The translations under genes were made by a program, and so were the position numbers. A stretch of DNA of 64,000 nucleotides, from positions 242,258 to 306,257 of the forward strand of contig NIVC01000909.1 in assembly GCA_002269645.1 (NCBI GenBank). The letters run 5' to 3'. The notes under the pieces are model-generated. The model did no database searches. It worked only from the letters and a program-made list of their open reading frames with translations, and was not told where the DNA came from. The DNA is from Macrostomum lignano. Taxonomy: Eukaryota. This document shows, in pieces, positions 1-64,000 of this stretch. Numbering within the stretch: the stretch's first letter is position 1; the number at the start of each line of letters is the position of its first letter.

Positions 1-350
1 AATACACTACGTACGTAGATAGGAAGTTTTCATTTTTCAGCACAAAAATTGTTATTGCCATGCCACCGATAAGACCCAAAGCTAATATTTGATAATAAAT
101 TTAACACTTATAGCTCAATTGATATATGCATGTAGCTTTAGTTCAGAAGATAAGGATTCTATGTTAATGTTTTATTCCACGTACATTGCTGTACCTAGTT
201 AAAAAGCATAAAAATGCATAGGCGCAGGCGGTTTATGAATCTATTTTGCCATCTCTGTGCTCATATTGTTTATACATACACTCATGCTCATACAGTCAGG
301 GATCATAAAATAGAATTCATAAGCCCATGATCCGAGGCGTGCAAGCAATT
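1..350. repeat. Older, diverged partial copy of the MITE family at 449-1146
   Basis: aatacactac..gataggaagttttcatttttcagcacaaaaatt at the window start resembles the terminal inverted repeat (TIR) arm at ~520-700, with many substitutions. Confidence 0.5.
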
Positions 351-448
351 TTTTAATCTTATATTTTGAAGATTTTATATCTTTAAATCAAATTGCTTTT
401 CTACATAGATGTCAGACCTTCCTTATATCGTTCGCTTAGAAAGTTTAG

Positions 449-1146
449 CAAGGACGACTTAAGTAGAAGGACGGGAAACCTCGTTTCTTAGAAAATTTTT
501 GAAGGCACTTTTTCCCGAAAAAATACACTACGGAGATAGGAAATTTTCATTTTTTCAGCACAAAAATTGCTATTACTTTTGATAGGAGGCAGATCCAGTG
601 CTCATCTTTTGATATGTTGTGCCTTTTTTATTGCTCTATCGATATTTATAAAGCTTTTTGTTCAGAAAATTAGGATTATATGTCAATTTTTTATTCTACG
701 TACATTTCCTGTATCTGAAAATCACAAAAATGCATGACACAGCTCCAATATTTGCTTTTATAAACCTGTTTTATCATCTCTGTTACGAATATTTGCTAAA
801 CAGTCAGTTAAGAATGATAAAATAGACTTCTAAAACCAAAGAGCCGAGCCGTGGCATTCTAATGTATTTCAATCACAAGACACGTGAAAATATACGGAGA
901 ATAAAAAATTTACATAGAATCCTAATTTTCTGAACTAAAAGCTTTATAAATATCGATAGAGCAATAAAAAAGGCACAAAATATCAAAAGATGAGCACTGG
1001 ATCTGCCTCCTATCAAAAGTAATAGCAATTTTTGTGCTGAAAAAATGAAAATTTCCTATCTCCGTAGTGTATTTTTTCGGGAAAAAGTGCCTTCAAAACT
1101 TTTCTAAGAAACGAGGTTTTCCGTCCTTCTACTTAAGTCGTCCTTG
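449..1146. mobile_element. Non-autonomous DNA transposon (MITE), hAT/P-type ends, ~250-bp TIRs
   Basis: Begins CAAGGACGACTTAAGTAG and ends CTACTTAAGTCGTCCTTG; the arms ~449-700 and ~895-1146 are inverted copies; perfect 8-bp TSD AAGTTTAG at 441-448 and 1147-1154. Confidence 0.88.
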
Positions 1147-2135
1147 AAGTTTAGTTGCACGTTTAAATAGATGTACGGCCCAGACTCATTAATAAGAAAT
1201 GTATTTCTCATTAAACAAGTTATAGCAAAAATGCTGTAAAAATATTGAAAAAATTTTTCAAGTCATTCGAAACAAAAACAAATTACTAAAAATCAACAAA
1301 AAAAATTTGATCTTCCTTTGTTTGATCTTATTTAGAAATCTGTATCTTAGAAAACACAGCGGGCTTTCACTACACCCACCTACCTATTACACGAAGTCAT
1401 ACCGCATGTTGCGATTACTCTACGCAATAAGCAAAGATTGATTTAAAATTTATAGTAAAGATCTAAGTGAAAATCCTCATGAATTCATTTATAGCTTTAA
1501 CTGAATCATCTCAGGTATGTTAATGCAACAGTAGTATTTTTTATTTTTTTAAATAGTGATACTAGATACGCCACACTTAGAGACACGGCGGCCGTGTCTA
1601 TAATGCAGAAACTTATAGTATACACAGCGGCCGTGTCTCTAATAGTGACTGGGTCCATATTTATAGACTCTATCGATCTAGGTCCTATATCGATGGCTAT
1701 TAAGTTCCACTATTATTATTATTAATATTTTATAACACTTCTGTTGATCAGATAGGGCCTACATTTCTATTTTATATTATTTCACTATCATTTTGGCTTA
1801 TTCCATTTACATTTAGTTCAGTAGATAGACTATTATTGTATTAAGTCAGACAAAAAAAAATTTTCTTGAAAAACATAAATTATTGTATGAAATAAAATTC
1901 AATTCAAGAATATCAAAGCTAAGATAATTTTCTATTCCAAATGTGTAAACACAAGGGTTGATTTAAAAGTTTGGGCACTTTTGTAGCATTTTAAGTGTTA
2001 TAAGTGTTAGAACTTAGACAGTGATGGGCACTGCTAAATTTATTTTTAGTGCAGCTAATTAGTGCTGTCGCTAACTGATACAAGAAAATAATTAGCAATC
2101 GCTAACTAATAGTGGGCACTATTTTTACTTTGAAT

Positions 2136-2572
2136 CCACACTCAGGAAGGTGTCACGTGTGTGCGGGAATATATTTCAGTGTATTTTTGGAGTGTGCACT
2201 GTGCGCAAAGCTAAAATATAAATTTTTGCGCCGAGGTCTAAATTCATTTATTGATAAATACATAGCTAGAGTACTAATGCGCTGTAGCACTAAAAACTTG
2301 ATAAAAGTCCAATTGAAACAAAAGTAAAAAAACAGATAAATTTTCATACATTATGTAGGTTTTTTTTAACTCAAAACTTTTGCTTTACTTTAGCTAACTA
2401 TTTAGGTGACTCAATGTGAGCTAAATTTTTCTGATCAGCTTTTGCTATGCGCCACTGTGCGTTACAAACTTCTGCTAAGCCTTTGTTGTGCACCATGTAC
2501 GCCACTTTGCGTATATTTTTTGTTGATGTGCGCCGTAATTTTCCGCCATAATGTATACCTTCCTGAGTGTGG
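2136..2572. mobile_element. Nested 437-bp MITE inserted in the hAT element
   Basis: TIR CCACACTCAGGAAGG / CCTTCCTGAGTGTGG; 8-bp TSD CTTTGAAT (2128-2135, 2573-2580). A diverged related fragment lies at ~4550-4640. Confidence 0.75.
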
Positions 2573-2789
2573 CTTTGAATTTAGTGCAATTAGCGCCACT
2601 AACTTTTAAATGTGCTAATTAATTAATAAATTTAATATAAACTGCCATTTCACAGAAATTCATGCATTTTTGCACATTTTTAACTTATACATTTTAAATG
2701 ACTAAGCTAATAATGCTATTGCTAATAATTCGTTTTTATTATCAATCCTAATAAAAAATTCTCAAGCCGCTAAACTGTTAGAGCAACAG

Positions 2790-2915
2790 TTAATAGAAAG
2801 AGTTCCTAAAATTACAATGCTATTTGCCTTGAAAAATGTCAAAGGCCCTTGCTACTATGGCCATAGCCTTCTTATACTCAGGAAGGAAGGCAAGATCATC
2901 AGCTTGAAATGGCGG
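2790..2915 (-). pseudogene. hAT transposase fragment
   Basis: Manual translation PPFQADDLAFLPEYKKAMAIVARAFDIFQGK* fits the hAT motif FLxEYxxxMxPxAxALDxLQG. Confidence 0.6.
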
Positions 2916-5229
2916 TACAGGATTTATTAACCCTACCATCACTGCCATTTCACACCCTGTTGATATAGTCTGTCATTTCGTATCATTGCTTAGAGTATCA
3001 ACTGAGTTGAACATTAAATTCTTTGATTAAATTATTAAATGAAATTGAATGAATCAACAACTTCTTGCTAATGAATTAAAAGTAGTAAGAAAACTTTTAA
3101 AGTCAATGAAAAAAACAAGATTATTTGTGATAATAAAAATAAAAAAAAGAAATTCAAATTTTGTTTTGCATTTCTAAAAAAATTAGAAACATATTAGAGA
3201 TTTATTTAGTAAAAGTTTAATAGATTTACATAATCTTTAACTTATTACTCAAATAGGGTCTCATTTTATGTATTAAACAGTCATTAACCATCTAGTTTTA
3301 TAGCAAAAAATGAATTTAGCCCAATTAGCAATTTTCAGAAAATATTAGTGGCGCTTTGATAGCGCACACTAATCGGAATTTCAATTCAACAGAATTAGTA
3401 GCACTAACAAAACATTAGTGGCGCTAGTGCCCATCATTGAACTTAGAAGATATGTCTAAAAATATATTAGGCAAAATCAAAAAATTGGTGGCAATGTTTT
3501 GAAAATTCATTTTTTGTGTTTTAAAAATGATAAAGCTATAAAATAAATTTTTTTGAGTTTAAAAAGTTAAAAAAATATCTATAAAAGCACAAATTATTTA
3601 TGTATAGCCTTATTTTTAATAAAATGATTTGTTAAAATAGTAAATTAAATTATGAATAAAATGACTCTCATATAATGATAGAAAAGCTCTAATAATTACA
3701 TTATACATGCCACAATGATATATATTTAGGTGTAATTTCATTGTTCTTTGTTGCTTAATAAGCCTATAGGAAGCATTTGATTTGGATACAAGGTTCAAAT
3801 TTTGTGGTGCCAATTTTAATCAAAAAAATTTGAAGGCTAAATATAGGCATACTATATACATTAATACTCTACAAGTTGATATTTAAATGAAAGAAAACAA
3901 CTTGAAGATTATTTGGCAACAAGGAATTAGCGATATATTTACTTTTAGACAAGATGTTTATTAGCAAACTTTGCACTTTAAATTAGTATGAATTTTTGCA
4001 AGTTTATATGGCTTTAGAAAAACTTGGAAATTCTTTATCTTTGTGAATAAAATAAAAATAAAACATGGAATCTTTTGTATTCTTGTATTTGTATAAGAAT
4101 ACGTTGTAAGTAGTAAAAAATAGCCTTCTCTTAGGTCTACATATCTTGTAATTAATTGTTTATAAATGAAAAAAGTGAAACCAAAAATTTTAAATTGGTC
4201 AACTTGAACTTGTTTATTTAGTGTTGTAAGGCATGAAAACAATAGTTTTTATCCAGAACTATTTTAAAGACTTATCTATCTTTCAGAAAGCTTTTTTAGA
4301 TATGCTACCTTCCATCAAATGTCCACAAATTTGTTTTACCATTTTATCCCACGTTTTTGGATTTTGCTGATAGCAAAAGTTATATAGGTTTAAGATTTTA
4401 TCTTGATTCTAAAATTTTGAGACAGCCTTTTTTAGTCATTTCAAAAAATTCTCACAATTTTGAAAATGGGCTTAGAATTTGAAAACAGTTATGAAATATT
4501 GGCTTCATTATAGAAAGTGTAAATTGTGAAAATGCACTATTTTTATCTATGGTCAGGAAGGTGTGCCATGTGCGCCACTGTTGCAACAAATTGCTAATAG
4601 TCAAATTTTTAACTGTGCACCATATGCCAAGCAAAAAAGTATATGGGCATTAAGAAAAAAGAAATGTGCACTTTATATTAGGCCTAGTATCTATTATATA
4701 GCAATTTAAATTTAAAAGATAAAAGAAAATAATAATCTTATTTTGAATTTTGGATTTTTTCTTATTTATTTTTTTTCTGGTGTGCATTTATAATTATTCA
4801 ATTTTTGTTCAGGTGTGCACCCAGCATGATTTAGACTATAGGCTGAGTTGGAAAAAAAGTAAGGTCAAGTCAAATTTTAGTCAAGGATGTATATAACAAC
4901 AAAATATTTCCCTTCCTATTACACAGTGGCCAGAAAGGGGAGAAGAAGTCAAAGAGCATATGTCTAGGTCCTAGCCCTTATAAAGTCACACCCTAGCTTG
5001 GTGTAAGGTACCAGCATTAGTTAAAAGCTAATCAGGATATATTGCCATTTGCCTTTGCCCTTGCCTGCGCAGTCTTTGCAGCTTGGGCAGCAGCACTTTA
5101 TATAGCAACTCAGAGCAGTGAGCCTCTAAGAGGAAGACGTGGCTAGCCAATCAAAGTCACCACCCACATAGTAGGTCAGAAGGCTACATCAGGTGCACCT
5201 TGCATAAAGTGTAGTGTTGGTCTTGCTGC

Positions 5230-5820
5230 CTAGACTGCTATACTTTCCAAACTCCAGTCTCCACACACAGAATGGCTGCATACAGAGTGTCCAGCTGCCT
5301 CTCTAAGGCATCTGCCAGGGTCTAAGTCTTGGCATTGTACAACAAGATTATTTGTCTCAATGGCTATTTGAAATAGCTGCACTCTGAGCCTATCACTCAG
5401 GGCCTTCGAATCAGGGTTGCAATAGTCTGAGCATAGTGTAAATAGGGTAAGCTGGGACAGCAGCTTTGCTAGATAGCCAATAGCTAATACCATGCAACTT
5501 TCTTGGCCAGCTTTGAAGCATTCTTTTTTATTTTGCACAATTCCTTGAAGGCACTTGTTTGTATCTTTCTGAAGTTTGACAAATGTATTTACCTCATTGA
5601 CCAAACTTGACAGCAGATTTTTTGGCACCATCATGACATTAGGCTCAGCAGGTACAAAAGAATTAGCAATTAAAATTTCTGACATTAGTAGTGATCTTGT
5701 AACTGCAAAGGATGAAGCTGTGGCAACTAGAGAGGCAGCAATAGCATTTGCCATTCTAAGGTAATAACCTTTCTCCTTCTGGCTGCTGCATTTAAGGATC
5801 TCTAATTTGGAAGTTCTTCC
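5230..5820 (-). CDS. Possible talin/HIP1-type I/LWEQ (THATCH) actin-binding-domain exon or pseudo-exon
   Basis: Open frame of ~195 codons. MANAIAASLVATASS, LLSSLVNEVNTFVKLQKDTNKCLQG and SQL..DSKALSDRL..TNNLVVQCQ line up by eye with talin SIAAATSALVKAAS, LISAARMVAAATNNLCEAANAAVQG and AQL..DSEAMKRL..SDNLVKAAQ. Splice partners not found; the region is CpG-poor. Confidence 0.4.
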   Translation of the reverse strand, partial: GRTSKLEILKCSSQKEKGYYLRMANAIAASLVATASSFAVTRSLLMSEILIANSFVPAEPNVMMVPKNLLSSLVNEVNTFVKLQKDTNKCLQGIVQNKKECFKAGQESCMVLAIGYLAKLLSQLTLFTLCSDYCNPDSKALSDRLRVQLFQIAIETNNLVVQCQDLDPGRCLREAAGHSVCSHSVCGDWSLESIAV

Positions 5821-7393
5821 TCATTATTGCTTATATCACTAGATGATTTGTGGCATAGAGAAAATTTTTGTCATTACTTTCATTATCTCTCTCATTGTTG
5901 TCAACATTGTTTTCCTATAAGACATTTAGCAGAAGCTGGAGCATAAAGAGCATTGGGCAACAAATGTTCAGTACTTTTGGAGTAAGAGTTTGCCAGTTTT
6001 AATGCACTGTCAGTGTTATAATCAGATGTTATACTTTGTGCCAAAAAAATTGTCAAAGTGCTAGACTTAAAAAAATTGTCCAACTGTGAAAACAATAGCC
6101 ATGTGTTTTTGGCTTTTTTGATTTACTAAAACATTTGTTCCTTGCATGGTGAGGGATGACAGTAAGTTTGTAATTCACTTTAATGCAATAATTAAACTTT
6201 TAATCATTTTTAAGTTTATAAAGAATGCCAAAAATGTTATAATATATATAATTATTTCTATATACAATTTTATATGTACTGATTCTTGGAACTATTGAAC
6301 TTTACACTTATAATAGAATAGAAATCCATAAGTCAGCAAAAAATATTGGCAGTGCTTTTATTACAGTCTATGCCAATACTTCTATGCTAATAATTCCTAG
6401 CTTAATATCATTGCAGCTTACTAGAATAACAATTCTACTTTATATAATATACAATGTATTGTAAACCAAAATTATGAAATGTATCCCCATGATACTTCAA
6501 TTAGCCTTAAACAAATTTATTTGTATGGTTGAGTCTTCAATAATATATACTCGTAGGAAGTTGAAAATGTATTTAAACTGACTAAAATGTATAATATCTT
6601 TCTCTTACTAGAGTCAAATATTATCTTTTTATCAAGTTTTTCTATTGTTTTTTTCTATCAATTATAGTTTCTAATCACTTCTCTACTTGACTTGGCTTAC
6701 TAATATCAAATATTTTTTTAATATAAATTATATTTTTTATAGCAAGGCATATATAACAATATATATATATATACCGCATATATGTAATATAACTCATATA
6801 CACACACATACACATGCATATATACACACATATAACATCAACACAAGATGACTGGCTTAATAAATTTATTATGATATGGCTAGGTGGTATTTGGCTGTTC
6901 CCACCATTGAGACAATCAGTAAGCTGCCTTGTGGATCTTACAAAGATCTTAGAAAGATCTTAGAAAGAGACAAAACATATTTTTTTGTTTGAACATGCTT
7001 TTCATTTAATGTAGAAAATTGCAAGCTTTGCACAGTTGCCAATCATTAATCTTGAGTTGTTTTCTAATAATAAATTTGTCAAAATCACTGAGGTTGCTGA
7101 AGGCAGGAGTCTTTTGAAGCTTAATGCAAGTAAACTGTGGTGCAAAATTTAACAGAATACAATTTTTCAAAAATATTTCAATTGACAATTGAGATCAAGA
7201 TTGAGATTTTGTCTGACCCTAATAGAATTTGATGTAGTTTTTTAAATGCTATACACAACATTATTTCTTGCCTTGCTATACTAAATTACTTTTTACTATA
7301 TTATGATAAATTGCATAATGCTAGCTAGTTATGCCATGGCAATTAAAAACAAATATAGTGAGATTTTTTTTATTTTTGGCAAAACTAGCAAAA

Positions 7394-7621
7394 CACTTTT
7401 GCCAAAGTTAAATGCACGCTTTAACCGATTCTACCACAGTTTACCATAGACATGTTGCTAGAAGGCGTATGCTTTTTCTATGGGCTGCCAAAATTGAAGT
7501 CACTTTTGCCAAAGTTAAATGCACGCTTTAACCGATTCTACCACAGTTTACCATAGACATGTTGCTGACAGGCGTACGCTTTTTCTATGGGCTGCCAAAA
7601 TTGAAGTCACTTTTGCCAAAG
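7394..7621. repeat. 107-bp tandem duplication (~2.1 copies)
   Basis: cacttttgccaaagttaaatgcacgc.. recurs at 7394 and 7501, with a partial third copy. Confidence 0.85.
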
Positions 7622-8033
7622 TCGAGCTTGAAAAGGTATTTAAAATGCTCCCTTCTCGGCTAGAAAGGCTTTGCTCAGGGGCGCATCAAGATTCTAGCTA
7701 TGCTCTATGGTCAGCCCTGCTGATCATGTCGGCAGGAACGGAGTTTTTCTATTTCTAGCTCCGGCGCGAAAAGCTTTTAATAGGCGTTAGTCCTAATATT
7801 TAATACATAGAACTTTGTATATATTGCTCCTTTCATTGCATTCATTAGGCCCCTAATTTATGATATATAAATGAGCTAAAGTAAGTATGTCTATGACTGT
7901 AATAGCAAAGGCTATCTATAGAGTCTGATGTATTTATATAACTCTAACTTGGCATTGTTATATAGGTTATACATAGGTGAAATATCATGTTTAAGCTCAT
8001 GGACACACATGCAACACAACTATCAAAACTCAG

Positions 8034-11000
8034 GTGTCGGAGTTGTGCGATTTCCTCAAATCGCTGGGCTGGTCCGGTGCCCAGACTGTGGACGCCTCAA
8101 CAGGGCCATGGCACGAACAGCTGACAAAAGTGTTGCCAGGCCTGTCTGTCCTGTCCCAGAAACCCATTCCACCAGCTGACATTGAATCTGTACTAAACGG
8201 AATTGTCTCCCTGCTAGTTGAAATGCCGCAATCCGCCATGCCTAACGCTGTTGACCTATTCTGCAAAGCTGTGTGCAGTCTGAACTTGAAACTGGCCCTA
8301 GCCGGTGGAGCTCAGGCTGAAGATGCCAAACAACAACAGCAGCAGCAGCAGCAGCAAGTCGCCAACGTTGCACCGTCAGTTCGAGAAGCCGCGGCCGCTT
8401 GCAAAGTGTCGCCGCTGCAGAATCTGTTTCGCATATTGCCTGAGAATTCTCCGCTAAGGTATACGGTCTATCTGGCTCTGGTTGAGACCGCGTCTGAGGA
8501 GAAACGAATGAATCAGGTGGTAACGGATCGGGTTCAGCTGCGCAACTGGATGAGCGACTGGCAGTGCAGCCCAGAGGATAGGAAGGTCAGACATTACGGT
8601 TTTAACACTGGAGCTCACGCCTGAGATAAGCGGTTCATAAATCTCACCTTTAAGATAAGCGGCCCTTAAATCTCACCTTTGAGATAAGCGGCCCTAAAAT
8701 CTCACCTTTGAGATAAGCGGCCCTAAAATCTCACCTTTGAGATAAGCGGCCCTTAAATCTCACCTTTGAGATAAGCGGCCCTTAATATCAACTCTGAGAT
8801 AAGCGGCCCTTAAATATCAACTCTGAGATAAGCAGCCCTTAAATCTCACCTTTGAGATAAGCAGATCCTAAATCTCACACCTGAGATAAGCGGTTCATAA
8901 ATCTCACCTCTAAGATAAGCGTGTCCTAAATCTCACCCCCTGAGATAAGCGGATCCTAAATCTCACCCATGAGATTAGCGGGTCTTGAATCTCACCCTCG
9001 AGATTAGCGAATCTTATATATCAACCCTGAGATTAGCGTGTCCTAAATCTCACCCCTGATATAAGCGGGACCTAAATCTCACCCCTGAGATTAGCGGGTC
9101 TTGAATCTCAACCCTGAGATAAGCGGGACCTAAATCTCACCCCTGAGATTAGCGGGTCTTGAATCTCACCCCTGATATAAGCGGGACCTAAATCTCACCC
9201 CTGAGATTAGCGGGTCTTGAATCTCAACCCTGAGATAAGCAGCTCTGAGGTCCCACCCTAACATAAGCGGCTCTGAGATCTCACCCCTGAGATAAGCGGC
9301 TCTGAGATCTCACCCGTGAGATAAGTGGTTCTAAAATCTCACCCCTGAGATTAGCGGCTCTGAGATCTCACTCCTGAAATAAGTGGCTTTAAAATCTCAC
9401 CTGAGATAAGTGGCTTTTAAAATCTCACCCCTGAGATAAGTGGTTCTAAAATCTCACCCCTGAGATAGGTGGTTCTAAAATCTTACCCCTTAGATTAGCG
9501 GCTCTGAGATCTCACTCCTGAAATAAGTGGCTTTAAAATCTCACCCCTGAGATAAGTGGCTTTTAAAATCTCACCCCTGAGATAAGTGGCCCTTGAATCT
9601 CACCCCTGACAGACCCTGTGGCGCCGGCTGCATTCGGCGCTAACGCGCAGCGGCGACACGGCGAGCGCCAACGCCTGTTTAATCGACCTGATGGACGCCT
9701 ACACCGAGCAGGACGCATCCAAAGCCAGAGACGAAGCCATTATGTGCATCGTGGCCACCCTATCAGACGATTCCGTCTACATCATGGACCATCTGCTCAG
9801 CTTGAAACCTATCCAGTTTCTCGAAGGCGAACTGATTCACGAACTATTGATGATCTTTGTTAGCGGCAGCCTGACCGACTATTTGACTTTTGCCGACAAA
9901 AATGCCGATTTTGTTCGCGGTTTAAACATCTGCGCCGAGTCCTGCATGAACAAGCTCAGGTTGTTGACCCTAATGCGGCTGGCTGAGAATAAGCTAGAGC
10001 TGGACTATGCACTGCTGCAGGATGAGCTCAAGATGGAGTCTGACGATCTGGAAGAGTTCATCATTGATGGTTTGTACTGCATGACTTCTTTGTTCGAAGC
10101 AGTTCTAACAAATGTTCTATCAGATGCGATTCTTAGAAGTATTTGATTCAGGGTGAATTTTGAAATATTTAATTATTAGTGAGATCCTTGGAAATGTTTA
10201 GTTTGGGGTGATTCCTGGAAATATTTCAATATGGTGATTCTTGGAAATATTTCAATATGGTGATTCCTGGAAATATTTCAATATGGTGATTCTTGGAAAT
10301 ATTTCAATATGGTGATTCCTGGAAATATTTCAATATGGTGATTCTTGGAAATATTTCAATATGGTGATTCTTGGAAATATTTCAATATGGTGATTCTTAG
10401 AAATATTTCAATATGGTCATTCTTGGAAATATTTCAATATGTTGATTCTTGGAAATATTTCAATATGGTCATTCTTAGAAAATATTTCAATATGGTCATT
10501 CTTAGAAAATATTTCAATATGGTCATTCTTAGAAAATATTTCAATATGGTGATTCTTGGAAATATTTCAATATGGTGATTCTTGGAAATATTTCAATATG
10601 GTCATTCTTGGAAATATTTCAATATGTTGATTCTTGAAAATATTTCAATATGGTCATTCTTAGAAAATATTTCAATATGGTCATTCTTAGAAAATATTTC
10701 AATATGGTGATTCTTGGAAATATTTCAATATGGTCATTCTTAGAAAATATTTCAATATGGTCATTCTTGGAAATATTTCAATATGTTGATTCTTGGAAAT
10801 ATTTCAATATGGTCATTCTTAGAAAATATTTCAATATGGTCATTCTTAGAAAATATTTCAATATGTTGATTCTTGGAAATATTTCAATATGGTGATTCTT
10901 AGAAATATTTCAATATGGTCATTCTTGGAAATATTTCAATATGGTGATTCTTAGAAATATTTCAATATGGTCATTCTTGGAAATATTTCAATATGTTGAT

Positions 11001-11699
11001 TCTTGGAAATATTTCAATATGGTCATTCTTAGAAAATATTTCAATATGGTCATTCTTAGAAAATATTTCAATATGTTGATTCTTGGAAATATTTCAATAT
11101 GGTGATTCTTGGAAATATTTCAATATGGTGATTCTTGGAAATATTTCAATATGGTGATTCTTAGAAATATTTCAATATGGTGATTCTTGGAAATATTTCA
11201 ATATGGTGATTCTTAGAAAAGTTTAGTTTTGGTCGATTTTGGGAAATAATTTAATAGGGCGATTCCATTCTTACCGATAGGGCGGTTTCTTAGAAACCTT
11301 TTATTTGTAAATCGATTCTAAGAACCATATTTTGTTATCGAGCCTTTAATTGTACAGTAAAGTGTGTTTGTGTTAAGGTTAACTAGGCCGTTAAACAGTA
11401 AACAATAAACAATAAACAGTAAACAATAAACAGTAAACAATACAACTCACCTATTTACCTTAGCCGCTCGCAAGGAGGCGGTATTCTGCAAACTAGACGA
11501 AGTGCAGCGCAAAGTGCTGGTCTACGGCACCACCCACCGGACATTCGGCCGGGCCCAGTGGACCTCGTTGCGGCACACCCTGCAACAATGGCACGACAAT
11601 CTGCAAGAGGTACAAACTAAACTGCAAGTCCTGGCCCCCGGTGAGCTGGATGAAATTCCGTCTACAACTGGACAGCCATCGACCGCTGTTAGCTCTTGA
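8034..11699 (+). CDS. EIF3M: Eukaryotic translation initiation factor 3 subunit M; coding exons 8034-8585, 9613-10069, 11464-11699; N-terminal ~13 aa not found
   Basis: Motifs ELCDFLKSLG, RYTVYLALV, LRNWMSDW, DHLLSLKPIQFLEGELIHELLMIFVSG, KLRLLTLM and THRTFGRAQW match eIF3m (PCI domain). GT-AG junctions are phase-compatible (0, then 1). Confidence 0.95.
8614..9610. repeat. 29-30-bp minisatellite filling an EIF3M intron
   Basis: Unit gagataagcggccctaaaatctcaccttt / ..ctcacccct; the last unit supplies the acceptor (ctcacccctgacag). Confidence 0.95.
10205..11220. repeat. 26-27-bp minisatellite in an EIF3M intron
   Basis: Unit ttcttggaaatatttcaatatggtga. Confidence 0.95.
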
Positions 11700-12009
11700 A
11701 TAACTGACTGCTGGGCCGAATTAATTAAAACAATTAACTGGTTTTGGTGTTTAAAGTTCATTCGTTCAAAGTTCAGAGTTCAAAGTTCAGATTGAACAAT
11801 AAATACAGTTTGTTTGTGGCCTCGTAGATGGCTCATGCGTTCTCGTGGAATTTATCCGTGTTTTGGCCTCCATTTCTTTGTTTGCTATATTTTTGTTAGT
11901 AGTATAAGCAAGCGTGTGTGTTCCGTTTTTATTCAAAAATTCTCTGTATTCAGGAAACCTTACGTTAGTATTGAATTACGAGTTATGCGTCTCAGGGAGT
12001 GACAGGCAA

Positions 12010-13190
12010 AGCATCCTGTCTGTAGCTGTAGTGACAGACTATTCATCCTTTCTGTAGCTGGAGTGACAGACTATTCATCCTGTCTGTAGCTGGAGTGACA
12101 GACTATTCATCCTGTCTGTAGCTGGAGTGACAGGCTATTCATCCTGTCTGTAGTTGTAGTGACAGGCTATTCATCCTGTCTGTAGCTGTAGTGACAGGCT
12201 ATTCATCCTGTCTGTAGCTGGAGTGACAGGCTATTCATCACTACACCCTGTCTGTAGCTGTAGTGACAGGACTATTCATCCTGTCTGTAGCTGGATTGAC
12301 GGGCTATTCATCCTGTCTGTAGCTGGAGTGACAGGCTATTCATCCTGTCTGTAGCTGGAGTGACAGGCTATTCATCCTGTCTGTAGCTGGAGTGACAGAC
12401 TATTCATCCTTTCTGTAGCTGGAGTGACAGACTATTCATCCTGTCTGTAGCTGGAGTGACAGGCTATTCATCCTGTCTGTAGCTGGAGTGACAGGCTATT
12501 CATCCTGTCTGTAGCTGGAGTGACAGGCTATTCATCCTGTAGGGGGAGTGACAGGCTAAGCATACTGTAGGGGGAGTGACAGGCTAAGCATCCTGTAGTG
12601 AGAGTGACAGGCTAAGAATTCTGTAGGGAGAGTGACAGGCTAAGCATCCTGTAGGGAGAGTGACAGACTAAGCATCCTATAGGGGGAGTGACAGACTAAG
12701 CATCCTGTAGGGGGAGTGACAGGCTAAGAATTCTGTAGGGAGAGTGACAGGCTAAGCATCCTGTAGGGAGAGTGACAGGCTAAGCATCCTGTAGGGAGAG
12801 TGACAGACTAAGCATCCTATAGGGGGAGTGACAGACTAAGCATCCTATAGGGGGAGTGACAGGCTAAGAATTCTGTAGGGAGAGTGACAGGCTAAGCATC
12901 CTGTAGGGAGAGTGACAGACTAAGCATCCTATAGGGGGAGTGACAGACTAAGCATCCTATAGGGGGAGTGACAGGCTAAGAATTCTGTAGGGAGAGTGAC
13001 AGACTAAGCATCCTATAGGGGGAGTGACAGACTAAGCATCCTGTAGGGGGAGTGACAGGCTAAGAATTCTGTAGGGAGAGTGACAGGCTAAGCATCCTGT
13101 AGGGAGAGTGACAGACTAAGCATCCTATAGGGGGAGTGACAGACTAAGCATCCTGTAGGGGGAGTGACAGGCTAAGAATTCTGTAGGAGC
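12010..13190. repeat. Two abutting related minisatellites (32-bp unit to ~12540, then 28-bp unit)
   Basis: gtgacagactattcatcctgtctgtagctgga, then gtgacaggctaagcatcctgtagggaga. Confidence 0.95.
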
Positions 13191-13288
13191 AGTCTTGTGT
13201 GTAGAAGCATCTTGAAGTATCTTGATTCTCATAAATACGACATTTCTGCTGAAGAGAAGGCTTCAGTTCTGTCCTTATCAAAGCGACA

Positions 13289-13849
13289 ATGTCCATGCCC
13301 AGTAGAAACAACGACAATGACAGTAACAACACTGAGCAGTCATTGAGCATGGTATCGGCTCCCGGTCTCGAAGAGGCCATGCGACGAAAAGAACGTCTGC
13401 AACGACTGCGCCAACGACAGTTGAACCCTGAATCAGCAGCGACAGTAGAGTCGGTGGACACTCCAGCTGGTATTCCGGTGGCCCCACCTGTTCTGCCAGT
13501 GTTTCGCAACTACAAAGCCGAGACTGACCATCTGGCAGCCGGACACCTGCCCGCTCCTGACTTGGTTGACGTTGAATCTCGTCTGGGCGATCAGTTGAAA
13601 GCGGCCGAGCCGAAGCCCTTGCTAACTGCCGATTCTGACATCACCGCTATTGCACCGAAGAAACCGGATTGGGATTTGAAGCGAGGCGCGGAACGGAGGC
13701 TGGCTAAACTCGAAAGGCGAACTCAGCGCGCTATCGCCGAGTTGCTAAGGGAACGATTGAAACAGCAGAAAGATCCGGAGAGCTTAGTGACAGCTGTGAA
13801 TGCTGCCGCTGATCAGGCTAGGATGGGTAGCTGGCAGGCTGCCAACTAG
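13289..13849 (+). CDS. CCDC12: Coiled-coil domain-containing protein 12 / Cwf18 spliceosome factor, single exon, 186 aa
   Basis: EEAMRRKERLQRLR, FRNYK, IAPKKPDWDLKRG and KLERRTQRAIAELLRERL are Cwf18-family motifs. Confidence 0.93.
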   Translation: MSMPSRNNDNDSNNTEQSLSMVSAPGLEEAMRRKERLQRLRQRQLNPESAATVESVDTPAGIPVAPPVLPVFRNYKAETDHLAAGHLPAPDLVDVESRLGDQLKAAEPKPLLTADSDITAIAPKKPDWDLKRGAERRLAKLERRTQRAIAELLRERLKQQKDPESLVTAVNAAADQARMGSWQAAN

Positions 13850-13904
13850 ACTGACTGGTTGGTGTTGTGGGAAATTTAGATTGCTCAGCAATCCAGCGTC
13901 AATT

Positions 13905-16455
13905 TGTAGCTAATACAGTCTCAAGGGGTGAGATTTTGTAGCTAATATAGTCTCATGGAGTGAGATTTTGTAGCTAATAGAGTCTCATGGGGTGAGATTT
14001 CGTAGCTAGTATAGTCTTATGGGGGGAGATTTTGTAGCTAATATAGTCTCATGGGGTAAGATTTTGTAGCTAATATAGTCTCATGGGGTGAGATTTTGTA
14101 GCTAATGTAGTCTCATGGAGTGAGATTTTGTAGCTAATATAGTCTCATGGGGTGAGATTTTGTAGCTAATATAGTCTCATGGAGTGAGATTTTGTAGCTA
14201 ATATAGTCTCATGGGGTGAGATTTCGTAGCTAATATAGTCTCATGAAGTGAGATTTTGTAGCTAATAGTGGTATAGGGTGAGATTTTTTAGCTAATATAA
14301 TTTCATGGCGTGAGATTTTGTAGCTAATATAGTCTCATGGGGTGAGATTTTGTAGCTAATATAGTCCATTGGGGTGAGATTTTGTAGCTAATAGTGTCTC
14401 ATGGGGTGAGATTTTGTAGCTAATATAGTCTCATGGGGTGAGATTTCGTAGCTAATATAGTCTCATGAAGTGAGATTTTGTAGCTAATAGTGGTATAGGG
14501 TGAGATTTTGTAGCTAATATAGTTTCATGGCGTGAGATTTTGTAGCTAATATAGTCTCATGGGGTGAGATTTTGTAGCTAATATAGTCCATTGGGGTGAG
14601 ATTTTGTAGCTAATAGTGTCTCATGGGGTGAGATTTTGTAGCTAATATAGTCCATTGGGGTGAGATTTTGTAGCTAATAGTGTCTCATGGGGTGAGATTT
14701 TGTAGCTAATATAGTCTCATGGGGCGAGATTTCGTAGCTAATATAGTCTCATGAAGTGAGATTTTGTAGCTAATAGTGGTATAGGGTGAGATTTTGTAGC
14801 TAATTTAGTCTCATGGGGTGAGATTTTGTAGCTAATATAGTCCATTGGGGTGAGATTTTGTAGCTAATAGTGTCTCATAGGGTGAGATTTTGTAGTTAAT
14901 ATAGTCTCATAGGGTGAGATTTTGTAGCTACTAGTGTCTCATGGGGTGAGATTTTGTAGCTAATATAGTCCATTGGGGTGAGATTTTGTAGCTAATAGTG
15001 TCTCATAGGGTGAGATTTTGTAGCTAATAGTGTCTCATGGGGTGAGATTTTGTAGCTAATAGTGTCTCATAGGGTGAGATTTTGTAGCTAATAGTGTCTC
15101 ATGGGGTGAGATTTTGTAGCTAATATAGTCTCATAGGGTGAGATTTTGTAGCTAATATAGTCTCATGGGGTGAGATTTTGTAGCTAATAGTGTCTCATAG
15201 GGTGAGATTTTGTAGTTAATATAGTCTCATAGGGTGAGATTTTGTAGCTAATAGAGTCTTATGGGGGGAAATTTTGTAGCTAATATAGTCTCATGGGGTG
15301 AGATTTTGTAGCTAATATAGTCTCATGGGGTGAGATTTTGTAGCTAATATAGTCCATTGGGGTGAGATTTTGTAGCTAATATAGTCTCATAGGGTGAGAT
15401 TTTGTAGCTAATAGAGTCTTATGGGGGGAGATTTTGTAGCTAATATAGTCTCATGGGGTGAGATTTTGTAGCTAATATAGTCTCATGGGGTGAGATTTTG
15501 TAGCTAATATAGTCCATTGGGGTGAGATTTTGTAGCTAATAGTGTCTCATGGGGTGAGATTTTGTAGCTAATATTGTCCATTGGGGTGAGATTTTGTAGC
15601 TAATAGTGTCTCATGGGGTGAGATTTTGTAGCTAATAGTGTCTCATAGGGTGAGATTTTGTAGCTAATAGTGTCTCATGGGGAGAGATTTTGTAGCTAAT
15701 ATAGTCTCACAGGGTGAGATTTTGTAGCTAATAGTGTCTCATGGGGTGAGATTTTGTAGCTAATATAGTCTCACAGGGTGAGATTTTGTAGTTAATATAG
15801 TCTCATAGGGTGAGATTTTGTAGCTAATAGTGTCTCATAGGGTGAGATTTTGTAGTTAATATAGTCTCATAGGGTGAGATTTTGTAGCTAATATAGTCTC
15901 ATGGGGTGAGATTTTGTAGCTAATATAGTCCATTGGGGTGAGATTTTGTAGCTAATATAGTCTCATGGGGTGAGATTTTGTAGCTAATATAGTCTCATGG
16001 AGTGAGATTTTGTAGCTAATATAGTCTCATGGGGTGAGATTTCGTAGCTAATATAGTCTCATGAAGTGAGATTTTGTAGCTAATAGTGGTATAGGGTGAG
16101 ATTTTTTAGCTAATATAATTTCATGGCGTGAGATTTTGTAGCTAATATAGTCTCATGGGGTGAGATTTTGTAGCTAATATAGTCCATTGGGGTGAGATTT
16201 TGTAGCTAATAGTGTCTCATAGGGTGAGATTTTGTAGTTAATATAGTCTCATAGGGTGAGATTTTGTAGCTAATAGAGTGTCATAGGGTGAGATTTTGTA
16301 GTTAATATAGTCTCATAGGGTGAGATTTTGTAGCTAATAGAGTGTCATAGGGTGAGATTTTGTAGCTAATATAGTCTCATGGGGTGAGATTTTGTAGCTA
16401 ATATAGTCTCATGGGGTGAGATTTTGTAGCTAATATAGTGTCATAGGGTAGGATT
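13905..16455. repeat. 32-bp minisatellite (~80 units)
   Basis: Unit ggggtgagattttgtagctaatatagtctcat. Confidence 0.95.
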
Positions 16456-16904
16456 TTATGAGTGAGGCTCTTTTGTTTGCTTTACTTAATGGGTTATAGT
16501 TTGAGTATTGTATTGAGTATAATTATATTTTTGTTTTAAGCGTAAGCACTATGCGTCTGTAAATATATATGTGTGAAACGCTGGACTTGATGTAACTGTC
16601 AAAATATTGTTAAAATTTCATAAAATTTCGGTCAGATGCCTTACTTAATTGTTAAAGTGCTTTAATAATAAATTGAAATTTATTTTTCTATGGGTTATGT
16701 GCTGTCGTCTGTTTGTTACATTAAATGTACATGCATACTTATTCTCAAAAAATGCTGTAATAAATGTTTAAAATATTTGTTGCTATGCAATTTTAATAGC
16801 TGCATAATGTGCGCGTCAAAGTGACAACAATGATAATACAACTTATCACGTTTTATTGATTTTTGTCGCTAAGTATCTCGAGTAATTTCCTGTCTGTGAA
16901 TCTG

Positions 16905-17965
16905 CCGTATCTGCATCTCACTCTCAGACTCGCCTATCTGCATCTCACTCTCAGACTCCCCTATCTGCATCTCACTCTGTTTCTCTCCTATCTGCATCTC
17001 ACTCTTTCTCTCCTATCTGCCTCTCACTCTGTGTCTCCCCTATCTACATCTCACTCTGTGTCTCCCATATCTGCATCTCACTCTGTGTCTCCCCTATCTG
17101 CATCTCACTCTGTGTCTCCCATATCTGCATCTAACTCTGTGTCTCCCATATCTACATCTCACTCTGTGTCTCCCATATCTACATCTCACTCTGTTTGTCT
17201 CCTATCTGCCTCTCACTCTGTGTCTCCCCTATCTACATCTCACTCTGTGTCTCCCCTATCTACATCTCACTCTGTGTCTCCCATATCTACATCTCACTCT
17301 GTGTCTCCCATATCTACATCTCACTCTGTTTCTCTCCTATCTGCCTCTCACTCTGTGTCTCCCCTATCTGCATCTCACTCTGTGTCTCCCCTATCTGCAT
17401 CTCACTCTGTGTCTCCCATATCTACATCTCACTCTGTGTCTCCCATATCTGCATCTCACTCTGTGTCTCCCATATCTACATCTCACTCTTTCTCTCCTAT
17501 CTGCATCTCACTCTGTGTCTCCCCTATCTGCATCTCACTCTGTGTCTCCCATATCTACATCTCACTCTGTGTCTCCCATATCTACATCTCACTCTGTTTC
17601 TCTCCTATCTGCCTCTCACTCTGTGTCTCCCCTATCTGCATCTCACTCTGTGTCTCCCCTATCTACATCTCACTCTGTGTCTCCCATATCTGCATCTCAC
17701 TCTGTGTCTCCCATATCTACATCTCACTCTGTGTCTCCCATATCTACATCTCACTCTGTGTCTCCCATATCTACATCTCACTCTGTTTCTCTCCTATCTG
17801 CCTCTCACTCTGTGTCTCCCCTATCTGCATCTCACTCTGTTTCTCCCCTATCTGCATCTCACTCTGTTTCTCTTCTATCTGCATCTCACTCTGTTTCTCT
17901 TCTATCTGCATCTCACTCTGTTTCTCTCCTTATCTGCATCTCACTCTCTCCTTACTGGATCTCAC
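16905..17965. repeat. 27-bp pyrimidine-rich minisatellite
   Basis: Unit ctgcatctcactctgtgtctcccctat. Confidence 0.95.
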
Positions 17966-18401
17966 TCTCCTTAACCGTTTAAAACCCTAGCTCGGTTTGC
18001 CTTACTTAATCTCCTGCTTCAGTGCAGTCTAAGCCTCTAAATAAAATCGATAAAACGTTTGTAAAATATAAAACTGAACTTGGTCCATATACGCGTTTAA
18101 AGCAAGTTAGTTGAAACAAATTTGGTAATTTAAGTAACTGCGCATCTCTAATTCCTTTGAGACACTGAATATTGTTGATGACAAAAGATTTAAAAGTTTT
18201 GTTCACGTTCTCACAGTCGTTTGTTGTTACCACATAGCCATGACGACTCCAGTCTTACATTTCAATCAAACTTGTCTTTTGTAATGAAGTTCGTAAGGAC
18301 TGAAAGACGATTTTCTAGGAAGCTATTTAAATGTACGAATTTGTGCCTGTCAGTTTGAATAAGGCAAGCCAGATTAAAAAATTATATTAGGTTGCCTAAA
18401 T

Positions 18402-22939
<4,538 letters not shown>

Positions 22940-23179
22940 GCTATGAGAAAACACCTGCAAACGGCAATTTCGCGGAATAATCACGAATTCTAAAGCCTAA
23001 TAATTGAAAACAGCACGTCTAATTGACAAAAGCTTTCCAGCTTGTTATTTTATGCAGCGCCTACTCAATATTGCCATTTAAATATTTTGACTATTTTCAC
23101 AAGGTCTTTGGTATTTTTTCTATTTGAAGTGAAAAAATTCGATTCATAATGGGTTCGATTAGCTATACAGATCTGCTGA

Positions 23180-24300
23180 AACCTGTTAGGCACATATTTT
23201 AGACTTACCTGTTAGTCACACCTGTAGATGCGTCACTCACCTGTTAGACACACCTGTAGATGCGTCACTCACCTGTTAGACACACCTGTAGATGCGTCAC
23301 TCACCTGTTAGACACACCTGTAGATGCGTCACTCACCTGTTAGACACACCTGTGGATGCGTCATTTACCTGTTAGAGACGCCTGTGGATGCGTCATTTAC
23401 CTGTTAGACACACCTGTGGATGCGTCATTTACCTGTTTGACACACCTGTGGATGCGTCATTTACCTGTTAGACACACCTGTAGATGCGTCACTCACCTGT
23501 TAGACACACCTGTAGATGCGTCACTCACCTGTTAGACACACCTGTAGATGCGTCACTCACCTGTTAGACACACCTGTAGATGCGTCACTCACCTGTTAGA
23601 CACACCTGTGGATGCGTCATTTACCTGTTAGAGACACCTGTGGATGCGTCATTTACCTGTTAGACACACCTGTGGATGCGTCACTCACCTGTTAGACACA
23701 CCTGTGGATGCGTCACTCACCTGTTAGACACACCTGTGGATGCGTCATTTACCTGTTAGACACACCTGTAGATGCGTCACTCACCTGTTACACACACATG
23801 TAGATGCGTCACTCACCTGTTAGACACACCTGTAGATGCGTCACTCACCTGTTAGACACACCTGTGGATGCGTCATTTACCTGTTAGAGACACCTGTGGA
23901 TGCGTCATTTACCTGTTAGACACACCTGTGGATGCGTCATTTACCTGTTTGACACACCTGTGGATGCGTCATTTACCTGTTAGACACACCTGTAGATGCG
24001 TCACTCACCTGTTAGACACACCTGTAGATGCGTCACTCACCTGTTAGACACACCTGTAGATGCGTCACTCACCTGTTAGACACACCTGTAGATGCGTCAT
24101 TTACCTGTTAGACACACCTGTAGATGCGTCACTCACCTGTTAGACACACATGTAGGTGCGTCACTCACCTGTTAGACACACCTGTAGATGCGTCACTCAC
24201 CTGTTAGACACACCTGTAGATGCGTCACTCACCTGTTAGACACACCTGTAGATGCGTCACTCACCTGTTAGACACACATGTAGATGCGTCACTCACCTGT
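23180..24300. repeat. 32-bp minisatellite (~35 units)
   Basis: Unit cacctgttagacacacctgtagatgcgtcact; the minus strand reads ctaacagGTGAGTgacgcatctacagGTGTGT. Confidence 0.95.
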
Positions 24301-24429
24301 TGTGTTTTCTTAGCTGTTAAAAACAATTGTTGTCTCACATTCCTATTAACTGCAAAATAGCCAACGTTCTCAAAAAAACATTTTAAAATACTTATAGCTT
24401 TCTTTTCTGATCTCTGAATCTAGAAAAAT

Positions 24430-25768
24430 AAACTTCATCTAGGCAACCTGTCGCCCAATTGTTCAGCAGAGCGAATAAAGTGTTGACAAAGGTCTATGAG
24501 GGTTTCGGGTGACGGCCCGGATGCCACGACTGTGACATCGTCAGCGTAACCGACCTTAAGGATGGGGTCAAGATGGCTGTCCTGAAGGAGCTCATCGATG
24601 ACCATGTTCCAGAGAACTGGAGAGAGAACACCACATTGGGGGCTGCCTTTGCAGACGGTTACCGTCCGTTGCTGGCCCAGCAGGTGCGCAGTGGCAGTAC
24701 GGTGGCTTATCATATACATGATCCATCGGGTAAAGTGCGAGTGGGTTCCTCTAGCACGTAGAGCTCTGTCAACGGTCTCGAAGAGAACATTATCGAAGGC
24801 TCCAGCAGTGTCAAGGTAGGCAGCAAGAGCCTTGACCGTTGCTCACAACAGCTTTCTTCAGCACGTCGACCAAGACTTGTAGCGCGCTCTCCGTGGACCT
24901 GCCTGCCGGAAAGGCGTGCTGGTTTTCACTGAGCGGCTTGTCCAGCCTAAGCGCTTTAACGATCCTGGAGGTGGGGCGGGAGCCCTCGAGTTCCTCACAG
25001 TATTTGCGCCACTTTTTCGCTTTGACGTTCCTGACCTGCCTCTTGAACTCGTGGATTGAGTTCAGGTAGACATTTTGCCGGGTTTTTAGTTTTTCGGGCC
25101 CTGCGATGGAACCTTTTGGCTCTGCGACGGAGGTCGCCAAGCTGCGGGTTCCACCATGGAGCCGACTGTTTGCCTTTATATGCCTTTAGCGAGCTTCGAA
25201 GGCAGCAGTGAGCGAGTCCGTGAGAACGATTGCAAAGTCAACTGCTTCCTCGCAGGTGTTGATGGAGACTGGAATGCTAGTGCTACGATAGGTCATCTCC
25301 AAGACAAACCTGAAAGTGGTCCAGTTGGTATTTGTAACATTCGTTTCCAGTACAGCCGGCCTGCGTTCCGGGTGCTGGCCAGCTTGAAAAGATGAACTTG
25401 TGATCAGATAGGGACGCTTCAGGAAACAGCCGCCACTTCTTAGTGCTCTGGAAAAGCCTGTAGGGCGTGGCAAGGGTGGCATCCAACACATCCGATCGGC
25501 GTCCGTTGTTAAAGGTAGGGGGTACTGCCCGAGTTGCAGAACTCAAGGCCAGGAAGTCTTCGCCTCTTTGGTTTATACCGGAACTGCCCCAGTGGGTGTG
25601 GTGGGCGTTGATGTCACCTGCCCCAAGCAGCTCATAATTCTTGGTGGAGCGAAGCTCTACCGATGAGACAAGCTCTTCCGGGAACATCTCACCGTCACCC
25701 GCCCGGTAGGTAAACCGAGGCGATGAGGGTAGTCCTCCCAGGGAGTATGTCTTCGGCTTGGATGACAC
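24430..25768 (-). mobile_element. Degenerate R1/LOA-like LINE fragment (AP endonuclease and RT, internally deleted)
   Basis: GDINAHHTHWGS and SDH endonuclease motifs; KGSPQCGVLSPVLWN and GYADDV RT motifs; frameshifts present. Confidence 0.85.
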
Positions 25769-26636
25769 AGGTGTCTCTTGGTGGACGGGTGGTTAGCAAC
25801 AGGCGGTTATTTGGACGGACGGCTCGGTCAAGGATGGTTGTGGCAACGGAGGCGGGGCAACCATTGCCCAATGGGAACCGGCCGGAGTCGAACACCTTTC
25901 CGCGGCCGGTGCCCACTGCAGCAGCTTCACAGCCGAGCTTACTGCTACCCGAGAAGCACTGAGCCTGGCCCTGAAAGCCCACCGCCCCGAACTGACAATA
26001 GCGACTGACAGCCTTAGTGCCATCACAGCCCTGAGCGCCGGCCCGCTCAGCCAGACCGACAGCACCACCGCTGAATGCTGGGACCACCTACTCGACCTCC
26101 AAAGGCGCGGCACGTACCAGAGTCAAATTCAGCTGGGTGCCTGCCCACTGCGACGTGTCCGGCAACGAAGCAGCGGACCAGGCGGCCAACCGCGCGGCCG
26201 GCCTGGACCAAAACCGGACGCCCATCCAACTTAGCGCTGCCAAGGCGGCCATCCGCCGTAGTAGGCGAGCTCTCGACGCCGCAGTCATGGGCCCGGCCTG
26301 GCCCCCGCCGAAGGACCTGACGAGACGTGAGCAGGTGCTCATCAACCAGCTCCGAGCGGGGGCCAGCGTGATCAACGGCAGCACCCGCCATCGTATGCGG
26401 CTCGACACGTCCCCCCTCTGCCCCGACTGCGGCATGGAGGACACCGTCGAACATCTGATCTACAAATGCCAAAGCAGGGACGCATGGAGAGCTCACAGCG
26501 GCACGCCGACCGAGGACCTGATGGGGAACCCGGCGGCCCTTCTCGAACTGCTACGCAGGATGGGGCGCATCTAGCCCCTGGCCCTATCGGCATCACCGGA
26601 CCGGCCGCGTCTGGAATAAGAAGAAGAAGCAGCAGC
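25769..26636 (+). mobile_element. 5'-truncated I-group (Ingi/I-like) LINE 3' end: RNase H, C-terminal zinc knuckle and (AAG)n tail
   Basis: WTDGS, SSFTAEL, TDSLS and WVPAHCDVSGNEAAD RNase H motifs; CPDCGMEDTVEHLIYKC; tail taagaagaagaagcagc. Confidence 0.85.
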
Positions 26637-27483
26637 CCTTTTGACTGACTTGACTTAGCTGCAGGGTGGTCCGTAGACACAGCAGGGAGGCGAGGGTGGC
26701 CCATTCCACTAGCCCCTGAAGGCCTGCAGACAGGCAGAGGCGTGGGGCCAGTCAGGGTGGTCCGCCGGTCCGTCCTGCAGTCCGAAGGAACTGGATGAGC
26801 CGCATGGGCTAACAGACCTCGTCAATGGACGGGTTTGGCCCGAGGTAGCGTAGCCGGTCTCTGGTAAAGAAAGGGCAGTGACAAACAAAGTGCTGAGCAT
26901 CTTCATTGTCGTGCTCGCAAAAAGGGCAGAGTTCACTCTCGAGGTCGCCTCGGAGGAATTAGTGCCTGGCGAGGTAGCCATGACCGGTAAAGGCCATGAC
27001 AAGGGCTCAAATATCCTTCCGATTTTTTGGTTCAGAAGGACGTTTCTGAGCCTGCGAGAGGGGTACGGAACCGCGGCACAAAATTTCCGGCAGTTTTGGG
27101 TGCCCGCCCATCTGTCCCTGTGGAGGGAGTCAGCCCAGTCATCGATCTGACGATTGATGACCGTCGAAGGGATAGGGACGAGGGGAACAGGGTCAGAGAA
27201 AGAGCCAGAGCCGCCCCTCTTGGCGAGGGTGTCTGCCAGCTCGTTCCCTGGAAACCCTGCGTGCCCTGGGATCCACTTCAGACTGACAGGAGCTGATAGC
27301 AAGGACTTCGTTCTAGAAGACCGTGGAGAGTCTGCCGGAGAGTGCTGGGCATGCGTGGCAATGACGCGGCCGTTGATGATGATGCAGACCCCAAAGCCAG
27401 CGTGGCCGTCTTTGATGGATCCGTCCGTGTAGCATTGAACCTCCAGGAAATTCCTGTGGTCAGTGACAGCATCCCTTGAGGGG
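26637..27483 (-). mobile_element. LOA-like LINE 3' end (RNase H, LTGH/CPFC zinc knuckle, AAGTC-type tail)
   Basis: YTDGSIKDGHAGFG and WIPGHAGFPGNELADTLAK; TGHGYL and CPFC..EDAQHFVCHC in another frame; 3' end ctgcagctaagtcaagtcagtc, shared with the element ending at ~42120. Confidence 0.8.
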
Positions 27484-28791
27484 ACCTTCAAACGACACTT
27501 TCCAACGACAGGAATGCGAGCTCCTCCAAAAGCCGTCAACACAGTGTGAGTTTTTAGCAACTGCTCACCGACTGGGAAATAATCTGCTGGCAACACGCTC
27601 ACCTCTGCTCCGGTGTCTAGCTTGCATTGCAGCTTTTTACCATCTGGAAGCTGAACTTCTGCTAACCAACTGGAACCATTATCAGTCTGCAGCGTTCCGA
27701 TAAAATACACTTCTTCACCAGCACTAGCATCCTCACCTTCAGCTGCTGTTACAGTCATAACCCTCCGGTTATTGTTGCTTCGACATTGACTGCGAAAGTG
27801 GTTCAGACGGCCACAGGACAGACACCGCTTACCAAAAGCCGGACACTTGCCATCACGATGACTGTAACCGCAGTTGACAGCGACTTTCTCCAGGAAGGCG
27901 TCCCTAAAGTTGACTCGGGTTCGAACTTTGGCCGGGTTGGCCCTGCGCCGTCGACTGGGCCGCTGTACTCGACACTGGGCGCCCTGAGTTGCGGATTTGT
28001 TGCTGCCGAGGCGCTGCAGGAGCCGGTGACAACCTTACGACGTTTAGGCCTTTCTCGACTTCCTTTAGCTGATGTCGCGCGGACTCTGCAGCTCTGCACA
28101 TGTCAATTGCCGTTCTCAGGTCCAAGTCCGGTTCTCGATGTAGCCGCTCTCGCATTCGTGAGTCGTTGCACCCCAGGACAATCTTGTCTCGAATCATTTT
28201 CTCTTTTTGTGTTTCGAAATTGCACGTTCCAGCCAGACGTTTCAAATCAGTCACAAACAGGTCGACTGGCTCAGACTCCTTCTGGTCGCGTTCCCAGAAC
28301 TTAAAACGCTCGAAGACTTCGCTCGTACGCGGACTGAAGTGCTCATCGAATAGCTCCAGCAACTCGTCAAAAGCTATTGGTCGCCTTGCCGTTGCACCCT
28401 CCGCTGTTTCCTCTTCTATTTCTGTCTCCAGGGTGTTATAAATGTCAAGGCCATTGTCACCGATCAGGTGCAAAAACAAATTTATTCGACGCTCTTCGCC
28501 AACAATTCCAGTTGCCTTAAGGTATATCAAAAATCTCTGTCGCCAGCGTTTCCAAGACTCGTTGGAGTCCGTCTCCAACTCTTCGGGTGGCTTCAGGTCC
28601 ATGCTCTGAGTCTAGCTAGCTTGCGACGCCATGTAATGAACGCGCAACCGAGAGATACGTGTATTATTCAAGAGTGCCAAAAAGCATATTATATAGAGGG
28701 GCGAGGGGGGCTGAGAAATCGATAGCAACGTACATGATTGGGGGACGGGGCGGCTGGGGCGCAGATGTGCGTACAATAAATTATAGTTACA
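27483..28791 (-). mobile_element. Truncated Gypsy (Mag-like) LTR retrotransposon: 5' LTR, PBS, gag, zinc knuckle, protease
   Basis: Gag ORF 28602-27904 (WKRWRQRFLIYLKATG, MIRDKIVLG); CPAFGKRCLSCGRLNHFRSQC knuckle after a stop/frameshift; protease LDTGAEVSVLP; PBS TGGCGTCGCAAG at 28631-28620. Confidence 0.88.
28632..28791 (-). repeat. 160-bp LTR
   Basis: TGTAA..TTACA termini, TATATAA box on the minus strand, directly followed by the TGG PBS. Confidence 0.75.
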
Positions 28792-29160
28792 AGTGCATCA
28801 CTGACAGGAGCCTGCAGTCTGTCCAGCAGCCCTAGGGTCTGCCTTGAACACACGCGGGGACGGGTACATTGGGTCGATTTGCGAGACAACATGGAGGGGA
28901 GGGTCTGCGGCTGCCAGAGGCAAATAGATGATGCAGACCTCCGGGCAGCTGAAGATAGGGGCAGGTGTGAAGCATCGCAGACCGTAGCCAATAGTCCTAG
29001 CCTGTCTCATCTTTCATTGGCGTGCTGAATACGCCTTTGCGAGCCATGCCGCTGGAAGTCACTCAGTTGTGTTCCGAATCATGAAGTCAATCCAGCACAC
29101 AATGCCGGGTTTGAGCCCCAGCTCACGGACCTCGTCCTCTACCAGCATGAAGCGAAAAGA
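28792..29160 (-). mobile_element. Probable 5' ORF2 (endonuclease) fragment of the LOA-like LINE interrupted by the Gypsy element
   Basis: Translation RTIGYGLRCF..PEVCIIYLPL resembles the endonuclease N-terminal region at 44800-45060; similarity is weak. Confidence 0.4.
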
Positions 29161-29629
29161 AGGAGACAAGTCACCTTCAGAAAAAACTGAGAAGCTGTCG
29201 CTTATACAAACTAATCCCGGGAAAATTTCCCTCCATCAAAACGAGTCTCAGTGCAGCTGGTTTGCCAGCCTATGATTAAATAAATCTTTCAAGACTCCGT
29301 TGCGTTTGAGCAATCATAATTATATTTTTCCACGCACCCTAGATGCAGTTCCTCTAGAAAACAGAAGCAAACAATTTTCCTAAAATTCGCAGCTTTAAAT
29401 GCATATAGGATAAGATTTTTGCTTGCAGCTAAATCCAGATGAAGCTGTAAACAACTAATTTATAATTACGTAATGATAGATATTTCTTTAGTGTGTTCGG
29501 AAACTAGAATATCAGCAATATAGGCTTTAGTAATAAAACAGTTTTGATCTATTGCTGTTAGTAGAAAATAGTCCGGTCGTCTTACTTCCTAAACTTAAAG
29601 GATAACTTCCAAAAAGTCAACAAATGCTT

Positions 29630-30265
29630 CTCCTACAATCTTCTCTTACATCCTTCCTAGAATCTTCTCTACACCCTTCCTAGATTCTTCTCTACATCCT
29701 TTCTAGAATCTTCTCTTACATCCTTCCTAGAATCGTCTCTACATCCTTTCTAGATTCTTCTCTACATCCTTTCTAGAATCTTCTCTACATCCTTTCTAGA
29801 ATCTTCTCTACATCCTTCCTAGAATCTTCTCTACACCCTTCCTAGATTCTTTTCTACATCCTTTCTAGAATCTTCTCTACATTCTTCCTAGAATCGTCTC
29901 TACATCTTTCCAAGAATCGTCTCTACATCTTTCCAAGAATCGTCTCTACATCTTTCCTTGATTCTTCTCTACATTCTTCCTAGAATCTTCTCTACATCCT
30001 TTCTAGAATCGTCTCTACATCCTTTCTAGAATCGTTTCTACATCTTTCCTTGATTCTTCTCTACATCCTTTCTAGAATCTTCTCTACATCCTTTCTAGAA
30101 TCTTCTCTACATCCTTCCTAGATTCTTCTCTACATTCTTCCTAGAATCGTCTCTACATATTTCCTAGATTCTTCTCTACATTCTTCCTAGAATCGTCTCT
30201 ACATATTTCCTAGATTCTTCTCTACATTCTTCCTAGAATCTTCTCTACATATTTCCTAGAATCTC
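29630..30265. repeat. Diverged 23-bp minisatellite related to the 8-kb array
   Basis: Unit tctagaatcttctctacatcctt. Confidence 0.9.
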
Positions 30266-30633
30266 TCCTAGAGGCGTTGAATAAATGCGGTAGAGAACAC
30301 AATTTACAAGTGTTACTATTTTAAGCAAAAGTACGAGTATAAGTCTTCGTATTCAAAATGAAATCCCGTGTGTCATTTGGCTTATCTGTGAGAGAACGCG
30401 CTGGTTTCCCAAGCCACTTAGAATTGAGTCTGTCCAGCGCTCAGGCCATCTGTAGGTTTTTTAGTCTCCTTGATCTGCTGCAATTCAGATTCCAGCAACA
30501 GCTCTTTCTGCTCCATCTCGCCATCTCTCACCGCAACTGCCTTTTTTGAGATTCGCGTGTTTTGTCTGTCCGAGGTGCTTCCTCATGAATTCTCTGTCGA
30601 ACTTCTCTGGCGACATCCCAGTTGCTGAATGAT

Positions 30634-30920
30634 GGGGGCTGTAGCCTTGTGGTTAAGAGTGTCAAGTTCACGACTGAAAGGTCAGGGGTTCGATTCTCGA
30701 CTCACGAGGAACATTTTGTGTAAATTGAGCGAGACACCTAACTCTGCATTGCTTCATTTAACACAGCTGTAAAATGGGTGCCAGCATTAGCTGGGGTAAT
30801 TGAGGCTGGGTGTGGCGACTTCCCAGTCCTTGGACTGAACCTTGAGATGCGCCACGTAATATCTGCAGCTGAGCTGTCGGTTGCACATCTGGCCATTAGG
30901 CAGGTGTGATCAATTATTTT
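30634..30920 (+). mobile_element. tRNA-derived CORE-type SINE, copy 1
   Basis: A box TAGCCTTGTGG and B box GGTTCGATTC; central gagcgagacacctaactc..ctgtaaaatggg resembles the MIR/CORE domain; homologous to 53853-54158. Confidence 0.8.
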
Positions 30921-30979
30921 TTATTGGTACGAGCATTAAATGATTGTTGTCAGTGCTAGCTTGAATTTAATTCTGATCC

Positions 30980-32400
30980 AGGGCTGATTGGGCTCATCAG
31001 TTGGACCTTCACCCACTTGTTGTAGGCATCAGTTATGCCAAACAAAATTTGCTGTTAACGTGCTCGCGGTTTCACTTTTCTGTTGTCACCTGAACTGCAT
31101 GCTTTGGCCTTTGAGTTCAAAGTCCCAGTCGATTCGAAGACCACCAAACACACTGTCGAGCTATAGATTTCATCATCTTAGCTGTCCATCATCAAGTTTG
31201 CTATGAAAATTGGCCACGCGAGATTGGGACCACAATTCTGATTCCTCAAAGCAGAATTGCACCCTTGATAGGCAGCTCCTACTTTTGATAGAAGTATCCC
31301 CCTTCGTTCAATGGAAAATCTAGTATCATGTGTTGCAGAGAGCTTACATTAAACTGCTGTGACTCGGCGCATGCTGACTGCAGCCTTGATAAAGCATCGA
31401 CCACCGGGATCTGGTTCTGAGGCATTTTTGCCGGATCAAGGATGTACTTAAATGGATGATGGTCAGTCAACAGTGTGAACTTGCGCCCATCCGAGGCGAA
31501 CGACTTGGTCACTTCTGACTTGGAAATCGTCTTGATTTTGTTTTTGTTAAATGTAGACCGCTCCTCCACGTCCCAACTCCACTTCTCATCTTTCTGCTTT
31601 GATGTCCATCTTTTCAACTGCTTGGGCAGCTTGCTTCTCCAGTAATTTTCAATCCCAGAAATTATATATTCGCTTGCTTCTGGTTGACTCTTTTGTGAAG
31701 TAGACATCCACGTTCTTCTCCAGCTCTGTTTGACCAGTTCGGGGATGATTGACAGGCACTATAATGTTAGTTGTTAGATGAGTGATGAAGCATCCGCTCG
31801 AGTGTCAACCACCGCATCATCTGCGGTTCCGTTGATGCAAATCGAGAATCCTATGTTGGCGAAACAGGAAAAATGGTTTTACTGCTCATCAACCAGCCTT
31901 TGTTTTGTTCACTACAAGTTGTTGCTGCACGAGTCGAGTCCTTGAATTTACCTGCTGTGTTCTGCGCTGGGGTTTTGAGATCTTTCTTACCGTCTTCAGG
32001 TGGCCTGTCTTGCTGCAATTATCTTATTTAAGCGCGCTTTGTGCCGGTTTTCACTCTTGGTGCGGCCCGATTTTTCCCAGCAAAAGCAAGTGGCTGTTTT
32101 TCCCCCTCTTTCCTGCTTGGTGTGTTTGTAAGTTTTTGTTCCTTTGATCTTTCCAGTGCCGTTGAGGGAGACTGGCTTGTAGGCTGTGAAAAACACGGGA
32201 CGTTCGTGTCCATCTCACCGTTTTGTACATACAGCCTCACCCGCCGCAGCGACCGCAGTGATACTCGTCCAGGTCAGACCGTTTCCTTTCTCGGACAGCA
32301 ATTTTCGCAAGATTTTCTTGCTGTGGAGACCAAACAATTAGAAACTGGTCGCGAAGACTCTCCGAGCCGTAAACATATTTTGCGACCCTCCAAAAATTGC
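30980..32400 (-). mobile_element. Heavily deleted Gypsy relic (gag, PR, RNase H and integrase scraps)
   Basis: LFGLHSKKILRKLLSEKGNGLTW (gag), VVDTRADASSLI (PR-like), GRKFTLLTDHHP..DALSRL (RNase H), GITDAYNKWVKVQLM (integrase). Confidence 0.7.
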
Positions 32401-32664
32401 TTCAGTCTGTGACTGTTAAATTAGGATGCTGTCTCTGCTCTCTTGTTGGGCCCAAAAAGAACGTAATGGCTCAGATCTTTAGTTTTTCTAATCGGTTCGT
32501 TTTATTTGTGCTTTTATGCTGCAGCTCTTTTTAGCTACCGGAAATCCAGTGCGGTACACTCGTGGCAGAAATAAGAGCCATAAAAAATCAATTTGCAAAT
32601 ATTCTTACTTAAAGCACTTATGAAATATATGCTAATTTTTTCTGGAATTGTATTTACATCTATC

Positions 32665-35600
32665 TTTCCTAGAATCGTCTCTATACCTTTCCTAGAATCG
32701 TCTCTATACCTTTCCTAGAATCGTCTCTATACCTTTCCTAGAATCGTCTCTATACCTTTCCTAGAATCGTCTCTATACCTTTCCTAGAATCGTCTCTATA
32801 CCTTTCCTAGAATCGTCTCTATACCTTTCCTAGAATCGTCTCTATACCTTTCCTAGAATCGTCTCTATACCTTTCCTAGAATCGTCTCTATACCTTTCCT
32901 AGAATCGTCTCTATACCTTTCCTAGAATCGTCTCTATACCTTTCCTAGAATCGTCTCTATACCTTTCCTAGAATCGTCTCTATACCTTTCCTAGAATCGT
33001 CTCTATACCTTTCCTAGAATCGTCTCTATACCTTTCCTAGAATCGTCTCTATACCTTTCCTAGAATCGTCTCTATACCTTTCCTAGAATCGTCTCTATAC
33101 CTTTCCTAGAATCGTCTCTATACCTTTCCTAGAATCGTCTCTATACCTTTCCTAGAATCGTCTCTATACCTTTCCTAGAATCGTCTCTATACCTTTCCTA
33201 GAATCGTCTCTATACCTTTCCTAGAATCGTCTCTATACCTTTCCTAGAATCGTCTCTATACCTTTCCTAGAATCGTCTCTATACCTTTCCTAGAATCGTC
33301 TCTATACCTTTCCTAGAATCGTCTCTATACCTTTCCTAGAATCGTCTCTATACCTTTCCTAGAATCGTCTCTATACCTTTCCTAGAATCGTCTCTATACC
33401 TTTCCTAGAATCGTCTCTATACCTTTCCTAGAATCGTCTCTATACCTTTCCTAGAATCGTCTCTATACCTTTCCTAGAATCGTCTCTATACCTTTCCTAG
33501 AATCGTCTCTATACCTTTCCTAGAATCGTCTCTATACCTTTCCTAGAATCGTCTCTATACCTTTCCTAGAATCGTCTCTATACCTTTCCTAGAATCGTCT
33601 CTATACCTTTCCTAGAATCGTCTCTATACCTTTCCTAGAATCGTCTCTATACCTTTCCTAGAATCGTCTCTATACCTTTCCTAGAATCGTCTCTATACCT
33701 TTCCTAGAATCGTCTCTATACCTTTCCTAGAATCGTCTCTATACCTTTCCTAGAATCGTCTCTATACCTTTCCTAGAATCGTCTCTATACCTTTCCTAGA
33801 ATCGTCTCTATACCTTTCCTAGAATCGTCTCTATACCTTTCCTAGAATCGTCTCTATACCTTTCCTAGAATCGTCTCTATACCTTTCCTAGAATCGTCTC
33901 TATACCTTTCCTAGAATCGTCTCTATACCTTTCCTAGAATCGTCTCTATACCTTTCCTAGAATCGTCTCTATACCTTTCCTAGAATCGTCTCTATACCTT
34001 TCCTAGAATCGTCTCTATACCTTTCCTAGAATCGTCTCTATACCTTTCCTAGAATCGTCTCTATACCTTTCCTAGAATCGTCTCTATACCTTTCTAGAAT
34101 CGTCTCTATACCTTTCCTAGAATCGTCTCTATACCTTTCCTAGAATCGTCTCTATACCTTTCCTAGAATCGTCTCTATACCTTTCCTAGAATCGTCTCTA
34201 TACCTTTCCTAGAATCGTCTCTATACCTTTCCTAGAATCGTCTCTATACCTTTCCTAGAATCGTCTCTATACCTTTCCTAGAATCGTCTCTATACCTTTC
34301 CTAGAATCGTCTCTATACCTTTCCTAGAATCGTCTCTATACCTTTCCTAGAATCGTCTCTATACCTTTCCTAGAATCGTCTCTATACCTTTCCTAGAATC
34401 GTCTCTATACCTTTCCTAGAATCGTCTCTATACCTTTCCTAGAATCGTCTCTATACCTTTCCTAGAATCGTCTCTATACCTTTCCTAGAATCGTCTCTAT
34501 ACCTTTCCTAGAATCGTCTCTATACCTTTCCTAGAATCGTCTCTATACCTTTCCTAGAATCGTCTCTATACCTTTCCTAGAATCGTCTCTATACCTTTCC
34601 TAGAATCGTCTCTATACCTTTCCTAGAATCGTCTCTATACCTTTCCTAGAATCGTCTCTATACCTTTCCTAGAATCGTCTCTATACCTTTCCTAGAATCG
34701 TCTCTATACCTTTCCTAGAATCGTCTCTATACCTTTCCTAGAATCGTCTCTATACCTTTCCTAGAATCGTCTCTATACCTTTCCTAGAATCGTCTCTATA
34801 CCTTTCCTAGAATCGTCTCTATACCTTTCCTAGAATCGTCTCTATACCTTTCCTAGAATCGTCTCTATACCTTTCCTAGAATCGTCTCTATACCTTTCCT
34901 AGAATCGTCTCTATACCTTTCCTAGAATCGTCTCTATACCTTTCCTAGAATCGTCTCTATACCTTTCCTAGAATCGTCTCTATACCTTTCCTAGAATCGT
35001 CTCTATACCTTTCCTAGAATCGTCTCTATACCTTTCCTAGAATCGTCTCTATACCTTTCCTAGAATCGTCTCTATACCTTTCCTAGAATCGTCTCTATAC
35101 CTTTCCTAGAATCGTCTCTATACCTTTCCTAGAATCGTCTCTATACCTTTCCTAGAATCGTCTCTATACCTTTCCTAGAATCGTCTCTATACCTTTCCTA
35201 GAATCGTCTCTATACCTTTCCTAGAATCGTCTCTATACCTTTCCTAGAATCGTCTCTATACCTTTCCTAGAATCGTCTCTATACCTTTCCTAGAATCGTC
35301 TCTATACCTTTCCTAGAATCGTCTCTATACCTTTCCTAGAATCGTCTCTATACCTTTCCTAGAATCGTCTCTATACCTTTCCTAGAATCGTCTCTATACC
35401 TTTCCTAGAATCGTCTCTATACCTTTCCTAGAATCGTCTCTATACCTTTCCTAGAATCGTCTCTATACCTTTCCTAGAATCGTCTCTATACCTTTCCTAG
35501 AATCGTCTCTATACCTTTCCTAGAATCGTCTCTATACCTTTCCTAGAATCGTCTCTATACCTTTCCTAGAATCGTCTCTATACCTTTCCTAGAATCGTCT

Positions 35601-38600
35601 CTATACCTTTCCTAGAATCGTCTCTATACCTTTCCTAGAATCGTCTCTATACCTTTCCTAGAATCGTCTCTATACCTTTCCTAGAATCGTCTCTATATTT
35701 CCTAGAATCGTCTCTATACCTTTCCTAGAATCGTCTCTATACCTTTCCTAGAATCGTCTCTATACCTTTCCTAGAATCGTCTCTATACCTTTCCTAGAAT
35801 CGTCTCTATACCTTTCCTAGAATCGTCTCTATACCTTTCCTAGAATCGTCTCTATACCTTTCCTAGAATCGTCTCTATACCTTTCCTAGAATCGTCTCTA
35901 TACCTTTCTCAGAATCGTCTCTATACCTTTCTCAGAATCGTCTCTATACCTTTCCTAGAATCGTCTCTATACCTTTCCTAGAATCGTCTCTATACCTTTC
36001 CTAGAATCGTCTCTATACCTTTCCTAGAATCGTCTCTATACCTTTCCTAGAATCGTCTCTATACCTTTCCTAGAATCGTCTCTATACCTTTCCTAGAATC
36101 GTCTCTATACCTTTCCTAGAATCGTCTCTATACCTTTCCTAGAATCGTCTCTATACCTTTCCTAGAATCGTCTCTATACCTTTCCTAGAATCGTCTCTAT
36201 ACCTTTCCTAGAATCGTCTCTATACCTTTCCTAGAATCGTCTCTATACCTTTCCTAGAATCGTCTCTATACCTTTCCTAGAATCGTCTCTATACCTTTCC
36301 TAGAATCGTCTCTATACCTTTCCTAGAATCGTCTCTATACCTTTCCTAGAATCGTCTCTATACCTTTCCTAGAATCGTCTCTATACCTTTCCTAGAATCG
36401 TCTCTATACCTTTCCTAGAATCGTCTCTATACCTTTCCTAGAATCGTCTCTATACCTTTCCTAGAATCGTCTCTATACCTTTCCTAGAATCGTCTCTATA
36501 CCTTTCCTAGAATCGTCTCTATACCTTTCCTAGAATCGTCTCTATACCTTTCCTAGAATCGTCTCTATACCTTTCCTAGAATCGTCTCTATACCTTTCCT
36601 AGAATCGTCTCTATACCTTTCCTAGAATCGTCTCTATACCTTTCCTAGAATCGTCTCTATACCTTTCCTAGAATCGTCTCTATACCTTTCCTAGAATCGT
36701 CTCTATACCTTTCCTAGAATCGTCTCTATACCTTTCCTAGAATCGTCTCTATACCTTTCCTAGAATCGTCTCTATACCTTTCCTAGAATCGTATCTATAC
36801 CTTTCCTAGAATCGTATCTATACCTTTCCTAGAATCGTCTCTATACCTTTCCTAGAATCGTCTCTATACCTTTCCTAGAATCGTCTCTATACCTTTCCTA
36901 GAATCGTCTCTATACCTTTCCTAGAATCGTCTCTATACCTTTCTAGAATCGTCTCTATACTTTCCTAGAATCGTCTCTATACCTTTCCTAGAATCGTCTC
37001 TATACCTTTCCTAGAATCGTCTCTATACCTTTCTAGAATCGTCTCTATACTTTCCTAGAATCGTCTCTATACCTTTCCTAGAATCGTCTCTATACCTTTC
37101 TAGAATCGTCTCTATAACCTTTCCTAGAATCGTATCTATACCTTTCCTAGAATCGTCTCTATACCTTTCCTAGAATCGTCTCTATACCTTTCCTAGAATC
37201 GTCTCTATACCTTTCCTAGAATCGTCTCTATACCTTTCCTAGAATCGTCTCTATACCTTTCCTAGAATCGTCTCTATACCTTTCCTAGAATCGTCTCTAT
37301 ACCTTTCCTAGAATCGTCTCTATACCTTTCCTAGAATCGTCTCTATACCTTTCCTAGAATCGTCTCTATACCTTTCCTAGAATCGTCTCTATACCTTTCT
37401 AGAATCGTCTCTATACCTTTCCTAGAATCGTCTCTATATTTCCTAGAATCGTCTCTATACCTTTCCTAGAATCGTCTCTATACCTTTCCTAGAATCGTCT
37501 CTATACCTTTCCTAGAATCGTCTCTATACCTTTCCTAGAATCGTCTCTATACCTTTCCTAGAATCGTCTCTATACCTTTCCTAGAATCGTCTCTATACCT
37601 TTCCTAGAATCGTCTCTATACCTTTCCTAGAATCGTCTCTATACCTTTCCTAGAATCGTCTCTATACCTTTCCTAGAATCGTCTCTATACCTTTCCTAGA
37701 ATCGTCTCTATACCTTTCCTAGAATCGTCTCTATACCTTTCCTAGAATCGTCTCTATACCTTTCCTAGAATCGTCTCTATACCTTTCCTAGAATCGTATC
37801 TATACCTTTCCTAGAATCGTCTCTATACCTTTCCTAGAATCGTATCTATACCTTTCTAGAATCGTCTCTATAACTTTCCTAGAATCGTCTCTATACCTTT
37901 CCTAGAATCGTCTCTATACCTTTCCTAGAATCGTCTCTATACCTTTCCTAGAATCGTCTCTATACCTTTCCTAGAATCGTCTCTATACCTTTCCTAGAAT
38001 CGTCTCTATACCTTTCCTAGAATCGTCTCTATACCTTTCCTAGAATCGTCTCTATACCTTTCCTAGAATCGTCTCTATACCTTTCCTAGAATCGTCTCTA
38101 TACCTTTCCTAGAATCGTCTCTATACCTTTCCTAGAATCGTCTCTATACCTTTCCTAGAATCGTCTCTATACCTTTCCTAGAATTGTCTCTATACCTTTC
38201 CTAGAATCGTCTCTATACCTTTCCTAGAATCGTATCTATACCTTTCCTAGAATCGTCTCTATACCTTTCTAGAATCGTCTCTATACCTTTCCTAGAATCG
38301 TCTCTATACCTTTCCTAGAATCGTCTCTATACCTTTCCTAGAATCGTCTCTATACCTTTCCTAGAATCGTCTCTATACCTTTTCTAGAATCGTCTCTATA
38401 ACTTTCCTAGAATCGTCTCTATACCTTTCCTAGAATCGTCTCTATACCTTTCCTAGAATCGTCTCTATACCTTTTCTAGAATCGTCTCTATAACTTTCCT
38501 AGAATCGTCTCTATACCTTTCCTAGAATCGTCTCTATACCTTTTCTAGAATCGTCTCTATAACTTTCCTAGAATCGTATCTATACCTTTCCTAGAATCGT

Positions 38601-40640
38601 CTCTATACCTTTCCTAGAATCGTCTCTATACCTTTCCTAGAATCGTCTCTATACCTTTCCTAGAATCGTCTCTATAAATTTCCTAGAATCGTCTCTATAC
38701 CTTTCCTAGAATCGTCTCTATACCTTTCCTAGAATCGTCTCTATACCTTTCCTAGAATCGTCTCTATACCTTTCCTAGAATCGTCTCTATACCTTTCCTA
38801 GAATCGTCTCTATACCTTTCCTAGAATCGTCTCTATACCTTTCCTAGAATCGTCTCTATACCTTTCCTAGAATCGTCTCTATACCTTTCTCAGAATCGTC
38901 TCTATACCTTTCCTAGAATCGTCTCTATAACTTTCCTAGAATCGTCTCTATACCTTTCCTAGAATCGTCTCTATACCTTTCCTAGAATCGTCTCTATACC
39001 TTTCCTAGAATCGTCTCTATACCTTTCCTAGAATCGTCTCTATACCTTTCCTAGAATCGTCTCTATACCTTTCCTAGAATTGTCTCTATACCTTTCCTAG
39101 AATCGTCTCTATACCTTTCCTAGAATCGTCTCTATACCTTTCCTAGAATCGTCTCTATACCTTTCCTAGAATCGTCTCTATACCTTTCCTAGAATCGTCT
39201 CTATACCTTTCCTAGAATCGTCTCTATACCTTTCCTAGAATCGTCTCTATACCTTTCCTAGAATTGTCTCTATACCTTTCCTAGAATCGTCTCTATACCT
39301 TTCCTAGAATCGTATCTATACCTTTCCTAGAATCGTCTCTATACCTTTCCTAGAATCGTATCTATACCTTTTCTAGAATAGTCTCTATAACTTTCCTAGA
39401 ATCGTCTCTATACCTTTCCTAGAATCGTCTCTATACCTTTCCTAGAATCGTCTCTATACCTTTCCTAGAATCGTCTCTATACCTTTCCTAGAATCGTCTC
39501 TATACCTTTCCTAGAATCGTCTCTATACCTTTCCTAGAATCGTCTCTATACCTTTCCTAGAATCGTCTCTATATCTTTCCTAGAATCGTCTCTATACCTT
39601 TCCTAGAATCGTCTCTATACCTTTCCTAGAATCGTCTCTATACCTTTCCTAGAATCGTCTCTATACCTTTCCTAGAATCGTCTCTATACCTTTCCTAGAA
39701 TCGTCTCTATACCTTTCCTAGAATTGTCTCTATACCTTTCCTAGAATCGTCTCTATACCTTTCCTAGAATCGTATCTATACCTTTCCTAGAATCGTATCT
39801 ATACCTTTCGTAGAATCGTCTCTATACCTTTCCTAGAATCGTCTCTATACCTTTCCTAGAATCGTCTCTATACCTTTCCTAGAATCGTCTCTATACCTTT
39901 CCTAGAATCGTCTCTATACCTTTTCTAGAATCGTCTCTATAACTTTCCTAGAATCGTCTCTATACCTTTCCTAGAATCGTCTCTATACCTTTCCTAGAAT
40001 CGTCTCTATACCTTTTCTAGAATCGTCTCTATAACTTTCCTAGAATCGTCTCTATACCTTTCCTAGAATCGTCTCTATACCTTTTCTAGAATCGTCTCTA
40101 TAACTTTCCTAGAATCGTATCTATACCTTTCCTAGAATCGTCTCTATACCTTTCCTAGAATCGTCTCTATACCTTTCCTAGAATCGTCTCTATACCTTTC
40201 CTAGAATCGTCTCTATAAATTTCCTAGAATCGTCTCTATACCTTTCCTAGAATCGTGTCTATACCTTTCCTAGAATCGTCTCTATACCTTTCCTAGAATC
40301 GTCTCTATACCTTTCCTAGAATCGTCTCTATAAATTTCCTAGAATCGTCTCTATACCTTTCCTAGAATCGTCTCTATACCTTTCCTAGAATCGTCTCTAT
40401 ACCTTTCCTAGAATCGTCTCTATAACTTTCCTAGAATCGTCTCTATACCTTTCCTAGAATCGTCTCTATACCTTTCCTAGAATCGTCTCTATACCTTTCC
40501 TAGAATCGTCTCTATACCTTTCGTAGAATCGTCTCTATACCTTTCCTAGAATCGTCTCTATAAATTTCCTAGAATCGTCTCTATACCTTTCCTAGAATCG
40601 TCTCTATACCTTTCCTAGAATCATCTCTATAACTTTCCTA
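32665..40640. repeat. ~8-kb near-perfect 23-bp tandem array (~345 units)
   Basis: Unit cctagaatcgtctctataccttt; no spacers. Confidence 0.98.
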
Positions 40641-40649
40641 TAATCTGGT

Positions 40650-41337
40650 GGGGGTCTTTCTCGAAACTCACGTAAGTTCTATGGTAAGTTAGATCGTAAG
40701 AAAGAAATTTACGTGTAGCGTAAGTTTGCTCGTAAGACGCTTTCTCAAAACTCACTTAGACTTCGCGTGGCTTACGCTGTTCGTAAGTCGTATCTGAAAC
40801 GAAAAGTTGCATGTCTATGGTCATAAATCTGCAAATATCTTTACTTAGTCTATCGTAAGTTGCTTTCGAGAAAGACCCACCTTCGATAAAGTTTAACTTG
40901 ACTTGGCTTGACTAAAGCTTCACGCACTATGCGATTAGTGCTTAAGTGCGTCTTACGACTGATACCGAGCAGTCGTAGGGTTAAGATCAACCTTACGAAA
41001 GACCATAGACATACGAACGTTTCGAGAAACAGTCTTTTGCGCAAAGTTACGAACTCGTAAAGTTGCGATCAATCTTACGCATAGCTAACTTGCGAGCCCT
41101 TCGAGCAACCCGTAAGTGTAGCTTACTTACTCAAATTACGTCTATGGTCTATCGTAAGTTGCTTTCGAGAAAGACCCCCCTGGTCTACATCTTTTCAGCA
41201 ACACTGGGGGGTCTTTCTCGAAAGCAACTTACGATAGACTAAGTAAAGATATTTGCAGATGTATGACCATAGACATGCAACTTTTCGTTTCAGATACGAC
41301 TTACGAACAGCGTAAGCCACGCGAAGTCTAAGTGAGA
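40650..41337. mobile_element. PIF/Harbinger-like MITE (40650-41179) plus an adjacent inverted partial copy (41207-41337)
   Basis: TIR GGGGGTCTTTCTCGAAA / TTTCGAGAAAGACCCCC; flanks carry CTG/CTGGT; 41207-41337 is an almost perfect inverted copy of ~40752-40878. Confidence 0.7.
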
Positions 41338-41535
41338 AAAATTTTCTGGAAAAATTGCAATTATGAGTAAATATTTTTTGCCCAATCACAAAGAATCTTC
41401 GTGTAGTCTGCTCCTGCAAAGCAGAAAAAGCGGCATCCAAATGGGTTTCTTCAGCTTAAAAGGAGAATATCAGGATTTCTCAAACCCAGCGCGATTACGC
41501 CTAGCTTCACTACAGCATTTGCAACTTCTGCAAGA

Positions 41536-47147
<5,612 letters not shown>

Positions 47148-47624
47148 CGTGCGATCTTCCGCTGTGTGGGGAGTCAAACGTTCGGTTACGGGAAAATTAC
47201 AATGGCAAATTGATTTTTTAAATATTTTCTTTATCTTGACTATATCATTTTAGTAGTACTCCTGGGTCGAACGTCTTGCACTGTTTTCTAGGCTCTGTAT
47301 TGTTAATTCTTGGTGTCAAGTCAATGGCTTAGAGCCTTTGGGTCATCATAGCTCGTACTTTCCAGTTATGTTTATGTTATGACACTCGTTGAGGCTCTTT
47401 GACAGGAGCACCCTGGCTTAAGAGCCAGACGAGTCAACACTTAACTGTAAATCCTCTTGTTATCGATATGCGAGCGTAAGTGTACATCTGTATAAGCTTT
47501 GCAGTACTTTTAGGTTCAATATCTACCTTTAGACCCTCTTGCTATCATCTTGACCGACTGATTGTTTTCGCGCTTCTTTTTAATCTACCACGTAGATCTC
47601 TTCGACAAATGACAGGGGTTGACG

Positions 47625-47795
47625 CCCACAACAAGACAGGGACGCCCACCAAGAGACAGGGACGCTCACCAAGAGACAGGGACGCCCACCAAGAGACAGG
47701 GACGCCCACCAAGAGACAGGGACGCCCACCAAGAGACAGGGACGCCCACCAAGAGACAGGGACGCCCACCAAGAGACAGGGACGCCCACCAAGAC
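47625..47795. repeat. 21-bp minisatellite, inverted relative of 18467-18685
   Basis: Unit gacgcccaccaagagacaggg. Confidence 0.9.
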
Positions 47796-48127
47796 ACAAA
47801 ATATTGGAGACCCTTGGGGTGTTGCGCCCCAAGGGTTTTTAAATACTTGTAGTATTTCTAGAAATATTATTCTGCTTTGATCCGATAAATTTTAACCTTC
47901 TTCGTGTTTTAAATTTAAATCTATTCCCGAGTTTAGCACTGTGTTCAGGGCCATGAGAAGGTCCACTTAACTCAGTGCTGTGTCCGTTTGTTTACGTTTG
48001 TTTTTCGTATCATAATGTGTTTCTGTCAGATTATGGGATGAAATTTGCAAAATGAGTCGATTTTCGGCACCAAATTCCTTACCAAATTTTGTATCAAATT
48101 ATTTACCGAGTTGTGTAGCAAATTATG

Positions 48128-49085
48128 TACCAGATCTGTAGAAATTAAATTGTGTACCAGTTCTGTAGCAAATTGTGTACCAGATCTGTAGCAAATTGTG
48201 TACCAGATCTGTAGCAAATTGTGTACCAGATCTGTAGCAAATAATGTACCAGATCTGTAGCAAATTGTGTACCAGATCTGTAGCAAATTGTGTACCAGAT
48301 CTGTAGCAAATTGTGTACCAGATCTGTAGCAAATAATGTACCAGATCTGTAGCAAATTGTGTACCAGATCTGTAGCAAATTGTGTACCAGATCTGTAGCA
48401 AATTGTGTACCAGTTCTGTAGCAAATAATGTACCGGTTCTGTAGCAAATAATGTACCAGTTCTGTAGCAAATAATGTACCGGTTCTGTAGCAAATAATGT
48501 ACCAGTTCTGTAGCAAATTGTGTACCAGATCTGTAGCAAATTGTGTACCGGTTCTGTAGCAAATAATGTACCAGTTCTGTAGCAAATTGTGTACCAGATC
48601 TGTAGCAAATTGTGTACCAGATCTGTAGCAAATAATGTACCGGTTCTGTAGCAAATAATGTACCGGTTCTGTAGCAAATAATGTACCAGTTCCGTAGCAA
48701 CTCGTGTACCGGTTCTGTAGCAAATAATGTACCAGTTCTGTAGAAAATTACGTACGAGTTCTGTAACAAATTAGGTACCAGGTCTGTAGCAAATTACGTA
48801 CCAGTTCTGTAACAAATTAGGTACCAGGTCTGTAGCAATTAGGTACCAGTTCTGTAACAAATTAGGTACCAGTTCTGTAACAAATTAGGTACCAGGTCTG
48901 TAGCAAATTACGTACCAGTTCTGTAACAAATTAGGTACCAGGTCTGTAGCAATTAGGTACCAGTTCTGTAACAAATTAGGTACCAGTTCTGTAACAAATT
49001 AGGTACCAGGTCTGTAGCAATTAGGTACCAGTTCTGTAACAAATTAGGTACCAGTTCTGTAACAAATTAGGTACCAGTTCTTTAG
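48128..49085. repeat. 23-bp minisatellite
   Basis: Unit gtaccagatctgtagcaaattgt. Confidence 0.95.
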
Positions 49086-49779
49086 CAATTGTGTGCCAAG
49101 TTTATCAATCAAATTTTAACAACGATCAAAACTGTATCTGGGTGTATCAATGTTTTACATGTCGATTTTCCTATTTTGTTTTAATGAAGCTCCGTGTTTT
49201 AAATTTTAAGTAGTTTTAGTTTTTTAGATTCACCTGTCTAGTGCGAAACTAAAAGCACTTCTCTCTATGGAGCATGTACATTCCAATCTGCTGATGCATG
49301 GATTTCCCATTGTTGGTGTCGTTTGTTGTTGACTTTAAACTAACACCAATTTTTAGCTAGTTACTAATAAATATATTGATGCAATGACCTAATAACAACA
49401 CTGCTGAAATGTCAGCAGTGTCAGCAGTTTGTCTACCTCGGCGGTCTGGCTAGGGCCCAACTGACAGTCAAATCTTTTTCTGCTTTTGTTGCGCAAAAAA
49501 GTTAAAAGATCTCTCGGCCCAGTAAAGTTTTTCTGCACTAGCTTTCAAGGTAGGGCCACTCCGATAAGATATTAGCAGAAGACGAAACCGTCAAAACTGA
49601 GACAACGTTGAAAAATCTGTTTATGCCAGCATTAAATGCTCGACATTACCTATAAATGGCACGTGATGATAAAATAAAAGTACGGTACATAATTAGATTT
49701 TTATCGGTTTGCAGCTACTCAACTACACTGCCTGGACCATTTGTGTTAGATAACCAGCTAGACTTTCAAAATTCGTTCG

Positions 49780-52328
49780 ATGCATGAGAAAATAATCCTG
49801 AGGCAACGAGAAATGAAGCGGAAGCTGAGAGTGACGCTGGAGGCTGGAGAGAGCAAGGAGCTGCTGCGACTCTGCGATAGGGTTGACGACAACATCTGCC
49901 TGACTGTTTGCGGGTACGATAAACGTCTATATGGCTCCGAAGTGCTGCACCACTCACTGGCTCATCACGTGGCTTGCAAGCCGGTGAGGTTGTCCTGCCT
50001 GGAGCTGCTGATTGACAGATTCGGACCCGACTGTCTGATGTGTAAAAATGATTGGAGGTGTGAAACTCCAGTGCACTTGGCAGCCATGCATCAGGACGAA
50101 TCTTGGTTGCAGCTGGTTAAAGAGAAGGGAGGCAGAAACTGCTTGAGGATTGCGGATCAAAGCGGACAGACAGTCGCTCACTTTGCTGCTATGAACAGAA
50201 AATGCTATTCGTGTCTCAACTGGCTGGTGAAGGAGTTCGGCGGCGACTGTCTCACAGTTCCTGACTATTCCAGTGACACTGCTGTCCATTTGGCCGCTCA
50301 ACATCAGGGCATCGAGTCGTTAGAGTGGATCAAGAGACACATCGGAACTGACTGCTTCCGGTTCAGAGGAAGGTGTGATAAAACAGCTTTTCACGTTGCT
50401 TCCGAAACATCTGACGATTTAAATTTGAAGTGGCTGGTGAAGGAGATCGGCAGCGACTGTCTCACAGTTCCTGACAAATGGGGTAACACGGCCGTCCATT
50501 TGGTTGCAAAGTATCAGGGCGTCGAGTCGCTGGAATTAATCAAGAAAGAGATCGGAACTGACTGCTTTCGGCTCAGTGGAAGGTGTGATAGAACTGCATT
50601 TCACTATGCCGCCGAGAATTCTAACGATTCAAATCTTAAGTGGCTGGTGAAGGAGGTCGGCACCGACTGTCTTACAGTTCCTGACGAAGACGGCGACACG
50701 GCCGTCCATTTGGCCGCTCATCATCAATCAGTTGGCTCCCTGGAGTTTATTTTTAACCAAATTGGAGCGAAAATGTTCGGCTTGAAAAATAAAATGACGG
50801 CGAGACGGTGGCCGATTTCGTAAAATATCATTCGAGGTTGAGCGCTGACCGGTCAGCAAAGCTGTCCTGGATTTCTGACGCGCAGCAGCGGCTCGAAGCC
50901 TCTCAGTCGCTCGCTGGCAACTCAGTGCAAGATGTCGTATTTAATGTAGCTAAGTGAGTCCTGGATGAGAGCTATTGCATCCCCAAATATTGGAGCAGCC
51001 TTTACAATAGTTGCAGCATTTGGGCACCTTCAGCGCTAGCTTGAACTCTTGGATAGTGATTTCAACTAATTAAGGAATTTATAGTATTTGGAGTATTTGA
51101 AATATTTGGAGAATGAAACTCTTTCATTTTTCACGACTCACGATAGACTTAGGAGCGTCGGTATGTGACATAGAAGCGCGATGGTCTCGCAACAGTCACG
51201 GTAGGTATTTTATAATTGAAGGTGAGAGACTACCACCCGATTTGAGAAATCTTGTGAGCTCTAAATAGCTGCATAGCCCTGTCAATGATGATTCGAATCA
51301 ATGGGACAGAAAGATTCATTTATACAACGTCCGTCCCTACAACCGTTTCAGCCCCAAGAAGTCCCTTGATCCGGGATTTATCAATTGGGACTTCATCTTG
51401 CAAGACAGCAGCAAAAAGCTATTGATTGGCAGAGGCGGATTCGGCAAGGTTTACAAGGCCCTCACAGATCGGAACCAGATCGTGGCTGTCAAGGTGCTGC
51501 CTCTAGGAAAACCTGGAGAAGCGGGGAAGCTGCAGAAAGCCGTCGAGATGGAGAAGCGGGGAGTTGAGATCCTCAAGCGACTCTCGCATCCCAACATTCT
51601 GCAGTTCCTCAAGTGCGAGCAGAAGTCGGATGGGCTGTACATCTTCACCGAGCTGGTCTCGGGTCACAGCCTCTTTGAGCTGATGCAGCGTCAGAACAAG
51701 CCGTTCGAGGAGTCCGGGGTCAGGGACTTCTCCAGACAGGTGCATCTCTGGGCGAATGTCCCATAGTTTTATTCTGCTGATTTTATTCGCTGTCAATCAA
51801 TTTTTCCATAACTGCTGAAAACTGCCTTAATCTGAAACGCAGATCTGCTCAGGCTTAAACTTTCTTCATTACCAACCTAAACGAGCCATTCTGCACCGTG
51901 ACATCAAAAGCTCAAACGTGATGCTCACCAACGAGGGCGTCATCAAGCTGATCGACTTCGGTCTCGCCAAGGAGATCGTCGGCACCAGCGGACTGAGCAC
52001 AGGCGTCGATCCCAAAGGCACCTCCTACTTCATGGCGCCCGAGCTGTTCATGGGCGAGGGCGACTCGATTCCGTACTCAGCCAAGACCGACGTGTGGGCC
52101 TTCGGCTGCACCGTGTATGAGCTGACGGCCATGCAGCCTCCTGACGCGAACGTTCAGCAGTTCAGGATCGCCGTGCTGAGGTGCGGAGGGCGGGCGATGC
52201 CTCGGATTGCGGACGGGTTCTCAGCCGGCCTGAAGGACTTCTACCTCAGGTGCGTAGACTATGAGCCGAGGAAGCGAGCGGACACCGCGGAGCTGCTGCG
52301 GCACAGCTTCCTGAGTGCCTCATCGTGA
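49780..52328 (+). CDS. Ankyrin-repeat + STE11/MAP3K-like Ser/Thr kinase; exons 49780-50953 (1-nt frameshift near 50790), 51277-51739, 51843-52328
   Basis: Multiple TAVHLAA/TAFH ankyrin repeats; kinase motifs GRGGFGKVY, VAVK, HRDIKSSN, DFG, GTSYFMAPE and DVWAFG. After the frameshift the frame NDGETVADF..VA runs to a GTGAGT donor whose phase (2) matches the acceptor at 51277. Confidence 0.8.
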
Positions 52329-52574
52329 CTGTTAGGGGGGGGGGGTTGACGGCAGAGTATCAGGTGTGTTAAAGCTTTGTGAACTAAAAAAGCTTAATTG
52401 AATTCGTAACACACGATCGAGTTATCTTTCCCTCGTTTGAGTTCTGCATTGAACACGTCAGCCATTTTTATCTCTACTTGAAAGCTCCTGGTACATGCAT
52501 ATTTGTCTTTGTAATGAGTACGTTCAGAACTATAGGCGACCAATGCGATGCAAAAGTGCTTGTTTGAGTTGGGT

Positions 52575-53405
52575 TGCTGAGGGGTGCTGAAGTGAGGGCT
52601 GAGGGGTGCTGGGGTGGGGGTTGAGGGGTGCTGAAGTGGGGGCTGAGGGGTGCTGGAGTGGGGGCTGAGGGGTGCTGGAGTGAGGGCTGAGGGGTGCTGG
52701 GGTGGGGGTTGAGGGTGCTGGAGTGGGGGCTGAGGGGTGCAGGAGTGGGGGCTGAGGGGTGCTGGAGTGAGGGCTGAGGGGTGCTGGAGTGATGGCTGAG
52801 GGGTACTGGAGTGGGGCTGAGGGGTGCTAGAGTGGGGGCTGAGGGGTGCTGGAGTGGGGCTTGAGGGGTGCTGGAGTGAGGGCTGATGGGTGCTGGAGTG
52901 GGGCTGAGGGGTGCTGGCTGGAGTGATGGCTGAGGGGTACTGGAGTGGGGCTGAAGGGTGCTGGAGTGGGGGCTGAGGGGTGCTGGAGTGGGGCTGAGGG
53001 GTGCTGGAGTGGGGGCTGAGGGGTGCTGGAGTGGGGCTTGAGGGGTGCTGGAGTGAGGGCTGATGGGTGCTGGAGTGGGGCTGAGGGGTGCTGGCTGGAG
53101 TGATGGCTGAGGGGTACTGGAGTGGGGCTGAGGGGTGCTGGAGTGGGGGCTGAGGGGTGCTGGAGTGGGGGCTGAGGGTGCTGGAGTGAGGGCTGAGGGG
53201 TGCTGGAGTGGGGGTTGAGGGGTGCTGGAGTGGGGCTTGAGGGGTGCTGGAGTGAGGGCTGAGGGGTGCTGGCTGGAGTGGGGGCTGAGGGGTGCTGGAG
53301 TGGGGCTTGAGGGGTGCTGGCTGGAGTGGGGGTTGAGGGGTGCTGGAGTGGGGCTTGAGGGGTGCTGGAGTGGGGGTTGAGGGGTGCTGGCTGGAGTGGG
53401 GGCTG
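52575..53405. repeat. 21-22-bp G-rich minisatellite
   Basis: Unit gaggggtgctggagtgggggct. Confidence 0.93.
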
Positions 53406-53852
53406 ATACGTGCCAAGCACAGAAGTGTTATGCATAGGCATGTGATATGTTGTATTTTGTTTAAACAGGTGGAGCACGAGGACTAAAGAAAATAAATTCG
53501 ACAAATTTTCTGCCGCTTTGAAGTCGATGCAGCTTGCAGCTTCCTTCTCAAGGACGGCAGTCTTCCTCATCCATAGAGACGCTGCTACAGTGCATGTGTT
53601 TTTTTAATCCCAAATAATTTTCTACCCTTTTCTTTGACTAATTTTTTTTCTCGAATGTCGGGTCCCAACATAACTATCACAGCAATAGTGATTAGTTTTC
53701 GTACTAATAAATTATAAAATTATAAAAAACTATAGCAATCTTCGGCCCCTTTTTGGGTAGACAACAAAGAAGGAATAAAAACTATTGAATAAACTACATG
53801 TAGCTTTTGACGTTGTAAAAGTCACTTATTTGTTTAAATGTTTTAATCCCAA

Positions 53853-54158
53853 GGGGCCAGGGGGCTTGCCCAATGGTCGAGAGCGTCGGACTCACGACTT
53901 GAAGGTCGGGGGTTCGATTCTCCGATCCCATTGGAACAAATTGTGTCCTTGAGCAAGACACTTAACTCTGCATTGCTTCAGTTCACCCAGCTGTAAAATG
54001 GGTGCCAGCATTAGCTGGGGTAATTGAGGGTGTGTGGCGACCCCTCAGTCCTTGGACTGGACAGCCGTACGCAGCCTTCAGATGCGCCGCGCAATAGCTG
54101 CGGCTGAGCTGTCGGTTGCACATCTGGCCCAATTGGGACAGGTGTAATCAATTATTAA
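53853..54158 (+). mobile_element. tRNA-derived CORE-type SINE, copy 2
   Basis: B box GGTTCGATTCTCC; tgtgtccttgagcaagacacttaac..cagctgtaaaatgggt; body shared with 30634-30920. Confidence 0.82.
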
Positions 54159-54401
54159 TATCATTCAAGCAAAAAATCATTCGGTCCGATATGCGCAACT
54201 TGAAGATATCATCAGCATCCCCTGTGAACTTTGGCATCAAAGCCCCCATCCCTCACTCCAGCTGTGATGGTACTTCACTAGCTGAAGATCTTCGAACTCT
54301 TGCCACACTGAAACATTAGTCCTACCGCACAGCTTCAATAGCAGTGCTCGGGTTGCGGCAAATCCGGTTTGAGGCTCGGCTTCTGATCTTGACCAGAGCT
54401 G

Positions 54402-54595
54402 GGACCACTAGAAGCTACCGTTGTATCAGGACGCAACACTCTTGAATATTGCAAAATTTATTGACAAAAATAGTTAAAATGACTCAGTTTTATTCTTTTT
54501 GTCTGCAAAAAATATATTGCATCAAGCGGCCTTCAAATAAATTTGCAATATTTACGAGCGTTGCGTCCTGATACAACGGTAGCTTCTAGTGGTCC
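54402..54595. mobile_element. Small MITE-like inverted repeat (~194 bp)
   Basis: ggaccactagaagctaccgttgtatcaggacgcaac and its perfect reverse complement at the other end; no TSD found. Confidence 0.6.
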
Positions 54596-54819
54596 TTGAC
54601 TCATTGGGCACTAAAGACACGGCAAGCATGAAACTCAATAACGCAGTCTAGGCGGTAAGGGATGTCACTTTGATTATTGGCCTACCAAAAACTCCCTTGG
54701 CCTCTCAGCAACCCCTCTATGGCCTATGGCCTTAGCATCTCAGTAACTCCCCATGAGCTTTACTGCGAATTCCATTATTGGGGCCTTACGACGATTGATT
54801 AGCGACCATTCAACCATCA

Positions 54820-54875
54820 AACCTAACCCTAACCCTAAATCTAACCAAAACCCTAACCTAAAACCTAAACCTAAA
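54820..54875. repeat. Degenerate telomere-like (CCCTAA)n tract
   Basis: aaacctaaccctaaccctaaatctaaccaaaaccctaacctaaaacctaaacctaa. Confidence 0.6.
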
Positions 54876-55256
54876 GTCTAGCGTCATGTTTCTAAATCAT
54901 AGTCACGAATAATCTCTCCGGAAGGATGAACCTCCCCGGCATCCATTTTTTAGCTCGCAGTTTCATTGTCCACTTTCCTCATCTCTGCTTTCTTCCTGGT
55001 TGTCGCACCTGCTCCCTCCCAAATTGTCCAGTTCTGTGGACCCGCGGGATCGCGCAGGATTTGCAATTAAAACAATCCCAGAATAAAAACTTCTTCTACT
55101 TGCCAGAAGTAAAAAAGTCAAAAAGTACTTTTCATTTTATTTTTCGTGTTTTCCTGCGTTCATTAGGGAGTTAGTCTAATAAACTCCTTGTACCCAAGTA
55201 GTCCTTGGATAAAAGTTGGCGCAGATTTGTTTATTTAGGAATGTATAAATCTCGCA

Positions 55257-55757
55257 TTAGTAGTTGATTTCAAACTTGACATCATTGCACTCATTGGTTG
55301 TTTTGCAGGAATCTAAAATTAAGAAATAAACAATTACTGTGTAGGTCATTGAAATTGCGGAGAAGTTGCATCTATTACACCTTTGTTTACCAGCAGTGCA
55401 GCAGATGCCAGTGGCAGCGCAGTGCCCCTTGCCACCATGGCAGGCGGTGGCGACGCGGTCGCAGCCGAGGACGCTCGCTGGCAGACGGCGGCAGGCGGCG
55501 GTGTCCGGGCCGAACCCGACGCGACATCCGCCGCGCGGGTGACAGCAGATGGCGCGGCCAAAGCAGCGGCCCCAGCCGTGAGAGCAGCTCAGACAGGGAC
55601 CGCTGACGCTGTGCCGCTCAAACTGTTTATGCTGCTCCAACTGTTCATTGGATCGCTTCTTCCCACCGGGCGCGCAGTTTTCCATGAAACAGGCGTTGCA
55701 GAAATAATCCGACAAAAATGCCAGAAACAGGAGAGTCGGAATGAGCTTTACGGACAT
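55257..55757 (-). CDS. Vasopressin/oxytocin-type preprohormone (signal peptide, nonapeptide CFMENCAPG-G-KKR, neurophysin), 140 aa; exons 55757-55391 and 55312-55257
   Basis: 22-aa signal peptide directly followed by C-X4-C-X2-G-GKKR; neurophysin with all 14 Cys (CLSC, GRCFG..ICC, GGC..C, C..C, GHCAATGICC, SC..EC); 78-nt phase-1 GT-AG intron after CCxx. Possible 46-nt 5'-UTR intron at 55769-55814. Confidence 0.93.
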   Translation of the reverse strand: MSVKLIPTLLFLAFLSDYFCNACFMENCAPGGKKRSNEQLEQHKQFERHSVSGPCLSCSHGWGRCFGRAICCHPRGGCRVGFGPDTAACRRLPASVLGCDRVATACHGGKGHCAATGICCTAGKQRCNRCNFSAISMTYTVIVYFLILDSCKTTNECNDVKFEINY

Positions 55758-57039
55758 GCTTATAGTTTCTGCGGTGGGACGATACTATCGATATGGACGA
55801 TCTGGTAAACTTACCTTCTGGAGGTGTAAATCAGTGCCGATTTTATAAGAAGCTACATTTAAATGAAAGCTAGCGCTGATGTTTTTTTTGTTTCGGGCGA
55901 ATTTCCTGACTGTCTTTTATTGACGCTTCGAATGCTGAGTCCGGTGGGTGGCCGGGGTTTCGAGTCCCCAAGGGGTTTGGCGGATTTAGTCTAGCGTTTG
56001 AAGCAGCAAATTTTTCCAAACGGGCAATTAATTGCATTCCAAAAATCATTGGCCGTCCTGCGGGACGTCTTCGAGCTCGGGTTTCGGTAGCGCAATTTCG
56101 ACAATTTTTTTCCTAATTTTTGTTTGGACAATAATCAAGCCTAAAGCCTGCACAATTTAGTTGGTGTGATCAAAAGCGAAAAAAATTGGCTTAACTTTAT
56201 TCGAACAATTTTCTGCCTTTAACTGCTAATTGGTTGCAAGATTTTGTTTTTTTAGCATTTCCCAAGCATGAACATCTTTTTAAAGAAAGATATTTTCTCT
56301 TTTTCTTTCTTCATATTTTTCCGACGTTGATGTGCGTAACTGGAAAATGTGTACTTTTGCATCACACTGACGTTTGGCCGGCATATAGATAACGACATAA
56401 AAATAGTCATTTTTAGCTATTTAGCCATAGCATCGACGCGGGTTTATTGGGAAGCGTCAGCAGACATCGTAATGTCTCTTTTTGGGAGAGTGTAGATCAG
56501 AAGCAACATTGCTTTCTCCAATTTCCTGCTTTCACTCATGCTTTTAGAATCGTGAGTCTTTATCGAGAAATTTTTTTACGTAATTCGATAAGTAGTTAAT
56601 CCCACATGTTTCAACAAAAGCTGCAGTTGTTGACGGAAATTTTCTTTTATGATTCTTTCTCTTTACTGCGCGTGTTGAACGTCATAGGCGAATAGGAAGG
56701 GCAATTTTGGGTGCTAATGGGCTGGATATATGCTGCTGTTTGCCAGCTTATTAGAGGCATGTAGCTGCATGTGGATCTAAACTACATCCGTAGCTAGTAG
56801 TCAGAGGTGTGTCTTTGCTAGACCAATGGAGATTGAGAAATTTTAGTCCTGTCTCGCTGTCATACAGCGCACAGGGTGCATACAGATCAAAGCCACTGAC
56901 TACATGTAATATCACTGATCATGTATACGCAGCACATGTACAGTATAGCACTGTGCCTTTGAAGTTTCCGGCTTTTAGAGTATCCGACAAGAGTTATGTA
57001 TATATGATGCCCTGCCATGCACTTCTGCCCCACTCTGGC

Positions 57040-57186
57040 ATCTGACTCTGACACTGACATCTGATTCTGACTCTGACATCTGACTCTGACTCTGACATCG
57101 ATCTGACTCTGACATCTGACTCTGACTCTGACATCTGACTCTGACTCTGACATCTGACTCTGACTCTGACATCTGACTCTGACTCC
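57040..57186. repeat. (TCTGAC)n-type 6/7-bp repeat
   Basis: tctgactctgacatctgac repeated. Confidence 0.9.
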
Positions 57187-57607
57187 AAAATATCTTACTG
57201 TTGCTCAAGTGGAAATTCGGCAACCCGACTTCAATTTATCAGTTTCGCCAATTTTAATCGTATAGAGTCCAACGGAGCATTCTAGCTGTCTCTCTTAATT
57301 TAAGTCAGAATAATCTGTGATTTAAGTAGTCTCTCTTATAAGTTATCTTATAGGTTATACGTGAACTTAGACCTATTCTATTATTCCGTATAAGAACCTA
57401 TAGTTTCACATTTTTCAGAGAACGGCAATCTCCTAATTTACTGCGATTTTTCAGTTTTCTCAAACTTTTCGGCCGATTTGCCAACTCTTATTGCAATGGC
57501 TGGAAGGCCCAGAGCACCAACCAAAATCGTCCATGAAGCTGATACGAGGCCAAACACCAATCTCATTATCATCTCGACATCAACCTAAAGGAGCCACAGG
57601 TGGCACT

Positions 57608-60600
57608 AGTGCAGTTTCGTTCGCAAAATTATTTTTCATTTGAATTTAGCTAAACTAATAATTTTAATTTTATTTTCTTACTCCTGGGAGAGCAAGGAAC
57701 TGTTGTAACATTTACAACGTTTTTTTGGTTTGTTTATAACAATAAATGTAACTGTAAACCAGAAAAGGAGTTCGTAGTTTATATGTAATAGTTACGGATC
57801 ATTTGTTACTAATAATAATGACGGATCCAGTACGAGCGTACAGGATGTTGGAAAATGCTGCTTCCTGATCTCCATATGCGCACGCATGAATTATTTTTCA
57901 TTTGAATTTGAATTCGCGCCACTGCCGAGGATTTGAATCGATAATGTTGACGTGGCAAAGTCTCCCTGTGAGTTATCTATGGCCCAAAAGGATGGTGTCT
58001 GATAATTGCTAAGTATAGGGGGATAGCAAAAAGCATTTTTTACCAAATGTATTTTTTCAAAAGCACAAGGTATTCTTATAAGAATATTTTACCACTGCGA
58101 CCAAAAATGGCTGGACGTCTACCTAGGGCCTAATTGACAATCAACGAGTGTGTGGCTGCCTTGTTGGTGCAGGTGATGGTATAGTACACCAATGAGTTTA
58201 CAACGCAGAGAAGGGCAGCGGTACTTTGGATGGGCACGCCTGGGATTGCAAGAATTGTCGATCATGATGGGTTTCGACCTTCGGGCTCCTTGTTAGGGAA
58301 GCCTTCGGGCCTCAGGCTCAGAAATAAATCAATTAGAGACCTGGCCCCCCACTCCTGTCAGATGGTCAGCCCCATGGTAGCTTGATCGTGTGGCGAGCAG
58401 TCTAGGTCCTATAGCTAAGAGATGGACAGCGAGAGACGAGCAGGGAGAATTTTGAAAGTAGAAATTAGCTAATCCGCAGATCAACTAACTTGCTGCCACC
58501 AGCCCGTGCGCCCTGGCTCACCACACCGGGACTCTCGAAATCGGGCTTCCGACTAGAAGGGGCTTTGCACTTACCTGCCAACTAGTGTCTTTTTGCTGTC
58601 AATCTCGAAGTCATAGCCGATGATAAGGGACACTGCTGGGACTTGATCGCATTGGCCATGCAGGTACAGAGGGGACTTTTGCAGGGGATTCTTGCAGTGG
58701 CGAGTCTATGGGGTAGCTGCATATACTATTACATTGCTAAATACGAGGATATGTACTTTTGGCCTTCAACGCGCCAACTAGCCTCTCGTAGCGCTGATGA
58801 TAGACTAACTCGAACTTCAGAGACCGCATGATTCATTTACCCGAGCCGCTTGGCTACCCTAGAGTGCACAAAGTACATCTCTGGCGCCGATTCTGCACTT
58901 CTGGCAGTTTTGCTCACTGATTTGATAGATTGGTCGACTGAGAACTGCCTTGCCATTGGTCCACTGTGACCGGCGCCTACTAGCTTAGCTACTCATCTGA
59001 GCCATCGGCGAACAAAGAAATAAAACCGATAAAAATAACTGTTAGATTTAACCTTCTCCTTAGTTCACTTCACACTTCAGATTGAATTGGAGTCTTAGAC
59101 TACTAGCAGTATTATTGAATGATTCCTGCCTCAGCAACAGCACTACTGAACAAAATGAGCAAAAGTGTGCGCCTAATTCAGCTACTGCAACAGGGGACAG
59201 ATAAGGGATCACCCAATCAAGCAAATCTAGGTAGCCTCTCACCCAACCAATCAGAAACTCAACAGCCGGAGACCAGGTAATCCACAGTGACCGAATCGGC
59301 TTGATGCTCTGCAGCTGTAGACTCGGGATGATGCTGTCACAATCTTCGCTGTTAGCTAGCAGATGATGCTCTTAACTTGATGTTCGCTGCTGATGACCGG
59401 GGGACTCGTCCTTGATGATGATGGGGGGAAGTCGCAATCCGGGGATCAAGAAACGACGGTCAGTTCCGGGCCGGTGGAGTAGGAACCAGGCCAGAGTCGG
59501 AACAGGTTGAACCAGGTTGAAGTCCGAGCGGGCCAAAAACACCGGTTTAAATAGCCGCCAACTGGACCGCAGTTTGTTATAATGGAACACGTCGATTCTG
59601 ATTGGCTGAGCCGTTTTGTTAAAATGAGCGCCGAATTTTCTGATTGGCTAAGCTTGTTGCTACCCAGAATCACGTGACCGGGAGATCCTATCAGTTCCCA
59701 CAGGGTCGTAAAAAGATGACAGGTGCGGACATAAATCACTCAAAATCGCAACAGAATGATTTATGACTTTTCGCGTAGGATTGACAGAAATTAATGAAAA
59801 AATATACATTAGAAAGCTCTTATTAAATAGAAAGTGAAGATAATGAAGAGAAATCGCTAATCGCTAATCCCAAAGTACTTTTAGGGGTAAAACGCATAGC
59901 TGTCAAAGCTGTCACACGCTTGAGTGAACACGAACAATAGGCTCTGACCTCATAAATCTTGATGGCCTGTCAAAATGATGAGAAAAAAGCTAGCGCCCGC
60001 ATCCTCTCAGACCATCTGGCGCCCGTCTCAACACTGAGTGAGGCGCAGGTGGCTGTCAGACCAGCTTCGAAAGCGATGATTTATGACCCAAAAAGCTGCG
60101 CCTATGTTATTATGACCAGACATTGTATCTAGTATAAATTTTATGAAAATTCGCAGAAAAAGGATAAAAATGCCCACTGCCCACTGTTAGTAGGCAAGTA
60201 AGTTTAGAGCCCATGTGCTAGCGCGGGATTTGGGAAAAAGTGCATCCTCATCAATCACAGGTAAATATACGCAAGGGGATCGAGTTTCTTTTAACGTAGT
60301 AGCCATCTGGAACTCCAGCAGCTCATTACCCTGATCTACATGTACGAGCGTACTACTGGGCCAGAGATGAAAACACGAGTGCAAAGGTGGCCGACCACAC
60401 TGCTGTCAATTGGCTTAACTTTGTGTGAGATATCTGCAGCCAGTTTTTCCTCGACCAACCTGTGCAACTGGGCGGACCTGGTTCAATTAACCGTTGAAAT
60501 CTACGAGAGCAAATTCTTCCATAGGAATTATACCATCAGGGTGCCTGGAGGCCGGGAGGGTCCTTGGTCCTTGGAATGGTGGAGAGGGACCAACAAGTGC

Positions 60601-61154
60601 GCGTGATAGTCAAGGTGCCTGAGGACTGCCAACACTATATGCGGCCCATCATCCAGCAGCCTGTCCTGCCAGGTACTAGAATCCCTCACGGACGGCTGGC
60701 AAGCTTACAACCAGCAGCTTGCCAACCATCAGTTTGTCAACCATCGCCTACATTTTGTGGACCCAAAATGACCCGACCCTGCATATGAACACCAAAGAGG
60801 GCACATGGGCTCATTGCAAGGCCAAGTTCCGGTGGCTTAAGGGGACTTCGGGTAAGCTCTTCGGGCCGTATTCAGGAGTTCATGTGGCGGCGTGCGCATG
60901 GAGATCCGGAAGCAGCATTTGCCAACAATGTGTACTGGATCCGTCATTATTACTAGTAACGATTGATTCGTAACTATAGATATAAACTAATAACTCATTT
61001 TCTGGTTTACAGTTACGTTTATTGTTATAAGCAAGCCAACAAAAGTTTTACATGTTACAACAGTTCCTTGCACTCCCAAGAATTGCAAATAAAATTAAAA
61101 TTATTTGTTTAGCTAAATTCAAATGAAAAATAATTTCGCGAACGAAACTGCACT
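57608..61154 (+). mobile_element. Merlin (IS1016-related) DNA transposon, ~3.5 kb, bounded by ~280-bp inverted arms
   Basis: AGTGCAGTTTCGTTCGC.. at 57608 and ..GCGAACGAAACTGCACT at 61154; the arms stay alignable for ~280 bp; transposase relic inside; no TSD found. Confidence 0.75.
60140..60956 (+). pseudogene. Frameshifted Merlin/ISXO2-like DDE transposase
   Basis: NIRKG, TVEIYESKF, WVLGMVER, PIIQQ.VLPGT, VNH..HFVDP and EFMWRR motifs spread over several frames. Confidence 0.82.
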
Positions 61155-62604
61155 CCCCCGTGTTTGTGAGGTGGGAGCGGAGAAAAAAAATTTAAATCGG
61201 CCGGTTGCGTTCGCACGAATAAATCCGGAAAATTGCGCAGACGAATCACAACGAATTTTTTTCTCCTGTTCCCGTTTAATTACTCCGACTGCCGGGGTCC
61301 TCCAATTCCAGGGGGAGGGTAGTTGTAATCGTAGGCGATCAGTTTTTAGCAGCACGGTCGTTTAAATGGTAGACACCGAAGTTTCTGACACCGTTATATT
61401 TTGATGCACATCGATTTGCGAGGCTGATTGCTATCAGTAGGGTAGAGAGAGCTGCCACCACCGTAATTCTCGTATTACGGAACGAATAAGTCTCAGAGCT
61501 TTCTTTGAGATGAGAACTTGGTTGTTTTAGGTCCCATGGACAAATAACTCAAAATAGGCTATGGCTTAGCGTCAACGAATAAATAATTAGCGTAAAATTA
61601 ACTTATTAATTATTAATTTTGGTTAAATTAACTAGTAGGTGACTAAATGTCCGATAATGAGCAGCAGGTAGGTTAGGGTAAATTACATTTGTCGACCAAG
61701 ATTAATTTGCAGCGGCACCGGGGTGCTAGTTACAAAGAAAACTAAACTAAATTAATAAAACTTGCAGTTGGCTAATTAAGCTTGGTTATTAAACGAAACA
61801 GTCACAAATTTAACGCTAAACGAGCGGGAGAAAACTTAGAGCGGAGGAGGGGAGGCGGAGGGCAAGAGTAATGAAAAAGACCGGGCTCAGAACAGCGGTT
61901 TAAATAATACAGAGAAACTGTTCGAACGCTGGGGACATGCACTGGGCTGAGCAATGGCAACAAAAATTAACGGGGTGGACAAGGCGCAAATACGTTATTA
62001 CAGCGCACAGAAAAACAAAAGTTCCAAAAAAGGGATAGCAAATACCAGAAAAGGGAAGAAAAAAGTCCATGGAAAGCAAAGGGAATTAAACATTTAAAGG
62101 ACGAGTGACACGAATAATGACAGCGAATGGAAAAATGAAAAAAAAATCGCATGCAATTAATGAAAAATTTAGTTAAACGAGAGATATAGCAAAGTCAGTA
62201 TGGCATTTCGCCTGCCACATTTGCTTAAAATGTAGAAGACAGCACGACTACAGTTATTTATTTACACTATGGTAGCATGCTGGTTGCTGTCTCAGCTTGC
62301 TCGTTTATTGATAAATTATTGTTACTATTTTAACTAAGCTAATTACTAACTTTTCTAGCGCCATTAAATGTATTCATGTTTTAGTAGATTTAGACATTTT
62401 AGTAGATGTTCAATATTCATTGTACCATGACCTTTGTGCCCGCCGGCCGCCGGCGCCGGGCACTTATTCTTGCCTTTTAATGCCATATACTACATTTAAG
62501 CCCGCTTGTGGGAAAGAAATATCGAACAAACTGTCTATGTCAAACTTAATTTAATGCAAATTAGCAGGCAGTTAATGACATTCACTCGCCCTTGGATGTA
62601 CTCG

Positions 62605-62970
62605 AAGCAGGCGATAGGTCCAAGCTCAACAAAGTTGGGATTCCTAATCAGAGACAGACCCCACTTGGCCAGCAGAAAACGATGAATAGCAGCCCTCATG
62701 CAAACTAGTGTGCTGCAACTATAGGCGGAGCTGTCAGCTTTCTATACAATAGAAAACCAGACTCAGAGTCTTAGGTAGGCCTACTGGCATAAATACCTTG
62801 ATGGCATAGTCTCTATGTCAGTGGAAAGACCTCTTTCACTCAGAAAAGCCTTCAGTCTTCCAGAGTAGGCATCTATCTGCTTCTCTATTGATTGTACAAC
62901 AGCAGCCTTCTCCAGATTAGTTATCTCTTGGAGGTCTATCTTGTCTAATTCAGGAAACTCATGTTTAGAA
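62605..62970 (-). pseudogene. Crypton-like (tyrosine-recombinase transposon) N-terminal fragment with three in-frame stops
   Basis: LKAFLSERGLSTDIETMP..WFSIV*KADSSAYSCSTLVCMRAAIHRFL..LIRNPNF fits the Crypton/DUF3504-associated pattern F..vRKxDGxxYxxxSLxxxRAAIxRxL..IIxDxxF. Confidence 0.6.
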
Positions 62971-64000
62971 GGAACTCGTTGATGCGTCTTGAGTCAACCA
63001 ATAGAAGTTCATCGTATTATGAGACAGCCGATTCATGACTGCGTCTAGTAAATTGACGAGTTACAAATACAAATTCTAATTCATCAGCATTCAATCCACT
63101 TATCTCGCCCTCTGTGATATTGCTATAGTTGATCATGCTTTTAGATCTAGTTTGTCTTAGTCAAACTGTATACAGTCTGTGGTATGATAAGTCTAATCTC
63201 TTCTCTTCTCTTCTTAAGTTAGTACTGTACTATAGCTAAAAATCTTATTTGGTATTTTGTCTATGGCTTTTGGTGGGGGCTTTGCCACCTTTTCTACTCA
63301 CATTTTCTGTCTACCTTTGTCAAGGGCACAAATTTCTATGGCATAATAATAGTAATATCCATGCTTTAAGGGCATTAATAGGAAAGTCAGAGGGCACCGT
63401 AGGCCATAGGCGCCCTCTGATTTTCCCATTAATGCCCTTAAAGTATAGATATTAATGTATTATTCTTAGACCATTGCTTATTTTATTCTAAGAAGTATTG
63501 AAACTTGGGAATCAAAGATTCATGCAGAGAGTACTAAGAGTAATTGTTATAACCCTTTAATCCTGGTAATGCCTTAGAGACTAGAAAGAATACATGTACC
63601 TTCAGACTGCTCAGTCAATAATATATAAATGCTATCAGAAGGCTATCAGAACACCACTAGAAAGCTACTATAAAACACTACTAGAATGCTACCAGAAAGT
63701 TACTAGAATTAAGCTACTAGAAAGAGTAGGAATTAATAGAATAAGATTATATATAATTAGAGAGGAAAGATGCCTAGCTATGACAACTTGGTGGTATTGG
63801 CATAACAGTTGGATTTATAAAGTAAGAGCAAAAACAACTAGTACACATACCAATTTTATGCATTTCTTACAAATAAAAATGCAAAACTAATTAGAAAAAC
63901 TTTGAAGGCAATGCCCTCTCATAAAGTATTGGTTGTACTATAAATTTCCTATGTTATAAATAAAGTATAGTCAAACTAGCTTTGCTCTCAGCTGTAGTGG

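What the first reader, a model, noticed from the sequence alone, without database searches (positions are those of the whole stretch)
55257..55757. Vasopressin/oxytocin-type precursor with a non-canonical nonapeptide, CFMENCAPG-NH2
Seen: a complete signal-peptide / nonapeptide / GKKR / neurophysin architecture. Established: Pro7 is nearly invariant in this family (CYFQNCPRG, CYIQNCPLG, CFIRNCPKG). Here position 7 is Ala and position 8 is Pro, with Met3 and an acidic Glu4. The phase-1 intron after CCxx matches the position of vertebrate AVP/OXT intron 2, supporting orthology, while the intron before CLxC is absent. Flatworms were long thought to lack this system; a VP/OT-type peptide (platytocin) has been reported from a marine flatworm, so novelty of this exact peptide must be checked.
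Basis: partly seen in the sequence, partly recalled or inferred. Interest (0 to 1): 0.88.

Follow-up and report, generated by a model that had tools for sequence, protein, structure and literature searches.

The report
Second vasopressin/oxytocin-type gene in Macrostomum
The window, from the flatworm Macrostomum lignano, holds an intact but unannotated extra copy of the vasopressin/oxytocin hormone gene that would make an unusual peptide (CFMENCAPG); it is a new member of a family already reported in this species, not a new kind of system.

Summary
On the minus strand, 55757..55257 encodes a signal peptide, CFMENCAPG, a GKKR processing site and a 14-cysteine neurophysin. It matches Pfam PF00184 (E 1.4e-12), bovine neurophysin by sequence, and only neurophysins by predicted fold.

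The 166-aa ORF reads through a 78-nt in-frame GT..AG intron (55390..55313). The true product is 140 aa from two exons.

The window is Macrostomum lignano assembly GCA_002269645.1, contig NIVC01000909.1 (100% identity over 20.5 kb). No matching protein or paper text was found, so the gene appears unannotated and the peptide unpublished.

The family is not new here. Kobayashi et al. 2022 reported VP/OT precursors in M. lignano. Three of their four accessions are the canonical three-exon Mlig003431 genes (CFVANCPPG).

The window gene is a divergent paralog:
- Its closest relative (83-87% in the neurophysin, dN/dS 0.27) is the Mlig008727 group, whose models have no hormone.
- It lacks intron 1.
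- It carries Pro7Ala, Met3 and Glu4.
- It replaces the neurophysin glutamate (bovine Glu47) that salt-bridges the hormone with leucine.

Ala7 has a precedent in Saccoglossus (CFISDCARG). Expression, processing and a receptor are untested. Verdict: new member of a known kind, moderate interest.

The parts
55841..55847 (-). TATAAAA box-like motif, 90 nt upstream of the ATG (candidate core promoter)
   Evidence: Read from the sequence; coordinates checked. Consensus match only; function not shown.
55692..55757 (-). Start codon and predicted 22-aa signal peptide, MSVKLIPTLLFLAFLSDYFCNA
   Evidence: It has a basic n-region, a hydrophobic core and small residues at -3/-1 (C-N-A). It aligns with the signal peptides of 26 other precursors, with Cys1 of the hormone directly after it. 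AlphaFold models residues 5-21 as a helix. No SignalP run was possible.
55665..55691 (-). Predicted hormone CFMENCAPG (Cys1-Cys6 ring, Asn5, Ala7, Pro8, Gly9)
   Evidence: Homologous context in the canonical M. lignano gene: YFCNACFMENCAPGGKKRS against HLCELCFVANCPPGGKKRS.
55653..55664 (-). GKKR: glycine amidation donor plus basic cleavage site
   Evidence: The same GKKR follows platytocin (P0005, P0058) and M. lignano CFVANCPPG (P0011, P0054, P0057).
55596..55652 (-). 19-aa linker SNEQLEQHKQFERHSVSGP, spanning the place where intron 1 lies in the paralogs
   Evidence: DNA homology to the Mlig008727 exon starts at window 55606. That exon begins at a cag| acceptor at L001 20175/20176. The canonical gene has intron 1 after GKKRSFPG.
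55391..55595 (-). Neurophysin domain, first 12 of its 14 cysteines (end of coding exon 1; the last base is the first base of the split Asp codon)
   Evidence: Pfam PF00184 matches residues 55-122. The PDB alignment to bovine neurophysin II covers residues 54-133.
55313..55390 (-). 78-nt phase-1 intron (GTAAAC...TTTTAG), in frame and free of stops, so the ORF reads through it
   Evidence: Splicing restores ...GICCTA|DSCKTTNEC..., matching M. lignano P0001 ...GICCTADSCETTNEC.... The canonical gene has an intron at the same position.
55257..55312 (-). Coding exon 2: DSCKTTNECNDVKFEINY plus the TAA stop (last two neurophysin cysteines)
55230..55235 (-). AATAAA polyadenylation-signal motif, 22 nt after the stop codon
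   Evidence: Read from the sequence; coordinates checked. Consensus match only.

Best explanation
This is an intact, unannotated, lineage-specific paralog of the vasopressin/oxytocin-type (platytocin-type) neuropeptide precursor gene of Macrostomum lignano. It lies on contig NIVC01000909.1 at about 297,514-298,014, minus strand.

Shown by the sequence and searches:
- It is a two-exon gene encoding a 140-aa preprohormone: signal peptide, CFMENCAPG, GKKR, and a neurophysin with all 14 cysteines.
- It belongs with the Mlig008727 neurophysin genes and is distinct from the canonical Mlig003431 genes (CFVANCPPG).
- Relative to the canonical gene it has lost intron 1. Its peptide differs at V3M, A4E and P7A. 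The neurophysin residue that normally salt-bridges the hormone's amino group is Leu instead of Glu.

Inferred by analogy with the family:
- The precursor enters the secretory pathway and the signal peptide is cut before Cys23.
- A prohormone convertase cuts after KKR, a carboxypeptidase trims the basic residues, and the exposed Gly is converted to a C-terminal amide. The result would be disulfide-cyclised CFMENCAPG-NH2, released from neurosecretory cells to act on a G-protein-coupled receptor.
- Hormone-neurophysin packaging is probably weaker or different than in canonical precursors, because the Glu47 equivalent is missing.
For: Family membership:
- Pfam PF00184, E 1.4e-12, above the curated cut-off.
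- Bovine neurophysin II/I by sequence, E 6e-8 to 2e-5.
- AlphaFold2 model with mean pLDDT 76. Its ten significant Foldseek PDB matches are all bovine neurophysins, probability 1.00, TM 0.54-0.72 normalised to the target.
- 50 phmmer hits; almost all sequences read are VP/OT precursors or fragments of them.

Species: 100% identity over 20,561 nt to M. lignano NIVC01000909.1.

Paralogy:
- The nearest protein is the M. lignano PAA80927.1 / A0A1I8IKP1 cluster, 81-83% identical over the alignment (87% Cys55-Cys131).
- The canonical genes PAA50340.1, PAA85176.1 and PAA46766.1 are 40% identical in the neurophysin.
- The N-terminal 28 aa are 54% identical to the canonical exon 1, including GGKKRS and a Cys at -3.

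Integrity:
- 14 Cys, GT..AG intron at the conserved position, TATAAAA and AATAAA motifs.
- dN/dS 0.27 (dS 0.36) against the L001 paralog over 88 codons.

Not annotated or published:
- No matching protein in the 5.8-billion-sequence collection.
- The ORF is not on record.
- No paper text contains CFMENCAPG.
Against: - No expression, splicing, processing or peptide data could be obtained with these tools.
- The gene is missing from the annotation of its own assembly.
- Kobayashi et al. found no clear VP/OT-type receptor in M. lignano (PMC8896804).
- The peptide departs from the family at three positions. In 53 relatives, Met3 and Glu4 were never seen and Ala7 was seen once.
- The conserved neurophysin Glu is Leu.
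- The closest relatives, the Mlig008727 models, have no detectable hormone exon within 20 kb upstream. That branch may be drifting away from hormone function.
- The dN/dS covers only the neurophysin part and averages over both lineages.
Confidence: 0.7

Rival explanations
1. It is a silent or decaying duplicate. A recent copy, partly processed since intron 1 is missing, landed in a repeat-rich region. It still has an open frame but is not expressed or no longer makes a working hormone.
For: - It is not in the assembly's annotation or any protein collection.
- It has lost one intron relative to both paralog groups.
- It has lost the near-invariant Pro7 and the Glu47 equivalent.
- It is surrounded by minisatellites, a degenerate telomere-like repeat and a 63-nt inverted repeat.
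- No receptor has been reported in this species.
Against: - No stop or frameshift in 140 codons, and all 16 structural cysteines are kept.
- The splice sites of the retained intron are intact.
- dN/dS is 0.27 with dS 0.36, so the neurophysin was under constraint for most of the time since the split.
- The processing site is perfectly kept.
- TATA and poly(A) motifs are in the right places.
- The Glu-to-Leu change is shared with the Mlig008727 copies, so it predates the split and is not recent decay.
Confidence: 0.18
2. It is a neofunctionalised secreted product. The gene is expressed, but the active part is not a classical VP/OT ligand. Either the neurophysin-like domain is the functional protein, as in the hormone-less Mlig008727 models, or the peptide acts on a non-VP/OT receptor or on a mating partner, outside the nervous system.
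For: - The closest relatives are annotated as neurophysin-only proteins with no hormone exon found.
- The hormone-binding Glu is lost in the whole branch.
- The ring residues (Met3, Glu4) and the tail (Ala7) have changed.
- No canonical receptor was reported in M. lignano.
- By general knowledge, VP/OT-type peptides have been recruited to non-neuronal secretions in other animals, such as cone-snail venom conopressins. P0065 is a Conus conopressin/conophysin.
Against: - The signal peptide, hormone and GKKR layout is kept exactly, which is not expected if only the neurophysin mattered.
- Cys1, Phe2, Asn5, Cys6 and Gly9 are all canonical.
- There are no tissue data either way.
Confidence: 0.12

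Closest known systems
Canonical M. lignano VP/OT-type precursors Mlig003431g1-g4 (PAA50340.1/PAA63765.1, PAA85176.1, PAA46766.1; UniProt entries named 'Oxytocin'), cited by Kobayashi et al. 2022
   Same: Same species. Same layout of signal peptide, nonapeptide, GKKR and 14-Cys neurophysin. Very similar hormone context (C-x-x-C-F-x-x-N-C-x-P-G-G-K-K-R-S). Same phase-1 intron two residues after the second CC pair.
   Different: The peptide is CFVANCPPG against CFMENCAPG. The neurophysins are only 40% identical. The canonical gene has three coding exons with a >1-kb intron 1; the window gene has none there.
M. lignano Mlig008727g1 group (PAA80927.1; A0A1I8IKP1, A0A1I8I0Z5, A0A1I8I2P0)
   Same: Nearest relatives: 83-87% identical neurophysin, grouped together in 100% of bootstraps, and sharing CRRLPA(S/K)VLGC with Leu in place of Glu47. 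Same intron 2 position. An Ank-repeat kinase gene sits next door at both loci.
   Different: Those models start at the intron-1 acceptor or use implausible far-upstream exons. They have no signal peptide or hormone, and I found no hormone exon in the 20 kb upstream. The window gene carries the hormone in the same exon. Its orientation relative to the kinase gene is inverted.
Platytocin precursor of polyclad flatworms (Stylochoplana pusilla BCO16375.1, Notocomplana humilis BCO16377.1; CFIRNCPPG-NH2)
   Same: Same phylum and same architecture. Same GKKR site, Phe2, Asn5 and Pro8-Gly9. It is the best non-Macrostomum hit in the exhaustive search, E 9.4e-11.
   Different: I3M, R4E and P7A. About 38% neurophysin identity. 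Platytocin's neurophysin keeps the C-x-x-E-N motif. Platytocin has a demonstrated receptor and antidiuretic and egg-laying effects; nothing is known for the window peptide.
Saccoglossus kowalevskii vasotocin-type peptide CFISDCARG-NH2 (NP_001161489.1)
   Same: The only other retrieved family member with Ala at position 7. The review describes this as unusual.
   Different: It is a deuterostome. Position 8 is Arg rather than Pro, and position 5 is Asp. Its neurophysin keeps the Glu. The changes arose independently.
Bovine neurophysin II-oxytocin complex (PDB 1NPO) and neurophysin I/II structures
   Same: Same fold and the same 14-Cys pattern.
   Different: Glu47, which salt-bridges the hormone (Yuasa et al. 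1993, title as cited in PMC3932059), aligns with Leu. Neighbouring pocket residues also differ: CQEENYLPSPC against CRRLPASVLGC, and FGP against FGR.
Octopus cephalotocin/octopressin gene pair
   Same: A precedent for a lineage-specific duplication giving two VP/OT-type genes in an invertebrate, with intron loss (review PMC7181382).
   Different: The Octopus genes have single coding exons and both peptides keep Pro7. Their receptors are known.

Membership tests
VP/OT-type neuropeptide precursor (hormone + neurophysin) | N-terminal signal peptide directly followed by the hormone | tested here: met
   A 22-aa hydrophobic leader with C-N-A at -3..-1. Cys1 of the hormone aligns with Cys1 of 26 relatives. 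Residues 5-21 are modelled as a helix. This is a heuristic check; no dedicated signal-peptide predictor was available.
VP/OT-type neuropeptide precursor (hormone + neurophysin) | Nonapeptide with Cys1 and Cys6 (six-residue disulfide ring) and a three-residue tail | tested here: met
   CFMENCAPG. Phe2 and Asn5 are the commonest residues among 53 relatives.
VP/OT-type neuropeptide precursor (hormone + neurophysin) | Pro at position 7 (typical, not universal) | tested here: not met
   Ala (GCG) at position 7 and Pro at position 8. 52 of 53 relatives have Pro7; Saccoglossus has Ala7 and is accepted as a member.
VP/OT-type neuropeptide precursor (hormone + neurophysin) | Gly9 followed by Gly-(Lys/Arg)n, the amidation and cleavage site | tested here: met
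   G-GKKR, identical to the sites in platytocin and the canonical M. lignano precursors.
VP/OT-type neuropeptide precursor (hormone + neurophysin) | Neurophysin domain with 14 conserved cysteines (Pfam PF00184) | tested here: met
   PF00184 at 48.7 bits against a cut-off of 27.2. 14 Cys from residue 55 on; 13 lie in invariant columns of the 28-sequence alignment and Cys99 in a nearly invariant one.
VP/OT-type neuropeptide precursor (hormone + neurophysin) | Neurophysin fold | tested here: met
   The ten Foldseek PDB matches with E <= 0.001 are all bovine neurophysins, probability 1.00. The next match has E 1.1. The model has mean pLDDT 76.
VP/OT-type neuropeptide precursor (hormone + neurophysin) | Hormone-binding glutamate of neurophysin (bovine Glu47, C-x-x-E-N motif) | tested here: not met
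   It aligns with Leu (CRRLPASVLGC) in the window gene and in the Mlig008727 group. Most of the 28 aligned relatives have Glu there. This is a functional residue, not a membership criterion.
VP/OT-type neuropeptide precursor (hormone + neurophysin) | Three coding exons with conserved intron positions | tested here: inconclusive
   Intron 2 is present at the conserved place, shared with both M. lignano paralog groups. Intron 1 is absent. The Octopus genes are intronless and still members. The vertebrate intron position was not checked with tools.
VP/OT-type neuropeptide precursor (hormone + neurophysin) | Expressed, processed to a cyclic amidated peptide, and secreted | not testable with these tools
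   No transcriptome or peptidome of M. lignano is reachable. The spliced product could not be looked up and the ORF is not on record.
VP/OT-type neuropeptide precursor (hormone + neurophysin) | Cognate VP/OT-type G-protein-coupled receptor in the same genome | not tested
Kobayashi et al. report no clear receptor ortholog in M. lignano.
Platytocin (orthologue of the polyclad peptide) | Peptide CFIRNCPPG, or a one-to-one orthologous precursor | tested here: not met
   The peptide differs at three of nine positions. The canonical Mlig003431 genes (CFVANCPPG) are the accessions the authors listed as the M. lignano VP/vasotocin precursors. The neighbour-joining tree does not resolve the deeper relations (47% bootstrap for the Macrostomum groups together, 2.5% for all flatworms).

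The most novel reading that the evidence does not exclude
Macrostomum evolved a second, fast-diverging VP/OT-derived ligand branch: this CFMENCAPG gene plus the hormone-less Mlig008727 neurophysin genes. This branch has uncoupled from classical hormone-neurophysin binding (Glu47 to Leu) and from the classical receptor. The peptide would then signal through a non-canonical receptor, or act outside the nervous system, for example in reproduction, in a species reported to lack a VP/OT receptor.
Probability: 0.15. Interest if true: 0.6.

Novelty: new member of a known kind. Interest (0 to 1): 0.38.

Why it matters
Platyhelminths were listed as having lost VP/OT signalling until 2022 (PMC7181382 against PMC8896804). 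M. lignano is the genetically tractable flatworm model, with transgenesis and RNAi.

An extra, unannotated ligand gene would show four things:
1. The M. lignano VP/OT complement is larger than reported and includes at least three kinds of genes.
2. Invertebrate lineage-specific duplication of this family is not confined to cephalopods, nematodes and tardigrades.
3. Nature has made a Pro7Ala / Pro8 variant plus a Glu47-less neurophysin. This is a ready-made test of which residues are needed for receptor activation and for hormone-neurophysin packaging.
4. The question of what the ligands act on becomes sharper, because no receptor was found in this species.

It also flags an annotation gap: PAA80927.1 has a doubtful 5' end, and this locus has no gene model.

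Tried and rejected
- **A different Macrostomum species.** The best protein hit was only 81-82% identical, which suggested another species. I rejected this: the window is 100% identical over 20.5 kb to M. lignano NIVC01000909.1, so the 81% hit is a paralog.
- **Exact-product look-ups.** The 166-aa ORF, a LINE ORF and a zinc-finger ORF are not on record. P0001 is not on record either.
- **Hormone exon for the Mlig008727 paralog.** A strict motif search over the 30-kb locus L001 and a relaxed search over the 20 kb upstream of the neurophysin exon found nothing.
- **Other features at the locus.** The antisense and overlapping ORFs at 55298..55808 have no Pfam match and are by-products of a GC-rich exon. 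The bacterial promoter/terminator scan is at background level and irrelevant for a eukaryote. There are no tRNA genes and no Rfam families in the window.
- **Age of the duplication.** A neighbour-joining tree of the neurophysin domain gave only 47% bootstrap for the Macrostomum groups together and 2.5% for all flatworms together.
- **PAA87831.1.** This is the fourth accession in Kobayashi et al. I could not identify it. It did not appear in any of my searches, so it is not a product of this locus.
- **The Kobayashi supplement.** It is not held as text, so I could not see whether their figures show M. lignano peptide sequences.

Full report
**1. What is in the sequence.**

The minus strand carries an ATG-to-TAA ORF at exactly 55757..55257, 166 aa long. 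Its parts are:
- A 22-aa hydrophobic leader, MSVKLIPTLLFLAFLSDYFCNA.
- CFMENCAPG.
- GKKR.
- A 19-aa linker.
- A cysteine-rich domain.

The C-terminal third of the ORF is not coding. The closest database protein reads ...GICCTADSCETTNECKDVKFEVKR, while the window ORF reads ...GICCTAGKQRCNRCNFSAISMTYTVIVYFLILDSCKTTNECNDVKFEINY. The extra 26 codons are a 78-nt intron, GTAAAC...TTTTAG, at 55390..55313. It is phase 1, in frame, and has no stop codon.

The real CDS is 55757..55391 plus 55312..55257. It gives 140 aa with exactly 14 cysteines from Cys55 onward. A TATAAAA motif lies 90 nt upstream of the ATG (55847..55841), and an AATAAA lies 22 nt after the stop (55235..55230). These two are consensus matches only.

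**2. It is a neurophysin-type hormone precursor, beyond chance.**

- Pfam Hormone_5 (PF00184) matches residues 55-122 with E 1.4e-12 and 48.7 bits, against a curated cut-off of 27.2.
- Bovine neurophysin II (1npo/2bn2) matches by sequence at E 5.9e-8.
- An AlphaFold2 model built on a 28-sequence alignment has mean pLDDT 76. Its ten Foldseek PDB matches with E <= 0.001 are all bovine neurophysins, at probability 1.00. The next match has E 1.1.
- An exhaustive phmmer search of 1.84 billion representatives gave 50 hits at E <= 1e-3. Almost all the sequences I read are VP/OT-type precursors or fragments of them, with C-[FYL]-[ILV]-x-N-C-P-x-G-G-K-R.
- The hormone-plus-cleavage motif occurs once in six frames of the whole window.
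- Overlapping and antisense ORFs have no Pfam match.

**3. Whose genome.**

An intronless cwf18 gene in the window (13289..13849) is an exact product of M. lignano assembly GCA_002269645.1, contig NIVC01000909.1. The 20,561 nt fetched around it are 100% identical to window 3289..23849.

Window position 1 therefore corresponds to contig position 242,258, and the gene lies at about 297,514-298,014.

**4. Relation to what is already known in this species.**

Kobayashi et al. 2022 (PMC8896804) described platytocin in polyclads. They stated that database searches revealed VP/vasotocin precursor genes otherwise only in M. lignano (PAA85176.1, PAA50340.1, PAA46766.1, PAA87831.1). They found no clear receptor ortholog there.

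I identified three of those accessions as Mlig003431g2, g1 and g4. All encode CFVANCPPG followed by GKKR. Platytocin itself (BCO16375.1, BCO16377.1) is CFIRNCPPG plus GKKR. I could not identify PAA87831.1.

The window gene is none of these. Its nearest relative is a second M. lignano group: Mlig008727g1 (PAA80927.1) and three UniProt entries. These are 81-83% identical over the alignment and 87% identical between Cys55 and Cys131. The two group together in 100% of bootstraps.

The canonical genes are 40% identical to the window gene in the neurophysin. They join the window/Mlig008727 pair in only 47% of bootstraps, so the age of the duplication is unresolved.

The N-terminus is clearly homologous to the canonical exon 1. 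YFCNACFMENCAPGGKKRS aligns with HLCELCFVANCPPGGKKRS, at 54% identity over 28 aa. Against that background the window peptide differs by V3M, A4E and P7A. Its Pro8 is the second proline of the flatworm Pro-Pro-Gly tail.

**5. Gene structure.**

The canonical M. lignano gene has three coding exons:
- Exon 1 ends after GKKRSFPG.
- Intron 1 is longer than 1 kb.
- Exon 2 ends at ...GVCCDL.
- Exon 3 starts with DSC.

The Mlig008727 locus (L001) has a cag| acceptor just before GSHVPATNTINGSCLSC. It has the same intron after CCTA.

The window gene shares intron 2 but has no intron 1. The linker runs straight from GKKR into the neurophysin. DNA homology to the L001 exon begins at window 55606, consistent with a precise intron loss.

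Three coding exons are the norm for the family, and the intronless Octopus genes are a known exception (PMC7181382). That the intron 2 position equals vertebrate intron 2 (neurophysin residues 76/77, two residues after the second CC pair) is my recollection. I did not test it.

**6. Is it a live gene?**

For:
- No stops or frameshifts, and all cysteines are kept.
- The cleavage and amidation site is perfect, and the splice sites are intact.
- Promoter-like and poly(A) motifs are in place.
- dN/dS is 0.27 (dN 0.096, dS 0.355, 88 codons) against the L001 paralog.

Against:
- No protein in the 5.8-billion-sequence collection corresponds to it, and the ORF is not on record. The assembly's annotators did not call it.
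- Its nearest relatives are modelled without any hormone. I found no hormone exon in 20 kb upstream of the L001 neurophysin exon. That exon is preceded by a tandem repeat, and the annotated 5' exons encode nothing like a signal peptide.
- Expression could not be tested with the available tools.

**7. How unusual is the peptide?**

Among 53 genuine nonapeptides retrieved here, 52 have Pro7, none has Met3 and none has Glu4. This is a non-independent sample of representatives.

The one Ala7 case is Saccoglossus CFISDCARG. The Odekunle and Elphick review already singles it out as unusual. Ala7 is therefore rare but precedented.

The exact strings CFMENCAPG and CFVANCPPG occur in no searchable paper text. 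Other literature searches on Macrostomum with vasopressin, oxytocin or neurophysin turned up nothing further. The supplement of the 2022 paper is not held.

**8.

In bovine neurophysin, Glu47 forms the salt bridge to the hormone. The basis is the title of Yuasa et al. 1993, as cited in PMC3932059.

The HMMER alignment to 1npo places CRRLPASVLGC against CQEENYLPSPC, so Glu47 aligns with Leu. In the 28-sequence alignment most relatives have Glu in that column. The window gene and the Mlig008727 proteins have Leu, and they also have FGR in place of FGP.

The change is shared by the whole branch, so it predates the split and was followed by purifying selection. I infer that hormone-neurophysin packaging is altered in this branch. 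This fits with some members apparently having no hormone at all.

**9. Mechanism proposed.**

Shown: the gene, its architecture, its family, its paralogy and its differences.

Inferred by analogy with the family:
- Co-translational entry into the ER and signal cleavage before Cys23.
- Formation of the Cys1-Cys6 disulfide.
- Convertase cleavage at KKR, carboxypeptidase trimming, and amidation of Gly9 using Gly10.
- Storage in dense-core vesicles and release.
- Action on a GPCR.

In polyclads the homologous system controls water balance and egg laying. Nothing is known for this peptide.

My estimates are about 0.7 that this reading is right overall, and near certainty for family membership. The rivals are a silent or decaying duplicate (0.18) and a neofunctionalised secreted product (0.12).

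**10. Verdict.**

The interest is moderate rather than high, for three reasons:
- The family is already reported in this very species.
- A canonical copy exists elsewhere in the genome.
- Ala7 has a precedent.

What is new:
- An unannotated third kind of VP/OT-type gene in M. lignano.
- An unpublished peptide.
- The loss of intron 1.
- The loss of the hormone-binding glutamate.

Noticed in passing
L001 (M. lignano NIVC01000558.1) 10001-20561; neurophysin exon 20176-20418 and 20506-20559: The annotated gene PAA80927.1 (Mlig008727g1) joins a neurophysin exon to 5' exons about 10 kb upstream. Those exons encode no signal peptide or hormone. The UniProt models of the same group start exactly at the intron-1 acceptor. 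A tandem repeat of about 66 nt lies directly upstream (19300-19970). The model's 5' end looks wrong, or the gene really is hormone-less.
   Followed up: partly
window 55593-55260 (-), residues 89-99; also P0001-P0004: The neurophysin glutamate that salt-bridges the hormone in mammals (bovine Glu47) is Leu in this gene and in all Mlig008727-type proteins. The FGP motif is FGR in both M. lignano groups.
   Followed up: partly
window 49780-52331 (+): An ankyrin-repeat plus protein-kinase gene lies 3 kb from the hormone gene. Paralogs of it flank the Mlig008727 neurophysin gene in L001: 82-87% identity to L001 21836-26203, and 98% over 175 nt to the gene ending at L001 172. The kinase/neurophysin neighbourhood was therefore duplicated as a block, with the neurophysin gene inverted in the window.
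   Followed up: partly
window 8614-24301, 29631-40645, 45199-45515, 47621-49088, 52576-53390, 57032-57185: The density of minisatellite arrays with 19-32-nt units is very high. The largest has about 348 copies of a 23-mer over 8 kb at 32664-40645, with strong GC skew. A related 22-mer family also occurs in L001.
   Followed up: no
window 54825-54880: A short degenerate telomere-like (CCCTAA)n tract lies about 380 nt downstream of the gene's poly(A) signal. It is interstitial, not at a contig end.
   Followed up: no
window 54402-54464 and 54533-54595: A 63-nt inverted repeat, 90% complementary with a 68-nt spacer, looks like a small hairpin or MITE-like element between the hormone gene and the minisatellite at 52576-53390.
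   Followed up: no
window 53890-54060 (-): A stretch resembles a tRNA-derived SINE head (…GGATCGGAGAATCGAACCCCCGACC…). ARAGORN and Rfam report nothing in the window.
   Followed up: partly
window 25283-25768 (-), 26709-27758 (-): Two ORFs match endonuclease/reverse-transcriptase (Exo_endo_phos_2) and RNase H. They are probably fragments of a LINE-type retroelement. The 349-aa ORF is not on record as a gene product.
   Followed up: partly
window 13289-13849 (+); window 46668-47147 (+): An intronless cwf18 splicing-factor gene is identical to an annotated M. lignano gene; I used it to place the window. A C2H2 zinc-finger ORF is not on record in the collection.
   Followed up: yes
window 55814-55770 (-): Between the TATA-like box and the ATG there is a GTAAGT...pyrimidine-rich...CAG stretch of about 45 nt, ending 12 nt before the ATG. 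It could be a small 5'-UTR intron or a trans-splice acceptor.
   Followed up: no
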